Source: a virus
Taxonomy: Duplodnaviria; Caudoviricetes
DNA length: 63,305 bases
Reading direction: 5' to 3' (one strand)
IMG/VR virus record: IMGVR_UViG_3300032087_001789
Span: 1-63,305 of that record
Shown here: one piece after another, positions 1-63,305 of the stretch
Numbering within the stretch: the first letter of the stretch is position 1
How the letters are laid out: every line of letters starts with the position of its first letter
Notes under the pieces: model-generated
What the model was told of the DNA's origin: nothing
Seen by the model: the letters and a program-made list of their open reading frames with translations, nothing else
Databases searched by the model: none
Position numbers and translations under genes: made by a program

Positions 1-91
1 AACCCGAATCCGAAACGGAATCCCAAACCCCCTACCCCCGATGTTTACCGATTTGGTCAAAATAGTTTTAGGTTTTTGGTCACACGGGCGA
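1..91. repeat. Left copy of 91-bp direct terminal repeat (circular assembly overlap or true DTR)
   Basis: 1-91 is identical to 63215-63305. Confidence 0.95.
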
Positions 92-300
92 AGCGTGGGG
101 ACTATCACACCACCCCCTTTGCCCCACCTTTGGAAGTCTACCCATCTACCCCTCTATCGGGAATGCCTATGCCTACTGCGATAGCGCCTCGAGTCTGCGA
201 GTCTATCACCTGACCTCACCCCCTGACCTCTTCGGGTGTGTATAAGTATTGCGTTAATATATGGGCAATCCACGCTAATAAATGGGCATCGACCCTATCG

Positions 301-811
301 GGTAGGTTCAGTATTTACGGGGGATGCAGGGCGCTCGTACCCCGTGGATATTGACACTTTTGGTAATGTCCCAATGTGACCTTTTATGTTTTAGGAAAAA
401 CACCTCTGTATCCCAATGTTTATGGGGGTTCACGAATTGGCTCTTCGATTAAAGGTCAATCAGTCCTTTTATATTCTGTATCCCTTTGTTTACGGGGCTT
501 TACCTTGTGCGGATTAAGTTCCATCGGTACACCTATACTCTTTTTGACATATGCAACCCCTCTTTTCGGTATTTGGTCTGTGTTCCACGGCTGTATCCCT
601 TTGGTGGCTTGGGTTTCACGGGTTATTAACAACGATGAAAAAAAATAAAATAATTTGTAACTCGCTGAACATCAGAGGGTTTAACTCTTGTCAAGTGTTT
701 TTTTTGGGTTTGTGGATTTGAGTAGGTATAAAATACCAATTTTCACTTTTTTTGGATTTTTTTTCGATGGGCTTGAAATCTTCTGTATCCCGCTGTGGGC
801 TTGGGATAGAG
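301..811. repeat. Five CTGTATCCC-N11-GGG(TTTCAC/ATAGAG)-type imperfect inverted-repeat boxes
   Basis: Copies at 406-434, 476-504, 591-619, 783-811 and inverted at 301-329. Confidence 0.75.
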
Positions 812-904
812 GGCATTTCCTCGCGCGGGTCATATTAAGGCGATTTGGGGGTCTATTTTTTTTGGGGTTGCGTGGTATTGCTTTTTCGACCTACATTGCG
901 AATG

Positions 905-1545
905 TCAATCGGAAGGGTTGAGAGGGCGAGAGCCTCACATAAGAAGACCGACACCGAGACATCGAGGCAGAGATGCTGACTTCCCCGAGGGGATGCCGAT
1001 GTTACCGAGCCGATTCTGTTGCAGGACTAACAGATAAGCCACCCCGTAAGCCGAGCACCACGCTCAACGGATACTTGACCAACACCCACACCGCTTCGAG
1101 GTACGGATGAACGCTGAGAGTAGCAACCGCTATTGTATTACACAGACTCAGTCAGTAAGCCTACCGCAAAGCCATACGGACTGAACGAACAGAGCACCTT
1201 GGATGCAGGATGCACGAACGAACACCACGAACAGAAAACGGGATTCAGCAATGAGTACCGCAGTAGTAATGGTTAGTAGGGCTACCGCAAGAGTTCACAA
1301 GTAAGTCCACCGCAGTACGAAAGTGAGGGTCTGTTGCTTAGACCGAGAACGAGAACATCGCTACGAGGTGCGTACCAAGGTGCGCTCCAAAATCCTCTAT
1401 GTAGAGTCAGTATCAAAGCGTAGGTCTTTGACCCATTCCCGTGGGGTGTGTGTTGAGTCTCTCAGTACCGAAAGTGTTACGTAGAGTATGCGATTAGAGA
1501 ACGAGATGTCAAAGCACGGCAGAGCGAGACTGCCCACCCTACCTA
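905..1545 (+). ncRNA. Candidate large structured non-coding RNA (~630 nt)
   Basis: No credible ORF; many hairpins, GNRA loops, a 16-bp long-range helix 1192-1207/1369-1387 and a terminal T-loop-like hairpin 1518-1534. Confidence 0.7.
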
Positions 1546-1580
1546 ACCCGAGCCACCCACGGCTCACAAATTCAATTGCT

Positions 1581-1751
1581 ATGTACACAGCGACATTAGT
1601 TTACACAACCCCTATCTATGGTGGGGTTGAGCGTGTGAAACTCACTAAAAGAGGGGACAAATTCTTGGTAAAGGCGTTTATAAACTACCAAAGAAGTGTC
1701 CTACCAAGCGATGCAACCATTGTCTACGACTGCATCGTAAAGTCTAACTAA
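1581..1751 (+). CDS. Small early hypothetical protein (start moved to ATG 1581)
   Basis: ATG follows the repeated leader motif; the upstream part of the track ORF lies in the structured RNA. Confidence 0.6.
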   Translation: MYTATLVYTTPIYGGVERVKLTKRGDKFLVKAFINYQRSVLPSDATIVYDCIVKSN

Positions 1752-1756
1752 GACAA

Positions 1757-1809
1757 GGGTAGTGATAGACTGAGATAAGGTCTATGCCGAGGTCGTGCTC
1801 GGACTACCC
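1757..1809 (+). ncRNA. Three-way-junction tRNA-like element, copy A
   Basis: GGGTAGT/ACTACCC closing stem, TAGAC/GTCTA hairpin, CCGAG-GTCGTG-CTCGG hairpin; covaries with 3910-3963. Confidence 0.75.
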
Positions 1810-1839
1810 CCTAATATAAATCCACTAAAATCAAGTGTT

Positions 1840-2079
1840 ATGGCTAAGGTCACAAGAAGCACCTCGGGTGCTAAGTTCCTTTCAAATAAGGACAAATTCG
1901 ATGCGGTTCAATTCGCAGATTTCAATGTAAACCACAAACCTGCAGGAGGTCGTGCTGAGCGCCTCGCAATGAAACAGAGACTCGCAGAGGCAAAGGCTCT
2001 GTTGAGCGCTCCAAAAGAGGTAGTATCTGTAGGGTACGTTGAGGTAAAGTCTAACCTAAAATTCGCTTACGCAGTATGA
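1840..2079 (+). CDS. Small basic early hypothetical protein
   Basis: ATG 1840 in an AT-rich context, MAKVTRST... Confidence 0.7.
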   Translation: MAKVTRSTSGAKFLSNKDKFDAVQFADFNVNHKPAGGRAERLAMKQRLAEAKALLSAPKEVVSVGYVEVKSNLKFAYAV

Positions 2080-2351
2080 GTCTCAAGAGCAACATCTTCA
2101 AGGTATTGGTGGAAACACCAAAGACACAATTGTACGGCATAATGGGTACGGGTACGAGCCACGAGTTCTACCCTATCCGCTATGTAAGTAGCCTCATCCA
2201 ATTGCATATGGATGAGAACGAGGTAGAGAAAGTAGGCGATGACCCGAAATTGGTGCAACTGATAGAACTCTATAGCGATATCTGTGCTCAGTTCACGCAG
2301 GGCGATTCTGCCGTTCAAGGAAGTATTCTAAGTCTAACCAAAAATCTGTAA
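2076..2351 (+). CDS. Hypothetical protein
   Basis: ATGA-coupled to the upstream ORF. Confidence 0.7.
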   Translation: MSLKSNIFKVLVETPKTQLYGIMGTGTSHEFYPIRYVSSLIQLHMDENEVEKVGDDPKLVQLIELYSDICAQFTQGDSAVQGSILSLTKNL

Positions 2352-2355
2352 TCGT

Positions 2356-2424
2356 ATGTTAACACTATGTGTAGCAACTTTAGTAGTAGAGTCTTCGGTT
2401 CTACTATACTTGGGGCGTAAGTAA
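2356..2424 (+). CDS. Possible 22-aa hydrophobic peptide (MLTLCVATLVVESSVLLYLGRK)
   Basis: Short ORF read by eye; it overlaps two hairpins. Confidence 0.3.
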   Translation: MLTLCVATLVVESSVLLYLGRK

Positions 2425-2431
2425 CCCCAAC

Positions 2432-2479
2432 GGGTATAACGGCTTTAGGTCGGGGCAGTTTCAAGGGACTGCGATACCC
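2432..2479 (+). ncRNA. Three-way-junction tRNA-like element, copy B
   Basis: GGGTAT/ATACCC closing stem, CGGC/GTCG hairpin, GCAGT-TTCAAGGG-ACTGC hairpin. Confidence 0.6.
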
Positions 2480-2521
2480 CCTAATTTATTTTTAACCGAC
2501 CCACCACGGGTCACAAATTCA

Positions 2522-3898
2522 ATGCGTATGCGTTTTGTAGCAGATGTATGGGCTGTAGCCCAAATGAGTCTCGAGTTCAATAGAACTGAGGTATTGTGTA
2601 TGGCTGAAAAGAGCCAAGACTTATTCCGTAAAGCAGGTATCAATACCGCATCAACGGGTAAGATGAGCACCAAACAAGCGGTGCGTAAAATCGGTGCAGG
2701 TAGCAATCGTGAGTATAGCGAAAAGTATGGTACTGAGTTCATCAAGTTCATCGTGGGTTTCCGCAAGGCTGACAACACAATGTCGGTCTTCTACGAGGAT
2801 GACAATGGCGAGAGCCAAGTAGCGACATTCGCCACCCACGAGTTCTCTCAAGATGAGGGGCAGAGATTTACCCTCGGAACTTGGAACTACGCCATTCGCC
2901 AAGTGAAAGCAATCCGTGATGAGATGCTGAGATTCGCCACCTACGTTAGAGGCGAGGAAGAGAAAACACAACCGCAGACTGAGTCTGCACAAACCACACA
3001 AACTATGCAAGGACAAGACCCTATGCAGATGCTGACCCAAGCGTTGGCGATGATGTCTCAAAGTGGGGCATCAGTAGATGAGGCTCAAGTAGAGGCTATC
3101 GTTGAGCGTAAACTCAAGGATATCAAGCCCACCAAGGTTGAGGTCGTGACTGCGACTGCGACCAAGCGTGTTGAGACTGCACACAAGTCATTCGCTGATG
3201 CGGTGGCGCTTGTGGGTATGAAGAAGAACATCGCCTTGATTGGCGAGGCAGGAAGCGGTAAGTCTCACGGGGCTATTCAAATGGCTCGTGCCTTAGACTT
3301 AGACTATGTCGTTGAGTCTTGTCACGGCAAGATGCAGTCGTTCGATTTGGTTGGTGCTATCAGCCCGACAACGGGCGAGTACATCAGCACGAAATTGCGT
3401 GATGCATACGAGAATGGTAAGGTGCTCATCCTCGATGAGTTTGACCGCTCAAATACTGAGACTACCATTGCCTTGAATGGTATCCTTGCAGGGGACTGCT
3501 ACGGATTCCCCGATGGAATGGTTGAGCGCCACGCTGACTTCCGTGTGATTGCTTGTCAAAACACATTCGGTACGGGGGCATCTAAGACTTACGCCTCGGC
3601 TAAGCCTCAAGATGGTTCTACGCTCACTCGTTTCACTCGCATTGAGTGGAATATCGACACCAAGTTAGAGAAAGCGATTTGTGGCGATACTGAGGCTACT
3701 CGTGTAGTTCAGTCTATCCGCAAGAATGCTAAGGATAATGGCTACGACCAAATCCTTATCACGCCTCGCCAAGCGATTGACTGCAACCAAATGGTTGATA
3801 GCCTCGGTTGGACATTGAAGAAGGCTGTTGAGTTCTCTTGTTTGAACGGGCTTCCTGCAGATGTCAAGAAGCGTTTGTTGAATGGCGTATCACTATAA
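2522..3898 (+). CDS. MoxR/CbbQ/CobS-like AAA+ ATPase
   Basis: Walker A GEAGSGKS, Walker B LILDEFD, sensor ACQN, arginine finger TRF, ITPR motif. Confidence 0.9.
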   Translation: MRMRFVADVWAVAQMSLEFNRTEVLCMAEKSQDLFRKAGINTASTGKMSTKQAVRKIGAGSNREYSEKYGTEFIKFIVGFRKADNTMSVFYEDDNGESQVATFATHEFSQDEGQRFTLGTWNYAIRQVKAIRDEMLRFATYVRGEEEKTQPQTESAQTTQTMQGQDPMQMLTQALAMMSQSGASVDEAQVEAIVERKLKDIKPTKVEVVTATATKRVETAHKSFADAVALVGMKKNIALIGEAGSGKSHGAIQMARALDLDYVVESCHGKMQSFDLVGAISPTTGEYISTKLRDAYENGKVLILDEFDRSNTETTIALNGILAGDCYGFPDGMVERHADFRVIACQNTFGTGASKTYASAKPQDGSTLTRFTRIEWNIDTKLEKAICGDTEATRVVQSIRKNAKDNGYDQILITPRQAIDCNQMVDSLGWTLKKAVEFSCLNGLPADVKKRLLNGVSL

Positions 3899-3909
3899 CG
3901 ATTCGCTAA

Positions 3910-3963
3910 GGGTAGCGGACTGACTGCAACAAGGTCAGCGCTGAGGTCGTGCTCGGGCTACCC
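3910..3963 (+). ncRNA. Three-way-junction tRNA-like element, copy C
   Basis: GGGTAGC/GCTACCC, CTGAC-TGCAACAAG-GTCAG, CTGAG-GTCGTG-CTCGG. Confidence 0.75.
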
Positions 3964-4001
3964 ACTATTAACCGCCCACCACGGGCACAATACAATGCTA
4001 T

Positions 4002-4931
4002 ATGCGTTACGAAATCAAAGAAGACTACAAGACAGATTACCGCCACTCACGGAAAGGTAAACTGACCCTCACGCAGACTACATTCAGCGAGTTTGTTGAG
4101 ATGTCGAACCGAGAGGATGTCGAGCATTCCGATTGGGGTTCGGACTGCCGTGAAACGGGTTCGTTCTACGGCAACATCGGGTCGTACGAAGAGATGTATG
4201 ATGCGTGTTACAACGGAATGGGCGTGAAGAAAATGCTCAAGGCTCGTGCAGACTTGGGTGCGCTACTCAACCACGAGGTTGAAGAGCCACGCAAGGCGGT
4301 TGTGGGCGAGGCGCTCAATGTCGGGGCGTATTGCAACGGCAACCCGTTCCACTACTACAAGGATGCGGATGAGTTCGCTAAGCCTCGTGTACACATCGTG
4401 TACAGCACCAATGCGGTTGCAGGTGTGAGCGCTACGCAGTTCACACGACACGGGGGTGCGATTTGCGCCCTTGTTGACCAACTCGCTCAGCAGGTTGATG
4501 TGAAGATTAGTCTGTACATCAGCAACGAGAGTGTGTTCGGGGGTAACGGATGTCAAGTCGTGACTATCAAAGACTACGAAGATGTGGTCGATGTGCCTCG
4601 TGTATCCGCTACGGCTCATCCGAGTTTCTTCCGCAGAATTGGGTTCACTTGGTTTGAGAATGCAAGTAAGTTAATTCACTCGAGTATACGCTCGGGGTAT
4701 GGCGGTAGCCGTACGGGATATCAGCGTAGCAAGTACATCATCAGCGATGATGACTTCCGTGATTGGGTCGGGATGAACAACGATGAAATGGTTGTCGACT
4801 TCCCTGCACCCGATGAGGAGCAGTTCCGTGACAACGGCAGAACGGCACATTGGTTGAAGACTGCTATCAGCACCATTGAGAATGGTGTGCAGTCTAATGA
4901 AAACATTGTAAAACTATTCGGCTTATGCTAA
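4002..4931 (+). CDS. vWA/CobT-like partner of the MoxR ATPase
   Basis: Adjacent to the MoxR ATPase; G..LNVGAY..GNP segment, beta/alpha core, HPSFFRRIGF motif. Confidence 0.6.
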   Translation: MRYEIKEDYKTDYRHSRKGKLTLTQTTFSEFVEMSNREDVEHSDWGSDCRETGSFYGNIGSYEEMYDACYNGMGVKKMLKARADLGALLNHEVEEPRKAVVGEALNVGAYCNGNPFHYYKDADEFAKPRVHIVYSTNAVAGVSATQFTRHGGAICALVDQLAQQVDVKISLYISNESVFGGNGCQVVTIKDYEDVVDVPRVSATAHPSFFRRIGFTWFENASKLIHSSIRSGYGGSRTGYQRSKYIISDDDFRDWVGMNNDEMVVDFPAPDEEQFRDNGRTAHWLKTAISTIENGVQSNENIVKLFGLC

Positions 4932-5179
4932 ACTTCAAATTATTGGAAGGGGGCTACCACGGAAGGTTGGTAGCCCACAAGGAAACGGGATTGATTGGTC
5001 GCATCCGTGACAAGACCTACAACCTCTTCTACGAGGTGGACTTCGAGCGTGATGAGTACGAGATGGAAATGCTCGAGGACAATCCCTATAGCCACTTCAC
5101 ATTGGAAGAGGCAGTACAATACAACCCTTTCCCTAATCGCAAATTCTGTAAGGGGGAAGACCTAATCCTTTTAGACTAA
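4925..5179 (+). CDS. Hypothetical protein
   Basis: ORF in the tightly packed early operon. Confidence 0.7.
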   Translation: MLNFKLLEGGYHGRLVAHKETGLIGRIRDKTYNLFYEVDFERDEYEMEMLEDNPYSHFTLEEAVQYNPFPNRKFCKGEDLILLD

Positions 5180-5183
5180 CATT

Positions 5184-5486
5184 ATGAGAGATGTAATCGT
5201 GGGCACACTTATGCTATCGAGTGGGGTATGGTTCTCACTTGGATTCGCCTACACAGACTTCGGTATGCTGTGGGTTGCGGTAGTCTTCGCACTACTGACC
5301 TTTGGTTTCTGCATCGCAGAGGCTATCTACAAGCGCAACTACAAGTCGTACGATGTACAGACTTACGAGTGCATTCGCTATGGCGATGAGTTCTTCCTAA
5401 AGGATGAACACGGGTCGGTACGCCCAAGCAATCGTGCCGAGGTATCTAAACTTTATTCTAAAAATCAAATCACAAAATTCAAATGA
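5184..5486 (+). CDS. Hypothetical membrane protein
   Basis: Two N-terminal hydrophobic segments. Confidence 0.7.
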   Translation: MRDVIVGTLMLSSGVWFSLGFAYTDFGMLWVAVVFALLTFGFCIAEAIYKRNYKSYDVQTYECIRYGDEFFLKDEHGSVRPSNRAEVSKLYSKNQITKFK

Positions 5487-5686
5487 AAAACGCTATCAAC
5501 TACGACTTCGGGTCGCTAAACATTCAATCATTCTACGATTCTGCAACTGAGGTTGCTAAGTCTGTCATCCGTTGGGATGGCGCTATTATGGAAACGCTAA
5601 AGTACAAAGCCTCATCTTCGGATGATGCAATCGACCAAGCGGTACGCTACGCAACTGAATACGCACAACTTCAAATCGTTGGGTAA
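5483..5686 (+). CDS. Hypothetical protein
   Basis: ATGA coupling. Confidence 0.7.
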   Translation: MKNAINYDFGSLNIQSFYDSATEVAKSVIRWDGAIMETLKYKASSSDDAIDQAVRYATEYAQLQIVG

Positions 5687-5889
5687 TGGATACAAATACA
5701 GAATTATACTTAGACTACTACTTCAGCGGTAGTGACCAAGAACTCAATGACATACTGATGACATTGGGCGAGATTGTTAGAGAGCAACTCTATCGAACGG
5801 GAACGGCAAAGGTGGATGTTCAGACTCTTATGGAGGGTGCTGACCCGCACGATTTTTACGATTGGGTAGACCAACAAAGACTGATGTAA
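5686..5889 (+). CDS. Small acidic hypothetical protein
   Basis: TAATG coupling. Confidence 0.7.
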   Translation: MDTNTELYLDYYFSGSDQELNDILMTLGEIVREQLYRTGTAKVDVQTLMEGADPHDFYDWVDQQRLM

Positions 5890-5890
5890 T

Positions 5891-6070
5891 ATGGCTATAA
5901 CGAAAGAAATGTGGTTCGCCTACCGAGCCGTACAAGATGCAGGGTACTACAATATGTTTGACCCGAGGGCGTTGGCTTTGGCTAACGAGATGAACGATTT
6001 GGATATGACCAAGCAACAATGGTCATTCATACAGACTAACTATTCTAAACTCAAAGAGACTTATGAGTAA
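5891..6070 (+). CDS. 59-aa protein, DUF5049-like (not in ORF track)
   Basis: MAITKEMWFAYRAVQDAGYYNMFDPRA...; G..NMFD motif; fills the gap in the operon. Confidence 0.6.
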   Translation: MAITKEMWFAYRAVQDAGYYNMFDPRALALANEMNDLDMTKQQWSFIQTNYSKLKETYE

Positions 6071-6290
6071 GACAATCCGAGTGGCTATGCGAGTCACACA
6101 AATCCACGAATGTTGGTGTGAGGTCGAGGTTACCGACCAACAATTCGAAGACTACTGCAACAATGTTGCAGACCCCGTAGACTTCCTTACCGATGAGGAT
6201 GTCGAAAAGGTATACCAAGAGTCGGGTCAGTTTGACCTTGACTTCCAAGAAGAGACTACGGAAATCCTATGGGATGACCATATGGTCTAA
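6063..6290 (+). CDS. Small, highly acidic hypothetical protein
   Basis: D/E-rich 75 aa. Confidence 0.7.
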   Translation: MSKTIRVAMRVTQIHECWCEVEVTDQQFEDYCNNVADPVDFLTDEDVEKVYQESGQFDLDFQEETTEILWDDHMV

Positions 6291-6356
6291 GCGTGTATGG
6301 TACTCTTGTCCGAGCATTGCTCCAAGAGGTCGGGCGGTTCGATTCCGCCCCACGCT
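6290..6356 (+). ncRNA. D-armless tRNA-like element, copy D
   Basis: AGCGTG/CACGCT, TATGGTA linker, CTCTTG/CAAGAG arm, GTC, GGGCGG-TTCGATT-CCGCCC T-arm; no CCA. Confidence 0.75.
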
Positions 6357-6468
6357 ACTCAGCAATCGTTCACTATAACGATTCGCCCTCAGCGACCCTG
6401 CCTCAAGTGGTTATAATAATGCAGGATAGAGGGTAACAACTTTTATTCACTAATCTTAATTTAATCTT

Positions 6469-6606
6469 ATGGATTACTTCACTCTCGAAGAGATGGCGTT
6501 TCTGTTTAGACTACACCCACTCTTCCCTTATTGGTTGGCGGTTACTTGTTTAGCCGTAATCGGATTATTAATGCCTAAAATGAAAAAGCAAAATGATAGA
6601 GACTAA
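6469..6606 (+). CDS. 45-aa single-TM peptide (not in ORF track)
   Basis: MDYFTLEEMAFLFRLHPLFPYWLAVTCLAVIGLLMPKMKK...; AT-rich leader. Confidence 0.55.
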   Translation: MDYFTLEEMAFLFRLHPLFPYWLAVTCLAVIGLLMPKMKKQNDRD

Positions 6607-7021
6607 GGAAACGATTCTCGAGTATTGGTTCGGGATGAAACTCAAGCGCCACGGATACCAACCCGAGGCAAGGACACGGAACGCACTTGACAAGTGGTTC
6701 ATCGAGAAAGGTTACAAGCCTATGCACCGAGCATATAGCGAACACTTTTCCGAATACTACAACGAGAACAACCAAAAGGCAATCTTCGTTGATGAGATAG
6801 ACTACTTTGATGATGCGATTATATGCGCTGAGGCTTGGGTCTTGATTTGGAGCAAAGAGAGATGTCAATACTTCTTCGCACCTTACGGGGCGGTTAGAGA
6901 TGTGGGCATCCATTGGGGGCATCGTGAGATTACCTACACAGACAAGGACAACTCAACCGAGAAGGACTTGCAGAAAACTTTAGAAACACTAATTGATTTA
7001 ACTTTGGCTTATGAACTTTGA
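6593..7021 (+). CDS. Hypothetical protein
   Basis: ORF track. Confidence 0.7.
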   Translation: MIETKETILEYWFGMKLKRHGYQPEARTRNALDKWFIEKGYKPMHRAYSEHFSEYYNENNQKAIFVDEIDYFDDAIICAEAWVLIWSKERCQYFFAPYGAVRDVGIHWGHREITYTDKDNSTEKDLQKTLETLIDLTLAYEL

Positions 7022-7385
7022 TGACATTATGAACGGGGGACTGAACCCCGAAGAGAGACTCGGTAGAGACATTACCGAGGTCTACGAACTCGACACCGAG
7101 AAGACTAAACGCAATGTCTTCGACTTGGTAAAACTTATGCAGTCCGAGGATGTTATGGACTCGGATATCATCGACACCGCTATGTCCGTTACGACAGACT
7201 CGAAAGAGTTAGCGGTCACGATGCACTTGGTAATGAAGGCTGTTATCAGCGACCTTATGGATTCGTTTGATGAGGCAGGGACATTGCTCGATATGACTCG
7301 TGAGTGTATAGAGGAAATGGGCGATGATGTTGCTGAGCAATACGCATCGTTGATGATGTCTAAGATTATTAGAAAGGGTCTATAG
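7011..7385 (+). CDS. Acidic helical hypothetical protein
   Basis: ORF track. Confidence 0.7.
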   Translation: MNFDDIMNGGLNPEERLGRDITEVYELDTEKTKRNVFDLVKLMQSEDVMDSDIIDTAMSVTTDSKELAVTMHLVMKAVISDLMDSFDEAGTLLDMTRECIEEMGDDVAEQYASLMMSKIIRKGL

Positions 7386-7423
7386 CCCTCGTGTGCGTGT
7401 GTGCGCACTATGAATATATATAT

Positions 7424-7460
7424 GTAGTGAGAGTAGCATATATGCTACTACTCTCACTAC
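7424..7460. repeat. Long near-perfect palindrome flanked by (TA)n and (GT)n tracts
   Basis: GTAGTGAGAG-TAGCATATATGCTA-cta-CTCTCACTAC. Confidence 0.8.
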
Positions 7461-7479
7461 TCAAAGACTATATATCACA

Positions 7480-7779
7480 ATGAGTAAGATAAATAATCTA
7501 CGGCTAACAGAATGGATGGTATCGGTTATGGAAAGCGGTGCATCCTATGAAATCTTGTTTCTCTACGAGGATGATGATGGCTCTACCAAGGTGTTGGAAG
7601 AGGGTGCTCACTACTACTCTGTTGAGGGCAATACTGCGGTGCTAAGCGTTGCAGATGAACAGACTATCGAGATATGGGAAGACAACAAGTCTAATGGTAT
7701 TGAGAATAATCTGTTTACCGACTATGAGTCGGTTACTAAGTATTGGGGAATGATTCCTATCAGCGATTTTAGAAACTAA
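7480..7779 (+). CDS. Acidic hypothetical protein
   Basis: ORF track. Confidence 0.7.
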   Translation: MSKINNLRLTEWMVSVMESGASYEILFLYEDDDGSTKVLEEGAHYYSVEGNTAVLSVADEQTIEIWEDNKSNGIENNLFTDYESVTKYWGMIPISDFRN

Positions 7780-7789
7780 ACTAAACACT

Positions 7790-8164
7790 ATGACAGAAGG
7801 GCTTTATGCTATCGTTGTAGACCCACGCAAGGGTCTGCGACTTGAACACTTGCCGAACGGAAAGGCGAGTCTCAAAGAATTGTATTCAATCATTGGATGC
7901 GATATTGTAGAACTATCCGTGCTGACCAAAAACGGATTGGAATTGTATGTTGATGAAGAAGGCTTTGTCAATGGTAGCGCCAACAACATTGGCGTGTTCC
8001 AACTGCAGGATGCCGATGGCGAACGCCTTGGGCAAGTAATGTATGCAGGTATCGGGGTTATCCTTGAGGTTGACCACGAGTTCGATGAGTCTATCGGCTT
8101 CGAGAAAGAGAGAGCCGAACAGATTATGGAATCGCTAATCGTACAGACTGCGATTGCACTTTAA
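7790..8164 (+). CDS. DUF3846-like protein
   Basis: L.ELY.IIGCD.VE ... LYVDEEG ... G pattern. Confidence 0.65.
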   Translation: MTEGLYAIVVDPRKGLRLEHLPNGKASLKELYSIIGCDIVELSVLTKNGLELYVDEEGFVNGSANNIGVFQLQDADGERLGQVMYAGIGVILEVDHEFDESIGFEKERAEQIMESLIVQTAIAL

Positions 8165-8194
8165 CCCTAACTTTAATTCAATAAATAAATCTCA

Positions 8195-8941
8195 ATGAAA
8201 AAGTTTCTTGTATTGGCTTTAGCAGTAGCCACAACAACTGCATTCGCTCAAGGTAACCCGAACGGAAACGGGAACGGCAATGGTAACAAGTCTTCCTCTG
8301 TGAAGATTACGATTAAGGACAACGACAAGAATGTCAACAAGAATCGTAACAAGAATGTGAATCGTAACAACAACAAGAATGTTAATACGAACACCAACAC
8401 GAATACCAACACCAACACGAATACCAACACCAACTCGAATAGCAATGTGAACTTCAACTCTGCCGAGGGTGGGTACTCTGTATCGGATGCCGTGTCAGCC
8501 TCTAACAATGCGGTTGATGTGTACAACGACAACTCAACTATCGTAGAGAAGCAACTCAACGATGGGCTACAGACTATGGTCGGGGTTGGCGTGATTGTGA
8601 ACGCAAGTGCTAACCTCATCGAGTCTGTTGGCTCAGCCAACTACAACTTTGCCTTGGCTACCCAAGTTCGCAACGAGACTTACGCTACCTATCAACTTGG
8701 TCGTGTTGAGACTCTGTTGAACGGACAGAGCCGAGAGCAACTGACATCTAAACAATGGAACAAGGTTCAGCGCATTATCGCCAAGGGCGGTAAGACTGAG
8801 AAACTTGAGAGTGGGTACAAGGTTGTCTACTTCAAGGGTAAGTATCGCTACGACCTAACGATTGATGTGAACCCTGCTCGTATTGATGTAGGCGAAGGCT
8901 ACGAACCTGCCTTTTGGCTGACTAAGACCTTGATTCATTAA
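8195..8941 (+). CDS. Secreted protein with Asn-rich low-complexity repeats
   Basis: Sec signal MKKFLVLALAVATTTAFA|Q, followed by NG and NxNxN repeats. Confidence 0.8.
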   Translation: MKKFLVLALAVATTTAFAQGNPNGNGNGNGNKSSSVKITIKDNDKNVNKNRNKNVNRNNNKNVNTNTNTNTNTNTNTNTNSNSNVNFNSAEGGYSVSDAVSASNNAVDVYNDNSTIVEKQLNDGLQTMVGVGVIVNASANLIESVGSANYNFALATQVRNETYATYQLGRVETLLNGQSREQLTSKQWNKVQRIIAKGGKTEKLESGYKVVYFKGKYRYDLTIDVNPARIDVGEGYEPAFWLTKTLIH

Positions 8942-9039
8942 TCACGGCAAACATAAAAATACTTTGCCGAGGTGCTTGTGATTCACACTTCGGCTCGGTA
9001 TATTAGTAGAAACGAATCACTAACTAAAACCACTTTTCT

Positions 9040-9612
9040 ATGAGTAAACTAAACTCAGCGCTCATCAAAGTTCAGTCGGAACTTAAAGCGCCAAAGAATC
9101 AGCGTAACAACTTCGGTAACTACAACTACCGCTCTGCTGAGGACATCCTCGAGGCGGTCAAGCCGTTGCTGAATGCGAATGGTTTGTCAATGACTATCAC
9201 AGACTCTGTTCAAGAGTTAGGTGGTATGGTTGTCATCACGGCTACGGCTACAATCACAGATGGTACTGACTCTGTATCGGCATCTGCTCAAGCAGGTGTT
9301 GACCCTAACCGCAAAGGTATGGACATCGCTCAGTCATTTGGTTCTTCATCTTCTTACGCTCGTAAGTACGCTATGAACGGACTTCTGTTGATTGATGACA
9401 CCAAGGATGCTGATGCGACTAACACGCACGGAAAGACTGCCTCAAGCCGTCCTGCACAATCTCAGTCTTCGGACAACGATTGGTTCGGTAAGGCTATCGA
9501 GTACATCAAGTCTGCATCCGACAAGTCACAAGCATACGATATGGTAGCATCTAAGTACGGAGCGACTGCGAGTGAGAAGCAGTTATCTGCACTTAAAAAG
9601 TTTGTTAAGTAA
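9040..9612 (+). CDS. erf: ERF-family ssDNA annealing protein
   Basis: APKNQRNNFGNYNYRSAEDILEAVKPLL and Q.FGSSSSYARKYA...DD.KDAD signature. Confidence 0.92.
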   Translation: MSKLNSALIKVQSELKAPKNQRNNFGNYNYRSAEDILEAVKPLLNANGLSMTITDSVQELGGMVVITATATITDGTDSVSASAQAGVDPNRKGMDIAQSFGSSSSYARKYAMNGLLLIDDTKDADATNTHGKTASSRPAQSQSSDNDWFGKAIEYIKSASDKSQAYDMVASKYGATASEKQLSALKKFVK

Positions 9613-10082
9613 TGATAAAGGTTCTTAAAGTATTAGCCATCATTGTAGGTGGCTTTATGGGAATTATTGTTTTTACTGCAGCGTTTTTAGTATTCACGGG
9701 TGGGAGCATTGATGCTCCTGCCCCTGCAGAAAAAGATGTTGTTGAATCCAATGACACGAGAAACGAGTATCAAAGAAAGTTAGACTCTTTGAACTACGAG
9801 CAAGTAGCGTACTCTGTTCTCGAAGACTATGCAAGAAATTTGGTAAAGAGTAATGGTCACGCCAACTACAAGCCAATCTTCGGTAGCAGGTTTTCCAACT
9901 ACGCAATCGTAGGTTATAGTTTCAAAGCGGACAACATCTACGGACAGACTCGAGAGTATGTAATTACCTGCTCTGTTAGTTATGCTTACTTGGCTGAGAA
10001 ATACACAGATGAGCAGTTAGAGATGTACGGGTTACCTAAACCTAAACTCGAGATTACTAACATTCAAGTAGTAGAAAGATAG
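9612..10082 (+). CDS. Membrane-anchored hypothetical protein
   Basis: N-terminal TM helix. Confidence 0.7.
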   Translation: MIKVLKVLAIIVGGFMGIIVFTAAFLVFTGGSIDAPAPAEKDVVESNDTRNEYQRKLDSLNYEQVAYSVLEDYARNLVKSNGHANYKPIFGSRFSNYAIVGYSFKADNIYGQTREYVITCSVSYAYLAEKYTDEQLEMYGLPKPKLEITNIQVVER

Positions 10083-10083
10083 T

Positions 10084-10887
10084 ATGCAGTTTGCAAAAGC
10101 AATTCAAGACAAAACGGGGAAGGGGTATGTAAGTGCCTCTTCTCTTAAATACGCTATCACGGGTAGCAAGGACTTCGATATGATGGCTTGGGAACTCAAT
10201 ATGAAAGGAGAACTCAAGAAAACATCTAAGGCATTCACATTCGGTGGATTCTACGATAGTCTGTTGCTTACACCCGAGGATACTTGGGAACGCTATGTCG
10301 TTCTACAAGATGATGAGATTTGTGCTGAGATTGGCGGTAAGAACCCTCGTGCTACTAAACGCTACAAAGAGTGGAAGGAAGAGCAGATGGGCGACAAGGA
10401 ATTGATTACTGCAGTCGAGCATAATGTCGCAAAGGTTATGGTCAACAGACTAAAGTCTTCCGAGGTGGTTGACTACGAAACGGGCGAGGTTACAAACTTG
10501 GCTCAGTTCATCGCAGGTACACCTCAGCAGGAGTTCAACACTTGGATTGGAGATGTGCCCGTACGAGGCTTCTTAGATGTCTTAGGCGATGGATTCATCA
10601 CAGATGTCAAAACCTCATCACGCAGTCTGTCTCAGTTCAAGTGGGATGTTCGTGATTACAACTACGACCTACAAGCGTGGATATACTGCGAGGTCTACGG
10701 CATCCAAGACTTCTATTGGTTGGTACAGACTAAGGACAAGCCATATACTTGTGGTCTGTTCAAGGCTTCTGCCGAGACATTGGAAAGTGGTCGTAACAAG
10801 TTCTACGATGCGGTGGGTAACATCAGCGAGTGGTTGATTGAGTCCCCAAAAGATACTAACACCTTTGCCGTTCAAGGCACAATCTAA
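10084..10887 (+). CDS. PD-(D/E)XK exonuclease, RecE/ExoVIII (DUF3799)-like
   Basis: SASSLK, RGFLD, DVKT, Y.LQA.IY motifs; next to ERF. Confidence 0.85.
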   Translation: MQFAKAIQDKTGKGYVSASSLKYAITGSKDFDMMAWELNMKGELKKTSKAFTFGGFYDSLLLTPEDTWERYVVLQDDEICAEIGGKNPRATKRYKEWKEEQMGDKELITAVEHNVAKVMVNRLKSSEVVDYETGEVTNLAQFIAGTPQQEFNTWIGDVPVRGFLDVLGDGFITDVKTSSRSLSQFKWDVRDYNYDLQAWIYCEVYGIQDFYWLVQTKDKPYTCGLFKASAETLESGRNKFYDAVGNISEWLIESPKDTNTFAVQGTI

Positions 10888-10888
10888 T

Positions 10889-11275
10889 ATGGATATGTTT
10901 AAACTTCAAATTATCATTCGTAGCGTAAAGCGTACGTTTGCGAATGCGTTCTTAGGTGGGTATGTTCCTACCTACAATACTGCAACTATCAAGCATCTGC
11001 TTGAGGCAGTATATCGAATGTACGGGGTGGACTACACCGAACCACAATTCGGTCACAACACCAATGTACTGAAACAATCACTTGTTGTATTGTTGAATGA
11101 GAGTGGACAATTCGAGACTGATACAGAATTGACTGAGGCTTTGTTACAAGCAGGGGTTGCCCAACGAGGGTTTAGCCGTCGCAATGTGACACACCTCATC
11201 AATACTATGGGCGACACCCCAACTGACGGATTGTTTTACAATATGTTCGTTCAACGTGTTCAATCAATTCTTTAA
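10889..11275 (+). CDS. Hypothetical protein
   Basis: ATG right after the upstream stop. Confidence 0.65.
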   Translation: MDMFKLQIIIRSVKRTFANAFLGGYVPTYNTATIKHLLEAVYRMYGVDYTEPQFGHNTNVLKQSLVVLLNESGQFETDTELTEALLQAGVAQRGFSRRNVTHLINTMGDTPTDGLFYNMFVQRVQSIL

Positions 11276-11295
11276 TCTTTTAAACAGAAAACAAA

Positions 11296-11610
11296 ATGGC
11301 TGATTACCAAAACAACAACCCACTTGTGGGATTCGTAAACGCACCACGCACAGAGGTTCGTATTTCATTTACTGAGGCAGAACTAAATGACCTCAAGAAC
11401 TACCTAACGGGTAAAGAGACTAAGCGTGTGTACTTGACCATCAAGAGTGGCGAGAAGAAAGACAAGAGCGGTACTTACCAAATCTGTTCAGTCTACGACC
11501 CTCGTGCTAACGGGCAAGGCTCACAAGCATCTCAGCAGTACGCTCAATCACAAGGCGCTCCTGCACCGACTCAAGCAAATCCAACTCAATCGGCTGACTT
11601 GCCGTTCTAA
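11296..11610 (+). CDS. Putative single-stranded DNA-binding protein
   Basis: Short beta-rich core, Q/A/P-rich linker, C-terminal DLPF tail; in the recombination module. Confidence 0.7.
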   Translation: MADYQNNNPLVGFVNAPRTEVRISFTEAELNDLKNYLTGKETKRVYLTIKSGEKKDKSGTYQICSVYDPRANGQGSQASQQYAQSQGAPAPTQANPTQSADLPF

Positions 11611-11651
11611 AATTAATTTACAATTCATTAGGAATTGGATTATTGTTTGAC

Positions 11652-11690
11652 TATATTTGTGCCCCTGCGAGAAATCGTGGGGGCGCTTTT
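11652..11690 (+). promoter_or_regulatory. TATATTTG promoter followed by a GAAA-capped GC hairpin and a U tract
   Basis: TATATTTG 11652-11659; GCCCCTGCGA-GAAA-TCGTGGGGGC-GCTTTT. Confidence 0.65.
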
Positions 11691-11691
11691 A

Positions 11692-11732
11692 CGAGAAGGA
11701 TAGGCGTACGGGGTTCGATTCCCTGCTTCTTG
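11692..11732 (+). ncRNA. Minimal tRNA top-half mimic, copy E
   Basis: 7-bp CGAGAAG/CTTCTTG, GATAGGCGTA linker, 5-bp CGGGG/CCCTG with TTCGATT loop. Confidence 0.7.
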
Positions 11733-11751
11733 ACAAATTAAATTAAATACT

Positions 11752-12168
11752 ATGAAAAAGTTCATTTCATTTGTAGCGTTGGCTACATTGCTGTCTTGCA
11801 CGGCACAACCACGAGTATTAGATATAGAATACGGAGCGTACTCTGTCGATTGGATTGCCGTTGAGGAATCGGGATGGGCAGGTGGCGTTGACTTCGACAC
11901 AACCATCCTCAGTCTGTGCGAGATTAGATTCGACTACGGGCAGATGTACACATTGGTGGATGGCGTGATTCAACCCGTACCTACGATGGGATTCATCTAC
12001 GAGACTAAGTTTGACTTTATGGTAGAACTGAGAGGGGACATCCTACAGATTGGTCTTGAGGAATGGGTAGTCGTTGAGACACCATTCGGATTTGAATTGA
12101 CACGCACTACCAACTACAATGGTATGGGCGTTCATTATCACACAATGCGATTAACAGAAATCAAATGA
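11752..12168 (+). CDS. Putative lipoprotein
   Basis: MKKFISFVALATLLSC lipobox. Confidence 0.75.
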   Translation: MKKFISFVALATLLSCTAQPRVLDIEYGAYSVDWIAVEESGWAGGVDFDTTILSLCEIRFDYGQMYTLVDGVIQPVPTMGFIYETKFDFMVELRGDILQIGLEEWVVVETPFGFELTRTTNYNGMGVHYHTMRLTEIK

Positions 12169-12503
12169 AAGCACTAACTAAAGTTCTCGCCAACTTCTTG
12201 TACGCAGAAGGTATGGGGGATATCAGCGAAATCACAGACACGACCTTTTGGATTGAGGGTCAGCGCAAGAACCGAGTAGAGGTATTCCATACGCACCTCG
12301 GCAGTAGCGTAGACTTATCATCCGCTTGTCTGTGTGCAGACTTCCTGCTTCTCGCTTTGCTTGACAAAACGGGAGACAATGTGATTCTGTTGCGTACAGA
12401 TAAAGTGAAAGAGCAAATGGTTGACGGCTCTATCAAACTCGTTGACCTCGCAGATATAATTGTATACAGATGGGCAGTAGAGTTCTTACCGCAGAAAACC
12501 TAA
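12165..12503 (+). CDS. Hypothetical protein
   Basis: ATGA coupling. Confidence 0.65.
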   Translation: MKALTKVLANFLYAEGMGDISEITDTTFWIEGQRKNRVEVFHTHLGSSVDLSSACLCADFLLLALLDKTGDNVILLRTDKVKEQMVDGSIKLVDLADIIVYRWAVEFLPQKT

Positions 12504-12745
12504 ACATAGAGTTCCACAGAGACAGACTGATTTGGAAGGCGTTGGTTCATTACGGACTACATCACGGAGATTCAGCCAAGGCTCTTGGGCTTACAGAGAA
12601 AGGACTGCAACTAATCTTAGATAAAAAACCCAACTTATGGAAAAGCGCACAATATACCTGCATCGAATTGAATATAGATATAAGAAAGGGAAAGGCTTCA
12701 ATGTTCGGGAAACGGAAATCTGCTCTGTCTGTAAAACGGCAATAG
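12470..12745 (+). CDS. Fis-like helix-turn-helix protein
   Basis: R..IWKAL..YG.H...SAKALGLTEKGL pattern resembles HTH_8. Confidence 0.55.
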   Translation: MGSRVLTAENLNIEFHRDRLIWKALVHYGLHHGDSAKALGLTEKGLQLILDKKPNLWKSAQYTCIELNIDIRKGKASMFGKRKSALSVKRQ

Positions 12746-12909
12746 AGATGAACAAGACCCCACGTGTTGTGGTCACGCTCAAGGCTGAGGCATTCGGCAT
12801 CAAGTCTGTTGCCTACAAGACACCGAACAACCTATGGGTAACCAAGGTGCTCGAGTCCAAGCCTATCAGCGAATCTTTTCACTATAACGATGACAACTAT
12901 GATTCTTAA
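12637..12909 (+). CDS. Hypothetical protein
   Basis: ORF track. Confidence 0.6.
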   Translation: MEKRTIYLHRIEYRYKKGKGFNVRETEICSVCKTAIEMNKTPRVVVTLKAEAFGIKSVAYKTPNNLWVTKVLESKPISESFHYNDDNYDS

Positions 12910-13615
12910 ACCCAACCGACTTATAGACTTCTTCCCCGATGACAATCGCTTCCTGCATTTTGTCGCCAAGAAGAACGGTCTATTCTTCCTCAACGATGAT
13001 GATGTCGAGTCTGCAAGGTTCTTTGCCCTGCAGTCTGTTATGCGACTTGTCAACTCGGAGTATGAGTTTGAGGATGAGAAACATCTCTACTCTGTTGTGG
13101 AGATGAACGTACTGCGAGGTATCTACAGAATGATTGAGTGGAACTCATCTAACAAGAACTCGCAAGACATACGCCCCGAGAGTGACTTCATCGGGTCGGA
13201 TGATGAAGAGGGTCTACACACCCACATTACGACTGCACGTGCAGATGTCAAAGACTACGACAACACACTCGAGTTCATCGAGGAAGTAGCGCAGGAAATC
13301 TTAGATGACATTGGGTACGCAGTTTATGAATTGACATTGGGCGATGTCGCACGTAAGGATATATCCGAGCGCTTGGGCATCAGCACCGAGGCGGTTCGCC
13401 AACGTCAAAAGAGCAACATCAAAAAATTAAAGAAATACTACGACAAGTATGAGAATGACCAAAAAGATATTCGACAGACTCGTGCAGAAATACGAGGAAG
13501 AGTTCGACCTAAACCCACTAAAAAAATCAAGGCAACGGAACTTTCTTATTCCACGGCAAGTGCTTTTCTACGTACTCAATACGAAATTCCATTTGCACTT
13601 TCAGACCTTGAGTGA
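12890..13615 (+). CDS. Sigma-70/ECF-like factor (region 4 HTH)
   Basis: RKDISERLGISTEAVRQRQKSNIKKLK region-4-like HTH; region-2-like N-terminal helices. Confidence 0.7.
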   Translation: MTTMILKPNRLIDFFPDDNRFLHFVAKKNGLFFLNDDDVESARFFALQSVMRLVNSEYEFEDEKHLYSVVEMNVLRGIYRMIEWNSSNKNSQDIRPESDFIGSDDEEGLHTHITTARADVKDYDNTLEFIEEVAQEILDDIGYAVYELTLGDVARKDISERLGISTEAVRQRQKSNIKKLKKYYDKYENDQKDIRQTRAEIRGRVRPKPTKKIKATELSYSTASAFLRTQYEIPFALSDLE

Positions 13616-13889
13616 TTGGACGGGTTGGGAAAGAACGGTCTGCTACAACTCGATGAGACGAGTGCAGGACGGAATTGATATCCGTGATGGAGCGTACGTA
13701 GACGAAATAAATAAATGGGCGCTTGTTTTCGAGGCGATGACGGGGTATATTAACGTAACCTCGAAACTCGTTGAGGACAAGTCTGTTAGCGCTGAGGCAT
13801 CTATCATCAAGTTCCTTGAAGAGTTCGACAAGACGACATCACTCGACATCTTGTATAACGTTGTAAACACTATCCGCAATGACAGATAA
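13449..13889 (+). CDS. DnaA domain IV-like HTH protein
   Basis: SRQRNFLIPRQVLFYVL...L..WTG.ERTV...RRV resembles the DnaA C-terminal pattern. Confidence 0.6.
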   Translation: MRMTKKIFDRLVQKYEEEFDLNPLKKSRQRNFLIPRQVLFYVLNTKFHLHFQTLSDWTGWERTVCYNSMRRVQDGIDIRDGAYVDEINKWALVFEAMTGYINVTSKLVEDKSVSAEASIIKFLEEFDKTTSLDILYNVVNTIRNDR

Positions 13890-14352
13890 ACAAAGAAAGG
13901 ATACGAAGATATTCCAAGGAGTGTTGATGTATTTCCCTAACGCTATCCGTGAGGTAGCCAAGTGTAGTCTCGCATCAAACAGACAGCACAACGGAGATGC
14001 ACCGCTCTATTGGGATATGAGTAAATCTAAGGATGAACTTGGTAGTCTAACACGCCACCTCGTTGACCTTGCCTCGGGAGAGGAATACGATGAGGATGGA
14101 ACGCTCAACCTTGCGAAGATTGCGTGGAGAGCGCTTGGCGCATTGGAGCGACATCTAACGGGCGATGAGTCCTTTGAGAATGAAAACTTTTACAAAGAAT
14201 TAAAATCCACAGACAATGGCGAAGAAAGAACCGAGAGTAACGATGTTTCAGTCAGTCTTCAAGACCGACAAGCCGTATCATATAACCCTTACGACTGCAC
14301 TCAAACGCATAGCGGAGGGGTCATCCAAGGATACGATACAAGCCGTACGTGA
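13879..14352 (+). CDS. dATP/dGTP diphosphohydrolase-like (DUF5664) protein
   Basis: YFPNAIREVAK.S...N.QH...L.WD..KS...SL.RHL...LAKIAWRAL..LE. Confidence 0.75.
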   Translation: MTDKQRKDTKIFQGVLMYFPNAIREVAKCSLASNRQHNGDAPLYWDMSKSKDELGSLTRHLVDLASGEEYDEDGTLNLAKIAWRALGALERHLTGDESFENENFYKELKSTDNGEERTESNDVSVSLQDRQAVSYNPYDCTQTHSGGVIQGYDTSRT

Positions 14353-16051
14353 CGGAGACAAGAAGAAGAAGACGGAGTTACCCGTAGTTCTGTTCTCGGG
14401 GGAGTTTACTTCCCGTGAGGATGACCAAATCATTTCGCATAGCGGACTGATTGTACTCGACTTCGACCACATTGATGTAGAGGCGTACAAGAACATTCTC
14501 TGTACGGATGACCACATACTTGCGTGTTGGGTTTCCCCGAGTGGGGATGGACTCAAGGCGCTTGTGCGTATCAGCAACCCCGAGCGTCATCGTGACCACT
14601 TCCGTGCCCTTATCCAATACTTCGACAAGCAGTACAACTTGGAACTCGATTCATCGGGTGCTAACGAGTCTCGTGCTTGTTTCGAGTCTTGGGATGAGCA
14701 TATCTGTATCAAGGAAGATGCACAGACCTTTGGTGGTATGCTGTCCGATGAGGGCGCTACCCGTAACCAAAACGCCACTCTACTTGAGGGAGACTTCACA
14801 GACTATCAAAAACTAAACATCGCTGCGAGAATGATTCGTACTGCGGTGGATGGCGAGAAGCACTCTACTCTGTTGAAGGCTTCGATTCTGTGTGGTGGTT
14901 ACATCGGTGCAGGTCGTATGGAAGAGGCTGAGGCTATCCGAGTCCTCGAGCGTGAGATTGAGAAGCACGACATCGACTCTATCGACACGGCACGTAACAC
15001 AATACGTGATGGTATCGAGCAGGGTAAACAACTTCCTATCCGTGAGGTTATGGATGTTGAGAACGAGATTCAGCGTGAGCAACTTATCGAGTCTACCGAT
15101 ATGTCATTCGTATCTTCGGATGATGAGGATATGGCTTGGATTAACGCACTCGCTGAGGGCAAACTTCAACTCGGACTCACAACGGGCAACGCTAAACTTG
15201 ATGAACACTTCCGCTACAAGAAAGAGTTCTTTATCTTCAACGGACACTCGAACGTAGGTAAGACTACGATGGCTCTGTATATGATGGTCAACGCATCTAT
15301 GCGACACGATTGGAAATGGCTCATCTACTCTGCAGAGAATAAGACTGCAAGTATCAAAGCCAAACTGATGCAGTTCGCAGGTAACAAGAGACTCGAGAAG
15401 ATGTCCTACCACGAACGCAAGTTCTTATACGAGTGGGTCAACAAACACTTCGTAGTCATTAGCAACAAGCAAGTCTACACTTACTACGACTTGATTATCT
15501 TCGCTGAGAAGATGATTAAAAATGGCGGTATCGACGGATTCTTCGTAGACCCGTACAACTCGTTAAAGATAGACTTGAGTGGTCGTAACCAAATCGGTGT
15601 ACACCAATACCACTACGAGGCGGCAAGTGAGTTCCTAACCTTTGCTAACAAGCACGACATTGCGGTGTGGCTTAACACCCACGCAGTAACAGAGGCACAG
15701 AGACGCAAGGGGGAAGACGGCTTACCAATCGCCCCGTTCGCTGAGGATACTGAAGGCGGTGGACTTTTCGTGAATAGAGCCGATGCGTTCGCCACATTCC
15801 ACAGAAAAATTCAGCACCCCGAACCACATATGCGTAGAACGATGGAGTTCCACGTACGTAAGGTTCGTGAGGTTGAGACGGGCGGTAAGCCTACGGGATA
15901 CCTTGAGCCATTGATGTTTGAATTGAATGGTTCAATGACTGCGTTCTCTATCGGTGGTCGACCTTTGTTCGATGACCTATTTACTTCGCAGAACGGAAAG
16001 CAGACCGAGGCAGAGTTACCTCAGCCTACGGACTTGCAAAACGTGTTTTAA
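14216..16051 (+). CDS. Primase-helicase: VirE_N/BT4734-like AEP domain fused to a DnaB-like SF4 helicase
   Basis: SGLIVLDFDH, SPSGDGLK, SRACFES; Walker A GHSNVGKT, YSAEN, FVDPYN. Confidence 0.9.
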   Translation: MAKKEPRVTMFQSVFKTDKPYHITLTTALKRIAEGSSKDTIQAVRDGDKKKKTELPVVLFSGEFTSREDDQIISHSGLIVLDFDHIDVEAYKNILCTDDHILACWVSPSGDGLKALVRISNPERHRDHFRALIQYFDKQYNLELDSSGANESRACFESWDEHICIKEDAQTFGGMLSDEGATRNQNATLLEGDFTDYQKLNIAARMIRTAVDGEKHSTLLKASILCGGYIGAGRMEEAEAIRVLEREIEKHDIDSIDTARNTIRDGIEQGKQLPIREVMDVENEIQREQLIESTDMSFVSSDDEDMAWINALAEGKLQLGLTTGNAKLDEHFRYKKEFFIFNGHSNVGKTTMALYMMVNASMRHDWKWLIYSAENKTASIKAKLMQFAGNKRLEKMSYHERKFLYEWVNKHFVVISNKQVYTYYDLIIFAEKMIKNGGIDGFFVDPYNSLKIDLSGRNQIGVHQYHYEAASEFLTFANKHDIAVWLNTHAVTEAQRRKGEDGLPIAPFAEDTEGGGLFVNRADAFATFHRKIQHPEPHMRRTMEFHVRKVREVETGGKPTGYLEPLMFELNGSMTAFSIGGRPLFDDLFTSQNGKQTEAELPQPTDLQNVF

Positions 16052-16068
16052 TTCTGTAACTTAGATGT

Positions 16069-16542
16069 ATGAGAAGGTATAACAGAAAGAAGAAAACGGG
16101 TGCGGTAAAGTCGAAGAAGAAATCTATTGACGGCATTACCTTTGCATCTTCTCTTGAGGCTTATACCTACTCTAAGTTAAAGGATAGTGGTTTAGACTTT
16201 GAATATGAGGGCGAATCTTTCGAGGTTCTGCCCTCGTTCAAGTTTATGGGTACATACTTGTCCTCATCCCCGAAGAAGAAAGAACTTACAGACAAGACGG
16301 GTAAGGTTGTACGTGCTATCACGTATACGCCCGACTTCGTGAGCCATACTCACAAGTTCATCATCGAGACTAAGGGCTTTGTACCGAGCAACCACTCGTT
16401 TCCGTTGCGTTGGAAACTATTCCTATCCTATTTGAATAACAATGATATGGGAGACTACAAGGTCTTCCTGCCTAAGAATCAAGGTCAAGTAGATGACCTA
16501 ATTAAAATCATCACAGATGAGCAACCCACAATCTTTGACTAA
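16069..16542 (+). CDS. Endonuclease I/DUF1064-like resolvase-type nuclease
   Basis: F.S.LE, YTPDF, IETKG motifs. Confidence 0.8.
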   Translation: MRRYNRKKKTGAVKSKKKSIDGITFASSLEAYTYSKLKDSGLDFEYEGESFEVLPSFKFMGTYLSSSPKKKELTDKTGKVVRAITYTPDFVSHTHKFIIETKGFVPSNHSFPLRWKLFLSYLNNNDMGDYKVFLPKNQGQVDDLIKIITDEQPTIFD

Positions 16543-16738
16543 ACAAGAGGTCTTTGAGTTCCAAAAGAGAACCATTGACCGCATCGCAAACTACGTGTAT
16601 GACTTGGAGGACAATCTGTCCGAAGGTGGATGCACAGACTTAGCACACGCTAAATCGGAAACCGCTTGGCTAAAGAAAGCCATTGAGGTTGAACTTGAAG
16701 GTATCGTATCAATCGTAGAAGAATTTCACGGGATATGA
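16517..16738 (+). CDS. Hypothetical protein
   Basis: ORF track. Confidence 0.6.
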   Translation: MSNPQSLTKQEVFEFQKRTIDRIANYVYDLEDNLSEGGCTDLAHAKSETAWLKKAIEVELEGIVSIVEEFHGI

Positions 16739-16917
16739 TATTGCTAAAAGTGTTGGGCACGATATGGCTACTCGCCTCGTTCGTGTACACCGCTACTCTA
16801 ATTGACGTAAAGGCTTTCCCGTTCCGTCCGAAGATGGACTTGGGTAAAACTCTAACATACCTTGTAATGATTACGTGGTTCGTAATCGCATTGCATTGGT
16901 TCTACAATCTGTTCTAA
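16735..16917 (+). CDS. Small two-TM membrane protein
   Basis: Two hydrophobic segments. Confidence 0.65.
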   Translation: MILLKVLGTIWLLASFVYTATLIDVKAFPFRPKMDLGKTLTYLVMITWFVIALHWFYNLF

Positions 16918-16918
16918 G

Positions 16919-17365
16919 ATGGCTAAACGATTTGAACGTCCCGAGGATATTGCTCGTGAACTCAAAGCAGTACGGCTATTCCTATCGGGCAGAGACGATT
17001 TGACTCCTAACAAACTTGACCCACACGAGATAGACTTCGCCATAAGTAAAGGCGGTCAGTCTGTTGCGTACATCGAGGTAAAGGGCGTGAAGAAAGTCAA
17101 GTCGGTATACGACAAGCACACACCCGTTGTTGCAATCAAGAAACTTACCTCACTACAGAAATATGTTAACGAGCGCAAGTGTCCACACGTATACATAGCG
17201 TGGGCATATAGCGACGGCATCAAATACGCAAAGGTAACAGACTTGAAAGGCATCATCCGTTGGGGTGGGCAGTTTAAACCAAGAGAGGGGTCTGTCAATG
17301 ACCACGAACTTATGTTCGAGGACAACGGCACAGACTTCACAATCAAAACTTATGAATCTATCTAA
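16919..17365 (+). CDS. PD-(D/E)XK-fold nuclease-like protein
   Basis: E...IDF...YIEVKG. Confidence 0.65.
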   Translation: MAKRFERPEDIARELKAVRLFLSGRDDLTPNKLDPHEIDFAISKGGQSVAYIEVKGVKKVKSVYDKHTPVVAIKKLTSLQKYVNERKCPHVYIAWAYSDGIKYAKVTDLKGIIRWGGQFKPREGSVNDHELMFEDNGTDFTIKTYESI

Positions 17366-18086
17366 ATTTAATATGAAAGAGATTAGACCACGCCTTTATG
17401 GGGCAAAGAAAACAAATCACGAGTATTTCAACAATGACGAGAATCGTGTATTGATTATCGGGGACTTACACGCCCCGTTTGACTTGGACGAGTATTTCGA
17501 CCATTGTGTTGAGACTTACGAGCGCTTCAATTGTAACAAGGTTGTATTCATTGGAGACGTAATTGACAACCACTACTCTTCGTATCACGAGACTGATGCG
17601 AATGGTATGGGCGGTGCAGAGGAACTTGAGTTGGCTATCAACAGACTACGTCGTTGGTACGAGAAATTCCCTAACGCTTGGGTAACTATCGGTAACCACG
17701 ATAGAATCATTATGCGTAAGGCACAGAGTTCAGCCGTACCTGCTAAGTGGATTAAGTCTTACAAAGAGGTTCTTGAAACACCTAATTGGGAGTTCGTTAC
17801 CTCGGTAGACATTGACGACGTACACTACATTCACGGAGAAGGCGGTACTGCTAAGACTAAGTCTAAAGCAGATATGCGCTCTACGGTGCAGGGTCACTTG
17901 CACACACAAGCGTACGTTGAGTATGCGGTGGGCGCACGTTCACGCATCTTCGGGATGCAGGTAGGATGTGGTATCGACCACGAGTCTTACGCTATGGCTT
18001 ACGCTAAGGCAGGTAAGAAACCTGCGATTGCGTGTGGCGTAGTTCTCGGTGGACATACTGCGTTGGTAGTCCCTGCTCGTTTATGA
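17352..18086 (+). CDS. Calcineurin-like metallophosphoesterase
   Basis: GDLH, GDVID, GNHD, HG, GHLH motifs. Confidence 0.92.
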   Translation: MNLSKFNMKEIRPRLYGAKKTNHEYFNNDENRVLIIGDLHAPFDLDEYFDHCVETYERFNCNKVVFIGDVIDNHYSSYHETDANGMGGAEELELAINRLRRWYEKFPNAWVTIGNHDRIIMRKAQSSAVPAKWIKSYKEVLETPNWEFVTSVDIDDVHYIHGEGGTAKTKSKADMRSTVQGHLHTQAYVEYAVGARSRIFGMQVGCGIDHESYAMAYAKAGKKPAIACGVVLGGHTALVVPARL

Positions 18087-18114
18087 GTCTGTTAATTAAG
18101 TATTACACCATTGT

Positions 18115-18148
18115 GACCCTCGTAGGATTTGCTACGGGGGTTGTTCTT
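18115..18148 (+). terminator. Intrinsic terminator-like hairpin
   Basis: GACCCTCGTAG/CTACGGGGGTT followed by GTTCTTT. Confidence 0.55.
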
Positions 18149-18258
18149 TGGTGGCTACAGAAAGACGAAAAAAATGACGGGCATTGATTGGATTATCGCA
18201 ATAGTCGTTGTAGTATTGTGGAACGGGTACTTAGTGTACCAAATGAAAAAAGATAAAG

Positions 18259-18579
18259 ATGTATAAAGCAACAATCAAAGATTTACACGAAGCGTACATC
18301 AAGGGGTACGTGGATGGACTGCGAGGCAGAGAGCCTTTAGCAGACGGACAAGCCGTAGTGAGTTACCTTATGGGTTCACTATCGGATATAAACAAGACGG
18401 GTGCGTATGGTGTAGAAACATCGGAAGCATATCAATCGTGGCAGACCGAAATCATCAACAAAGAGATTGAGGACTTCTACAACGATAATATGGATACAGA
18501 GGAACGCCTCATCACGCCACGTGACCCATTTGGAGAGCATTTTAGTATTAACGATTCATCAGCAAAAGAAAAACTATGA
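18259..18579 (+). CDS. Hypothetical protein
   Basis: ORF track. Confidence 0.65.
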   Translation: MYKATIKDLHEAYIKGYVDGLRGREPLADGQAVVSYLMGSLSDINKTGAYGVETSEAYQSWQTEIINKEIEDFYNDNMDTEERLITPRDPFGEHFSINDSSAKEKL

Positions 18580-18914
18580 AACCATTTGCAACAGAAGTAA
18601 CCCTCGTCGCTGACGGGGACTTCAAACTTTATCAAGTAAAGTGGGTTGATTCCCACGGAAACGAGCAAGAGACTGCGGCTCGAGGTCATAATATGCAGTC
18701 TGCATTGGACACCGTGCTGCGTCAAAAGACCGCAGACAAGATTAAGTCTGTCCCGCTATTCGCTTGGATAGTGATTTACTTCGCAGCAATGGGTGGGTTT
18801 GCCTACTCGACACTATATGCACCCGTGCCTATCTTAGCATTGCTATTAGGCTTCGCAGGTTTGTTGGGAACGGCTTATTCGTTTGTCCAACGCTACTTCC
18901 GATATACAGAATAA
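18576..18914 (+). CDS. Membrane protein (two C-terminal TMs)
   Basis: Hydrophobic C-terminal half. Confidence 0.7.
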   Translation: MKPFATEVTLVADGDFKLYQVKWVDSHGNEQETAARGHNMQSALDTVLRQKTADKIKSVPLFAWIVIYFAAMGGFAYSTLYAPVPILALLLGFAGLLGTAYSFVQRYFRYTE

Positions 18915-18919
18915 TTTCG

Positions 18920-18975
18920 TATATTTGAAAGTTCTTGAGATGAGAGGGGGATGCTTCGGTGTCCCCCTTTGTTGT
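18920..18975 (+). promoter_or_regulatory. TATATTTG promoter followed by a UUCG hairpin with a U tract
   Basis: TATATTTG 18920-18927; AGGGGGATGC-TTCG-GTGTCCCCCTTT. Confidence 0.6.
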
Positions 18976-19001
18976 CTCTATGTTTAACGAAATCCAAAAT
19001 T

Positions 19002-19238
19002 ATGGGAAAAGTATCAATTGACCCCAATCGCTACATTAAGCGCAATGTCACAAAACTAAAGCACAAGTGGTATAGACTATATACCTCGTTCACGATAAGA
19101 AACGGTAGCATCTACCTAATAGAGAACAAGATGTACCAAGTGTGGAACGGAAGATACACTCTCATAGGAGAGGTCGATGACTTGATTTGCGATGGGGATT
19201 TAACTACGATACCAACTTCAGCAATTACAAATCCTTAA
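19002..19238 (+). CDS. Hypothetical protein (start moved to 19002)
   Basis: AT-rich leader before MGKVSID. Confidence 0.6.
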   Translation: MGKVSIDPNRYIKRNVTKLKHKWYRLYTSFTIRNGSIYLIENKMYQVWNGRYTLIGEVDDLICDGDLTTIPTSAITNP

Positions 19239-19250
19239 ATAACAAAAACA

Positions 19251-19370
19251 ATGACAGACTTTGAATTAGACGGAGACTTCGCAGACTTCGTAGACCAACT
19301 TGCTAATGACGAAAAGAACGAGAATGCTTGTAGCATAGACAACCCCGAGTGTGAGGCTTGTGGCTCGTAA
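19251..19370 (+). CDS. 39-aa acidic peptide ending in CSIDNPECEACGS (RNR C-terminal tail-like; not in ORF track)
   Basis: A-rich leader AACAAAAACA-ATG; translated by eye. Confidence 0.8.
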   Translation: MTDFELDGDFADFVDQLANDEKNENACSIDNPECEACGS

Positions 19371-19373
19371 TCT

Positions 19374-19583
19374 ATGTGTATGCAATGTAAAGGGATGTGC
19401 GAGTCTTGTAAGGCTGAGTACATCAACAGACGACTCCACCAATGCGCTAATCTGTTTGCGAACTTGGGAACAGACTCAACCCAAAGTGAACGGGACGAAG
19501 CGTACGCTGAAGAAGAGCGTCTGCTTAAAGAAATTATGCAAGTAGACTTGGAAAAAGGTAAGCGACTCCTTAATTTAGAGTAA
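19374..19583 (+). CDS. Small Cys-rich protein
   Basis: CxxCxxxCxxC N-terminus. Confidence 0.65.
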   Translation: MCMQCKGMCESCKAEYINRRLHQCANLFANLGTDSTQSERDEAYAEEERLLKEIMQVDLEKGKRLLNLE

Positions 19584-19594
19584 AAGCAATACAT

Positions 19595-19798
19595 ATGCCG
19601 AACTACAGACATAAAGAAACGGGCGAGGTCAAACGCTTCGCTCAAATCAGAATCACGTGGAACTCGGACGGCTCGAAGACTGAGACTTGTCTAACCACGG
19701 GCGAGAGCCTCTTAGAGAATTGGGATTTCATTCCGCCTAACGGAGAATGGAATGTCAAGATGAAGAAAGCCGCACGAGATGGCGGTGGATTGCGCTAA
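19595..19798 (+). CDS. Small hypothetical protein (FmdB-like N-terminus)
   Basis: MP.Y.....GE. Confidence 0.6.
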   Translation: MPNYRHKETGEVKRFAQIRITWNSDGSKTETCLTTGESLLENWDFIPPNGEWNVKMKKAARDGGGLR

Positions 19799-19813
19799 AG
19801 CGTTATAGTGAAC

Positions 19814-19862
19814 ACTCTGTGACAACCCTCGGGGTTGCTTAGGTTCGTGACCTACACAGAGT
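19814..19862 (+). ncRNA. Three-way-junction tRNA-like element, copy F
   Basis: ACTCTGTG/CACAGAGT, CAACCC/GGGTTG hairpin, TAGG-TTCGTGA-CCTA T-arm. Confidence 0.7.
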
Positions 19863-19916
19863 TCTAAGTCAATCGCACGACTATAAATTGCAAACACACC
19901 CACGGGAATGGGACAC

Positions 19917-19944
19917 AAAAAGAAAGGGGCTAACGCCCCTTCTT
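19917..19944. terminator. Terminator at the convergence of the two genome arms
   Basis: AAAAAGAAAGGGGC-TAAC-GCCCCTTCTT. Confidence 0.75.
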
Positions 19945-20037
19945 ACATTCATTACAATTGCACTCACGTCTTAGGACGGGTGCTGTCGGACAATACTGAC
20001 GTTTATCGTTAGTAGTCTGTTTCTTTTTTCTTTTCAT
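19930..20037 (-). CDS. 35-aa basic Cys-rich peptide (not in ORF track)
   Basis: MKRKKKQTTNDKRQYCPTAPVLRRECNCNECKKGR. Confidence 0.5.
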   Translation of the reverse strand: MKRKKKQTTNDKRQYCPTAPVLRRECNCNECKKGR

Positions 20038-20040
20038 ATA

Positions 20041-20442
20041 TTACTTCTTATTCCAAACACGAATCGCTTTCTCAACACCACGGCTACCAATGTAGAACGA
20101 GATGTAGGAAACGTAAACGGTTTCGATAAGAGGTAAGTATGCTTCTTTGATTTGGAAAGCACCAAGGTTTCCGTCCAAGAAAATCATAAGCAGGACAATG
20201 ATAGTCCATATCATAAAGCCTATAGGACGTACTGACTTAGCGAACCAATTGTCGGAGTTCATATCAGCCTTGAGGCGCTCTGTTAACTGCTCTTCGTAGT
20301 AACGCTCCTCTGCTTGAATCTCCTCTTCTGTTAGTTTGTACTCGTCGATAAGTTCTGCAACTTTCTCGATGCCGCCACCTTCTTTGATGGTAGTCTGCAC
20401 ACCGCTAACGAGTCCTTTGAGTAACATAGCAATCTTATTCAT
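20041..20442 (-). CDS. Putative holin (3TM/GTA-holin-like)
   Basis: DM.SDNW.AKSVRP, two TMs, YIGSRG.EK. Confidence 0.75.
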   Translation of the reverse strand: MNKIAMLLKGLVSGVQTTIKEGGGIEKVAELIDEYKLTEEEIQAEERYYEEQLTERLKADMNSDNWFAKSVRPIGFMIWTIIVLLMIFLDGNLGAFQIKEAYLPLIETVYVSYISFYIGSRGVEKAIRVWNKK

Positions 20443-20443
20443 A

Positions 20444-23400
20444 TCAGTCTCTGTTTAAAATTAATACCATTTTTACTAATGCTCCTTCGCCTTCTTTGAG
20501 GGCGTAGTATTTTAAGAGGTCTTGCTCGAATGCTTTAGCCTCTTCTGTTGTCATTGACTTCATTACCTTCTTAGCGATGACTGCGGCATCACGTGGGTCT
20601 TGAGCCATCTTGTTGATATCACGGATAGTATTGATATACTTGTTGCTCGGTAGTTTGTCAGCCTCTACAGACTTGACCACCTTGTTTCCGATGATGGACT
20701 CGACACGACCCTCGATACCCGTTGGGTTGTCTCCGACCATACCTTCTACCGTTTCTTGAAGCAACTTAGTACCCTTTTCTCCTTCGTTGATAATCATACG
20801 ACCAATAGCCTCATTCTCGTTAGTGATACCACGCTCACCGATTTGACGCTCTCTTCTCTTGATTACTTGAATAGACTCCTTAGAGAATAGACCCGTGAAC
20901 GCACCCGTAGTCAACAGACTCAACTTAGCAGTCTCTAAGTTCATCATCTTCTTAGCATCCTCTGTAGATAGATACTTGGTAGTACCAAATGATGTTACGT
21001 AGTGAGGGTTGTCTTCACTCAATGTGCTTAGATTCTTAATAGATAGTGCGTATTCCGATATCATATCCCCGTATACACCTGCTGATTTCAACCACGTCAA
21101 CCAAGACGCATCCCCACGACCCACACTACTGAAGATTGGTAGACCATTAGCACGTTCCCACGCTTTGTAGTTCTCCCAAAAATCTCTATCCTCAAAGTCG
21201 TGTTCTCCATCCGAGAACGCTGTGTAGCCCACCAAGTTCAACATCTTAGTGTACATAGACTCCATAACCCCGATAGGTAGAACCAATGGGTTCATATCGG
21301 TAGCCATACCTTTCAAGAACATCTTCAAAGAGAACTCTCTGTCGAACCAAGAGTCTTCCTCTTCTCCTTCTCCGCCAATCAAAGAACCTGCAAGACCATT
21401 GATTATCGGAACGATAACGAACTGAGACATTGCGTGGAACGCAGCAACCTCGAGCGCAGTACCGCCAATAGACTTGGCTGCATTTGCTCTTGTCTCTCCT
21501 TTTCCTAAGTTACGGAAGTCTAACGCAAGGTTAATCTTCTTGTTGAGTAGGAAGTTAGCAAACGGCATAACCAACATTTGAATAACCGCAGCCACCTGTG
21601 AAGAGTTTAGTCTGTTGAAGTCTGACTTGTCGCGCTTCGTAGAAACGTTTTGGTCTTTCGCTACCATCGTAGATGCGTATGCACTTGCGCCCTCGTCGAT
21701 GTTTGCACCCCATTCAGCCCAAACCTCATCGCTGACCTGCCCATTGAAGCCATTCTCTTTACGCATATAACTCTCGTAGTACATCAACCAAGATGCAGTA
21801 GCCGCAACCTTATCGGTGTTACGTAGCGCAGCCGTAGACGCATCAAAGAATCCTTTACGCATACGCTTCCAACTATTCTTCTCAGCAAGAGCGTTACCCT
21901 CTACGGTAGCGTTAACAGTCTCTTTAATGTAGTCACGCTGACCGATGTCCGCTTGAGCCAAGATAGTGCGCTGTCCTTCGTTGTATTTACCCGTAGTGGC
22001 TGTCATAACGTACCCCAACAAGTGTAGTGGGTTACCACCTTCTATTATGGTGTTCATAATAGCCGAAGACTGCTTCAAGATTTGATTGAACACACCACCG
22101 AAGTAGTACAATACCGTTAGGTTGTTCATCTCGTTTGCAAACTTAGCCAAGTTAGTACCGAGCATTTGGTCTGTTGACCTTGCAACTGCGATATCATCAG
22201 TCAAGAACTGAACTATCTTGCGACGCATATCTCGTCTGTCTTGTGGGTCACGTACAACTTTTTTGAACTGCTCATTAGACTCAGAAGTCATAGCAGACAC
22301 TTTAGCAACGCTATATGCCGTGCGAGTCTTAACCTCATTTTGCCTGTACGTTCTGCTCAATGAAGAGTAGAAGTTCATATCAATGTATCTCGTCTTGCTA
22401 CCCATAGCGTTCTCATTACGCTCGTAGGTAGATGACGCTTGTCTGTTTGCTTTACTTAGATTGTAAGAGTTAAAGGCTGACTGAATGTTAGCCATATCGT
22501 CTTGAATCTTAGTGATGTCATCGTTCGTAGAGCCTACTGCACGGAATCCAATCGGCAGGTAGTTCTCTTCCTCTTTGAAGTTCATACCGAGGAACTCCTC
22601 AGCATAACGCTTGACCGCCTTGCCTTGTCTCTTAAAACGAGAGCGCAATTGGTCAATCATCTTCATCATATTCTTATCGGACTCGAGTTCCTTAACGATA
22701 GCGTTATAGTTCTTTTTCTTACCATTCTCGGTGTAGAACACAGAATCCAAAGTCTCTCTAATCTCTTTTCTTTGATTTTTACCCTTACCTCTTAGTCTAC
22801 CACCGCTACTCCAACGTGGGTCGTTAGACAGACTCAACTCAAAGTTAGCAATCACCTGAGCCAAATACTGAGTCTGATTCACGCCTTCAGGCTTCTGAGT
22901 CAGGACAGAGTAAATCTGCATACGTACCTGAGATGCTATCGAAGTCTGTCCGAACTGCTTAGCCAACTTGATGAGGTCTTGGTTGAAGTCCTCTGCAATT
23001 TTATCAGCCAAAGATGCTTCGTTACGTAGCGATGAGAATCCTGAGATTTCCATAAACTTAGCGATACGAGCCTCGGATGACTTGAAGATACGACGCATAA
23101 ACGTAGGCGTGTTCTCGAAACGAGATGACACCCAATGCAACGGAGTCTTCTTAGCAGTCTCTCTTGACTGCAGACCAAGTGCTTTCAGCGCTTTGTTTCC
23201 GTCGTTCTTAGCAACTGCAGATGCAGCCAATGCGTTGATACCCAATGCCTTACCGTTTACAGCGAAGTCATACATAGCGAACTCTAAACGCTTCAACTCT
23301 AACGGAGTCAGCGCATCCATTCTGCTCTTGACTATTGATGCTGCAACGTCGTCTTCCATCTCTTCGGTGATACCAAAAATGGCGGCGAAGTTAGGGTTAG

Positions 23401-26400
23401 ACTCGTATAGTCTGCGGAAGTTCAGGAACGTTGGGATGATAGCCTCATCTATGATGACTTGTCTGTTCTTGTTCAACTGCTCCTCCTTGGCTTCAGCGTA
23501 CAACTCCAATGCCGCCTCGAAGTCGTTAATATCGTTGAGGTCAAGCCCCATTTCATCAGCGATGGCGGTTAGTTTTTTCTGTACACCCTTGAGTTCTTTC
23601 TCGTTGATTTGACGCATCAAACCTTCGTACTCAGTAACCCAATCTGTTCCATTCTCAAAGGCTAAGTCTGCAGCCTTTTCAACTAACTGTTTCTCCTGTA
23701 GGGATACCTCTTCTACCTTTAGTCTCTCGAAGATTTCGTTGAAGTATACCTTCGCGCGACGCATATCTACTTTTCCTAAACCTTCAATCTCAACATAAGG
23801 ATTAGATAATTCACCCTTTCTTACTGAGACAGATTTAGTAGAGATATTCAAGTCTTTGATTGTATCCTCTAATAACTGTAAACTCTCTGCACTTAGTAGA
23901 GCAGGGTTAATACTTGTAATATCAAGAATCTGTTCTGCATAACTAATGAGAGGACTACGTGATGTAGGTTTTAGTTTTTTAAATCTGTTTCTTAAATCTT
24001 TTTGTGCTTTCTCTACACGCTTCAATTGGTTGATGTAATCGTTAAGACCTTTAGCATCCATCTGCTTCTCTACAATCTTAACAACTTTGTCAACAACAGA
24101 GTTCAGTACCTCGTATCTAATATCGGGGTCAACAGCATTACGACCTTTCATCTTAGCAACCTTGGCTGCAGTACGAATCAACTGAGCAACCTGAGTAGGC
24201 TTAATCTCTACCCCTGCTTCTTTGATGACACGAATCATCTCGTTGATAATGTTTCTGTTTACCTTCTTCTCTGTCTTGAGGACAGCCGCTAATTTCTTAC
24301 GTAGGTCTTTAGCCTTGCTTGACTCAGCCTTACGCTCTGCTTTGCGCTTCGCAGCCAACTGAGCAGAACGCTCACGAGTTCCCTCTTTCCAACCTTGCTT
24401 AACGCCTCTTGCATTCTGTGATGCTTTAGCGTAGATAAGGTTAGCATCAGCACGGCTCATACCCTTAGCACGTAATGAGGCGATGATATCAGCCTTCTTT
24501 TCGCCGAGTAGGATGCGCTGTGCAATGCTTGTAATGATTGTAGATTGGAAGAAGACTCCTGCCTTACGCTTAGTCTCGGGGTTAACAGACTCCTGCATAT
24601 CCTTGAAAGATACACCCTCAATCTCAGCGGCACGTTCCAATACCATACCAACAGGTAGGGACAGCATTTCAAAATTACCCTCCTTGTTTTTAAACTCACG
24701 AACCTTAGCATTTCCTTCTTCGGTCAACTGAGTCGCAGCCTCTTGTAAGACATTCATACGACCCTCTAAAGTCTGACCAACGATTAGAGACTCTAATAAT
24801 GTTTTTCCATCGTAAGAAGTACCTGCATCAGAAACAATACGCTTCAATGATTTGTCTCCCGCTTTTTCTGCAGAGACATAACCGCTTTTTGCTGTGAGTC
24901 TGTCTGCTAAATAAGTCTTGCCCTGCCCTCTTAGTCTTCCTGCAACACTACGTATAATGTCTCCTTTTGCTTTGTTGCGTTTTTTCTCGTCTTCGATGGC
25001 GTTAATTTCGTCAACTTGCGCTTGGGTTAACTCCCCTGCCTCAACCAATAGTTCTAATTGTTGCTTACCCGAAAGTTTGACTTCTGTTGTAGTAGATGCT
25101 GACAGGTCGGCAATTTGATATATGTTATCCTTTCTGTTAGCAATACCAAGAGCCTTACCTTTAATATCTGTGCTGTATGTGGAGTGATTTCCGTCTTGGG
25201 TAACTACTCTCCCGTCAGCGTCTCTTTCAAACTCGTAGAACGCATAGATGTCTCCCGTGGTAAACTCGTTTTCAACCAAGTATCCGTCTCGCATATCGTT
25301 TTGATAATCGAAATCAGACTTCATTCCCAAGTTCTCCATAAAGGCTTTCATCTCACCACTTGTGGTTAAGAACATATCCAAGCCGCTCATTCTGTCTCCT
25401 TTAGACTCCTCTAAATAAGAATCAAGTGTGTCGTGCTTTGCGATTTCTTCCATAAAGTTACCTCGACCCTCTTTCTTATCCTCTTTGGACTCTTTGTAAA
25501 TTGCAGCAGGTTTTTTACCGTTTTCTGCTAAACTATTATAGAAGAATTTGATAGCCTGTAATGGGTCTGTAAATCCTTCAGTTGGAACATCTATGTTAAA
25601 CTTCTTACCACGAGCAGGAAACTCAATAGACTTTCCTTTGTTTCTATTGAACGCTTCCATTAACTCCGTGTAGACCACCCTTGATGTACCTTTGTAGAAT
25701 CTGTGACCCGTTTCAGGTTTACCTGATACAATAGCAACGATGTCAGCATCTTTCACAAGACCTTGAACCTCGTTGTTGTTTTTGTTAGTAGCCCATACCA
25801 CTCCCTTGTCTGTGTTAGCAGGGTCTTGAGAGAATGATATACCACCCTCTAACTCAATCTTAGTACCATCTAACGTGGTGTAAGTACCACGAGCAGATTG
25901 GTCACCCATCCAAAATAGAATCTTAGGTGGTCTGCCGTTTTCTTTCTCGAAGTTCTGTACTACTGTAGCAAGGTTTGTGAACTTTGTATCCTCGTTAATG
26001 AACGAACCTGCAAAGGTCTTGCCCTTAGCAACCTTGATAGTAGCCTTTTTAACCTTAGCCATAAGTTTAGACTTAACGGGATGCTGAAGCGCCCCTTGGC
26101 TATTGTCATCTTTTAGTTTGTTTTCCGATAGTTGGAAGAATACATTTGCAGACCTTTGATTTACGTTTGCAGCATCAATGTAAGTCTTAGTTGTATTCTG
26201 TGATGTTACATCTACAATAGCATCTAAGATAGAAGTACCTTCAACAACACCGAAGTCTCCGTATACCGTCTTGATTAGATTAGCAACCATTGCCTTGAAA
26301 GCATCAAACAGAGTAGACCCTGTGAGGGTAAACCCTTTGCTCTCTATGAGGTTTTGAGTCTTGCTATCTAACGGGATACTACCGATAGTCTGTTGGAATC

Positions 26401-29400
26401 TTAGGTTAGAGAATGCCTCTGCGACAAACTCGTGCACGTCGGTAAACCCATACTGCCCCAAAAGCGACTCAGAGCGTTCGTCTTGGCTGTTCTCTATGAA
26501 TGACTTAGCGTCAGCCATAAGAGCATCCAAAGTCTCTCTAAACGCAGGATTACTCTCAAGTTGCAACGAGGTAAATCCGTGAATTGCTTCGTGTAGCAAT
26601 GTTGATGCAAAGTCGTTAAAGTTCTTTACACCTTCAGAGCCTTGGTTTACGACAATAGTATTGTCTAAGTAAGGATTCCAAAAACCATATAGTTTAGTAT
26701 TCTCTTCTTGGAATATGTGGTCTGACAAAGAACCATCATCTACGATTACGTTCATCTTGTTTAGGATGCCCATATTCTTTAAAACTTTCAAGCCATCCAA
26801 TGTGTCTTGGTCAATGTTTTCAGAAGACATACTATCGTCAAGCAATGAGTTCACTACATCAAGTGCAGAGAATCCCGACTGCTGAACTCCAAACAACAAT
26901 GTGTTTCTATACCAATTACCCCAAGCCTTAGACTCCTCGTTAAGTTCGAGTTTCTCGTGCTGTTGGATAATGTTGTCAATGTTCTTTTCTGTTACGCTTC
27001 TTTTCGCTGTGTCAGGGTTTACATTAGGCGTTAGTCCGAATCTTTCGTTTAGCCAATTACCCATAAGGGTGTTAGAGGTGTTAACTTGGAAGAATGTACC
27101 TTCCTTGACCTTACTCTCTCCGAATCGACCCATAGTCTCAGTAAGCATCTGCCCCGATTGGAAGTCACCTGCTACAGACTCGACATATTTGGCGAACTGT
27201 GAGAACGTACCGTTACGCTTTAGGTTGATACCAAGGACAGCGCCAACAGTTTTACGCAGACTCTCCATACCCGCACGGACAACACTTGCCCCTGCTCCCT
27301 CCATAGAGATGTCTCCTACAGCGATATCCGCAGCCATTTCAGCGAATGTTTCCTCGATAGCCAAGGCTTCACCGCCTTGCTTCATAGCCGCTCTGTATAT
27401 TTGGACATACTTAGCACGAGTCGCTCTATCCATACCATTGAATGCTGCGTCTATAAATCGCTTAGCATACTTAGGGTCTACCTTGCGTAGAATCTTGTGG
27501 AATCCTTCGTGGAATGCTGTGTTGTTCTGAGCCATATTCGCCATAATGTGAATAGACCCATCCTCAGCCATATAAAAACCGTTAGAACCTGCAAGAGTCT
27601 GTTTGTCTACTCCTGAGATTGCTTCAGCGTCGTCTAAGTTTTTGTGCAAGAATACCTTGCCTTCGCCTTTAAACACGTTAGCCACATTTTTAATGCCTCG
27701 CATAAGTGGTGTGTCAGGCAGTTCTGTATTTTCATCAACCTCTATACTCGTAGTCATACCGCCTACAAATTCAGAGTTTGCTTGTTTTTGCGCTTTCATT
27801 TCAGCGATTTGAGGCTCATACTTGGCTTCAATCGCTTTGATAGAGTTGTATTGTTCTTTTGCTTCCGCACGTAGACGCGCTCTTTCCTCTTTGCTTAGGC
27901 TTTTTTCTTGGCGTAACCTACGCATATTCTCAGAAAGCCCTTGATTTAATTCTACGGTACGCTGAGCATCCTCGTCTGTGTATTGTTCGTAGACGCCTTC
28001 CATTTCGGTCTGCATCTGAATCTCCAACTTAGACAGAGTTTTGAGTTTAGTCTGTATCGCTTCGCGTCTTCTTGCGTCTGTAGTATTGCGTAGTTCCTCA
28101 GCAAGTTTCTGTTTGTTATTGCGAATCTTAATAAGGTCGCTACGCAAACCACCAAAGCCCATAGCAGAAACACCTGCGGTAAGAAGACCACGTCCTTGGA
28201 TAGCCGCTTTGACAGATGTAGAACCTGCACCCATACCAAACCCTACAATAGCAGAGTCAAGCAATTCATAGATGTTAGGCATCTCTTCGTCGTTTGCAAT
28301 GGAGTGAACCACGCCCGAACCAACGGTTGCAATAATCTCTTCTACAGCCTCTTCAGAACCTTGCTTTACGAATTTAAGACCTGCATCTTTTGCAAAGTCT
28401 CTTAGTTCCTTGGACAGCAAACCTTTCTTAAACAGAGTCTGCTTAATCTCTTGACGGCTCATATTTGCAAAAGCACCTTTACCTGCAAGTGCTTTAATAT
28501 CCGATGCAAACACACGCTCAGAGAACAATTCAACAGCGGCATCTCCAAGAGCCATAGTGAATGCTGTTCCATCGTCCATATGTTTTCCGTACGTGTCAGC
28601 CCAAGTTCTACCAAACGTAGACAGACCCATAAATGCAGAAGAACTCCATAACATAACAGAGTTACCCAACCCACGTGTAAAGTATGCTACTGCCGCTTGT
28701 GCTATCAACTGAGGTGCAGTCTGAGCGGCTTGGTGATAGAACATAGCACGAGCAGCCCTAAGGTTTCCTTCTGCAAGGTTTTCCGAAACGCCTTTTGATA
28801 TTTCGTCGTCCGTTAAGTCCCAACCTTCTTTTAGGTTGGCTTGACTACGGAATGAGTTGTCGTACATATCTACTGCAGCGCCGTGTCTGTCGTACAGAGA
28901 TTGGAAACTGTTTCCCAAGTCCATAACACCCGTACCAAAGTCGTACATAAAGTTACCGAAAGCACCAAGATTATCATCCCACCATTCAGCGTCTTCTACA
29001 TCTTCTGCGTATCTTTTTGCATTGTATCTGCTAATAACTTGCAGTTCCCCGAAAGTTTGTCGTGTAGGCTCTCCGATAAACTCGCCTGTGCGAAGGTCTA
29101 TTATATCATCAGGGGTAGGTTCGTGACCAATATTAAGCATCTCTTTGACGGTTGTTGAGTAATATTCCCCTTTCTTATGTACAGCAGACTCGTCAAATAC
29201 ATTTCCCCCCTCGTCAAGAAACTCATTTAAAAGCCAAACAGAAGGTTCTGTCCCTCCATAATATTCATTGTGTAACTCAATTTTATCGTCGTAAGCCGCT
29301 AAAAGTGCTTTATCTCCGTTTATTTGTCCCCCCTGTAATTGGCGCACAAGCCTAATAACATCTTCTTTGCTTTCCGCTTGACGGATAGCCTTAACCATAA

Positions 29401-30205
29401 TGTCTAACTTACCGTTTGCGTCTTTTACAAATGGAGGCTGATGTTGAGACGGATGAGGATGTGTATACTCAAGGGCATTTAATGGAAGAAACATATTACC
29501 ATTTGCTACAACGGTAGCATCAGTATATGCTGTACCAAATTCATCTGTTTGACTCCATTTAGAGTAGGGTATGTTTTTGTCCCAATCTTCGTTACCTGCG
29601 TGGTACTTAAAATAACGGTCTACCCAAAATTCTTCTGCTATTTGGAGTTGCGATAAACTGTGTTCAAGATGACGACTTCCATATGATATTTCAAGTAATT
29701 GTTTCTCCCTGTAATCCTCGAGAGACATACCTGCTTCCATTGCCCTGTATTCTTCGTCGGTCAATTCAGCATATTTAATGGTAGGGTCGACTTCAACCTC
29801 GTGCTTTAAAATAGCGGTTGCATCTCTTACACCACGGGGGTCTGATTCTGCATATTCACGTGCAGCCTCAGTCCAATAATCAGTCTTTTCGGTAGACTCC
29901 GAAGTAGATTCTTCCAATAGAGAATCCAATGAAGATTCTGCTGAAGTAGAGTCCAAAGAATCTTCCACGAAGGACGAGTCTGAATTTTTTTTTTCAGACC
30001 CTATGCCGACTTTAGAGAAAAAGTCTTGTTGTGATACATCATCTTGGAACGTGTCGTCGGTAGTGCCTATGTAGTCGTAAATCTGTTCTGCATATTCGGT
30101 ATCGCTCATTTTCTGAGCAAAGTCCTCAAACGAAACGTCTTGAGAATATGTTTCGTCTTGTTTGGATATATAACTATATAGTTCTTCTAAGTATTCCTCG
30201 TTCAT
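20444..30205 (-). CDS. Giant (~3250 aa) virion or ejection polyvalent protein with two zincin metallopeptidase motifs
   Basis: HEGFH...EE.FAE and HEAIH...HEFVAE; acidic N-terminus; start moved to ATG 30205 because the track start overlaps the promoter. Confidence 0.8.
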   Translation of the reverse strand: MNEEYLEELYSYISKQDETYSQDVSFEDFAQKMSDTEYAEQIYDYIGTTDDTFQDDVSQQDFFSKVGIGSEKKNSDSSFVEDSLDSTSAESSLDSLLEESTSESTEKTDYWTEAAREYAESDPRGVRDATAILKHEVEVDPTIKYAELTDEEYRAMEAGMSLEDYREKQLLEISYGSRHLEHSLSQLQIAEEFWVDRYFKYHAGNEDWDKNIPYSKWSQTDEFGTAYTDATVVANGNMFLPLNALEYTHPHPSQHQPPFVKDANGKLDIMVKAIRQAESKEDVIRLVRQLQGGQINGDKALLAAYDDKIELHNEYYGGTEPSVWLLNEFLDEGGNVFDESAVHKKGEYYSTTVKEMLNIGHEPTPDDIIDLRTGEFIGEPTRQTFGELQVISRYNAKRYAEDVEDAEWWDDNLGAFGNFMYDFGTGVMDLGNSFQSLYDRHGAAVDMYDNSFRSQANLKEGWDLTDDEISKGVSENLAEGNLRAARAMFYHQAAQTAPQLIAQAAVAYFTRGLGNSVMLWSSSAFMGLSTFGRTWADTYGKHMDDGTAFTMALGDAAVELFSERVFASDIKALAGKGAFANMSRQEIKQTLFKKGLLSKELRDFAKDAGLKFVKQGSEEAVEEIIATVGSGVVHSIANDEEMPNIYELLDSAIVGFGMGAGSTSVKAAIQGRGLLTAGVSAMGFGGLRSDLIKIRNNKQKLAEELRNTTDARRREAIQTKLKTLSKLEIQMQTEMEGVYEQYTDEDAQRTVELNQGLSENMRRLRQEKSLSKEERARLRAEAKEQYNSIKAIEAKYEPQIAEMKAQKQANSEFVGGMTTSIEVDENTELPDTPLMRGIKNVANVFKGEGKVFLHKNLDDAEAISGVDKQTLAGSNGFYMAEDGSIHIMANMAQNNTAFHEGFHKILRKVDPKYAKRFIDAAFNGMDRATRAKYVQIYRAAMKQGGEALAIEETFAEMAADIAVGDISMEGAGASVVRAGMESLRKTVGAVLGINLKRNGTFSQFAKYVESVAGDFQSGQMLTETMGRFGESKVKEGTFFQVNTSNTLMGNWLNERFGLTPNVNPDTAKRSVTEKNIDNIIQQHEKLELNEESKAWGNWYRNTLLFGVQQSGFSALDVVNSLLDDSMSSENIDQDTLDGLKVLKNMGILNKMNVIVDDGSLSDHIFQEENTKLYGFWNPYLDNTIVVNQGSEGVKNFNDFASTLLHEAIHGFTSLQLESNPAFRETLDALMADAKSFIENSQDERSESLLGQYGFTDVHEFVAEAFSNLRFQQTIGSIPLDSKTQNLIESKGFTLTGSTLFDAFKAMVANLIKTVYGDFGVVEGTSILDAIVDVTSQNTTKTYIDAANVNQRSANVFFQLSENKLKDDNSQGALQHPVKSKLMAKVKKATIKVAKGKTFAGSFINEDTKFTNLATVVQNFEKENGRPPKILFWMGDQSARGTYTTLDGTKIELEGGISFSQDPANTDKGVVWATNKNNNEVQGLVKDADIVAIVSGKPETGHRFYKGTSRVVYTELMEAFNRNKGKSIEFPARGKKFNIDVPTEGFTDPLQAIKFFYNSLAENGKKPAAIYKESKEDKKEGRGNFMEEIAKHDTLDSYLEESKGDRMSGLDMFLTTSGEMKAFMENLGMKSDFDYQNDMRDGYLVENEFTTGDIYAFYEFERDADGRVVTQDGNHSTYSTDIKGKALGIANRKDNIYQIADLSASTTTEVKLSGKQQLELLVEAGELTQAQVDEINAIEDEKKRNKAKGDIIRSVAGRLRGQGKTYLADRLTAKSGYVSAEKAGDKSLKRIVSDAGTSYDGKTLLESLIVGQTLEGRMNVLQEAATQLTEEGNAKVREFKNKEGNFEMLSLPVGMVLERAAEIEGVSFKDMQESVNPETKRKAGVFFQSTIITSIAQRILLGEKKADIIASLRAKGMSRADANLIYAKASQNARGVKQGWKEGTRERSAQLAAKRKAERKAESSKAKDLRKKLAAVLKTEKKVNRNIINEMIRVIKEAGVEIKPTQVAQLIRTAAKVAKMKGRNAVDPDIRYEVLNSVVDKVVKIVEKQMDAKGLNDYINQLKRVEKAQKDLRNRFKKLKPTSRSPLISYAEQILDITSINPALLSAESLQLLEDTIKDLNISTKSVSVRKGELSNPYVEIEGLGKVDMRRAKVYFNEIFERLKVEEVSLQEKQLVEKAADLAFENGTDWVTEYEGLMRQINEKELKGVQKKLTAIADEMGLDLNDINDFEAALELYAEAKEEQLNKNRQVIIDEAIIPTFLNFRRLYESNPNFAAIFGITEEMEDDVAASIVKSRMDALTPLELKRLEFAMYDFAVNGKALGINALAASAVAKNDGNKALKALGLQSRETAKKTPLHWVSSRFENTPTFMRRIFKSSEARIAKFMEISGFSSLRNEASLADKIAEDFNQDLIKLAKQFGQTSIASQVRMQIYSVLTQKPEGVNQTQYLAQVIANFELSLSNDPRWSSGGRLRGKGKNQRKEIRETLDSVFYTENGKKKNYNAIVKELESDKNMMKMIDQLRSRFKRQGKAVKRYAEEFLGMNFKEEENYLPIGFRAVGSTNDDITKIQDDMANIQSAFNSYNLSKANRQASSTYERNENAMGSKTRYIDMNFYSSLSRTYRQNEVKTRTAYSVAKVSAMTSESNEQFKKVVRDPQDRRDMRRKIVQFLTDDIAVARSTDQMLGTNLAKFANEMNNLTVLYYFGGVFNQILKQSSAIMNTIIEGGNPLHLLGYVMTATTGKYNEGQRTILAQADIGQRDYIKETVNATVEGNALAEKNSWKRMRKGFFDASTAALRNTDKVAATASWLMYYESYMRKENGFNGQVSDEVWAEWGANIDEGASAYASTMVAKDQNVSTKRDKSDFNRLNSSQVAAVIQMLVMPFANFLLNKKINLALDFRNLGKGETRANAAKSIGGTALEVAAFHAMSQFVIVPIINGLAGSLIGGEGEEEDSWFDREFSLKMFLKGMATDMNPLVLPIGVMESMYTKMLNLVGYTAFSDGEHDFEDRDFWENYKAWERANGLPIFSSVGRGDASWLTWLKSAGVYGDMISEYALSIKNLSTLSEDNPHYVTSFGTTKYLSTEDAKKMMNLETAKLSLLTTGAFTGLFSKESIQVIKRRERQIGERGITNENEAIGRMIINEGEKGTKLLQETVEGMVGDNPTGIEGRVESIIGNKVVKSVEADKLPSNKYINTIRDINKMAQDPRDAAVIAKKVMKSMTTEEAKAFEQDLLKYYALKEGEGALVKMVLILNRD

Positions 30206-30231
30206 GATGTCATCATTTGTTTCTGATAACA

Positions 30232-30239
30232 CAAATATA
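30232..30239 (-). promoter_or_regulatory. Bacteroidota -7 promoter TATATTTG
   Basis: Intergenic, upstream of the giant gene. Confidence 0.75.
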
Positions 30240-30266
30240 CGAAAAAACTATTTAAAAAACAACCTA

Positions 30267-31736
30267 TTAACGTGGTGCTTTATTAGACTTTTCGGGGTCT
30301 GTATACTTACCTTTACCACCTGCTTGTTCAAACGCATTCTGCTTTAGTTGTGGTATTTGTCCTGCAGGAATACCTGCACTTGCAGCACTAAGCGGCACTA
30401 TATTAGCCTCCATTGTCGCCAATAAAGCCGCAGCATCTCCGCCTTCTTCAATTTTAGTCAAAATGTCAGGGCTTGGTTGGTATTCTACTGCAAAAAATTC
30501 ATACGTATCATCGCTTTTTTTCTGAGCCAACACACCGCCTACAATAACCTTTTTACTACCCGAACCACGTGGACGGAGTTTCATACCCTCCATAGAAGAA
30601 TAACCAATTGTAGAGCCTTCTAAATGCTCCATTGCGTTATCCTTGATTTTAATGTCACCGCCTATTGCCTCTTCTGCTGTAGCGCCTCTACTTAATGCGT
30701 AGTCTTTATTAGGGTCGTATCCTTCACCTTTAACTCCTGCAGCATAATTATCTACCTCAGAAAAGTTTGTACCTTTTTTAGCCTTAGCAGCAACAGCGTC
30801 GTAGTACAATTCGTATCCACGTTCTACTATGCTGTTTTCCATATAGTAAGCCTCTTCTGCTTGAGCCAATGCAACAGGGTTATTGATAAATCTTCTGTCT
30901 GCTCTTAGGGCTTCAATGTCATCTCCGTATTGGTCGGTAAGTTCGCGACCATACTCTCTCATTTCTTGGAATTTAGCCGTCTGTTGTGTAGCAAGGTCAG
31001 TTGTACCAAAGTAATCAGCCATTACCTGAGCCTCGACAGCCTCTCTAAAGTCTGTGTTGCCGTGCATTTGGCTTTCATACAATGCTTGAATAGCAGCATC
31101 TTTCTTTTCTACGTTTATCTCGGCTTTATCTTCTCCTTCTATTCGCCCACTTTTATGTGTGGTGCTAAAAGCGGTACGCTCGTAAGAAGCGTTAATAACA
31201 TTAGTAGCGTCAACACCAATAAAGTCCGCCATATTTTTTTCCACCTCAAGAAATGTTGGCGCTTCAAATAAAAGGTTGTCTGTACTTATTTGACCGTCGT
31301 TGTTGGATGTAAATGCAGTAGCATTTTGATGCTCTCTATAATATCTTTCGTAACGCTCGGGGTCACGATTGTACTCTGCCGTTTTTTTAAACTCAGCAAA
31401 AGTATTAAAATGTTGCAATGACGCAGTCTGAGAAGTTTTAGCCAAACGAGAAGCCTTGTCCATAGCCAAACGCGCTCTTTGTGCATCTTCAGGGTTGCGA
31501 GTTTTTTGTGCAAGAGCAGATAATTCCATTGCATTTTCTACTTGCTCGTTTATGTAAGGCTTATCAACTTCTCTAATACCTTGGGTGTCAATGCTTTCGT
31601 ATAGGGTCGCGTTGTCCTTCACAAACTGTTGTTTGCGTTGTCTTCTCGCTTCGTCCATAAACAACCCTGTCTGTCCGAGTTTTGTAAAATCGAATACAGT
31701 TGTACTTTGTCCTAAACCTGTTGTACCGTCAGCCAT
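30267..31736 (-). CDS. Putative internal virion/ejection protein
   Basis: Helical; lies between the tail muzzle and giant genes. Confidence 0.6.
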   Translation of the reverse strand: MADGTTGLGQSTTVFDFTKLGQTGLFMDEARRQRKQQFVKDNATLYESIDTQGIREVDKPYINEQVENAMELSALAQKTRNPEDAQRARLAMDKASRLAKTSQTASLQHFNTFAEFKKTAEYNRDPERYERYYREHQNATAFTSNNDGQISTDNLLFEAPTFLEVEKNMADFIGVDATNVINASYERTAFSTTHKSGRIEGEDKAEINVEKKDAAIQALYESQMHGNTDFREAVEAQVMADYFGTTDLATQQTAKFQEMREYGRELTDQYGDDIEALRADRRFINNPVALAQAEEAYYMENSIVERGYELYYDAVAAKAKKGTNFSEVDNYAAGVKGEGYDPNKDYALSRGATAEEAIGGDIKIKDNAMEHLEGSTIGYSSMEGMKLRPRGSGSKKVIVGGVLAQKKSDDTYEFFAVEYQPSPDILTKIEEGGDAAALLATMEANIVPLSAASAGIPAGQIPQLKQNAFEQAGGKGKYTDPEKSNKAPR

Positions 31737-32554
31737 TACTTAAATCTTTTCTTTTTTAATAGATTGCGGAAGTATTTAGACTCCTTCTTAATAGCCTTGG
31801 CTTGAGTAGGGTTCAAAATAATTTCGTTGCCTGTTGCCTCGCCTATTTTTTCTCCGTCTTGTACTAAGTCGATAGGGTTTTTAGCGTGTGAAAATTCTCC
31901 TTGTGTTTTACCGCCTTTCTTTCCGTTTAACGAACCACCTTTGGCGTATCCATCAAACGAACCTGCAGACTGCTGAAAACCACCTGCGGCAGCACCAATA
32001 CCACCACCAATGTTAGCCAATGCCGCTTGTTTAGCAGCATCCGCAGCGGTATATTGCATACGGAATCTGTTTTCTTTTAGTCCTTGGTTTTGAGCCTGAG
32101 CAGCACCTAATGTTTGTAGGGCGGTCATTTCGCGTTGTCTCTGAGCGTCCTGCGCCTGAACCTCTGCAGCGTTAGCGGCAGTAACCTGCGACTGAAGACC
32201 ACCCAATAAAGCACGACCACCTGCTTTGCTTAGAGCATCTGTAGAGGTTGCTAAACGACGATTAATAGCCTGAGTCTGCTGACGTAAGGCTGCTTGGTCT
32301 AAGGCTCTCTGAGCGTATTCCTCATATGCTGATGGTAAGCGTAGTGACGGCGCACCTGCTAATAACTCATCCATTTGAGCGTTAGCCTTCTTGAGTTGGT
32401 TCATACCATATATGGTCTGACCAATACCTGCTACAGCCTGTAAAGCACCACCAACAAAAGCACCACCCGATGCACCCGTTGCTGCTCCTGCAACCGCCTT
32501 GCCGACGTTACCGCCAAGCCCATACTTTACTCCGTCTTTTTTTCTTACCTTCAT
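31736..32554 (-). CDS. Putative ejection (pilot-like) protein
   Basis: G/A-rich hydrophobic segments plus Q/A-rich coiled coil. Confidence 0.65.
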   Translation of the reverse strand: MKVRKKDGVKYGLGGNVGKAVAGAATGASGGAFVGGALQAVAGIGQTIYGMNQLKKANAQMDELLAGAPSLRLPSAYEEYAQRALDQAALRQQTQAINRRLATSTDALSKAGGRALLGGLQSQVTAANAAEVQAQDAQRQREMTALQTLGAAQAQNQGLKENRFRMQYTAADAAKQAALANIGGGIGAAAGGFQQSAGSFDGYAKGGSLNGKKGGKTQGEFSHAKNPIDLVQDGEKIGEATGNEIILNPTQAKAIKKESKYFRNLLKKKRFK

Positions 32555-32562
32555 ACCAATTG

Positions 32563-32570
32563 CAAATATA
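32563..32570 (-). promoter_or_regulatory. Bacteroidota -7 promoter TATATTTG
   Basis: 8 nt upstream of ATG 32554. Confidence 0.75.
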
Positions 32571-32574
32571 CGAA

Positions 32575-35500
32575 TTATTGTTGACTATTGTTGTGTAATC
32601 CGCTTTCTGACGTGTGTGCAGACACAGCAAATAGTTCAAATGCCGTAGCATCATTAAATGTTAGTTTGACCTCAGCGTAAGCGCCTCTGATTGGGTCGCC
32701 ATCTACTGATGCGCCTTTTACAGCAATCTCATCTCCTGCCGTTACAGCCCCTGCATTTGACATAGACAATACACGAGGACTAACAAGGCTGTCTGCAGTA
32801 ACTCCTGCAATCTGTGTGAACACACCCGCGTCAAGTTTGTAGACATCTCCACCGAGTCTAAAAGGTAGTCTGTTTACTTTAGCCTTCATAGTTATCTCAG
32901 GGTCATTCTCCGACTGTACCTCGCCGAGAACTACAAACTGAGAAGTACCTTCCTCACGTGGTACGTGACCGTAGTACACTCCCTCTTTCAAAGAGAATAA
33001 GCCTTCAGGCATAGATACCTCTTGGTCTATAGTAGTAATAGTAGCAGACGGGTTAGCGGTAGCATCCACTCCGATTGCGTTGTATACCTTACGAGAAGTA
33101 GGGTCTTGGTTGAATACAGCCTCAATGTACGCATCGTACTGAAGCCCAAAGAACGAACCATATATAGAGTTTTGTTCCGCTTCCCATACTTGATTGTCTC
33201 TTATTTGGAAGAATCTGTTACCAAGTGTTCCGTAGAACGTTCCTGTGTAGTCTACAAACGTAGTAAACTTATCAAGACCAACAGAGTATACCAAAGACTT
33301 AGTATTGGTAAGTGGTTTATTTTGTAAAGAGAATAGTACCTCTTTGTTTTCTTTATCATATCCAATAGACACATAGTATCCATCAGCATCAGCCAACATA
33401 GACTTGCTACGCTCATCAACAAAAGTTGATACGCTTTTGTCTGAAAGTAGGTTGACACCCTGCTCTGTTAATGCAACAATCTTAGAGCGAGTAACGTCTA
33501 CTAAGTATACAGTACCGTCAGCCTTCAGGAATGCCGTGCGGTCTTCGTTGATACCAAAGTTACCGCCATAGTGTTGCTGTAGACCCAAAATGTCTGTAGA
33601 CTGAGTAACAAACTCTGAACCTGTACCCGTAGCGAGTATTTGACGGCTTACAGGAATACGAGACACTTTGTCGGATTGAAGCACCATTATACTGTCAGAC
33701 ATATCACAAAGACCGAAAATTCCACCATAGTTCATTTCGTAGTCTGCAAAGTTTGCAAGACTATTGTTAAACGAAGAAAGGTTTGTTTGTGCGCTATCCG
33801 CTAACTGAGGCTCTGAATAAGTAAGAGAAGATATTCTGTGGTGTTCTCTTTCATTGTTTATCACAGCGTAAGGTTTACCGCCCAAGTCTCCTTTTGTGTT
33901 TTTATCGTAATCAGAATACTGAATAGACTCAACGTATCTTAGGTTGTCACTAAGGGTATCGTCGGAAGCATTCGTAAACTTAATGTTTCTTTGTTTGTAC
34001 CAAGCGTTACCCTGCTTTAAATTATGGGTATTGCCTATATCTGTGCTTACTTCATACTTGCCCTCAATTGCTCTGTATATCTTGGTAGTCTGTTCTTTTT
34101 TAGGTGTGTATATTTCTACAATACACTCGCTATCCCAAAGGTCTGTATTTGCATCTACTGCGTCTCTGTTAAAGTCACTGTATGAAGCGTTTTTCAAAAG
34201 AAGAAAGTCACCTGTAGATTCAAAGTCGCTATGACCGTGACCTGTAGGAAATATGTTTGTATCTAATGTAGTTAGTCCTACTACATCAAAGATATAGTCT
34301 TTAGGGTATATTGTACTATCCCCATCTTTGTATGACAAGATTCTTAACTTGTCACCTTCTGTAAATGAGTATGTTAAGTCAGCGCCGCCATCTCCGCCTG
34401 AGTAGGATTGGTCTTTACCCTGCAGAGTTCTAAGACCAAGGTATATAGCCTCTGAATTACCTGCCTCATTGTCGGAGTTGTCTACAACATATGCGTGACC
34501 AACAGAGTATTGGATATAGTCCTCTATAGAGTTACCACCGCTGTATACATAGAAAAATCTTCTAAGGTCTGAGTCAAGTCCTGATGCTGTAAAACTAACA
34601 TCTACTGATGCGCTTCCTAATTCATCGGGATTTCTTTCGCCCAATGTAGGTATATATACAGAACCCAACTCTTGAACACCCGTAGTTCTTCCGTATTCGT
34701 CTTCAAAAACAACTCCAAAGGAGTGAGACTCACCCGCTTTAAACGTTTGGTTGTCGTGAGATATGTAAGCAACAGACTGACCATCCTCTGTAGTCCAACT
34801 ACCTATTGTGCCTGTTGTAATTCCACTTGTTATGTTTAGACTTGATTTTAGGTCATCTCTGTTAACGCCACCACTTGCTACTCTTGCAGTACGAACATTA
34901 AATGACTCTAATTCAAATGTTATATCAATCCCCGTAGATGTAGTTGAAGCACTAATGGAAAAAGTTGCAGTACCTGCAAAATACAACGAGTAAGACGTAG
35001 AAGAAATTGTAATAACCGTTGACTGTGTAGGCTCTATAGCAACTTCAAATGTCTCGTTGTTAAGGGCATTTGCTAACTTAGTTCTAAAGTTAGATATATC
35101 CGTAGGTGCTGTAATTGTTTTAGACTTAAATATATCAGCAGTACCAAGCCCAAGTCTGACTATAACTGTATCAGTACCAACCAAAGCACCATTTGTTTGT
35201 CTAAGTTCTACGTCGTGTGTACTTGAAGTATTTACCACGGGATTAAGACCTATCTTAGCCATCTTAAACTTAGTAATAGTCTCTATGTCCGTAGAGCCAT
35301 CTATAAGTTTTTCAACCTCTGAAGTATCTATACTAACAACTGTAGGTGAATACGTTGTAGACTCTGTCATTCTTGGAGTCTCAAGAGAAGAGTCCAATAC
35401 AGCAGTCAACGTAGGGGTCAATGTAGGTTTATTGAATCCCTCTGTATAATTACCATAAATTAGTCGGTTAGCCGTAATTGTCTGAGCCTTAGCAGTTTTA

Positions 35501-36426
35501 GGTACTGCATCTTGCAGTTTGTTGTATTCAGCGTCAGACACAACAGCGTAAGAGCCATCGTTGTAAAAGTCTACACCATTAAACAATTCCGAATAACTGT
35601 ACTCACCAACATAGTACATAGTGTTGTCATAAACATCTCTAAAAAATAGTCTTAGGTTTGGTATAGTAGAACCTAACCCCATACCTAAAGTTCCGCCGCC
35701 AATCTGCACCTCTATCTTGTTGAAGTTAGAGTCGTAAGCAGCGCCATCAAAACCATTGTTAAGAGTATTAAATCCCACTGTATTTTCAGAGTATTCTCCA
35801 ATAGCAGAAACCTCTCCGTCTCTGTATACGTATTGAAGGGCAAACTGAAAAGACTTACCTGCGATGTCGTTAGACTTTTTACTTGAGTCTGTTGTGTAGG
35901 ATACGATAGGCGCAAAGGGACTTGGCTTCATAACAGACGCTTCGTTTTGGCTGCTTGGATAAGAGCCTACTGCTACCGTTGTGTCTACGTTTATCTTCTG
36001 AGGCTTTTCTACACCGTCTGTAAAGTACAAGTGAAGTTCCTCATCAATTACCATACCATCAATATGCAATGGCTCACCTGACAAAAGGATGTTGGCGGAT
36101 TCAATGATTTTAGTAAATGTACTACTACCCTGCTCTAACTCGTATACAGTGTGTGTACCAACGCTTCCGTGTACAAATACAAAGAACCTGTTAGTACCCT
36201 CGTGTTCGTAGCAACCGACTATAGTGTTTGTGTTGCCTATAAAAGAGTATCCCAATCCATTACCTGTCAGGTTAGTGTTACCTGCGATATTCTTAACTAC
36301 ACCTTGGTTACCATCATCATCAGCAGATATACGCACGTTTTGTGCGTCAATCATCTCCTGTGCAGCGATAATACGGCTATCGTTATCTAAGTTTAGATAG
36401 CGAGGTGTAAGGGTATTGATGCCCAT
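32575..36426 (-). CDS. Tail stabilisation/muzzle protein (crAss-like, P22 gp10-like)
   Basis: LN.D.D.R...IDAQNVRI N-terminus, LYFTDG...PQKINV, NRLIYGNY.EG, IRG.Y C-terminus. Confidence 0.75.
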   Translation of the reverse strand: MGINTLTPRYLNLDNDSRIIAAQEMIDAQNVRISADDDGNQGVVKNIAGNTNLTGNGLGYSFIGNTNTIVGCYEHEGTNRFFVFVHGSVGTHTVYELEQGSSTFTKIIESANILLSGEPLHIDGMVIDEELHLYFTDGVEKPQKINVDTTVAVGSYPSSQNEASVMKPSPFAPIVSYTTDSSKKSNDIAGKSFQFALQYVYRDGEVSAIGEYSENTVGFNTLNNGFDGAAYDSNFNKIEVQIGGGTLGMGLGSTIPNLRLFFRDVYDNTMYYVGEYSYSELFNGVDFYNDGSYAVVSDAEYNKLQDAVPKTAKAQTITANRLIYGNYTEGFNKPTLTPTLTAVLDSSLETPRMTESTTYSPTVVSIDTSEVEKLIDGSTDIETITKFKMAKIGLNPVVNTSSTHDVELRQTNGALVGTDTVIVRLGLGTADIFKSKTITAPTDISNFRTKLANALNNETFEVAIEPTQSTVITISSTSYSLYFAGTATFSISASTTSTGIDITFELESFNVRTARVASGGVNRDDLKSSLNITSGITTGTIGSWTTEDGQSVAYISHDNQTFKAGESHSFGVVFEDEYGRTTGVQELGSVYIPTLGERNPDELGSASVDVSFTASGLDSDLRRFFYVYSGGNSIEDYIQYSVGHAYVVDNSDNEAGNSEAIYLGLRTLQGKDQSYSGGDGGADLTYSFTEGDKLRILSYKDGDSTIYPKDYIFDVVGLTTLDTNIFPTGHGHSDFESTGDFLLLKNASYSDFNRDAVDANTDLWDSECIVEIYTPKKEQTTKIYRAIEGKYEVSTDIGNTHNLKQGNAWYKQRNIKFTNASDDTLSDNLRYVESIQYSDYDKNTKGDLGGKPYAVINNEREHHRISSLTYSEPQLADSAQTNLSSFNNSLANFADYEMNYGGIFGLCDMSDSIMVLQSDKVSRIPVSRQILATGTGSEFVTQSTDILGLQQHYGGNFGINEDRTAFLKADGTVYLVDVTRSKIVALTEQGVNLLSDKSVSTFVDERSKSMLADADGYYVSIGYDKENKEVLFSLQNKPLTNTKSLVYSVGLDKFTTFVDYTGTFYGTLGNRFFQIRDNQVWEAEQNSIYGSFFGLQYDAYIEAVFNQDPTSRKVYNAIGVDATANPSATITTIDQEVSMPEGLFSLKEGVYYGHVPREEGTSQFVVLGEVQSENDPEITMKAKVNRLPFRLGGDVYKLDAGVFTQIAGVTADSLVSPRVLSMSNAGAVTAGDEIAVKGASVDGDPIRGAYAEVKLTFNDATAFELFAVSAHTSESGLHNNSQQ

Positions 36427-36432
36427 AGACTA

Positions 36433-37239
36433 TTAGTATTTTGGAGATTGCTTGAAGTTCTTGCGAATCACATTCAATGCTTCTTCTTTGCTGAATGCGT
36501 TCATACGAGACTTAGCAATTCTCAGTTCGTTGTAGTAGTTCTGACGAGCCATCTGCTTCTCAACAGCAGGTACATTAGACTTACGCTGAATGAGTTTTAA
36601 GTAGATGTAGTTACGTAGCGCCTCTTCTGCATAAACGTGTACAGATGGGTTAGTGCTACGCGCCTCATCAGCGATGTATTCAACGACAACGTCCTCGATT
36701 ACGACAGATGAGTTTAGTTCGAGTCTGTTCTGCTCGTAGTTCAAACGGTAGTGTCCGATTCCCTTACCGCCACCATAACCGTAGGTACGACCTTCTGCAG
36801 ACTCGTATAAGTATTGACGGTGTTCGTAGTTGTCTGCGTTGTCTCCACCAATGTTGTTGATAACCGTGGTAGACGCTTCTCTATCGTAGACTCCGTCGCT
36901 ATCGCTGTCAATAGGATTACCAAAAGAGTCTTCCTTGTATTGCTGAGCGATGTTAATGTTTTTGTTTTCTTTTAGGACGTACACAATGCCGTCAGACCCT
37001 GCAACAGCAACACGTAACAAACCAACAAAGTCATCAGGTAGGTCAACTGTATTGTTGTCAGATACCTCAAGACTTAGGGACTTTACACGCTTCATTACAT
37101 CGAAGCCCATTTCACGAATACCACGCAAAGCCAATTGATGCACGTGGTAGTCTGCTACGTTTGATACGTAGTCGTCCTCTGATAGTGTTAGCAAGAAGTC
37201 ATTTACAACCTCTTTTACTGTTACAGTGTTACGAGCCAT
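36433..37239 (-). CDS. Tail ring/adaptor protein
   Basis: LPDDFV.L.RV, VEYI, EEAL..YI pattern; position. Confidence 0.65.
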   Translation of the reverse strand: MARNTVTVKEVVNDFLLTLSEDDYVSNVADYHVHQLALRGIREMGFDVMKRVKSLSLEVSDNNTVDLPDDFVGLLRVAVAGSDGIVYVLKENKNINIAQQYKEDSFGNPIDSDSDGVYDREASTTVINNIGGDNADNYEHRQYLYESAEGRTYGYGGGKGIGHYRLNYEQNRLELNSSVVIEDVVVEYIADEARSTNPSVHVYAEEALRNYIYLKLIQRKSNVPAVEKQMARQNYYNELRIAKSRMNAFSKEEALNVIRKNFKQSPKY

Positions 37240-37994
37240 TATCTTCTAATCATTTTCTGTTGGTCTTCGGAAGTTCCATATTGGAATATGTCTGCTTGAC
37301 GAAGATTGATTCCTATTAGTTTCGCCAACTCAAGAACCAAATCAGGCACATAGTGAGACGGCAACTCAAAGTCTACAGATGTGTTTACATCGTACACCTC
37401 TACTCCGTTAGCGTCTGTAGTGTACCCAAACTTAGGCAACAGCGCAGTCTGAGCGTCTGTAACAGGGTTGATACCCTCGGGTTGCTTATAGTAGCGAACT
37501 TTAATCTTTCTAATTGATGTCGGGAACACTTGGATGTTCTGCGACACAAGTGCTACAGGGTTGTCCTCTGTAGGCACAGATAGTGTAGACTGAAGAATCA
37601 TATCAATCTTTTCCTCGTCATACACCGCTTGGATTCTGTTAGATGTAGTTTGGTCTAAGAACCAATCTCCACTTGTAGTCATGGAGATAATACGTGCAAG
37701 GTCTTCAGGCTTCGTAAAAGAGCCTAAATCGTTGCTTGGAGAGGTTAGGGTCGCAGACTTAGAGAAGTGCGCTAAATCCTCTTGTATTTGCTTTACACGG
37801 TTCTTATCACGACCTGCATCAACCTGACGAATAGATTTACGCTTATTATCTTGAAGTTCTTCAAATAATCCGTTGTAAACCTTTTGTTGTGCGATACCTG
37901 CGAATGCGTTGAATTGAGCAGGACTAATCATCCCTCTCTCGTCTTTATTCGCTAAGTCTTTGATAATGTTATATACCTCGTAAACAGAAGCCAT
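37239..37994 (-). CDS. Tail ring/tubular protein
   Basis: NK..RG.ISP.QFN, Y.KQP, DFELP pattern. Confidence 0.65.
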   Translation of the reverse strand: MASVYEVYNIIKDLANKDERGMISPAQFNAFAGIAQQKVYNGLFEELQDNKRKSIRQVDAGRDKNRVKQIQEDLAHFSKSATLTSPSNDLGSFTKPEDLARIISMTTSGDWFLDQTTSNRIQAVYDEEKIDMILQSTLSVPTEDNPVALVSQNIQVFPTSIRKIKVRYYKQPEGINPVTDAQTALLPKFGYTTDANGVEVYDVNTSVDFELPSHYVPDLVLELAKLIGINLRQADIFQYGTSEDQQKMIRR

Positions 37995-38016
37995 TTGTTA
38001 TTTGCTTTATTATATG

Positions 38017-38060
38017 CAAATATACGAAAAAAAAGAAGAGCCACCCGTAGGTGACCCTTC
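38017..38060 (-). promoter_or_regulatory. Terminator hairpin followed by a TATATTTG promoter
   Basis: Hairpin plus poly-T on the - strand (38027-38060); promoter 38017-38024. Confidence 0.65.
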
Positions 38061-38084
38061 AAGAACTCTAATCGAGTTATCGGA

Positions 38085-38888
38085 CTATAGACTGTCAATT
38101 TGGCGTTGCAGTTCATCACGAACTGTGTTGCCACGCTCAGTCATTAGGAAGCGAGTAAATGTCTCAACTGTATTCTGTCCCATCGGAGTAGGAGAGATAA
38201 GTGCGTTATTGTCACCCCAATACATACCATCGGGTTTTGCAACCAAGATTTGGAAGTCAATCGCAGTAAGTACGTCAGCCTTAATCTGTACTACAGGGCT
38301 TGAGAACAAGTCCATAAAGTTTTTAGGGTTAGACTTAGCGAACTTCAACAACTCTTTCTTAATCTCAACAGACGACATCTCGCTGTCAATACCGTATGAT
38401 AGTACCATAGGCATCAACTCTTCAAGTGATGTAGAGCGGATAAGACCGATAGCGTCGTGTACCAAGAACTCGTTTTCTACGTCTTGTTCTGCGGTAGACT
38501 CGTTGTTTACCTCTTGGAAAATCTTACCACCATTCGCTACGTTAGCAGGGTGCATACGCAAGTAAGCCAAGAGTTCAGGTTGACTTGGAAGAACCATCAA
38601 TGCTTTGTCACGGAAAACGATAGTCTCGCGACGTGCAGACTGAGACTGCTCATCTACGAAGATAGAACGCTCACCACGTGCATAACGAATTTCACGGTTG
38701 TACCCTTGCTCTTCGTCAAATACAATAATGTTCTTCTGAGGAATTTTGTAATAGATACCACCACCCTTTACAACAGAAAAGACGGTTGGTTTCGGTGCAG
38801 ACTTCTTTTTGGCTACGGGGCGCTTTGCCGCTGCTTTAGCCTTTGCTGCAGGTTTCTTTGCGCTTGTGCGCTTAACTGTATCAGCCAT
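38085..38888 (-). CDS. Conserved hypothetical protein downstream of MCP
   Basis: K/A-rich N-terminus; REIRY...E.SIFVDEQ. Confidence 0.75.
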   Translation of the reverse strand: MADTVKRTSAKKPAAKAKAAAKRPVAKKKSAPKPTVFSVVKGGGIYYKIPQKNIIVFDEEQGYNREIRYARGERSIFVDEQSQSARRETIVFRDKALMVLPSQPELLAYLRMHPANVANGGKIFQEVNNESTAEQDVENEFLVHDAIGLIRSTSLEELMPMVLSYGIDSEMSSVEIKKELLKFAKSNPKNFMDLFSSPVVQIKADVLTAIDFQILVAKPDGMYWGDNNALISPTPMGQNTVETFTRFLMTERGNTVRDELQRQIDSL

Positions 38889-38916
38889 AATAAAATAGAA
38901 TTAAATAATTATAATG

Positions 38917-38970
38917 CAAATATACAAAATGTTTTATAAAAAAGAAAGCCCCCCGAATGGGAGGCTCTCA
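38917..38970 (-). promoter_or_regulatory. MCP terminator followed by a TATATTTG promoter
   Basis: GAGAGCCTCCC/GGGGGCTTTC-TTTTTT on the - strand; promoter 38917-38924. Confidence 0.7.
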
Positions 38971-38990
38971 TTAATCTATGTTGTTAAGAA

Positions 38991-40307
38991 TTACTTCTTC
39001 AACAATACGTGACGGTTAGCCGCACGAGTAATCAAGTTACACTCAGAACGGTAGTTGAACTGTACGCTATCTTCAGTTGCATTCTTAGCACCCAAGATAG
39101 AACCTGTCATCCAATGCTCCATTTCACGAGAGTATCCGTTAGTAGCCTTGTAGTTGATTTCCAAAGCAGGTGCTTTCTCACCTGTCTTAGCATCAGCAAC
39201 TTTAGCCATAGGAATCATTACACCTGCGAAGTCAGCGTCAGCCAACAACGTTGGGTCGTTCAACAATTTGAAGTCGTGCTTGTGGAAAGTGTAACCACCA
39301 CGAGAGAATGTGCGGAAGCCAAGAGCAACAGCCATATCCTTGTCATTGTTGAAAGCACCAAATTGACCTGCGATACCTGCAGTAGTACCTGCAGAAACAC
39401 CTTGAGCAACCATATCGTCGATAGCCAAGTCAGTTGCGCGGTCTACGTACATAGCGTACTCAGCAGCACCACCTTGCTTGTCCAATTCAACTACGATAGC
39501 ATCAACGTCAGCCAAAGAAGCGAAGTCAGCATCAGCACCTGAAGCAACGATACCACGGTCTTCGATAGCAGCGAAGTAACCTTCAGAACCTGAGATTCCG
39601 CTAACAGCAGAAGTCTTCTCGCCCAAAAGAAGCATCATTTCGCGCTTGTCCAAGAAACGTTGACGTGTGTCAGCCTCAGACTTAACGTACCAACGGTAGT
39701 CGCCGTTACCCAAGTCAATCCAACCGATGTTAGTTGCTTGTGAACCGCTTACCTTGTAAACCTCTTTCATAATCATGAATGGGTTAGTACGCTTAACAAC
39801 GTTAGCCTCGAAAGAACCGCTTGGTTGGTCAGAACCCTGAGCGTACAAGTTACCGATAACAGCCAATGAAACTGCAGCGTTGTCAGAAAGTGACAATGTA
39901 GCAGAACCATCAAGAGCAACCAAAGTGATTTGGTTACCTGTGATATCAGAAACGTAGAAACGGTCAGAACCGCTCAACAATACGTCGTTCTCACGACATA
40001 CGATAGCGTCACTGTTAGTACCAACTTCGATGATAAGACCTGTAGTCCCATCAGTCAATGCAGTTTGCTTTTGGTGCAAACGTGCTTCTTCCCAATACTG
40101 TACCTCATCAGCAACAGCCTGTGCTTTAACAGCACCAACCATTTGCAAGAATCCTGTGATACCTTGGTTTCCGTAAGTCTTAACAAGAGCCTCACGGTTA
40201 TCAGGTTTATTAACCTCGTCGATGTAGTCACCGAGTGAAACATACTTGGTCATATCCAAGTTACGAATAAGAGCGGGGTTAAAGTCGCTCGGAGAAGTAA
40301 AAGCCAT
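38991..40307 (-). CDS. Major capsid protein
   Basis: 438 aa after the scaffold; YWEEARLH, GSEGYFAAIEDRG; strong codon bias and a terminator. Confidence 0.85.
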   Translation of the reverse strand: MAFTSPSDFNPALIRNLDMTKYVSLGDYIDEVNKPDNREALVKTYGNQGITGFLQMVGAVKAQAVADEVQYWEEARLHQKQTALTDGTTGLIIEVGTNSDAIVCRENDVLLSGSDRFYVSDITGNQITLVALDGSATLSLSDNAAVSLAVIGNLYAQGSDQPSGSFEANVVKRTNPFMIMKEVYKVSGSQATNIGWIDLGNGDYRWYVKSEADTRQRFLDKREMMLLLGEKTSAVSGISGSEGYFAAIEDRGIVASGADADFASLADVDAIVVELDKQGGAAEYAMYVDRATDLAIDDMVAQGVSAGTTAGIAGQFGAFNNDKDMAVALGFRTFSRGGYTFHKHDFKLLNDPTLLADADFAGVMIPMAKVADAKTGEKAPALEINYKATNGYSREMEHWMTGSILGAKNATEDSVQFNYRSECNLITRAANRHVLLKK

Positions 40308-40338
40308 TTTTTTGTATTATTTAGTTAGGCATTAAACA

Positions 40339-41538
40339 TTAAAATTTCAGTCGCAGAGTATCATCGCCACCCTGCAGGGCATTTAGTATTTGTTGGCGAA
40401 CCTTGTCCTCAGACGAAGACGCGCTCGTTGCATTAGAACTTGGCGTTACATTAGATGGGTTAACCGCTTGTTTAACTACATTTGATGTTCCTGCACTAAT
40501 ACCCTGCTTGTATGCAGCGTCTACAATGCTTTCAATGTTGTCAATTAAAGTACGGTGTACATTTAATTTTGCAAAGTCCCAATTGCCTGAGTCGTCTACG
40601 TATTGGTCGAAGTATTCGTCCAAACTCGCTTGGCTTTGTTTCAAAGAAGACTTGTACGAGTCTGTCAATCCGAAAGAGAAAGTATCATCCTTTCCTACGC
40701 TAAATTCAAGCGCTTCCATATCGTCAACCTGTGCACTCATCTGACTAATCCACTCAGCCGTAATAGGCGATTCAATTTCCGCAGGTTCTTCAGATGCTGT
40801 CTCCTTAGCGATAGGGGCTTTGTAAGACTCGCGCAATCCTTCTAATTCCTTACGGGCATTTCGGGCATCCATCGACAACTGCAACTTACCTAATCGTGCA
40901 TCCTGCTCTCCGTGTACATCTTCGTCCAACTTGTACTTGTTGTCAAGTAGTAAGTCAGCGTCAGAGTCTGACAGGTCAGGATACTGTTGCTTTAGTTGTT
41001 GGCGCATTACCGTGATGTCATCCATTTCGGATGGGTTCATCGCTTGGTAAGTAAACCAATCTTGCGGGTCACGACCCGTCTCAGCAACAAAGTCTGCAAT
41101 AGCCTTAACACGTGGGTCAAGTTCAGTTGCTTCTGTCTGCGTATTTAGTCTCTCTAACAATGAATCTTTAGACAGTCCGTCGAAGCCAAGCATTTCGCCT
41201 ACGGCTTGGAACAGCATATCCTCATACTCCTCATCAGAGATGTTATCTTCCTCGGTATCGTTGCTATAAGACTCCTCGTAAGAATCGTCTTTAAGAAGTT
41301 CCTTTTCAATTTCATCTAAAGGTTCTTCTGCAACCTCCACCTCAGTAGATGGTGTTTCTTCATTTTCAAGAACGTCAGTCTCTTCAACATTCTCAACAGC
41401 CTCTTCGGTCTGTTCAGTCTGTTCGGTAGACTCTACCTGCTCTTCGTTTGTCGCTTCTTCACCTGTTAAAAAACTTGGTGGCGTACTACTTAGGTTAATA
41501 CCTAATTCTTCCGCAGCGCTTTCAAATTCGTTAGCCAT
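40339..41538 (-). CDS. Scaffolding-like acidic protein
   Basis: Very E/D-rich N-terminus; immediately upstream of MCP. Confidence 0.7.
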   Translation of the reverse strand: MANEFESAAEELGINLSSTPPSFLTGEEATNEEQVESTEQTEQTEEAVENVEETDVLENEETPSTEVEVAEEPLDEIEKELLKDDSYEESYSNDTEEDNISDEEYEDMLFQAVGEMLGFDGLSKDSLLERLNTQTEATELDPRVKAIADFVAETGRDPQDWFTYQAMNPSEMDDITVMRQQLKQQYPDLSDSDADLLLDNKYKLDEDVHGEQDARLGKLQLSMDARNARKELEGLRESYKAPIAKETASEEPAEIESPITAEWISQMSAQVDDMEALEFSVGKDDTFSFGLTDSYKSSLKQSQASLDEYFDQYVDDSGNWDFAKLNVHRTLIDNIESIVDAAYKQGISAGTSNVVKQAVNPSNVTPSSNATSASSSEDKVRQQILNALQGGDDTLRLKF

Positions 41539-41563
41539 AATTAAATAGAATTAGTTTCTCTTG

Positions 41564-41641
41564 CAAAGATAGTAAAAATTATTTTCTTTATTCTAATTTA
41601 CAGAAGGTACTTGTTTTTTACAAGAAGAATCCGTATCTTTG
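41564..41641. promoter_or_regulatory. Divergent TATCTTTG promoters
   Basis: - strand 41564-41571; + strand 41634-41641. Confidence 0.7.
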
Positions 41642-41671
41642 AATTGTTACTAATCATAATATATTATCAAA

Positions 41672-42001
41672 ATGAAGAATTTGTTATATACTCTATTTCT
41701 AATCTGTATTTGTTTTGTTGAGAGTAATGGTGGTATAGAGAACAATATATCGTATGATGTTGCGCCCACGGATTCTGTGTGGTACACGGTAATAAACGCT
41801 TGGGAATCTGAAGTGACTAAAGAGCAATACGACTTAATGGATTACTTTACGTTAGAAAGAGCGGACTCAATTTGGTTAGAGTACGAAGATGGATGGGAAG
41901 CGTTGTTTATCACTAATGCAATGTTTGATACCATTTTGGTACACGAGGTTAGCCCTGAAGGTAGAGTAGGATATCAATTTTTAATTTGGACTGAGGAATG
42001 A
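41672..42001 (+). CDS. Secreted or membrane hypothetical protein
   Basis: N-terminal signal-like segment. Confidence 0.65.
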   Translation: MKNLLYTLFLICICFVESNGGIENNISYDVAPTDSVWYTVINAWESEVTKEQYDLMDYFTLERADSIWLEYEDGWEALFITNAMFDTILVHEVSPEGRVGYQFLIWTEE

Positions 42002-42123
42002 GAAATGTTACACTAAAGGAAGACAAACCTAAGAAAAAGCGTAAAGGAGTTCACGCAAAGTCAAAGAACTCTAAAAGCAAAAACAGCAAGAACTATGTCA
42101 AGCGAAGTAGAGGACAGGGATAA
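41998..42123 (+). CDS. 41-aa Lys-rich peptide ending in RGQG (not in ORF track)
   Basis: MRNVTLKEDKPKKKRKGVHAKSKNSKSKNSKNYVKRSRGQG; ATGA coupling. Confidence 0.65.
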   Translation: MRNVTLKEDKPKKKRKGVHAKSKNSKSKNSKNYVKRSRGQG

Positions 42124-42148
42124 AATCTTACAAGAGCGTTACGCAAGT

Positions 42149-42253
42149 ATGAGCAACGCAAGACTCGAGGGAGAAACTTTTGAGGAGTACAAAGAAAGAC
42201 GCAGGGCGACAAACGCAATGCTAAAGCAATATCTTAAAGGCAGACGACTATGA
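42149..42253 (+). CDS. 34-aa peptide (not in ORF track)
   Basis: MSNARLEGETFEEYKERRRATNAMLKQYLKGRRL; ATGA-coupled to the amidase. Confidence 0.6.
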   Translation: MSNARLEGETFEEYKERRRATNAMLKQYLKGRRL

Positions 42254-42663
42254 GGAATATCAAAGAAGTAATCATCCATTGTTCAGCAACAGTTGAAGGA
42301 AAAGACTTTGATGTTAACGACATTGACCGTTGGCATCGAGATAGAGGGTGGAATGGGTGTGGATACCACTATGTAATTAAGTTAGATGGTACTATCCAAG
42401 CAGGTAGACCGCTTGACAAAATTGGCGCTCACACAAAAGGAAGAAACCAAGGTAGCATCGGTATTTGTTATATCGGTGGTGTAGATGAAAACATTGACGC
42501 TAAAGACACAAGGACAGAAGCACAGAAGATTTCAATGCAACGTTTAGTATCTGCTATTAATGTTTTGTTTGGTGGAAATATCAAGGTGTATGGACACCGA
42601 GAGTTTGCGAGAAAGGCTTGTCCCTCGTTTGAGGTCAAGGATGAGTTCTCAGCATATAGATAA
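42250..42663 (+). CDS. N-acetylmuramoyl-L-alanine amidase endolysin (T7 lysozyme-like)
   Basis: IIHCSAT, GYHYVI, GAH.KG.N, GH..F..KACPSF. Confidence 0.93.
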   Translation: MRNIKEVIIHCSATVEGKDFDVNDIDRWHRDRGWNGCGYHYVIKLDGTIQAGRPLDKIGAHTKGRNQGSIGICYIGGVDENIDAKDTRTEAQKISMQRLVSAINVLFGGNIKVYGHREFARKACPSFEVKDEFSAYR

Positions 42664-42691
42664 CAAGAAAGGGGCATCGCCCCTTTTTTTT
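42664..42691. terminator. Bidirectional terminator
   Basis: AAGAAAGGGGC-ATC-GCCCCTTTTTTTT. Confidence 0.8.
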
Positions 42692-43160
42692 ATGACAGGG
42701 GTCCGCGGTCTAAGTTGTGGATATCACCCTGTAGTGGATTAATAAGCATTGGTGGAGCAACAATCCTGCTACCTATATTCGCTGTTCTTTTAAAGATTCT
42801 ACCGATGGCTTTCATTCTTGGGCTTTGAGCGGCGCTTTTCATTAGGTTGAATGCAGGGCTTGTTCTAATAGCACGAGTTATGTCGCTAACCCTGACGCTA
42901 CTTGAAGCATCATCTGCTATATTTGTAGCAATCTCCCCAAAACCTTTTGCTTTCTCGGCAGTAGGTATTTGATTCTTAAACCCTATTAGTGGTTTAGCAG
43001 TAACAGTAACCTCGGGAATCATAGTAGTATTCTCAGGTATACCTTGGCTAACCTCTTCTACGTACTTTTTACGGGCAACGTCAATTTTAGCCTTTTGTTT
43101 CTGTTTGTTTCTCCTAATCATCTGCTTTTGCAGTTTAGGATTTTTTGTACCCTTGCTCAT
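42690..43160 (-). CDS. Basic hypothetical protein
   Basis: ORF track; IPEVTVTA motif. Confidence 0.65.
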   Translation of the reverse strand: MSKGTKNPKLQKQMIRRNKQKQKAKIDVARKKYVEEVSQGIPENTTMIPEVTVTAKPLIGFKNQIPTAEKAKGFGEIATNIADDASSSVRVSDITRAIRTSPAFNLMKSAAQSPRMKAIGRIFKRTANIGSRIVAPPMLINPLQGDIHNLDRGPLS

Positions 43161-43396
43161 CGTCTAAACCTTCTAACTAATTCAGCAATCTTTTTTGGTT
43201 GCTTTACAAACTGCTTACCCTTTTTGTTTCCTTTGGCTTTTGCTCTATTTGTGGCTGCTTTCTGAGCAGGGGTCAATGCAGCCCAAGCCGCAGCAGGTAA
43301 ATACCTTTTCTTACCCTCAGACTTAGAGCCATCAGATGTAGTCCAACGCTGTGCTGTCCATTTGCGTAGTGAACGCTGTGATTTTGAAAGAGCCAT
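43157..43396 (-). CDS. Small basic protein (DUF5872-like C-terminal half)
   Basis: SLRKWT.Q.W.T...RYLP..AW..L.....ATNR.K....KG.QFV. Confidence 0.65.
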   Translation of the reverse strand: MALSKSQRSLRKWTAQRWTTSDGSKSEGKKRYLPAAAWAALTPAQKAATNRAKAKGNKKGKQFVKQPKKIAELVRRFRR

Positions 43397-43983
43397 TAGT
43401 TTGTATAGCCTCCGCCGTTCTTCTTGTACAGCGAAGCAAGTAGTTGTGCTTTACGAGCAGACCATTGTCCTGCACGACCACCCTTAGTACCCGCCTTAAT
43501 TCTTTCAAACAGTCTTTTACGCATAGCAGGTTTTGTGTAGTTACCTGCTTCGTTTACCTTAGACTTAGCCTTACCACCTTTGTCGAACTTAGCATACATA
43601 TGCGTGTTTCCTTCTTTATCTTTAGTAAACTTGTATTCAGCATTAGTGTGCTTACCGTGATGTTCGGCTTTTTTAGCCATTAATACGTTTGAATTTTTAG
43701 AGGATGCTATTTTTTCATAGCCTTCAAAACCGCCTTCTACCTTACCGCCGCCCTTAAATGTTTTGTATCCATTCTTTTCACGGGCAGACTTGAGTTTTTT
43801 ACGAGCAGAATCTGCGCTAATCATCTTACCACCAAACTCGAACTTGGGTTTGTTGTCGTTTTTTTTGTACGGGTCTTCGTGACCATAGCCCTGCTTAGCA
43901 AGACGCAAGTGGTCTTTCATAGTATTAGCCTTGACAGACTTCTTACCCTTGTACATCATATGTGGTTTGAACTTGTTAGACAT
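43396..43983 (-). CDS. Basic protein with a DUF5872-like N-terminal-half domain
   Basis: NYTKP.MR......IKAG.KGG.AGQWSARKAQLLA..YK..GGGY. Confidence 0.7.
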   Translation of the reverse strand: MSNKFKPHMMYKGKKSVKANTMKDHLRLAKQGYGHEDPYKKNDNKPKFEFGGKMISADSARKKLKSAREKNGYKTFKGGGKVEGGFEGYEKIASSKNSNVLMAKKAEHHGKHTNAEYKFTKDKEGNTHMYAKFDKGGKAKSKVNEAGNYTKPAMRKRLFERIKAGTKGGRAGQWSARKAQLLASLYKKNGGGYTN

Positions 43984-44237
43984 TATTTCTTTGCTCTGTT
44001 TTTAGACTTGGTAATTACACGTAGGTTACCCATACTGTTGTTCATAGGGTTTCCGTCTACGTGGTCTACATCCATACCGTCGTTAGGAGAAACACGTCCC
44101 TTACTTTGCAGTTTGCGACGCGCTCTCATACGACTTGCGATTTTATGAAGATTAAGTCCGTTATATGCTTTGTCGTACTTTTTCTTCTTATCACGAGCCT
44201 TTTTATTATTCTTGTAATATAAGGCTGTTTTCTTCAT
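43983..44237 (-). CDS. HNH endonuclease-like protein
   Basis: DVDH.DGNP.NN...NLRV.....NR. Confidence 0.75.
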   Translation of the reverse strand: MKKTALYYKNNKKARDKKKKYDKAYNGLNLHKIASRMRARRKLQSKGRVSPNDGMDVDHVDGNPMNNSMGNLRVITKSKNRAKK

Positions 44238-44638
44238 TACTTTTTCTTAGGTAGTTTACCACCCACGAAGTATCTCTTACCTCTATTACTTTTTACAGTA
44301 ACACCTGCTTTAGCGGCACGTGATGTAAGAGCGCCTTCTTCGTCTCTTCCCACTTCGCCTACTCCTTGAACTTGCTTAGAACTTCTAATTCTTTGAGCGC
44401 GTCCTGCGTCTCCTGATTGTTCAGCGCCACGAGCATTTTTCTCTTTGAATGTGTCGCTTTGAATTTGAGCGGCTTCTTTTTTAGCCAATTCTCTCAGACG
44501 CTTTAACTCTTCCATCATAGCGGCTTTTTTTTCAGGGTCTTTTTCTGCTCTAATTTGAGCCTTCAAAGCCTCGATACGTGCAGGATAAGTTTTTTTGGTG
44601 TTGGTCATTTTACCACCTTCGTTATACTTAATCTTCAT
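44237..44638 (-). CDS. Basic hypothetical protein
   Basis: ORF track. Confidence 0.65.
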   Translation of the reverse strand: MKIKYNEGGKMTNTKKTYPARIEALKAQIRAEKDPEKKAAMMEELKRLRELAKKEAAQIQSDTFKEKNARGAEQSGDAGRAQRIRSSKQVQGVGEVGRDEEGALTSRAAKAGVTVKSNRGKRYFVGGKLPKKK

Positions 44639-44994
44639 TATTTCTTATGATTTAAGATTTCGTTGATTGTTTTTAACTTTATATTTTCCGCTTCCAAGTC
44701 AGAGACACGTTCGCCCATAGACTTGATTTCAGCGCGGAGTGTAGCATTCTCCATTTTGAGGTCTACAATTTCCTTCATTAACTCTTCGTGCTTCAGTTCT
44801 AATCCTTTGTACGCGACTAATAAATCTTCTGCTCTTTCTTGCAACAGTTTAATGGTTTCATCTTTAGCGACGAGTACATTGTCAGACTTGTCAGACTTGT
44901 GTCTGTATACCTTCCAATAGTAGTCAAACGCCTTTGTCGATGTGATACCAACCACCAAAGCGGTCAATGCAGAAAACATATTATCCATTACCAC
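44638..44994 (-). CDS. TM plus coiled-coil protein (lysis accessory-like)
   Basis: N-terminal hydrophobic helix, heptad repeats. Confidence 0.6.
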   Translation of the reverse strand: MVMDNMFSALTALVVGITSTKAFDYYWKVYRHKSDKSDNVLVAKDETIKLLQERAEDLLVAYKGLELKHEELMKEIVDLKMENATLRAEIKSMGERVSDLEAENIKLKTINEILNHKK

Positions 44995-45278
44995 TTTACT
45001 TTATTAGCCCAATACGCCGCAGATAGTTTACCTTTTGCGATATTTCTTCTGTGACGCGCTTTGAACGATGCACGTTTCTTTTTCATTCTGTCAGACTCAC
45101 CTGCTTTAGGCTTACCTGCTGTAGACGCTCCTTGCTCACCGAAACGGATTAGTTTTGTCGTGCTGCCCTCCTTAGCCAAAACGATGTGTGACTTTTTAGG
45201 GTGCTGAGGTGTACGCTTAGGTTTGTTTACCCCCGCTAATCTATGTTTCTTGAGTAGGTTTTTTATTCTGTTGTCCAT
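44988..45278 (-). CDS. Small basic conserved viral protein
   Basis: KRTP.HPKKSH.VLA......IRFG.QG...R.SFKARH...SAAYWA.KVKW. Confidence 0.75.
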   Translation of the reverse strand: MDNRIKNLLKKHRLAGVNKPKRTPQHPKKSHIVLAKEGSTTKLIRFGEQGASTAGKPKAGESDRMKKKRASFKARHRRNIAKGKLSAAYWANKVKW

Positions 45279-45283
45279 AGATG

Positions 45284-45330
45284 CAAAGATACATAAAAAA
45301 AAGAAAAGGGGAGCAAAGCCCCCCTTCGTA
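45284..45330 (-). promoter_or_regulatory. Terminator followed by a TATCTTTG promoter (near-leaderless)
   Basis: Promoter 45284-45291, 5 nt from the ATG; hairpin plus poly-T at about 45295-45327. Confidence 0.7.
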
Positions 45331-45370
45331 TTCTAAGTGTAAAAACCACTAACCACAAAATCCACTTAGA

Positions 45371-45631
45371 TTATTCTTTATCAGGTTCAATTAGTTCACC
45401 TGTCTCTACGTTAATGTTAACGTTACCGTACTTTTCCATAAGTGTAGACTGCAATGCAGAAAGTTCCGATTGCACATTCTTCAACAGACTATTAGCCTCG
45501 CTGAACTGAAACTGAGCCTCAGCCAACTGACGCGCAAGAGAGTTGAACCTGCCCTCATTAGTACGCAATGATTCGATAGCCTTTACAAGACTTTCGTGTT
45601 CCTTCTTTGTTAGTTTTTTTGCTTTAGCCAT
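45371..45631 (-). CDS. Small coiled-coil protein
   Basis: Heptads; KYG.VNIN..TGE C-terminus. Confidence 0.7.
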   Translation of the reverse strand: MAKAKKLTKKEHESLVKAIESLRTNEGRFNSLARQLAEAQFQFSEANSLLKNVQSELSALQSTLMEKYGNVNINVETGELIEPDKE

Positions 45632-45691
45632 AACTAAATTAAATTTTAATGCTATGTAACTAATATACCGAAGGTATATTTAAAAAACAAG

Positions 45692-46660
45692 TTAATATGC
45701 TGTTCTTGTGGCACTGTTTGTAGAAACCGCAGGGAAAAGACCCGCAGAGTCTGCTGTATCAGAATCAAATGTAAATTCAGTAGCCAATCCTGTGCTAAAC
45801 GAATTTGCAGAGTCCGCTACTGTTCCTGAGTTGTACAAAGCAGAAACGTTAGAGGCAGACAAAGCAGAAGTAAATATCTTAACCTCATCTATATCTCCAA
45901 CAAATCCACCCGCAGTTGTAGTCGGATTGTGGTTGTTGTTACCCAAGGTAATATAATTTACCGCTCTTGTTGTTCTTGCTCCCGAACCTGCGCCTGAAGG
46001 CGACGTTACCTCTGTTGCATTCCAATAAAATGTAAAAGCATTTGCAGGTGTAGACTGAGAGGCATCGTACACAACAGTAAGCAAACAGAATCCATCGGAG
46101 TTTACGTTACCTCTATTTGTGCTTGACCAAAGTGTAGAGGCGCTTGTACCCAACCCCATAGAAGAGTTGTTTGCCTCTATTTCGTAGTTAAGAGTAAAGT
46201 TAACAGAGTTAGTTCTAAAACGTATAACAAACCTGTTACCGTTTTTATCGTATTGCAAGAAAAACCTATCTGTTGAAGTGGTATTGTTGGTAGACATATC
46301 CCAAAGAATTTGGTTTTGTTGTGCTGCTGCTGTAGCATCTTGTCTAACCCACATGGATATAGTTAGGTCTTGACTTGAACTCAAATTAAATGGAGATGTA
46401 AATGCAGATTTTTTTAACGCATTACCCCTAACGTAACTCAAGTGATGAGAGTTAGTGTAAGATGATGCGCTATGGTCGTATCCATACCATTCGCTAATTT
46501 GATGGGGTTCGGTGTTATTTGGATACAAAGCAGACGCTGTGTTTATTGTAGCATACGTTCCTGCAACCGCGTTTGCAAAACTAAACGTGGAAGAGGCGGT
46601 CTGCCCTATTTCTGATTGTATCTCAGAAACTTTTATTTGACCTGACGATTGTAGAGCCAT
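45692..46660 (-). CDS. LamG/concanavalin-like domain virion protein
   Basis: TISMWV...F.GDIDEVKIF..ALS...V..LYN. Confidence 0.75.
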   Translation of the reverse strand: MALQSSGQIKVSEIQSEIGQTASSTFSFANAVAGTYATINTASALYPNNTEPHQISEWYGYDHSASSYTNSHHLSYVRGNALKKSAFTSPFNLSSSQDLTISMWVRQDATAAAQQNQILWDMSTNNTTSTDRFFLQYDKNGNRFVIRFRTNSVNFTLNYEIEANNSSMGLGTSASTLWSSTNRGNVNSDGFCLLTVVYDASQSTPANAFTFYWNATEVTSPSGAGSGARTTRAVNYITLGNNNHNPTTTAGGFVGDIDEVKIFTSALSASNVSALYNSGTVADSANSFSTGLATEFTFDSDTADSAGLFPAVSTNSATRTAY

Positions 46661-47883
46661 TATAGTCTGTTTTCTAAGTCGATTACCCTTTCCTCTAACT
46701 GAGCAATAATGTCCTGTTGTTCTTTGTTAGACTCAATAAGTAGTGCAATTAGTTTTTCGTAATCTACGGTTTTATATGATGTAGAACTATCATCTAAACC
46801 ACCTACCAATATAAGTTCCTTTTCGCGGACAATTGAAGGCACTACAGACTCAACCTCTTGTGCAATTAAACCTATCTCACGCTGCCCCTTACGGCTTCCC
46901 TTGCTCCAAGTGTACTCTACCCCCCTGAGTTGAGAAACCTTTTCAGAAGCGTTTTCAATAGTTTCTACGTCCTCTTTTAGACGCGCATCAGATATAGTAG
47001 AAGAATATGCAATAATATCTCCATCGCAATGTAACTCAGGTGCGCCGTCATTACGGAATGCACCTGCAATAGCGCCGTTAACAAAAAAGTCCATACGAGT
47101 ACCTGAACCCGCATCAAACTGAATGTAGTCGTTTGCACTGCTACCTACATAGGTAACGTCTCCGCGAAGGTCAGACTCCAAAGAAAATACCGTACCCGTT
47201 AAGTCGAGTCCTGCACCTGCTGTGTAGGTAGTATTTGTGTTTGTTGCGTTAATTGTAGTTCCTGTAATCGTAAGGTTGCTACCCGCTGTAAGCCAAGCGA
47301 ATGCACCTGCCGAGTCATCCCAAAATGCGATTCTATCAGCGTTAGGGTCTGCAAGACTTTGAAGCCCTAAGTGCTTTAATTGAATGTCAAATTCACCCGC
47401 ACCGTTGTTTGAAACATAAATACCATTAGACCCTGCAATTGTAACTGTTCCGCCGTCAGCAACAGCATTACTTGTACCAAAGCCGTCAGCGACATTAAAC
47501 TCGCTAAACGGGTAGGTAACAGCCGCAGAAGTAAGACCTGTAACGTGACCATTACTGTCCAATGTTACGTCCTGTATATATGTATTGCCTGAGTTGTTTA
47601 CACTTGATGCCGCTGTAATGTTAGGGTGCGCTGTTAGATATCTACCATCAAGGTTTACGGTTACCGCAGTCTGATTCTGAACCGTTAAGGTTACGACACC
47701 TGTTGTGGTGTTAAACGCAGCCGCGGTTACATAGTCGTTTGTATCTGTAGTACCTGAAGGTAGGTCTACCCAAGTTACAGTACCTGAGCCATTAGTCTGT
47801 AGAATCTGATTAGCAGAGCCGTCAGATAACGGTAGTGTAAAGTTAGGGGAAGACCCAACCTCGATGTTTTTTAGGAATTTCAT
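46660..47883 (-). CDS. Tail fibre with C-terminal intramolecular chaperone (peptidase S74)
   Basis: SDARLKEDV, IGLIAQEVE, VDYEKLIALLIE, terminal coiled coil. Confidence 0.88.
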   Translation of the reverse strand: MKFLKNIEVGSSPNFTLPLSDGSANQILQTNGSGTVTWVDLPSGTTDTNDYVTAAAFNTTTGVVTLTVQNQTAVTVNLDGRYLTAHPNITAASSVNNSGNTYIQDVTLDSNGHVTGLTSAAVTYPFSEFNVADGFGTSNAVADGGTVTIAGSNGIYVSNNGAGEFDIQLKHLGLQSLADPNADRIAFWDDSAGAFAWLTAGSNLTITGTTINATNTNTTYTAGAGLDLTGTVFSLESDLRGDVTYVGSSANDYIQFDAGSGTRMDFFVNGAIAGAFRNDGAPELHCDGDIIAYSSTISDARLKEDVETIENASEKVSQLRGVEYTWSKGSRKGQREIGLIAQEVESVVPSIVREKELILVGGLDDSSTSYKTVDYEKLIALLIESNKEQQDIIAQLEERVIDLENRL

Positions 47884-47901
47884 AGATATCTAATTGTACT
47901 G

Positions 47902-47945
47902 CAAATATACAAAAAAAGAAGGCGATGCACAAGCACCGCCCTCTA
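47902..47945 (-). promoter_or_regulatory. Terminator followed by a TATATTTG promoter
   Basis: Promoter 47902-47909; hairpin plus poly-T at 47911-47944. Confidence 0.65.
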
Positions 47946-47967
47946 TGTATAGTAAACAAGTTATTTA

Positions 47968-50067
47968 TTATGCAATAACGCGCAACATAACTTTGTAATC
48001 CTGAGTTGCAGATGGAGCAGACCCAAAAGCAATTGTGATTGTGTTGTCACCATCTCTCTCTACATCTGCGTAAACAGTCTCGTAAGTAGCGCCTGTACCG
48101 TTATTACCGAAATCAACAACTTCAGCCATAACCATTCGTGTACCAAAGTTGTGAGTTAAACTAAACGAGGTAGTTGTAGCATCACCTGAAATAGTAAATA
48201 CTGCTTCACGGTCAGCACGGAATCGTTCAACACCCTCGGGGGTAACAACAAGAGAACTGCTTGTTCCTGCCGAAGCCTCTGACGTAGTAGCGAGTTCAAC
48301 ACCACCTACAACAGTTGTAGTCGCGTTTGGTAGAACATAGTTGTTTGCATCAGTAGCACCCGTGTAGCCAAGGTCAGCAAGAGTTACAGTACGAGTAGAT
48401 ACTGCGGTAGTGTGACCCAAGGTATTAACGGTAACACCATCAACAACTGTTGCGCCTGTTCCTGAAGCGTTGATTGCAGTCTGAGTTGGGTGAGCGTAGT
48501 TGTTAGCAGTAGTGCTAATTGTCAATGTTCCTGCGCTTTCCGCTACAGAGATAAGACCTGAGCCTGTAACTGTAATTGTATCTCCATTGGTAATTGCAGT
48601 AGAGTTAGTTCCGTCAGAAACATTGAACTCATCCATAGCACCTGTTCCTGCGCCAATGTCAGAAAGAACCTCAGCACCTGTACGGAAATCTACATTACCT
48701 GTAGCATCCAATACAAGGAACTTGTCTGTATCGACACCTGCGTTGACAACAGAATCCAATTGAAGAGTTCCGTCAACTTCAAGAGCGCCTGTACGAACAG
48801 CAGCAGTACCCGCAAGAGTCAACTCATTGTCAGCACCTGCTTCAACAGTTGTACCAAATACGAACTCGTCAGCAGACTCGTCCCAAATCATCGCTACATT
48901 AGTAGAAGTTCCGCGCTCCACTAATAGACCTGCATCTTCAGATGGAGTTCCTGTGAATCCGTGGTTAAGAACGAATAGACTATCTTCTACACGAACCTCT
49001 TCAGCGAGAGTTACAATGTGGTTACCCGAAACGGTCAAGTCACCGTTTACAGTCAAATCACCAACTGTAACCGCGTTAGTAGTAGTAGCACCACGACCTG
49101 TTACGCTGTCAAGAGTATCAGACTCAGACTGAAGGTAGCGACCATCCAAAGAAACAGAAGCACCTGCATTACCAACACCCGTTAGATTTAGCGTTCCTGA
49201 AGTAAATGTAGCACCACTAATGTAGTCAATATCATTGCTGTCATTAGCGGTAAATGTAATTGTATCAGTAGTTGCATTAGTAGTAATTGTCATATTACTT
49301 CCTGCAGCAAACGTCAATGTATCATCAGTAGCATCTGCAACTACACTTGTTTGACCTGAAACAGCAATAGTTTTAAAACCTGCGTCCTCGTCGCCAATCA
49401 ATAAGTAGCGACCATCTAATGACACACTTGCACCTGCGTTACCAACACCTGTAAGGTTAAGAGTACCACTTGCAAAAGATGCTGCGTTTACATAATCAAT
49501 GTCGTTGCTATCAGAAGCAGCGATTGTAATTACGTCACCTGATTCGCTAATAGTAACGTTAGAGCCACCCGCGATTTCGATACTGTCAGTACCTGAGCCT
49601 GAGCCACCTGCGGTCAAGACAATAGTAGATGAGTTTGCAGCACCCGCACCAACACTAACAGAATAAGTAGTATCCGTGTTAGTTACAGTTTCAGTAGATG
49701 TGCTAATAGTTTGTACGTGCCCATAAGTATCGAATGTGATACCGTCTACGTAAGTACGAGACGAGGCAGTAAGGTCAGAAACAGACGAAGTGTCTGCGTG
49801 AGCGATAGTTGGGTTAGTCGCTGTACCGCCAACAACGATAGATGAATCACCCGCCGTTACGGATGCAACCGCAGAAGTACCTGTAGCCAATTGCTCCCAA
49901 CTCGTTGCAGCAGCACCATCATTGTAGAATAGAGCGTCAAGCGTAGTTGAGTAGACAATCTGACCTTCCGTACCACTAAGGTTTCCGTCGGGGTTACCTG
50001 CATAGTTATGAATTACAGCGTTCTGCAACTCATTGCTTTGCAAGTCAAGATTGTTTAAGAATTTCAT
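47968..50067 (-). CDS. Tail fibre protein with internal repeats
   Basis: T/G/S-rich; duplicated ...LDGRYL module; WDESAD motif. Confidence 0.8.
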   Translation of the reverse strand: MKFLNNLDLQSNELQNAVIHNYAGNPDGNLSGTEGQIVYSTTLDALFYNDGAAATSWEQLATGTSAVASVTAGDSSIVVGGTATNPTIAHADTSSVSDLTASSRTYVDGITFDTYGHVQTISTSTETVTNTDTTYSVSVGAGAANSSTIVLTAGGSGSGTDSIEIAGGSNVTISESGDVITIAASDSNDIDYVNAASFASGTLNLTGVGNAGASVSLDGRYLLIGDEDAGFKTIAVSGQTSVVADATDDTLTFAAGSNMTITTNATTDTITFTANDSNDIDYISGATFTSGTLNLTGVGNAGASVSLDGRYLQSESDTLDSVTGRGATTTNAVTVGDLTVNGDLTVSGNHIVTLAEEVRVEDSLFVLNHGFTGTPSEDAGLLVERGTSTNVAMIWDESADEFVFGTTVEAGADNELTLAGTAAVRTGALEVDGTLQLDSVVNAGVDTDKFLVLDATGNVDFRTGAEVLSDIGAGTGAMDEFNVSDGTNSTAITNGDTITVTGSGLISVAESAGTLTISTTANNYAHPTQTAINASGTGATVVDGVTVNTLGHTTAVSTRTVTLADLGYTGATDANNYVLPNATTTVVGGVELATTSEASAGTSSSLVVTPEGVERFRADREAVFTISGDATTTSFSLTHNFGTRMVMAEVVDFGNNGTGATYETVYADVERDGDNTITIAFGSAPSATQDYKVMLRVIA

Positions 50068-50112
50068 TTGCAAAAAGTTTATGTTATATAACTATCTGCA
50101 AAGATAAGAAAA

Positions 50113-50478
50113 TTAGTTGAAGTAAGCCTTCCCTGAGAATTGACCGCGTACAATTAGTTTTACACTGTCATCGTCAATATATTCGACATCAGGGTACTGA
50201 GTCTGATTAAATGAGTCTACGATAGTTACAGAAGGCTTTTTCTTTAGGTTGTGCGTAATAGTAGTTTCCCACTCGCTACCGTTTGCAGTCCAATCGTTAA
50301 CGTTAATAGTAGCGGTAAAATGCTTGTCTGATGCTGCGGCTACACCTACAATAGACTGACGGTCAACAATAGAAATCTGACTCGGAGAGTTCTGAGATAC
50401 AGAAATAGACTGAGTAGGTTGCGTTACGGAAACGCTGTTACCTTTTGAGGGTACAGTTATGTTAGCAGTTATAGCCAT
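50113..50478 (-). CDS. Tail-fibre-associated small protein
   Basis: W..TITHNL.KKPSVTIVDS...FSGKAYFN. Confidence 0.7.
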   Translation of the reverse strand: MAITANITVPSKGNSVSVTQPTQSISVSQNSPSQISIVDRQSIVGVAAASDKHFTATINVNDWTANGSEWETTITHNLKKKPSVTIVDSFNQTQYPDVEYIDDDSVKLIVRGQFSGKAYFN

Positions 50479-50485
50479 CTGACTA

Positions 50486-50854
50486 TTAGAGAGTTACGTC
50501 GTCAATAATTGTAAAAAGTCCGTAGAACCAAGTTGTTCTAACGCTATTGCCGTCGGTAGCCTGAAGGTCATACACAAAAGTACCCGACTCTACAGCAGCC
50601 ATATCCGTGTAGGACTTTGTCGCTGTCAATACTCCCTCGGGTGTTCCGCTAAAGTCCGCCATTAAAAACTCAAGTACAGGAGTACCTGTATCCTCATCGG
50701 TAGGACGTACATCAAGATTGAAATCGACATACTCGTCTAAGTTCAATCCTGCACCTGTAGAATCCTTGATTGTAATTACCAACTCGAACGTATCGCCCTT
50801 TCTGCAGGTGATGTCAAGTCTTTGTGCTATATCTAAATTTGCTTTCAACGCCAT
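50486..50854 (-). CDS. Small virion protein (BppU/Ig-like)
   Basis: GDTF, VYDLQ, TW.YG.F.I..DVT. Confidence 0.65.
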   Translation of the reverse strand: MALKANLDIAQRLDITCRKGDTFELVITIKDSTGAGLNLDEYVDFNLDVRPTDEDTGTPVLEFLMADFSGTPEGVLTATKSYTDMAAVESGTFVYDLQATDGNSVRTTWFYGLFTIIDDVTL

Positions 50855-50881
50855 AATGCAAAGGTACGAAAAATTACGTTA

Positions 50882-53800
50882 TTATAATCCGCTAATACTA
50901 ACAGTCTCAATGTCGTTAGACTGCATTCCAACAAAGTCTAATCTTCCGTTGGAGTTATCTGCGGGTTGTGCTTGATTGCGGATGTTATTATTAAACGAGT
51001 CATTAGTACCGTCACCCATAAGCCATATTTGAGTAGAACTACCTGAAGAGCCATCTCCTTTTGAGAAGTTAAAAGAAGTATTACTTGAACTCCACGGTAG
51101 TCTAAACGTCTGACCTATCTTGTAATCTGTCATCCATTGCATAGGGTTTACAATCATTTCTTCAATCTCTGCTGACGAAGGCATAAGTACGTTATTTTTC
51201 AACGTGGTAACAACCATACTCGCAACTTTACCGTGAAAGTTTCTGTTTGTTCCACGACCACCAATAGTAAAAGACCCAACTGTACCTGCCTGAAACTGTC
51301 TGTCCATTCTACCACCTGTGGAAACCCAATCAGAAGATGTAGACAGATTAGTTCCTGAACCCGAGGTAAAACTATCGCTTGAACCCATTAAACGAATGTC
51401 AAATGCAGCGGCTAAGTTAGCAGCAGTAGCATCTGTTCCGCTTAGGCGAGTACCGTTATGTGCAATATAAATTCCATACCAATTACCTGCTGTTAAAGTC
51501 CATCCTGTACCTGTATTCGCAGGGTGTATTAAGAACTCATTTAAAGCACCATCTCTACCCCAACCGAAGTACAGTTTGCCTGTAGCGTCTGTTCTTAAAT
51601 AAATGTTATCGTCCGTACTTCCTGCACCTTCACCTAAGTTCCAAATGTGTTGGTTAGATGAATTTTTGTCTGAACTAAATACAATCGCAGTAGCCCAAGG
51701 TTTACCTACAGTATACCCCGAAGTAGTTGGAGCGGATACCGTTACAGAAGTACCACCCATATAGATAGCATTTCTGTTTGTATCAGGATTCACCTGTTGC
51801 ATTCTTTCGTTACCTCCACTAAAGTCAATAGCCCTTGTCCAAGCAGTAGCGCTTGTTGATGCAGCGGGTAAAGCGTGTTCACTTATGCCCGACGTAGAAA
51901 TGTCAACCTGAGTATCAACAGCAGCGATTACTATAGTTTTAGATTCTGTTACAACCGTATCGTAAGTAGAAGTGTAAGTCCAAGAACCTCCATTAGCAGC
52001 CGTAGCCTCTGTATCCTTATTTGCAGAAGACAGATTGTAATTCGCTTCAAGAACACCTCCATCATTAGAAAGATAAAAGTCGTAACCCAAGTTGCTTGAG
52101 TAAGCGTGTGTAACTGCGCTATTTTCTGCCCCGTTTACAAGACGAGCAACTTTAACTTGGCTTGATGAAACGTATTCAAATCTAAAACCATTTGTAAAGT
52201 CTCCGTTACCAATAGTTCCCCATCCGCTTGATAGGTTACTTGCAAAGCCCACAAATACTTTGTCTCCTGACGCTTGTAGAGCGGGGAGAATGTTTGTAGT
52301 AACATACGAGTCTGTCATCTTAAATCTGTACCCATCTTGAACCGTGTCATCTACGGAAACCGCAGAACCATTATCAAGAGTGTCAGAGTCAACCAATGTA
52401 GCGCTGCCCGATATATGTGTGAATCCGCTAATCGGCGTAGCAGGTGCTGTTAAGTTATTGACAGTAAAAGTCAAAGTACCAACACTACTCCCGTAGTCGT
52501 TAGCCTTTGTTACTGTAATACTATAAACATCCGTAGGATTGCTTGTTGTATCTCCACTAACATCAGGAGCAGTACCCTGAAGATATCCTGTAGTAGAGTT
52601 AAACGCTAACCCCGCAGGAATGTTTGTTAAACTATAAGTAGCAACATCTCCTAAAGGTACAATTTGTAAGTTTACAGTTGCGCCCTCATCCACAGTAACA
52701 GACTGATTGAATTGAGATGGTACATATTCTGCATCGTCTCCCGTAGATATTTCATTATATGTAATACCCGCAGGTGGCGTTGGCGCTGAGTTTGCATCTA
52801 CAGCACCATATGTATTTGGTTTGTACCAAGTATTTATAGACGGTAATTCGTCAATCCAAGTGTGCTGAGTTGCAAATCCCGAACCCGATGAGGCAGTACC
52901 GTAAAGTTCATCTACGCTTTCTGCATCGGACTGATTATCAAACAATGGGTATGTATACTCACCATCAGGAGACTCAATGTAGTACCAAGTAAATGAAGCA
53001 CCAAGAACCTCTTCGTTTACAGTTGCGTTGCGAATACCGTTTAGTTCGTTAGCCAAAGGCATAATAGCAATCATTCTCAAGTCAGTACCTGTGGCTACAG
53101 CAGTAGCAGTACGACCAATGACTTCAAATGTTCCGTCTGTTTTCTCGTATGCAATATATCCACGACGGTCTTGGTCTAAACCTAATCTAAATGTTTCCTT
53201 AGTCTGAGGAGAGTTGTTAAAACCTGACTCAACAACCTTTCCGTATCCGTTGTCTGACGAGTCTGCAAACAAAAATGGACTGTTTTTTAGTCTAAGGTAA
53301 AGCATAGACTTAACAGCATTACCCGCAACATCAACATCTAAGTCTGCTACATCGTATGTAGTTTCATCAAATAGCCCAACGTAAATACCCTGACCTGCAG
53401 ACCAATCGCCTTGGTCTTGAGAAAACTCAAAGTATTCACCTGCTTCGCTAATTGTTTGATTTGAGTAAATACCATTAGATGTATCGAAGTTTCCTTGCTC
53501 TCTCGTAGAAGTGTACCCTAATGTAGCGCCTGAGCCTGTTTCTGTAATTCTGTCTCCATACACTGTAAATGTAGCAGAAGATGAGGTGGTAGTAGTTGAG
53601 GTGATTGTAGTACCTGTATCTGAGCCGATAGCACTTCCCGACAAAACTTCATTAAGCCTGTCTACACAGGCAGAAACTGTATTGAAACCTGTTACAGCCC
53701 CATCGTTTACAGAAACATTGTAGTGTCTTATATCCGTATAAATGCTTTTGTTTCCTCGTACAGTTTTAACATCTATAGTTCCGCTATCATTCGCAGACGC

Positions 53801-54193
53801 AACTAAAGAATTAACAGCGTGAATATCTCCATTGCTGAACAAGACCGTTGTATTTGTTGAGTCTCTTTGAGCGTCTAACAAGTCCAATTGGCTAAATGCA
53901 AAAGTACCTGTATTTGATACAACGTTTGCATTAAGTGTAATATAATCAGCCGCTGCAGACGGAGAGTCAAAATCATTTCCATCTTTATCTTGAAACGATG
54001 TATAAGGAATGCTGTAAAATTCATATACAGTAGTTCCTTCTTCTACGCTTCGTATATCGTTAATAACGTCAATGTTGTTGTCGTTGTCCTCATTGATTTG
54101 AGCAGATAAACAAGAGTTCCAATATACAGGGTTTGTAGACCCAATAAATGTAATACAGTTTCCTGCTTCGTTACGTGTTACTCTAATAGCCAT
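50882..54193 (-). CDS. Large receptor-binding/adhesin-like virion protein (Ig-like plus lectin-like domains)
   Basis: IPAGLAFNSTTGYLQGT He_PIG-like motif; C-terminal LamG-like region. Confidence 0.7.
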   Translation of the reverse strand: MAIRVTRNEAGNCITFIGSTNPVYWNSCLSAQINEDNDNNIDVINDIRSVEEGTTVYEFYSIPYTSFQDKDGNDFDSPSAAADYITLNANVVSNTGTFAFSQLDLLDAQRDSTNTTVLFSNGDIHAVNSLVASANDSGTIDVKTVRGNKSIYTDIRHYNVSVNDGAVTGFNTVSACVDRLNEVLSGSAIGSDTGTTITSTTTTSSSATFTVYGDRITETGSGATLGYTSTREQGNFDTSNGIYSNQTISEAGEYFEFSQDQGDWSAGQGIYVGLFDETTYDVADLDVDVAGNAVKSMLYLRLKNSPFLFADSSDNGYGKVVESGFNNSPQTKETFRLGLDQDRRGYIAYEKTDGTFEVIGRTATAVATGTDLRMIAIMPLANELNGIRNATVNEEVLGASFTWYYIESPDGEYTYPLFDNQSDAESVDELYGTASSGSGFATQHTWIDELPSINTWYKPNTYGAVDANSAPTPPAGITYNEISTGDDAEYVPSQFNQSVTVDEGATVNLQIVPLGDVATYSLTNIPAGLAFNSTTGYLQGTAPDVSGDTTSNPTDVYSITVTKANDYGSSVGTLTFTVNNLTAPATPISGFTHISGSATLVDSDTLDNGSAVSVDDTVQDGYRFKMTDSYVTTNILPALQASGDKVFVGFASNLSSGWGTIGNGDFTNGFRFEYVSSSQVKVARLVNGAENSAVTHAYSSNLGYDFYLSNDGGVLEANYNLSSANKDTEATAANGGSWTYTSTYDTVVTESKTIVIAAVDTQVDISTSGISEHALPAASTSATAWTRAIDFSGGNERMQQVNPDTNRNAIYMGGTSVTVSAPTTSGYTVGKPWATAIVFSSDKNSSNQHIWNLGEGAGSTDDNIYLRTDATGKLYFGWGRDGALNEFLIHPANTGTGWTLTAGNWYGIYIAHNGTRLSGTDATAANLAAAFDIRLMGSSDSFTSGSGTNLSTSSDWVSTGGRMDRQFQAGTVGSFTIGGRGTNRNFHGKVASMVVTTLKNNVLMPSSAEIEEMIVNPMQWMTDYKIGQTFRLPWSSSNTSFNFSKGDGSSGSSTQIWLMGDGTNDSFNNNIRNQAQPADNSNGRLDFVGMQSNDIETVSISGL

Positions 54194-54990
54194 TATTTAG
54201 AAATTGTTACAAGCATTGATAAAGGTTGAATAAGCACAGGGTTATCTGCTTTAATAACAGGTAGTGCGATTGCATTAACATCTTCATTAGAAGCAAGATA
54301 CGCCGTTGAGGTTACACGCTGTAGTTTACTAACACCTACTGTTCCCTGACCAAAGAATGCAGTACCTCCTTGAAGGAAAAACTCAAATGTAATAGCATCA
54401 GTGTTGTCTCGTGTAGCCCACCATAGCCCTGTATCTACAGTGGTGTTTTGAATCTGTGGGATGATATTGTAGTCAAAACGAACAGACACTAAGTCTCCTA
54501 CAGATAGTCCATCCAAAGCGATAGTTCCTGTGTCTGTAATCTGATTACCCGTCATAGACGAAGAAGACCACCCGTCAAAAGTATAGTTGATAAGGGTTGT
54601 TGTTTTACCCGCAGGTAAGTGGTCACCACCAAACATACCGTATCCCTGCCAATTTGGGTTAGGCGTAGGGTCAGACCAATAAGGAGTGTCAACTGCTTGG
54701 TGAACAGTATTGCTCAATCCAAATCGAAGATAATCCCCATTGTCTGCGTTAGCCTGTGTGTAAGCGACTTGGTTTGTTGAATCCCAAACGTATCCCGTTA
54801 GGTCAGACTTCGCTTGGAAGCCACCTGTAAATTCGTACCCCGAAGCGTTAACAACCATTTCGAGGTCAGCCTTTTTGGTAGTACCTGAAGCAGCCTGTGT
54901 AGTGTCGTTGGTATCAACAACGGGCAGGAACATACCTGAACCGTCTACGTTCCCTACGTTTGATAATTGTGAAATCTTAGTATTAGCCAT
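54193..54990 (-). CDS. Putative virion structural protein
   Basis: MANTKISQL fibre-type N-terminus. Confidence 0.65.
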   Translation of the reverse strand: MANTKISQLSNVGNVDGSGMFLPVVDTNDTTQAASGTTKKADLEMVVNASGYEFTGGFQAKSDLTGYVWDSTNQVAYTQANADNGDYLRFGLSNTVHQAVDTPYWSDPTPNPNWQGYGMFGGDHLPAGKTTTLINYTFDGWSSSSMTGNQITDTGTIALDGLSVGDLVSVRFDYNIIPQIQNTTVDTGLWWATRDNTDAITFEFFLQGGTAFFGQGTVGVSKLQRVTSTAYLASNEDVNAIALPVIKADNPVLIQPLSMLVTISK

Positions 54991-54991
54991 A

Positions 54992-55132
54992 TTATAGGTT
55001 TTCTCTAATTAAGTTATCGCCGTCTTCCTCTACTATGGGTTGACCGTCCTCTGTAGTCAAAAAACTAACATAGAGGTTTTGGTTGCCCATCTCGGTCATA
55101 TACTGTAGACCGAATGTAACCCCCAACAGCAT
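54992..55132 (-). CDS. 46-aa peptide (not in ORF track)
   Basis: MLLGVTFGL...LTTEDGQPIVEEDGDNLIRE; TAATG coupling. Confidence 0.6.
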   Translation of the reverse strand: MLLGVTFGLQYMTEMGNQNLYVSFLTTEDGQPIVEEDGDNLIRENL

Positions 55133-55395
55133 TACTTAATATATGCTAACAACTTACCTGTGCCGACTGATACGTTTGTGATGTTACCATAGATAATCAT
55201 CCCTTGTTGCAAGTCTTCTCCGTTTAGGTCGTCACCTGTCGCTGTGGTTAATACTGTGTTCGTTGTGTTTGATATGCAGTATACAGCACAATACGTTTCA
55301 CCTGCAGGTTTAGAAAACGTGTTATCTACAACACGGAATCCGTCCTGAGCAAAAGTCTGTCTGCGGTATTCTGATGGGTTCTGTAGGTTAGCCAT
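55132..55395 (-). CDS. Small structural protein
   Basis: G.IIYG.IT.V....GKLLAY. Confidence 0.7.
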   Translation of the reverse strand: MANLQNPSEYRRQTFAQDGFRVVDNTFSKPAGETYCAVYCISNTTNTVLTTATGDDLNGEDLQQGMIIYGNITNVSVGTGKLLAYIK

Positions 55396-57821
55396 TATAG
55401 TCTATTTAGTGATGATAAGAAATCGTCGTCATCGTCGCTTTGCAACTCGCCTCTCTCGCCTTTGCGTTGAGAGATTAATTTAGACTGCTCTGTAGCCTGT
55501 TTTTTCACACGCTCGTCCTTGCGGTCTTCCTGCATAGTCTGAACCTCTTTTTTCATACTTGCACTCGCCTGAGCAATCTGTTGTGCGTTAGCACCTCTGA
55601 TTTTTTCGAGTTCAAGTTTAAATTGGTATTCCATCTGCATACGTTGCATTTCAAGTTGAGCCTCCATTTGCTTTTTCTGCATATCAAATTGAGCCTGAGT
55701 CTGAGCCACCTGCATATCTGCTTGTGCCTTAGCCGCTGTAGCCTGTTGTGCTGCTTGACTCTGCATCTGAGAGTTTTGAGCCGCCATATCTTGAATACGC
55801 TTGATGCGTTTAGCACGACGTACAATTAACAAGCGTTCTGCTTGGTCAATGTCTTTTAGTCTGCGAATTGCAATAGCATCTTCGATGTCAATTTCTTTTT
55901 GAGCCAACGCCTGTTGAATGTTAGCCTCCAAGTAAGCCTTGTCTGCGTCATCCATTTCAGTTGTAACGATAATACCAAAGTTGTACATAGGTAGTTTCTT
56001 AAACTCCTTTAATGTATCCATTGCGCTATTACCTACAGCCTTTTCGTAGGTTTTGTATAGGATGGAGTCGCTTGGTAGAATCTGTAAACACTTAATCACA
56101 TCCTCGACTACACGCTTGTAAAGAACAAGTGATGCGTGAGTAATGTCGTATAAGGCGTTATTCGCTGCTGACGCTTGTTGATTACGTACCCCGACCAAAG
56201 CATCGCTCTTAGGGGTAGAGCCATCAATAGCCTCGTTAACACCTGTTGCATCTCGAATCATACGAAGATAGTGGTTGTACAGACCAATCAATTCGTTGAT
56301 GTTTCGAATGGTGTTATTAATTTCTCGAATAGGTGGGTTTTGGAAACCGCCTTCAGGATTCTTAGAGCGGTAGTACATTACACCTGTTTGCTCGTAGATA
56401 TCCTGTAAATCAAGAGGAGAAAGTTCACCACCTGCACCCAACTGTACATTGTCAAGACCCTCGATGTCAATCATAATACCGTCAGGCTTAGCCTTAGCAA
56501 CGGCTTGTTGAATCTTCAAGTGTGTAATCTGTAGTTGGTCTGCAAACCCAATGATGCTCGTTACCATAGACTTCGGCATCATACGACGCAAGTTAGTAGC
56601 CACGATAGAGTAAGATAGCGTTGTGCGAGATAAGTCGTGGATGTTACGAGGTTGGTTATGCTTCTTACCATAGTTCAATAGTAAGTTAGCGCCGCTTACG
56701 TACAAACCGCCGTACAGACACATAGTCTTCATAAAGACAGGGTTGCGGTCATAAACAGACTGAGTAGGCATCTTGTACTCCTCACCTTTAAAGTAGAAGC
56801 CCATATTACCATACTTAGACATTTTCTCCTCATAGATTTGCTCGTCGAGTCCGATGAACTCAAAGTCAAGCACTTCTAATGAGTATTCGTCATAACCGTA
56901 TACTTGACGACCCGTGCGTTGGTCGTAATAATTCTTGCTTAGTTTACTTGCGTCGTTACCCCACTTGTTTTTAATTTGTGAAGCCACCTTGCTCCATTGC
57001 TCTTCATTTAGTTCGTTACCTGCAATACGCTTTAGTTCGTGGATTGTCATACGACGAATCTCACCTGCGTATACCAAGTCCTTCATAAACGGGTCTTCCG
57101 TGTAAGAGTGGATAAGGTGTGACGGGTCAACATAGCGCTCAACGATACCGTGGTTCGGGTCGTTCTCACGCTTGACAGCAGCCATACCTGTAACAACCAA
57201 GTCTTCGACGGCACGACGGAATGTAGAGTCGTTAAAGTCGTTCCATTCAAGTGTTAGGTTTGCTGCAATCTGTGCTGCAATCTCCGCAGCCACTTTGATG
57301 TTAGCATCCATAAAGATTTCTGCCTCTTCGGGAGTATCAGGAAGTGCGTCAACATCATCTTTAAGAGAAACACCCAAGTCCCGCATTTCTTTCAAGAAGT
57401 CTTTGTTCTCGATAGCGGCGCGTGTACGTGCTTTCTTCATTTCTTTTTCTCCGCGAGATAGCGGGTCGATAGCCTCTACGTTAGGGTAAGGCTTACGAGA
57501 TAGAATCTTGTTAACTACGATTTTTACGAACTTAGGTACAATAGGTACGGGAGTCCAATCCAAGTTCAACAGCGTACCCTGACCACCGTTGGGGTCAAGA
57601 CTGTTTAGGATTTGTTTGTAGATTTGAGTAGACTGCGTACCCTGAGCATAGTCACGAGCGCGTTCAAACTCCTTTAATCGTTTCTGATAAAGTGACGTGG
57701 TGGATTCTGTTCCACCCCATTGTCCCATAATAGCCTTAGCGTAGGCTGCACCGTACCCCTTTGACATTTTTTCAGCGGCTTTCGCTGTTGGGTCGGGGAA
57801 ATTACCATAGTTCTTATTCAT
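55395..57821 (-). CDS. Portal protein
   Basis: ~808 aa after TerL; LNLDWTPVPIVPKFV, TGVNEA.DGS, Q-rich C-terminal coiled coil. Confidence 0.85.
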   Translation of the reverse strand: MNKNYGNFPDPTAKAAEKMSKGYGAAYAKAIMGQWGGTESTTSLYQKRLKEFERARDYAQGTQSTQIYKQILNSLDPNGGQGTLLNLDWTPVPIVPKFVKIVVNKILSRKPYPNVEAIDPLSRGEKEMKKARTRAAIENKDFLKEMRDLGVSLKDDVDALPDTPEEAEIFMDANIKVAAEIAAQIAANLTLEWNDFNDSTFRRAVEDLVVTGMAAVKRENDPNHGIVERYVDPSHLIHSYTEDPFMKDLVYAGEIRRMTIHELKRIAGNELNEEQWSKVASQIKNKWGNDASKLSKNYYDQRTGRQVYGYDEYSLEVLDFEFIGLDEQIYEEKMSKYGNMGFYFKGEEYKMPTQSVYDRNPVFMKTMCLYGGLYVSGANLLLNYGKKHNQPRNIHDLSRTTLSYSIVATNLRRMMPKSMVTSIIGFADQLQITHLKIQQAVAKAKPDGIMIDIEGLDNVQLGAGGELSPLDLQDIYEQTGVMYYRSKNPEGGFQNPPIREINNTIRNINELIGLYNHYLRMIRDATGVNEAIDGSTPKSDALVGVRNQQASAANNALYDITHASLVLYKRVVEDVIKCLQILPSDSILYKTYEKAVGNSAMDTLKEFKKLPMYNFGIIVTTEMDDADKAYLEANIQQALAQKEIDIEDAIAIRRLKDIDQAERLLIVRRAKRIKRIQDMAAQNSQMQSQAAQQATAAKAQADMQVAQTQAQFDMQKKQMEAQLEMQRMQMEYQFKLELEKIRGANAQQIAQASASMKKEVQTMQEDRKDERVKKQATEQSKLISQRKGERGELQSDDDDDFLSSLNRL

Positions 57822-57863
57822 TTCGCACAAGATTATCTATTGTGCAAAGATAAGAAAAATTCC

Positions 57864-59987
57864 CTAAGCGTTAGGCTTGTAACGTCTGAAGAACTTTTTG
57901 TCAGAAAAGTCAGCCTGTTTTACTTTTTTGGGTTTAATTTGTGCCGCGAGTAAACAGAGTCCTGAACTAATTGATAAATCGTATTTGGTACGATTGTCTA
58001 TACGGAAGCCAATCCAATCCTCTAAGGTTCTGTCGAGGTACATTCTACCCATTTCCCCTGTGTCCATATTCTCTCCCACATAATTATGTATATAGGATTC
58101 AATAGCCATAGCGTGAGCCTGAATTACTTCAGCCGAGTTAGAGGGGATACCCTTGGTTTTAGACTTACTTGCCGCCCCACCTAAGTGTGCGGGTCTGTCT
58201 AATAGATACTCGAGGTAGCCTCGCTCCTCAAAATAACGTGCAATACCGTACTTGTTGTTCTCTATAAGAATAGGATAGCCGAAGTACACAGCCGCCATTA
58301 ATACATCCTCGTAGAATATCTTAGCCATCGGTGGGCGTGAACAATACTCCGCAATAAACACATTACTTACATCGTTCATACTAAACTTGTTGTAGAAATG
58401 ACAAGCGCCTTTCGAGCCTCGTCCATCTACTGTAGCATCGAGGTCATAACTATCGACCCCGCCAACACCCTTGTTTCCGTGTGGTGCTGTCCAATGCCCG
58501 TTGCGGTGTTTTACCTTTACGTTTCTGTCGTCGTGCTTTGGCTGCCACGCTACTACCCAACGCCCCTGTGGGTCGGGCACAAACTCTACCTCTGTATCCA
58601 ATTGTCCGCCCTTCCATTGGAAGTTACCTGTTACGGTTGGCTTGGGGTACATTAGGTCGTTATGCTCCTTCTGCTCGTATATCTTACCAAGGTTAAACAG
58701 ACTACTTTCTACAGAGTCACGGAACGCTTCTTCTGCAGAGTAGGGGAACTGACGCACAACCTCGTTGAGTTCGTTAGCGTCATCCTTTAGGGCTTTACGT
58801 TCGTTGTTTAGATACGTACGTGCCCCCATCATAATCATCTCCCCATCCAAGGTTTCCATAGGCTTTGCAGGGTCTTCGATGATTGGGTTTCCAAACTTGT
58901 CGAAGAATCCTTCAAGCGCTTCGTAGGCAGGGATGAATATGCGGTAAAGCATAGAGCGTGTACGACCATTGGCGTTACGTTCTTTTGGGTCTGAGTCATT
59001 CCATAAGTCTTTATACTGCTGACCACCTTTGTTCATAGGGTTTACCGTAGACCCGACCAAAGCCGTACCTACAATCTTACGCCCTACAATCAAACAGGTT
59101 CTGTTGATACGCCAAGCCTCACGGATATCCGAGGGCTTTTCCCACTTACCTGCTTCGTCGAGAAATAAGTAGTATAAACGCTCACCATCATAAGCATTGT
59201 TCACCGTGTTCTTCCAATTAATTACGGTGTCGAGTGCTTCGCCGACAGTTGCTGTTTTATTGTTCTTTGTAATTTTCTTTGCGGGTTCTCGGAAAGCCAA
59301 CTCCATACGAGGGTTAGTTGAACCATCCTGAATAGGTTTGAAAAAGAATGGAAAGTGTTTATACATAGACACCACCTTTTTCATAAAGACGTTCTCCTGA
59401 GCATCCTTACCCGTCTTAGACATAATGCCTAATACTTTGTCTTTCGCTATTGTGCCCTCTGCTAACAGAGTAGCCACAGCCATATTGGTGTATCCCGAAC
59501 GACGACACTTGGTAAACAACTGTCCAACGCACCTTGGGTCTACACGACACGCCTCAGCGTGGATAAAAAGTTTTCTTTGGAATGCTAAATAGTCTCCGTA
59601 GAATGAGCCATCAATTTTGACCCATTGGAGCATAAAGTAATGGTTTCCTGTGATATAAGTCGCTTCACCGTTAATGTACATCCAAACACCTTCACGCCTA
59701 CGCTTAAACTCCCTTTCGATATATGCACTATAGGTTTTTCTAAAGTTACTCGGCTGTTGCGCCCACTCATCCATAGAACGAATCCCCTTGAGTGCTTCGG
59801 GGACACTTTGACGCACCCAATGCTGCTCAGACCTATGTAAATCGGAGAACAAAATCTCAGCATCATCAGGTTGTACAGGAAGTTGGATATACAGACCCTC
59901 CAATTCAATGATGTCCCCCATTGAATCGTTAGGGCATATATTAATGATTTCTTCTTCGTATCCATCTATTTGTTTAAGTCCCGCCAT
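57864..59987 (-). CDS. terL: Terminase large subunit
   Basis: K.RRSG Walker A-like motif, LFLDEAGK Walker B, GST coupling motif, GVDSYD nuclease, ENNK, YDL.ISSG. Confidence 0.92.
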   Translation of the reverse strand: MAGLKQIDGYEEEIINICPNDSMGDIIELEGLYIQLPVQPDDAEILFSDLHRSEQHWVRQSVPEALKGIRSMDEWAQQPSNFRKTYSAYIEREFKRRREGVWMYINGEATYITGNHYFMLQWVKIDGSFYGDYLAFQRKLFIHAEACRVDPRCVGQLFTKCRRSGYTNMAVATLLAEGTIAKDKVLGIMSKTGKDAQENVFMKKVVSMYKHFPFFFKPIQDGSTNPRMELAFREPAKKITKNNKTATVGEALDTVINWKNTVNNAYDGERLYYLFLDEAGKWEKPSDIREAWRINRTCLIVGRKIVGTALVGSTVNPMNKGGQQYKDLWNDSDPKERNANGRTRSMLYRIFIPAYEALEGFFDKFGNPIIEDPAKPMETLDGEMIMMGARTYLNNERKALKDDANELNEVVRQFPYSAEEAFRDSVESSLFNLGKIYEQKEHNDLMYPKPTVTGNFQWKGGQLDTEVEFVPDPQGRWVVAWQPKHDDRNVKVKHRNGHWTAPHGNKGVGGVDSYDLDATVDGRGSKGACHFYNKFSMNDVSNVFIAEYCSRPPMAKIFYEDVLMAAVYFGYPILIENNKYGIARYFEERGYLEYLLDRPAHLGGAASKSKTKGIPSNSAEVIQAHAMAIESYIHNYVGENMDTGEMGRMYLDRTLEDWIGFRIDNRTKYDLSISSGLCLLAAQIKPKKVKQADFSDKKFFRRYKPNA

Positions 59988-60076
59988 TAGTGTACGATTT
60001 ACAAATATATGTTTAATTTTTTACTTAAATACTTAAACAGAAGTCTCAGGAGTGACAAAATGTTAAAATATGGGCA

Positions 60077-60364
60077 TTACTTGCTAAATCGTTCAGCAAA
60101 TCCACCCGAGAAATCTTGCTTCTCTTCTATCTCCCCTGTCTCTTGTGCATTTTTTATCATTTGCTCTATCTCTTGTCGCATTACCAACATATCCTTAGCA
60201 TCTGATGTAGCCTGTTTAATTGATGCAAGTTCCGCCTTACGACCTGAGCCGTTTAGTTCAGAGTCAACAGGTTTCTTGATTTCCTCAATCATGTTGTTGA
60301 TAGCAATCTCTGTTGATTCCAATAGGCGTATTGCAGCCTCTAATGTGAAGTTCTTATTTGACAT
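60077..60364 (-). CDS. Helical protein, possible terminase small subunit
   Basis: Directly upstream of terL; GFAERF C-terminus. Confidence 0.45.
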   Translation of the reverse strand: MSNKNFTLEAAIRLLESTEIAINNMIEEIKKPVDSELNGSGRKAELASIKQATSDAKDMLVMRQEIEQMIKNAQETGEIEEKQDFSGGFAERFSK

Positions 60365-60947
60365 AAGCCGCGTAAATAAAGTCAGGCTTCATACGGAACA
60401 CCTGTGAGCCATCGGGCAGGGTAATTCTGTAGTCCGCATTCTGCTTATATATAACTAAGTCTCCAACCTCGATACCTGCTTCCTCTGTCCCTTCGCTCGG
60501 GTATAGTACAACAGCCTCGTTTTTAGTTTCAACCTTCTGAGTACCTAAGTATAAACCACTTGCAGATATAACCTCTTCCTCTACGTCAGGCACAGCCTCT
60601 AAGATTACCCAAGTTCCCAAAACGGTAACTGAACCGTCTTGATGGATAACCATATACGCCTGTCCCATAATTTCGGTTGGGTGGTATGCTACCAAGTAGC
60701 AGTCGTCCCCAAGACCAAACTTGTCAGGTTGTTGGTTGACGTGGTGGTGAAACACAAGCGTGTCCCCAATCTGTACTTTTTCAGGGATGTCCCACTTAGC
60801 GGGGATAGCCTTAATAGTACCATAAGAGATACGCCCCTCGAAATCATCAAAGCGCGTATCCTTAATCAAAGTTGTTCCGTCAGATAACTTAATATCGTCT
60901 TGGTATAGTTTACCAATCTCTACTACAAAGTCGTATAATGGTTTCAT
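60354..60947 (-). CDS. Tandem GroES-like co-chaperonin
   Basis: MKPLYD.V.V..GD.LVF and T/SASGLYL...G.EVGDLVIY repeats. Confidence 0.7.
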   Translation of the reverse strand: MKPLYDFVVEIGKLYQDDIKLSDGTTLIKDTRFDDFEGRISYGTIKAIPAKWDIPEKVQIGDTLVFHHHVNQQPDKFGLGDDCYLVAYHPTEIMGQAYMVIHQDGSVTVLGTWVILEAVPDVEEEVISASGLYLGTQKVETKNEAVVLYPSEGTEEAGIEVGDLVIYKQNADYRITLPDGSQVFRMKPDFIYAAYVK

Positions 60948-61189
60948 TATCCTAAGTCAATATCGTATTCAACAATCACAGGCATACTGTCAATTGCTTT
61001 CCAAAGCAGTATACCGTCTTCGTTTTCAATGTAGATTAGAAAGCGTGAGCGTCCATACAATTGCTCGGCACGTCCGTCCTGAGTAATTGCGTGGATAGTT
61101 CCACCCCCGTAAATTGTTTGACCTACTACAAATGCAAACCCGTTCTTCGGGTCTTTACCGCAGATAATTTTTCTAATTGGAGTCTCCAT
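60947..61189 (-). CDS. Conserved hypothetical protein
   Basis: IRKI..G.DPK....VGQ...WK....MPV.VEYD. Confidence 0.75.
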   Translation of the reverse strand: METPIRKIICGKDPKNGFAFVVGQTIYGGGTIHAITQDGRAEQLYGRSRFLIYIENEDGILLWKAIDSMPVIVEYDIDLG

Positions 61190-61523
61190 CTTTGTCTGTG
61201 TTTTTATGGATAAAGTTCATCCAATCCTCAGAAGTCCAATCATCAGTATCCCTCAACTCACGAGGAATAGTAGGTGAATCCATCTGTTGAAAGTATGAAA
61301 CAGCAAGAGACAGAATCTCATCCAATTCATCTTCGTCAACTACTACGTAGTCCAATACCGTTTTTAGTTTTGCAGAGCCGTCTTCGTTTTGAGTGTATAC
61401 TCCACCCACGAATGCAGAAACCCATTGGTCTTCTAAGCCGTACTTCTGTACAAGGGCTTTGATGCCTTCAAGTTTCTCGGCTACCTCATCGAAGAACTCT
61501 TGAGGTGCTTCTTGATAATCCAT
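61173..61523 (-). CDS. Acidic hypothetical protein
   Basis: Promoter TATATTTG at 61555-61562 upstream. Confidence 0.7.
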   Translation of the reverse strand: MDYQEAPQEFFDEVAEKLEGIKALVQKYGLEDQWVSAFVGGVYTQNEDGSAKLKTVLDYVVVDEDELDEILSLAVSYFQQMDSPTIPRELRDTDDWTSEDWMNFIHKNTDKDGDSN

Positions 61524-61571
61524 CTTGTTTTTCTTTTAATTAAATTGTATATTACAAATATACGGAAAATT

Positions 61572-62000
61572 ATGCCGAAGAGCAAGGTACATAAGAAGAA
61601 GATAAACCGCGAGTTCCTACCGTTACAGGAAAAGTACGTGCGTCACAACGATATGAAGTATTGGAGTCTCGCCATTCGCGATATGGTCAAGTACACAGAC
61701 TTAACAAAAGCCGAGTTAGAGTTTCTGTTATATGTGTATGACTTGGAGTTTTTTGAGATTACTTGGGCGGCAGAATCCTATGGACAGTCTCGCAAGAAGT
61801 TATACGAAAGGATTATACTTCCGCTGAAGAAGAAAGGATACCTTGAGGAATACTTCAATCCAACCAAGCGTCGTGAAGACGTCGATGTACATTTCAACAT
61901 ACGGCGCAATGCTCAGAAGTTGTCTGTAAGTCATAAAGGGAGACACAACGTTCAGCGTCTTTATCGTAAGTTGTACGGAGAAGAGGAGATAAGGTATTAA
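61572..62000 (+). CDS. Winged-helix (MarR-like) regulator
   Basis: LTKAELEFLLY...L.KKGYL...VS.KGR; divergent from the late operon. Confidence 0.65.
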   Translation: MPKSKVHKKKINREFLPLQEKYVRHNDMKYWSLAIRDMVKYTDLTKAELEFLLYVYDLEFFEITWAAESYGQSRKKLYERIILPLKKKGYLEEYFNPTKRREDVDVHFNIRRNAQKLSVSHKGRHNVQRLYRKLYGEEEIRY

Positions 62001-62209
62001 AAGAAATATCTCTCCTTTACCGTCCTTGCCCACTCTATACCTTGTCGGAAGGTGGAGTTTTCCACTTTCTTCAAGTCTTTTTTTAGTGCCTTCATAGGTG
62101 GAGGAGTGAATAAGATATATTCCAAACAGAAAAGACAGAAGCGAAGTTTTGTAGCGAACAAAACGGCTCCTGTATACTTCAGTCCCCAAACAATATAACG
62201 AAAGTCCAT
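61997..62209 (-). CDS. Small hypothetical protein
   Basis: TACCTTTG promoter 6 nt upstream of ATG 62209. Confidence 0.5.
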   Translation of the reverse strand: MDFRYIVWGLKYTGAVLFATKLRFCLFCLEYILFTPPPMKALKKDLKKVENSTFRQGIEWARTVKERYFF

Positions 62210-62236
62210 ATATTGCAAAGGTACAAACTAATAACT

Positions 62237-62488
62237 TTATCTTTCTAACCATTTGTGGAGTTGTATGACAGGGTAGCCAATCCACCAACACACCGCCATA
62301 ACAGCCAACCACCTACCTGCTCGGGTAGCATCAAAGATTCTGATTTCCTCGTCTTTCAGACTGTCAAGTTCGAGTTCTTCCTTTTCCTCCTTAGTAAGTA
62401 TGCGAAAACATTTTTTCTGAATGCGAGAGGCTGCGAAGAAGTACAGCCCTGCTGCACCAATTGGTATTGAGAGTATTGTATAAATCAT
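62237..62488 (-). CDS. Small membrane protein
   Basis: Two hydrophobic segments; TATATTAG 6 nt upstream. Confidence 0.6.
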   Translation of the reverse strand: MIYTILSIPIGAAGLYFFAASRIQKKCFRILTKEEKEELELDSLKDEEIRIFDATRAGRWLAVMAVCWWIGYPVIQLHKWLER

Positions 62489-62618
62489 ATGCTACTAATA
62501 TACAGAAAAGCCCCCACATACGCAAGGGCTTCCCTCAGATACTTTTCACCTCCTTTCCTTTTAGCGCGAAGCGCGTTCCGAAATTTTCAATTCCGTACTT
62601 AAAGGTAAGAAAGAGTTA

Positions 62619-62783
62619 TTAACTCTTATACATCTTGTCGAAGATAAAGAGCGCAACAGAAGTTGCTAATGTGAAGAACGCTGCTGTTAGTAGACGGTCT
62701 TGTTCCGCCACCAACAATGCTGTAGTAAAAGCACAGGTTACACCCCAACGGTACTCACCCCAAAATTTCTTTAGTGTTTCCAT
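62619..62783 (-). CDS. 54-aa membrane peptide (not in ORF track)
   Basis: METLKKFWGEYRWGVTCAFTTALLV...; promoter TATCTTTG 62804-62811. Confidence 0.55.
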   Translation of the reverse strand: METLKKFWGEYRWGVTCAFTTALLVAEQDRLLTAAFFTLATSVALFIFDKMYKS

Positions 62784-63214
62784 ATTAATCATTATTTATC
62801 ATACAAAGATACGAAACTGCCCATAATTTATCCAATTTAAGGCTTAACCTAAAAAAAGTTAGGAAAACAGCCTTCAATGTCAAAAATATGTTGTAACTTT
62901 GCCTCAATATCACAGCGAGAGCGTGAGTAACTTGTCTTTCTCATCCCTCGTTCTCCAAGTGGGGGGTCTTCGACATACCCACTAAATCATCACAAGTTTT
63001 AAGGGCTAATTGTATTCGGAGCGCACTTGCGTCATCCCCTCGTTAGAACAGACTCCATACCGTGGTTTCTGAAGTGCTTTCTTTGTGCGTAGCACCCTGT
63101 ACCCTTCCGCCTCCATAAAAATCCCGTTAGAAAGCGTTTAAATGGGTTTAGTAAAATGGAAAAAAGGTTGAGGTATAGAGAGTGTGGGGATTATATATAT
63201 ATACACACGCATCA

Positions 63215-63305
63215 AACCCGAATCCGAAACGGAATCCCAAACCCCCTACCCCCGATGTTTACCGATTTGGTCAAAATAGTTTTAGGTTTTTGGTCACACG
63301 GGCGA
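63215..63305. repeat. Right copy of 91-bp direct terminal repeat
   Basis: Identical to 1-91. Confidence 0.95.

What the first reader, a model, noticed from the sequence alone, without database searches (positions are those of the whole stretch)
905..1545. Candidate ~630-nt ornate non-coding RNA at the head of the early region
Seen: no credible ORF, but dense pairing. A long-range helix joins GAGCACCTTGG-ATGCA (1192-1207) with TGCGT-a-CCAAGGTGC-gc-TC (1369-1387). CATCGAGGCA/TGCCGATG (960-1001) encloses TCCC/GGGA. Other stems are TCTGTT/AACAGA (1015-1034), CCGT/ACGG around GAGC/GCTC (1044-1070), AGTAGC/GCTATT, TCAGTC/GACTGA (1148-1184), GGTCT/AGACC (1328-1344) and TCAAAG/CTTTGA, with GNRA loops GAGA, GCAA and GAAA. 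The last hairpin, GGCAG-AGCGAGA-CTGCC (1518-1534), is followed by CACCCT, which can pair with AGGGTTG at 914-920 and close the whole molecule. Known: phages carry large ornate RNAs (GOLLD, ROOL) of largely unknown function. Inference: this may be a new or distant large phage ncRNA transcribed first after entry, in a genome that otherwise wastes almost no DNA.
Basis: partly seen in the sequence, partly recalled or inferred. Interest (0 to 1): 0.88.

Follow-up and report, generated by a model that had tools for sequence, protein, structure and literature searches.

The report
New large structured phage RNA
A conserved, intricately folded non-coding RNA of about 640 bases sits just before the early genes of a small group of marine phages, matches no described RNA family, and its job is still unknown.

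Summary
The ORF-free stretch is real, and it is a conserved structured RNA on the + strand, about window 903-1546.

- **Energy test fails.** Folding energy is no better than shuffles (z -0.73), so that test does not support it.
- **Comparative evidence is strong.** Homologues occur in about 24 distinct viral and metagenome contigs in six clades (47-65% identity between clades A-D). On 14 sequences, a curated model of 71 pairs in 16 helices is 89.8% paired (slid controls 29-40%). It has 32 pairs changed on both sides (slid controls 5-10).
About two thirds hold. The closing helix 914-920/1535-1540, TCAGTC/GACTGA, GGCA/UGCC and the flanks of the long-range helix do not.
- **The long-range helix.** Its 6-nt core is best read as a kissing contact between two hairpin loops. 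It covaries: CCUUGG/CCAAGG, CCUCGG/CCGAGG, CCUAAG/CUUAGG.
- **Databases.** No Rfam family matches.
- **Expression.** Contigs of four RNA libraries from four studies carry parts of it, which is weak evidence of transcription.
- **Upstream.** A conserved sigma-70-type promoter lies directly before it.
- **3' domain.** It is an elaborated copy of a Y-shaped module that also separates the early genes.
- **Closest analogue.** The unexplained abundant early long ncRNAs of Cellulophaga phage phi14:2, which show no sequence similarity.
- **Function.** Inferred only: a stable early RNA that serves as a binding platform.

The parts
782..840 (+). Conserved upstream block (CTGTATCCC...GGGCTTGGGATAGAGGGC..CCTCGCGCGGGTCATATTAAGG). 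It is the last of four direct repeats and its role is unknown.
   Evidence: Repeats at 405, 475, 590 and 782. All four exact CTGTATCCC copies lie in 406-791. The block is kept in all clades aligned.
868..900 (+). Inferred sigma-70-type promoter: -35-like TTGCGT (868-873), an 18-nt spacer, and a -10/-7-like TACATTGC (893-900). The predicted start is about 903-906.
   Evidence: TTGnnn and TAnnTT are kept at fixed spacing in clades A-E (alignment A3; L043). Clade F reads TTGTTT-17-TACATTTG. The tool's consensus scan did not call it. The reading is inferred and was not tested.
903..1546 (+). The structured RNA: conserved from UGUCAA to ACCUAA, 644 nt.
   Evidence: Homologues. Covariation. G-U pairs fit the + strand only.
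910..956 (+). 5' stem. It comprises P1 (910-912/954-956), P1b (916-919/946-949), the P2 hairpin (924-927/932-935, loop GAGA), and the conserved internal loop GAGA...CACAUAAGAAG (936-946).
   Evidence: helices 1-3: 7 of 11 pairs changed on both sides. Examples are GGGC/GCCU against CUCU/GGAG, and GGUU/GACC against AUAU/GUAU against GUAC/GUAC. Separate MFE folds recover P1/P1b in six of the seven full-length A-C and E segments (not L001) and P2 as modelled in win, L001 and L002.
959..1002 (+). Three-way junction: P3 (959-964/997-1002), P3a (967-969/974-976, GNRA loop) and P3b (982-985/990-993).
   Evidence: The same junction is recovered by separate MFE folds of win, L001, L005, L015, L043, L002 and L017, with different stem sequences. 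P3a is GCA/UGC against GCC/GGC.
1015..1070 (+). Clade-A-specific hairpins P4 (1015-1020/1029-1034) and P5 (1044-1046/1068-1070 with 1053-1056/1062-1065).
   Evidence: P4 is UCUGUU/AACAGA against UCUACA/UGUAGA within clade A. Clades B, C and E carry a different helix around a CCC-GA-GGG hairpin.
1100..1165 (+). P6 (1100-1103/1162-1165) closing a three-way junction of P7 (1113-1118/1147-1152), P7a (1120-1124/1129-1133) and P7b (1135-1137/1141-1143).
   Evidence: helices 5-8. P7a is 97.1% paired with 4 of 5 pairs changed on both sides. P7 is 92.9% paired. P6 is GGUA/UACC in clades A and B. In clade D, by my reading, it is GGAGG/CCUCC and GGUGG/CCACC.
1187..1296 (+). P8, a long-range 4-bp helix (1187-1190/1293-1296) enclosing HP1 and the central insert with the GCAA hairpin P9 (1243-1247/1252-1256).
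   Evidence: helix 9: 95.8% paired, 4 of 4 pairs changed on both sides (GAAC/GUUC, GGAU/GUCC). L023 reads GGAC/GUCC. P9 is helix 12, 78.8% paired.
1194..1206 (+). HP1: a 3-bp stem (1194-1196/1204-1206) presenting the loop CCUUGG (1197-1202).
   Evidence: Stem versions are GCA/UGC, GCG/CGC, GCC/GGC, UGA/UCA, GUC/GAC and GCAU/AUGC.
1365..1397 (+). P12 (1365-1368/1394-1397) around HP2 (1370-1374/1381-1385, loop CCAAGG 1375-1380) and the conserved CCAAAA (1387-1392). The HP2 loop is complementary to the HP1 loop, giving a 6-bp kissing contact.
   Evidence: in 13 of 13 clade A-D sequences the exact complement of the HP2 loop occurs once upstream, inside HP1. L003 has CCUCGG/CCGAGG. Clade E has CCUAAG/CUUAGG. 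HP2 is 100% paired (helix 13). P12 versions GAGG/CCUC, GUAG/CUAC, GUAC/GUAC, GAGUC/GACUC and GAGUA/UACUC were read.
1430..1546 (+). 3' domain. It comprises the invariant linker GACCCAUUCCC (1430-1440), the closing helix PA (1441-1448/1535-1542), an arm ending in the invariant GUUAC-GYAGA-GUAU hairpin (1476-1489), the hairpin PD (1518-1522/1530-1534, loop AGCGARA) and the tail CUAA.
   Evidence: 19 pairs, 96.6% paired (slid controls 29-50%), 8 pairs changed on both sides, covariation 0.379 (slid controls 0.008-0.073). Model R1 finds it in clade E at 44.5 bits.
1550..1580 (+). Hairpin GAGCC-ACCCAC-GGCUC plus ACAAAUUCAAU, directly before the first ATG (1581). It is outside the conserved RNA and recurs before the ATGs at 2522 and 4002.
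   Evidence: (D5). It is absent after the RNA in L001 and L028, where the first ORF is missing.

Best explanation
Window 903-1546 (+) encodes a multi-domain structured non-coding RNA of a family that is not in Rfam.

Identity (shown): it is shared by a small group of marine phages. The genomes are about 60-65 kb with short terminal repeats and a crAss-type muzzle protein. The nearest cultured kin infect Flavobacterium and Cellulophaga.

Fold (shown by covariation):
- a 5' stem with a conserved purine-rich internal loop;
- two three-way junctions;
- a central part held together by a 4-bp long-range helix;
- a 6-bp contact between two hairpin loops that co-vary;
- a Y-shaped 3' domain.

Expression (inferred): the host RNA polymerase makes it from a conserved -35/-10-type promoter that ends about 5 nt upstream. 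It is therefore the first product of the rightward early unit.

3' end (inferred): the 3' Y domain is an elaborated copy of the Y-shaped modules that follow the early genes. I take these modules to mark the ends of RNA units, by termination, processing or protection. If so, the RNA is set apart from the downstream mRNAs and persists.

Action (inferred): it acts in trans as a folded platform. Its invariant unpaired motifs are CACAUAAGAAG, GCAGGAUGCAC, CCCCAAAA, GACCCAUUCCC, the GYAGA pentaloop and the AGCGARA loop. These would bind one or more phage or host proteins during takeover.

My odds:
- real structured RNA: 0.9
- separate stable RNA rather than only a leader: 0.55
- protein-binding platform or decoy as the mode of action: 0.35
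For: Conservation:
- The ORF-free region is kept in relatives found through the neighbouring ATPase: 91.5% identity over 1-1546 in L001 and 68% over about 500 nt in L004/L005, where the ATPase is 61-62% identical.
- A motif scan of metagenome contigs gave 17 of 17 homologous loci.
- Clades A-D are 47-65% identical to each other.
- Clade E was found by model R1. Clade F was found by blastn.

Covariation:
- Alignment A3 holds 14 of the 18 sequences. L013, L014, L024 and L027 were left out as near-duplicates.
- On A3, 71 pairs in 16 helices are 89.8% paired. The shuffle mean is 77.6% (0 of 500 shuffles as high) and slid controls give 29-40%.
- 32 pairs change on both sides (slid controls 5-10). 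The covariation score is 0.323 (slid controls 0.03-0.06).
- The 3' domain alone is 96.6% paired with covariation 0.379.

Strand: the recurrent G-U pairs GU:9 at 793/892 and at 422/436, and UG:6-7 at 192/221, 200/205 and 711/721, would be C-A on the other strand.

Kissing loops: three complementary versions sit at homologous hairpins.

Independence from the next gene: L001 and L028 lack the first ORF but keep the RNA.

RNA libraries: contigs of 4 of 4 laid RNA libraries, from 4 studies, lie on 912-1156, 955-1193, 962-1439 and 990-1450.

Y modules: 1752-1818 and 3905-3972 fold as 7-bp stem plus two hairpins, with z -3.3 and -2.7. In clade F the RNA ends in just such a plain module.

Analogy: phi14:2 makes abundant, early, rightward, persistent long ncRNAs from intergenic regions near its left end (passages of 10.1101/2020.03.07.982082 read).
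Against: - Folding energy is no better than shuffles on either strand. The 3' domain alone gives z -0.8 to -1.5.
- The curated structure was derived from the same sequences on which it was counted. Relatedness inflates shuffle controls, and the measure 'further pair types' was not significant (44 of 500).
- The effective number of lineages is small, about 6-8. Recombination between clades (mosaic 3' alleles) means changes are not all independent.
- The RNA-library evidence is contigs only. The tool states that this does not show transcription and that DNA can be present. No start, end or strand was seen.
- No terminator-like site follows the RNA, so a read-through leader is quite possible.
- In 2 of 4 distinct clade-F sequences the loop pair has one C-A mismatch, and the hairpin sits in a different order.
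- A loop-loop 6-mer complement of some kind arises in 54 of 300 shuffles of the window RNA, so the contact rests on covariation and not on its mere presence.
- The invariant GUUACGYAGAGUAU hairpin is absent in clades E and F.
- No partner protein is identified. The small neighbouring ORFs match no Pfam or PHROG family.
Confidence: 0.5

Rival explanations
1. It is a cis-acting structured 5' leader of the early polycistronic mRNA. It would be transcribed with the early genes and would work only by controlling their transcription, stability or translation, for example by attenuation or anti-termination. It would not be a separate RNA product.
For: - There is no terminator-like hairpin with a U run after 1546.
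- The same hairpin-plus-ACAAAUUCAAU signal follows the RNA and also precedes other early ATGs.
- A small alternative hairpin, CCCA/UGGG at 1432-1445, competes with helix PA, which could make a switch.
- The GYAGA pentaloop has the form of lambda boxB loops. That comparison is my recollection and was not tested.
Against: - The RNA is kept while the downstream ORF is lost or replaced (L001, L028, L019).
- 640 nt in more than 16 helices is far more than known leaders need.
- The Y module at its 3' end recurs after coding genes, where it cannot be a leader.
Confidence: 0.3
2. The conserved element works as DNA, for example as a replication origin, a packaging or ejection signal, or a cluster of operator sites near the genome end. 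On this view the pairing reflects DNA hairpins or chance.
For: - It lies 0.8 kb from the 91-bp terminal repeat.
- It lies next to four direct repeats and a stretch of 35% G+C.
- The imperfect palindrome CCCATTCCCGTGGG occurs a second time, at about 19899-19912 on the minus strand.
Against: - Many conserved G-U pairs are possible on one strand only.
- Nested long-range helices and a loop-loop contact covary.
- There is a strong A-over-T skew in the + strand, +0.28 to +0.35 over 901-1400.
- Parts of the element are carried by contigs of RNA libraries.
Confidence: 0.05
3. It is a degraded or recoded protein-coding region, or the apparent pairing is chance in an unconstrained spacer.
For: - The MFE z-scores are unremarkable.
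- Clade B has a stop-free run of 148-151 codons on the minus strand.
Against: - Most of the six frames carry stops of two or three kinds in the 9 representatives. The open runs are not conserved between clades.
- Blocks of 11-17 invariant nucleotides alternate with stems that change on both sides.
- Slid-partner controls fall to 29-40% paired.
Confidence: 0.03

Closest known systems
Early long non-coding RNAs of Cellulophaga phage phi14:2 (intergenic regions g004-g005 and g005-g006; Drobysheva et al., bioRxiv 10.1101/2020.03.07.982082, passages read)
   Same: Both are phages of marine Flavobacteriia with crAss-type virion genes. Both have ORF-free regions of 0.6 kb or more near the left end, ahead of the rightward early genes. 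[quoted passage not shown] Function is unknown in both.
   Different: There is no sequence similarity: blastn found only 10-20 nt chance matches and model R1 gave no hit on L031. One of the two phi14:2 regions matches tmRNA (46 bits against a gathering score of 47, E 2.6e-16), whereas ours matches nothing. phi14:2 early genes are transcribed by a virion RNA polymerase with no common promoter motif. Ours has a conserved sigma-70-type promoter. Its 3262-aa ORF has no DFDxD motif and no Pfam or PHROG family.
ROOL, GOLLD and OLE: large ornate bacterial and phage RNAs (Rfam; cryo-EM paper PMC12286853, seen as a search listing and abstract only)
   Same: The size class is the same (500-800 nt). All have many helices with covariation, strongly conserved unpaired motifs and no known biochemical function. 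ROOL and GOLLD are often phage- or prophage-borne (recalled). They form homo-oligomers (abstract).
   Different: No covariance-model match at E <= 10. The helix layout differs. Ours is fixed at the head of the early operon of one lineage of virulent-looking phages. Oligomerisation was not tested here.
phi29 pRNA (packaging RNA)
   Same: Both are encoded near the left genome end. Both carry two loops complementary to each other; in pRNA these join molecules hand in hand. This comparison is my recollection and comes from no call.
   Different: pRNA is 120-174 nt and belongs to protein-primed phi29-like phages. It is in Rfam and gave no hit. This phage has an ordinary large terminase and portal. 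Here the loop contact may equally be within one molecule.
T7-type early region: tandem left-end promoters, a non-coding leader and structured RNase III sites between the early genes
   Same: Both have promoters at the left end, a non-coding first transcript segment, and a structured element after each early gene. The T7 side of the comparison is recalled.
   Different: The T7 leader is not a conserved multi-domain fold. The modules here are Y-shaped three-way junctions, not RNase III hairpins. No processing was shown here.

Membership tests
Any Rfam 15 family (GOLLD, ROOL, OLE, tmRNA, RNase P, group I/II introns, 6S, phage pRNA, HEARO and others) | A match to the family covariance model at or near its gathering score | tested here: not met
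   The gathering search of the whole window gave 0 matches. The permissive search of 1-2600 at E <= 10 gave only ceN113 snoRNA at 1873-1934 (-), 19.6 bits against a gathering score of 40. Nothing fell in 903-1546.
tmRNA / tRNA-like RNAs | A tRNA-like acceptor/T-arm domain and a tag reading frame, detectable by ARAGORN | tested here: not met
   ARAGORN found 0 tRNA or tmRNA genes in the window.
phi14:2 early long ncRNAs | Sequence or structure homology to the phi14:2 intergenic regions at 2904-4602 | tested here: not met
   blastn gave only 10-20 nt matches at E 2.8-9.7. Model R1 gave no hit on L031.
phi14:2 early long ncRNAs | Early, rightward, abundant and persistent transcription during infection | not testable with these tools
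   Only contigs of metatranscriptome libraries could be laid. There is no time course, strand or level.
ROOL/GOLLD-type self-assembling RNAs | Homo-oligomeric assembly through intermolecular contacts | not testable with these tools
   The complementary HP1/HP2 loops covary. Sequence analysis cannot tell a contact within one molecule from one between molecules.
phi29 pRNA | A 120-174 nt RNA of phi29-like phages with the pRNA fold (an Rfam model exists) | tested here: not met
   No Rfam hit. The length is 644 nt. The phage carries a 707-aa large terminase and an 811-aa portal of PHROGs 6681 and 6547.
Protein-coding gene | A conserved open frame | tested here: not met
   no frame is open across clades, and most frames carry stops of several kinds.

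The most novel reading that the evidence does not exclude
The two co-varying complementary hairpin loops (CCUUGG and CCAAGG) may join different copies of the RNA rather than fold one copy. The RNA would then build a homo-oligomeric ring or cage early in infection, as ROOL and GOLLD do and as phi29 pRNA does on a smaller scale. It would be an RNA-only scaffold or compartment used for host takeover by a whole lineage of marine phages. The Y-shaped modules would be a new kind of RNA punctuation that releases it from the early transcript.
Probability: 0.12. Interest if true: 0.9.

Novelty: new variant of a known kind. Interest (0 to 1): 0.72.

Why it matters
Large RNAs with many conserved helices are rare. 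Most classes found so far, such as ribozymes, OLE, ROOL, GOLLD and the guide RNAs of IscB/TnpB, have led to new biochemistry.

This one is fixed at the very start of the early programme of a lineage of uncultured marine Bacteroidota phages. It is better conserved than the protein genes that follow it. It carries a co-varying loop-loop contact and several invariant unpaired motifs that call for a partner.

The abundant, unexplained early ncRNAs of phi14:2 point the same way. Together they suggest that starting infection with a structured RNA may be common among phages of marine Flavobacteriia.

The model gives concrete handles for experiments: helix coordinates, compensatory pairs, a promoter and clade variants. 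The recurring Y-shaped modules may define how these phages delimit their early RNAs.

Tried and rejected
- **Energy z-scores** of the whole region and of the 3' domain were not significant. I do not use them as support.
- **RNAalifold on whole-length alignments** gave the local helices but also long-range pairs that differ between runs. I kept only helices seen by compensatory change or in separate folds.
- **Two 4-bp long-range candidates** came from the covariation scan. 1187-1190/1293-1296 was kept because clade D agrees. 1095-1098/1318-1321 (UUCG/CGAA against UACU/AGUA) was dropped because clades C and D could not confirm it.
- **MAFFT Q-INS-i and X-INS-i** are not installed.
- **L011 and L012** share only the 16-mer and were dropped as chance.
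- **The promoter-plus-5'-end pattern scan** of viral contigs gave 59 loci. Only 2 carry the next motif, and both are known contigs.
- **The genome-contig scan** found nothing.
- **No similarity to phi14:2**.
- **Model R1** did not find the intergenic Y modules or clade F.
- **Alignment A5** of the 5' domain was too shifted in clades C and D to count pairs, so I did not count on it.
- **Read laying**: none of the four RNA libraries had a contig on 1-911 or 1451-2073, and contig word depth was 11.7-13.1 on the RNA against 2.6-7 on the early-gene contigs of X10. By the tool's own rules, uncovered parts and contig depths are not evidence of a transcript start or of level. The contig ends at 990, 1439 and 1450 coincide with mosaic allele borders.
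- **Antisense targets** of the invariant motifs in the genome: none convincing.
- **Generic search for loop-loop complements**: it recovers the clade E pair but misses the 3-bp stems of other clades. 54 of 300 shuffles give some pair, so it cannot serve as a significance test.
- **The search of earlier findings** was not open.
Full report
**Setting**

The window is a complete virus record of 63,305 bases with 91-bp direct terminal repeats.
- Rightward genes occupy about 1.6-19 kb. They include an AAA ATPase, a primase/helicase, an exonuclease and a sigma-factor-like protein.
- Leftward genes occupy 19-62 kb. They include the portal, the large terminase and a protein with the Crassvirus muzzle domains.
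- The nearest cultured relatives by terminase are Flavobacterium phages of the 'elemo' group (39% identity) and Cellulophaga phages.
- All homologous contigs come from aquatic, mostly marine, metagenomes by their names and run labels. A marine Flavobacteriia host is therefore an inference.
- The first 1,580 bases hold no credible ORF. The finding covers the last 640 of them.

**Checking the observation**

The region does not fold better than chance by energy.
- + strand: MFE -184.2 kcal/mol against -180.1 +/- 5.6 for 20 dinucleotide shuffles (z -0.73; 5 shuffles as good).
- - strand: z -0.27.

However, energy z-scores are known to be weak for long RNAs, and the comparative data decide the matter.

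Rfam gives nothing.
- The gathering search of the whole window had 0 matches.
- The search at E <= 10 on 1-2600 gave one 19.6-bit snoRNA match outside the region.

**Relatives**

- The ATPase at 2522-3898 led to five viral contigs. All keep the ORF-free region: 91.5% identity over 1-1546 in L001, and about 68% over about 500 nt in L004/L005, whose ATPase is only 61-62% identical.
- A 24-base gapped motif from two invariant blocks found 17 metagenome contigs, all homologous.
- After removing identical copies, 18 sequences fall into four clades that are 47-65% identical to each other:
  - A: window, L001, L028, L019, L029
  - B: L005/L014, L004, L013, L015, L018, L024, L025, L027
  - C: L002, L017
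  - D: L003, L023
- A covariance model of the 3' domain (R1) was searched over the window, 80 terminase-anchored viral loci and the phi14:2 locus. It added a fifth clade, E: L043, 494 nt, 44.5 bits.
- ORF-free stretches in phages whose terminase is only 71% identical revealed a sixth clade, F: L056=L170, L052, L169 and the cut-off L168. It shares the promoter, the 5' stem with CACAUAAGAAG, and the 3' end.
- Phages still further away had either no flank or no detectable homologue.
- No GTDB genome holds the motif.
- The alleles are mosaic. For example, the 3' domains of L017 (clade C), L023 (D) and L029 (A) are those of other clades. These phages therefore recombine within the RNA.

**Structure**

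I built the model from compensatory changes and checked it in three ways: by hand on the sequences, by a covariation-first scan, and by separate folds of homologous segments. Window coordinates are given under 'parts'.

The elements are:
- a 5' stem (P1, P1b, P2) whose internal loop GAGA...CACAUAAGAAG is conserved in five of six clades;
- a three-way junction (P3, P3a, P3b);
- a variable region: two hairpins in clade A and a different helix in clades B, C and E;
- a second three-way junction (P6, P7, P7a, P7b);
- a 4-bp long-range helix P8 that encloses hairpin HP1 and a central insert with a GCAA hairpin. The insert is missing in clade D;
- helix P12 around hairpin HP2 and the conserved CCCCAAAA;
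- a 3' domain, in which helix PA (GUGGGGYG with CRCCCYAC) closes two arms. One arm ends in the invariant GUUAC-GYAGA-GUAU hairpin. The other is the hairpin PD with the invariant loop AGCGARA.

Counts on alignment A3 (14 of the 18 sequences; four near-duplicates left out) for the 71 shared pairs in 16 helices:

| Measure | Observed | Shuffle control | Slid-partner controls |
|---|---|---|---|
| Cells paired | 89.8% | 77.6% (0 of 500 as high) | 29-40% |
| Pairs changed on both sides | 32 | | 5-10 |
| Covariation score | 0.323 | 0.132 | 0.03-0.06 |

The 3' domain on 14 distinct sequences has 19 pairs, 96.6% paired, 8 pairs changed on both sides, and covariation 0.379 against 0.008-0.073 for slid controls.

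Caveats:
- The structure was derived from these same sequences.
- The lineages are few and recombining.
- One measure (further pair types) was not significant.

Many conserved G-U pairs would be C-A on the other strand. The folded strand is therefore the + strand. This also argues against a purely duplex-DNA element.

About two thirds are right (see the observation check).

Four are not. The closing helix 914-920/1535-1540, TCAGTC/GACTGA, GGCA/UGCC and the flanks of the long-range helix were counted together. They show no covariation: 25 pairs, 1 pair changed on both sides, score 0.080 against a shuffle mean of 0.076.

The flanks of the 'long-range helix' instead form two local stems that covary.
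- HP1 versions: GCA/UGC, GCG/CGC, GCC/GGC, UGA/UCA, GUC/GAC, GCAU/AUGC.
- HP2 versions: GCGUA/UGCGC, GCGCA/UGCGC, GCUA/UAGC.

The 6-nt core is left in the two loops. The loops stay complementary.
- CCUUGG/CCAAGG in 12 of 13 clade A-D sequences.
- CCUCGG/CCGAGG in L003.
- CCUAAG/CUUAGG in clade E.
- In clade F, L169 has CCUUGG/CCAAGG. L170 and L052 have CCUCGG against CCAAGG, one mismatch, and the first hairpin sits in a different order.

I read this as a kissing contact. Its mere presence is not significant, since some such pair occurs in 54 of 300 shuffles. Its covariation at homologous hairpins is what supports it.

**Expression**

A -35-like TTGnnn and a -10/-7-like TAnnTT(TG) lie 16-18 nt apart, directly before the conserved 5' end in all clades.
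- Window: TTGCGT-18-TACATTGC.
- Clade F: TTGTTT-17-TACATTTG.

This fits both sigma-70 and the Bacteroidota TAnnTTTG box. A start at about 903-906 is inferred.

Thirteen RNA-labelled runs from at least seven studies share 31-mers with the region. All four that I laid, from four studies, have contigs on parts of 912-1450. The tool warns that this shows presence in an RNA library, not transcription. No ends, strand or level can be read from it.

No terminator-like site follows the RNA.

**The 3' end and the Y modules**

Three structured modules lie between the early genes. Two of them, 1752-1818 and 3905-3972, directly follow the stop of the preceding ORF. In those two, a 7-bp stem (GGGUAGU/ACUACCC, GGGUAGC/GCUACCC) closes two hairpins, the second with loop GUCGUG. 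The stem is followed by CCUAAU or ACUAUU. They fold with z -3.3 and -2.7. The copy at 2418-2492 folds less clearly.

The RNA's 3' domain has the same plan: closing helix, two arms, then CUAA. In clade F the RNA ends in a plain module with loop UUCGUG. In L001 the RNA's tail is joined to the tail of the first module, with the first ORF lost.

I therefore take the 3' domain to be an elaborated member of a family of 'end-of-unit' modules. What they do is not shown; termination, processing and 3' protection are all possible.

**What it most likely does**

Shown:
- It is a conserved, multi-domain, + strand RNA fold.
- It is more conserved than the ORF that follows it.
- It has invariant unpaired motifs.

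Inferred:
- It is made from its own host-type promoter as the first product of the rightward unit.
- It is delimited by the Y module.
- It acts in trans as a folded platform that binds protein(s) during takeover.

The main rival is a purely cis-acting leader (0.3). The loss and replacement of the downstream ORF, and the size of the fold, speak against that, but nothing excludes read-through. DNA-level and coding readings are unlikely.

**Comparison with what is known**

The nearest analogue comes from a paper of which I read passages (10.1101/2020.03.07.982082). In Cellulophaga phage phi14:2, two long intergenic regions near the left end are transcribed rightward. They are present at the first time point, exceed most coding genes in level, and do not decline. 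The authors call them long ncRNAs of unknown function.

I fetched that region. It has no similarity to ours. One of its two parts scores as tmRNA just under the gathering score.

ROOL, GOLLD and OLE are the same kind of object but not the same family. phi29 pRNA shares the left-end position and the complementary loops only.

Literature searches found no description of this RNA:
- structured RNA, bacteriophage, covariation, metagenome, large noncoding;
- crAss-like, non-coding RNA, early genes, virion RNA polymerase;
- Cellulophaga, phage, long non-coding RNA, intergenic, transcriptome.

The main text of PMC10690425 does not mention crAss, Bacteroidota or Flavobacteria. Its supplementary lists, which I could not open, may contain the motif.

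**Verdict**

This is a real, new family of large structured phage RNA, with a corrected fold and a co-varying loop-loop contact. Its function is not established.

Noticed in passing
window 1-91 and 63215-63305: Exact 91-bp direct terminal repeat. Contigs of relatives (L003, L005) begin at almost the same base, so the window start looks like a true genome end.
   Followed up: partly
window 405-433, 475-503, 590-616, 782-805: Four direct repeats beginning CTGTATCCC and ending in GGG, in a T-rich stretch of low G+C (35-44%). All exact copies of the 9-mer in the genome lie here. Only the last copy, with the block up to 840, is conserved in all clades. They may be iterons, operators or extra promoters.
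   Followed up: partly
window 1752-1818, 2418-2492, 3905-3972: Y-shaped structured modules between the early genes: a 6-7 bp closing stem GGGUAnn/nnUACCC and two hairpins, the second with loop GUCGUG in two copies, followed by CCUAAU or ACUAUU. Two of the three fold with z about -3. They have the same plan as the 3' domain of the large RNA.
   Followed up: partly
window 1550-1580, 2498-2521, 3975-4001: A 4-5 bp hairpin (GAGCC/GGCUC, GACCC/GGGUC, GCCC/GGGC, loop ACC(C)AC) followed by ACAA(A)T(T/A)CAAT, directly before three early start codons. It recurs before several early genes in L003. It may be a translation or processing signal.
   Followed up: no
window about 19895-19945, minus strand: A terminator-like hairpin with a U run (AAGGGGC-GUUA-GCCCCUU UUCUUUUU) is followed by CCCAUUCCCGUGGGUGUGU. 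This is a second copy of the invariant linker and PA 5' strand of the RNA. Model R1 gives a weak hit here (16.5 bits, E 0.34).
   Followed up: partly
window 20444-30232, minus strand: A 3262-aa ORF with no Pfam or PHROG family and no DFDxD motif by a simple pattern. Whether it is a virion RNA polymerase like that of crAss-like phages is open.
   Followed up: partly
L031 (phi14:2, NC_021806) 4031-4502: The g005-g006 'long ncRNA' region of phi14:2 matches the tmRNA model over its full length (46 bits, gathering score 47, E 2.6e-16). The region 2904-3590 remains unexplained.
   Followed up: partly
L001 about 5214-5221; L028; L019 (alignment A3, columns 890-952): The 56-aa first ORF (window 1581-1751) and its upstream hairpin are absent in L001 and L028. 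In L019 the hairpin is followed directly by the homologue of the second ORF. The first ORF is therefore dispensable or not a gene.
   Followed up: partly
3' domains of L017, L023, L029, L002: Mosaic alleles: four or five versions of the variable arm of the 3' domain are shared across otherwise different clades. This implies frequent recombination inside the RNA gene.
   Followed up: partly
window about 11690-11745: A T-arm-like sequence (GGTTCGATTCC) lies upstream of the ORF at 11752, yet ARAGORN reports no tRNA in the window and Rfam reports none.
   Followed up: no
window 40896-40906: The conserved 11-mer GCAGGATGCAC of the RNA occurs once more, on the minus strand inside a late gene. About 0.03 such matches are expected by chance.
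   Followed up: no
window 12890-13615: An ORF with weak similarity to RNA polymerase sigma factors (PHROGs 1740 and 351, E 3e-6 and 1e-5). It suggests that the host polymerase is redirected for later genes.
   Followed up: no

Follow-up and report, generated by a model that had tools for sequence, protein, structure and literature searches.

The question raised by this locus is why a phage without a ribonucleotide reductase (RNR) gene should encode a 39-aa peptide that ends like the large subunit of that enzyme. The window, the whole stretch of DNA that was analysed (63,305 bases), represents an entire virus (completeness 100) bounded by direct terminal repeats, and encodes a crAss-type muzzle protein, an ERF recombinase and a primase-helicase. 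Its similarity at the DNA level is weak and is confined to phages of Nonlabens, Cellulophaga and Tenacibaculum; the type of NrdA present in the host is assumed from this weak likeness to phages of Flavobacteriia together with the ending of the peptide tail. The original prediction held that no RNR gene is visible in the phage, and a search of the complete record with the RNR alpha family PF02867 agrees, giving zero matches.

The peptide gene is an ATG-initiated open reading frame of 39 codons on the plus strand at 19251–19370, including a TAA stop codon at 19368–19370, and its product (MTDFELDGDFADFVDQLANDEKNENACSIDNPECEACGS) is translated exactly as had been claimed; homologues and codon-level selection, described below, support the call. 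The A-rich leader noted earlier is also present, as a 12-nt spacer (ATAACAAAAACA; 19239–19250, plus strand) between the stop codon of the upstream ORF, which ends at 19238, and the peptide ATG. These 12 nt contain no Shine-Dalgarno-like purine run, and similar A-rich leaders are found at related loci; an A-rich spacer without a Shine-Dalgarno sequence suits translation starts of the Bacteroidota type. On the other side, only 3 nt separate the peptide stop codon from the ATG of the next ORF (19374). The gene is one of a block of four small ORFs (19002–19798) that is preceded by a terminator-like hairpin (18943–18970, plus strand), forms the end of the plus-strand replication and recombination module, and converges on a minus-strand holin gene (phrog_3427; 20041–20442) located 670 nt past the peptide gene. 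The first gene past the hairpin encodes 78 aa from an ATG at 19002 (19002–19238, plus strand) and belongs to no family, and the gene downstream of the peptide (19374–19583, plus strand) encodes a 69-aa member of a small helical family that is found at variable positions in 62 of the 121 compared sources.

The peptide has two modules, both encoded on the plus strand. The N-terminal module (residues 5–19; 19263–19307) is a predicted amphipathic acidic helix with the core F10-x-D12-F13-V-x-x-L17, and the C-terminal module (A26-C27-S-I-D-N-P-E-C34-E-A-C37-G-S39; 19326–19367) is a copy of the NrdA redox tail. Over these 14 closing residues the peptide agrees with the very end of class Ia RNR alpha subunits of the eukaryote-like type. 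A phmmer search of the PDB returned one near match, 5im3_A (ribonucleoside-diphosphate reductase, 963 aa), in which residues 950–962 (QACSIDNPDCEAC) at the very end of the chain are identical at 12 of 13 positions to query residues 25–37 (NACSIDNPECEAC); the E-value is just 0.39 because the matching stretch is short. In NCBIfam the window peptide has a single match, to the NrdA equivalog NF005544 (profile positions 942–964 of 965, E 0.0076), and a bacterial copy of the peptide matches NF005544 alone (profile positions 939–964, E 0.0026). The resemblance to an RNR tail that had been proposed from the letters of the DNA is thus found again in both databases. Among bacterial loci carrying the DNA pattern that encodes CSIDNP[DE]CE, the pattern lies at the extreme C-terminus of a long NrdA-like ORF in 119 of the 120 matches listed. 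The likeness of the peptide tail to NrdA evidently exceeds chance, and the peptide has the flexible pair of cysteines that characterizes the extreme C-terminus of RNR alpha, with residues 20–39 largely devoid of regular structure in the AF2 model.

The absence of a catalytic domain excludes the peptide from the NrdA family. With NF005544 it scores 14.1 bits where the cut-off is 965, only the last 23 profile positions being covered, and the catalytic ten-stranded barrel (~520 residues) of PF02867/NF005544 is missing from its 39 residues; no family in Pfam or PHROGs matches it. Nor do Pfam or NCBIfam give any match to a thioredoxin fold (CxxC, ~75–110 aa), the peptide being instead one helix and a coil.

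Comparison with Flavobacteriia NrdA tails had been suggested; those of Flavobacteriales end in ...ACSIDNPDECEACGS and are near-identical to that of the peptide, and those of Cryomorphaceae-MAG relatives end in ...EKIACSIDNPDEC[VI]ACGS. The peptides themselves end in CGS in 66 of 85 coding sequences and in CSG in the other 19; CGA is found in homologue P0013, and all ten endings listed are non-Q. NrdA tails in Pseudomonadota-titled records mostly end in ...C-E-[AS]-C-Q, and seven NrdA tails have non-Q endings (CGS, CGA or CSA), six of them in Chitinophagales, Cyclobacteriaceae, Saprospirales and Bacteroidetes/Bacteroidota records and the seventh (L170) in a Limnohabitans-titled MAG. The full-length NrdA of one host-like genome (G053) is most similar to the RNR large subunits in PDB entries 3hnc and 1zyz (1215 and 1189 bits), which we take to be the human and yeast enzymes, and is therefore of the eukaryote-like class Ia type that the original prediction had in mind.

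The likeness to the enzyme extends to the order of parts. In the class Ia RNR alpha tail (NrdAe type, e.g. 5im3) the near-identical Cys motif at the extreme C-terminus follows a helix and a linker, and host-like NrdA tails have helix, linker and Cys motif in the same order as the peptide. However, the NrdA tail is part of an enzyme, whereas the peptide, at 39 aa in total, lacks the barrel and has a gene to itself, in most cases in a phage that has no RNR. The helix of the NrdA tail is basic and Ala-rich, whereas that of the peptide is acidic and aromatic, and the Cys spacing is C-x6-C-x2-C-G-S in the peptide but C-x7-C in Cryomorphaceae-like NrdA. Rare phage fusions also carry the same tail behind a different N-terminal part, in L081 (a protein of 114 aa) and in L008 (which has a Cys-rich extension); neither matches any family. 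Most simply, the peptide would derive from the final ~40 codons of an nrdA gene, its helix having been remodelled later.

The N-terminal module is predicted by AF2 (69-sequence alignment) as one helix spanning residues 5–19, with a mean pLDDT of 72 for the peptide and ~86 in the helix block. Its hydrophobic face (F10, F13, V14, L17) is conserved amid acidic sequence, and 64 of 70 peptides contain the core F-x-[DSEQN]-[FW]-[VIL]-x-[EDQ]-[LMI], of which the window has a single occurrence among its 126,606 six-frame residues. When compared with the 30 residues that precede the NrdA Cys motif, the N-terminal half scores no better than shuffles (p 0.30 for the window peptide, 0.19 for the bacterial one). 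The helix may be a docking or adaptor part.

A second resemblance to RNR, in which the N-terminal half would mimic the tail of the beta subunit, was considered and rejected. Window residues 4–10 (FELDGDF) fit the pattern F-x-L-D-x-D-F and so resemble mammalian P7 (N-AcFTLDADF), a competitive RNR inhibitor; inhibition of RNR by the mammalian beta-tail heptapeptide FTLDADF is described in PMC3483043. Host-like NrdB proteins have C-termini of ISFDADF, FTFDADF, FSLNEDF or DDAFADLNF. However, P7-like beta tails carry the heptad at a free C-terminus, whereas in the peptide it is internal and its strict form is found in one of 70 members. Likeness to 18 distinct NrdB tails is also not above that of composition-matched shuffles (p 0.58 for the window peptide, 0.057 for the bacterial copy).

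The peptide belongs to a sizeable family of small proteins. A phmmer search against 1.84 billion (1.84e9) cluster representatives at a threshold of E≤1e-3 yielded 21 homologous clusters (best E 1.6e-12; sizes 35–128 aa), and in 20 of these the tail motif forms the end of the protein. Use of the 41-aa homologue P0001 as a query for a further protein search at 90% clustering added 24 clusters, every one unnamed or 'hypothetical'; a 'longer' search with P0001 gave four candidates, none of them scoring, and counts as weak evidence. The ESM Atlas yields unnamed small-protein clusters only, and a tblastn search of the GenBank phage collection found no stand-alone copy, the only matches being the nrdA tails of two Acinetobacter phage records (E 0.2). 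Viral contigs were also found by the DNA pattern encoding CSIDNP[DE]CE, which at least 120 match; among the matches listed, 110 have a short stand-alone ORF, eight a long NrdA-like ORF terminating in ...CSIDNPDCESCQ, and two are cut at the contig edge.

Conservation within this family points to a genuine protein under selection. Residues C27, C34, E35 and C37 are invariant in alignment A1, and F10, D12, F13 and L17 are at least 90% conserved; a second alignment (A2) contains 70 distinct peptides taken from 98 loci. Since the viral loci were selected by the CSIDNP[DE]CE pattern, which dictates part of the conservation counted there, positions outside it were examined. C37, which the pattern leaves free, is invariant in 85 of 85 unique coding sequences (TGT 59, TGC 26), and the similarly unforced stop codon follows two codons after it in all 85. 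F10 is retained in 82 of the 85 with both codons in use (TTC 39, TTT 43), and L17 in 68 of the 85 with all six Leu codons represented. Synonymous sites are saturated (pooled pS 0.8, pN 0.4), and the peptide gene is by these measures under selection at the protein level. Metatranscriptome contigs (339 nt and 223 nt) from seawater and marine libraries of two studies cover the entire ORF and differ from that of the window at three positions (19277, 19307 and 19340), all third-position and synonymous by codon reading; as such libraries may hold DNA, these contigs are a hint of expression only, and stretches that no contig covers carry no information. The family shows that phage ORFs of ~40 codons can be abundant, conserved and interpretable.

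The absence of RNR extends to other viruses with the peptide. A search of 21 further viral records with the peptide, of which four have a completeness of at least 90%, found no RNR alpha match in any, and the same search recovered all four NrdA-bearing records used as a control.

A single stand-alone match in the genome collection (L213) is located on a 399-kb contig of a Cryomorphaceae MAG, where its neighbours encode a TonB-dependent receptor, a glucosaminidase-LysM protein, S-adenosylhomocysteine hydrolase and a phosphopantetheinyl transferase/GNAT protein; no phage genes are near the peptide gene on this contig. With the A2 profile, full-length stand-alone copies are found in ordinary chromosomal surroundings in 32 of 61 Cryomorphaceae-MAG relatives (E 1e-16 to 2e-20), and all 30 of the bacterial loci that were fetched encode a peptide of 39–40 aa, in 14 variants. 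Relatives whose sole NrdA is short and class-Id-like contain no copy, and 300 further genomes, sampled evenly across the class, contain no stand-alone copy at E≤1e-8. The family is thus mainly viral, with one narrow cellular clade. In the 19 genomes with compared coordinates the peptide gene lies ~8.5–10 kb from nrdA on the same contig, a proximity that may be conserved gene order among close relatives and no more.

The bacterial copies share a candidate regulatory element with nrdB. Upstream of the peptide gene is a conserved block, ...TAACTCCCACAAAATCAAAAA(N)AATTGTTAATAACGC, with divergent flanks, and the regions upstream of nrdB in the same clade contain GTTGTTAATAAC-TGTGGGA-AAAACCC. The exact 11-mer TTGTTAATAAC occurs four to seven times per genome in five genomes of 1.7–2.1 Mb (0–4 times for the reversed control), and in four of the five, one of the sites precedes nrdB and another precedes the peptide gene; the fifth genome departs from this by one base at its peptide site. 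Of the five 11-mer sites in one of these genomes (G001), only those at nrdB and the peptide gene are adjoined by TGTGGGA/TCCCACA and AAAAACCC/GGGTTTTT, and the remaining three lie in or beside unrelated genes. The composite element is read as a putative shared operator, through which the peptide would be co-regulated with RNR in this clade. Recognition of the motif was post hoc, and its carriers are close kin that amount to few independent events. No clear shared element is seen in G056, the one copy examined from a more distant bacterium; comparison of five bacterial loci with Rfam assigned the conserved upstream element to no family, and in the window three matches to the nrdB-type 11-mer at up to one mismatch are within chance, none of them near the peptide gene. 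Identification of the element as an NrdR box was dropped, NrdR having been found in none of the five genomes searched.

The peptide's place in RNR chemistry can be considered from what is described for the enzyme. In the accounts of PMC3483043, PMC11903788 and PMC6382339, each RNR turnover oxidises a pair of active-site cysteines, which the Cys pair of the alpha tail reduces, the tail then being re-reduced by thioredoxin or glutaredoxin. Competition of the alpha tail and nucleotides for the active-site pocket is described in PMC11903788, and PMC3483043 describes both the shuttling of electrons by tails and the inhibition of RNR by beta-tail peptides. A free copy of the tail should meet both partners of the NrdA tail, on one side the active-site pocket of host NrdA in its oxidised state and on the other the reductant by which the tail is recharged; the peptide is therefore read as an NrdA tail acting in trans on the host RNR, an interpretation with about an even chance of being right. 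The findings suggest that the peptide interferes with, or assists, the dNTP-making step of the host, and through a tail supplied in trans a phage without RNR would reach into the host dNTP supply. We infer binding to NrdA, redox activity and an effect on dNTP pools.

Two modes of action can be envisaged. The peptide would either be a diffusible electron shuttle, additional to the enzyme's own tail, that sustains turnover of host RNR while phage DNA is made, or a competitive plug, a brake of the Sml1 type. The shuttle is favoured by the retention of all three cysteines, the apparent co-regulation with nrdB and the dependence of the phages on host RNR; the brake has precedents in Sml1, in the toxic C-terminal domain of UN-24 and in inhibitory beta-tail peptides. 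The direction of the effect leans slightly towards the shuttle.

These precedents differ from the peptide in several respects. Sml1, with Hug1 and Spd1, is described in PMC6382339 as a small disordered protein that restrains RNR, the proposed site being on the large subunit where the C-terminal tail works. The peptide resembles yeast Sml1 in that both are small and largely disordered, with a proposed action at the working site of the tail. However, Sml1 is eukaryotic and not a copy of the tail, no sequence relation between the two is seen (the peptide being without a Pfam match), and inhibition, which is what Sml1 does, would be one option for the peptide. The free C-terminal domain of the Neurospora UN-24 RNR large subunit is reported in PMC3618301 to form a non-reducible complex with yeast Rnr1p and to be toxic. 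It too is a free C-terminal piece of the large subunit acting in trans on full-length RNR, but it is fungal and 135 aa long, with allele-specific recognition, and is not a separately encoded natural gene. Phage auxiliary nucleotide genes (nrdA/nrdB and the thioredoxin NrdC) likewise have dNTP supply as their target, as is proposed for the peptide, but phage nrd genes encode whole enzymes whereas the peptide carries only an enzyme module of ~14 residues.

The same chemistry could be put to a different use if the peptide were a decoy for thioredoxin or glutaredoxin, its tail soaking up or redirecting host reductant and shifting the thiol balance for some other need of the phage. The tail is the natural substrate of these proteins in the descriptions of PMC3483043 and PMC11903788, and the invariance of all three cysteines and of E35 is as expected if redox chemistry matters. 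Phage redoxins were not found in 22 peptide-bearing viral records, the window among them, which contain no thioredoxin above the cut-off (one 15-bit match is sub-threshold) and no glutaredoxin, and the L081 and L008 fusions carry the tail on unrelated N-terminal parts, as if it were active alone. However, the promoter element of the bacterial clade is common to nrdB specifically, and what a cell would gain from a decoy of its own thioredoxin is not evident; the decoy is considered unlikely.

The gene order of the phages raises another alternative; it counts against an action of the peptide on NrdA and is left unexplained by the original prediction. In many of these ~30–60 kb phages the peptide gene is located within the lysis cassette. 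The 98 loci include 72 of F-type, with an endolysin gene (M15 or Amidase_2) directly upstream in 29 and a phrog_3427 holin gene directly downstream in 35, and 26 of W-type, with an endolysin gene upstream in 12 and a lipobox-plus-TM gene downstream in 13. The 137-aa product of this W-type downstream gene combines a lipobox with a C-terminal membrane helix and looks like a unimolecular spanin (u-spanin); its gene overlaps the 3′ end of the peptide gene. Across the 121 compared sources, a same-strand holin gene of the phrog_3427 family directly follows the peptide gene in 52 and an M15 endolysin gene directly precedes it in 57. Such placement fits a lysis-linked role or a mere cargo slot. The peptide could in the former case regulate lysis by sensing thiols or metal, or modulate a Zn-dependent endolysin or a holin, the tail being shared chemistry or a borrowed module; the tight endolysin-peptide-holin (or u-spanin-like) order in many loci and the overlap with the W-type lipoprotein gene are what it has in its favour. 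However, this order is broken in the window, where the peptide gene lies in the early/replication strand block, the holin gene is convergent and the Amidase_2 endolysin gene (42250–42660) is 23 kb away. The bacterial copies have no phage-type lysis genes around them, only the housekeeping-looking glucosaminidase-LysM gene, and the peptide itself contains neither a signal peptide nor a TM segment. Slots beside lysis genes are also commonly occupied by cargo genes, and a lysis accessory is judged improbable.

Two further explanations fare worse. The peptide might be a RiPP precursor with an acidic FxLD-like leader and a Cys/Ser-rich core, as its DFELD/DFNLS-like N-terminal motif and Cys/Ser core are superficially like those of lanthipeptide precursors; this is very unlikely, as no maturase (radical SAM, LanB/C or YcaO) was found in the window or among 40 of the 45 commonest neighbour clusters, scanned against Pfam and PHROGs with five antisense-overlap clusters omitted, and the identity of the core with an enzyme tail would be left unexplained. 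That the ORF is an inert leftover of a lost nrdA 3′ end, or arose by chance, would agree with an NrdA match limited to the last ~23 positions but has hardly any likelihood given a conserved N-terminal module that is not found in NrdA, varied codons at conserved residues with start and stop kept in 85 unique coding sequences, and a family that occurs on widely differing phage backbones as well as in one bacterial clade.

The redox tail of RNR is itself well known, and what is new here is that it is free-standing and mostly virus-borne; at the level of titles and abstracts, no description of a stand-alone RNR tail peptide was found in the literature. The full reading of the locus is that this micropeptide is a natural, separately encoded and diffusible class Ia RNR redox tail, co-regulated with nrdB in one marine Flavobacteriales clade and carried by many RNR-less marine phages to tune (boost or throttle) the host enzyme, and its chances as a whole are put a little short of even. 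De novo synthesis of dNTPs depends entirely on RNR, and of the steps of this enzyme re-reduction through the alpha tail is one of the least understood; in a natural free tail peptide, enzymologists would have a ready means of probing it. If the reading is correct, no smaller auxiliary metabolic gene would be known, and the peptide would be the first RNR tail to act in trans or the first bacterial counterpart of Sml1-type control. It would bring a post-translational layer to the control of RNR in bacteria that appear to do without NrdR, and would give viruses a new hold on host nucleotide supply, with one short enzyme module in place of the enzyme.

Immediately downstream of the peptide gene, window positions 19374–19583 (+) encode a small helical protein whose family, with members at 61 related loci, shares the pattern …LF.NLG.DST..E….AY..E…I….LDP.KA…. 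The peptide and this family are found together in 62 of the 121 sources, with varying relative positions, and a Cys-rich N-terminus (MCMQCKGMCESCK) is present only in the window's copy. At a further viral locus (L053:1218–1631 (+)) and 35 other related viral loci there is a gene for a protein of 137 aa that combines a lipoprotein signal (…LALGSC…) with a membrane helix at its C-terminus; this reading frame starts ~31 nt 5′ of the peptide's Cys motif in a different frame. The 137-aa protein has no match in Pfam or PHROG, and has the appearance of a unimolecular spanin from phages of Flavobacteriales. Near the bacterial peptide genes, TPP-riboswitch-like matches lie ~1.4 kb away at four loci (L336:2855–2960, L338:14–120, L326:11–117 and L337:3000–3105); their scores, 39–50 bits, do not reach the gathering score of 54.3, and they are probably situated 5′ of a TonB-dependent receptor gene.

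The assembled nrdA of the MAG bearing the stand-alone bacterial copy L213 (G001:C2:141767–143344; locus L243) contains one in-frame TAG, which could reflect an error in sequencing, mark a pseudogene or be read through; nrdA is intact in relatives of this MAG. Other relatives (G042–G065) have a short NrdA of 551–610 aa paired with a long NrdB of up to 441 aa, presumably a class Id arrangement with the ATP-cone on NrdB, and the peptide is found in none of these short-NrdA genomes. In the clade lacking NrdR, a composite DNA element comprising TTGTTAATAAC, TGTGGGA and AAAAACCC is conserved upstream of nrdB, ~190 nt 5′ of it in bacterial loci L253–L278, and may be the operator of a putative RNR regulator. 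Its sites in G001 are at C2:145204–145214 and 131942–131952.

Besides the peptide, the phage's only hint of nucleotide metabolism is a protein with an N-terminal domain of dATP/dGTP diphosphohydrolase (PF18909; window 13879–14352 (+)). A 197-aa protein (60357–60947 (−)) matches Cpn10, a GroES-like co-chaperonin, in its C-terminal half. A 3262-aa open reading frame (20444–30232 (−)) adjoins a gene whose product carries the crAss-virus muzzle domains PF25731 and PF25729 (32578–36426 (−)), which, in a 63-kb genome, suggests that this is a crAss-related podovirus of marine Flavobacteriales.
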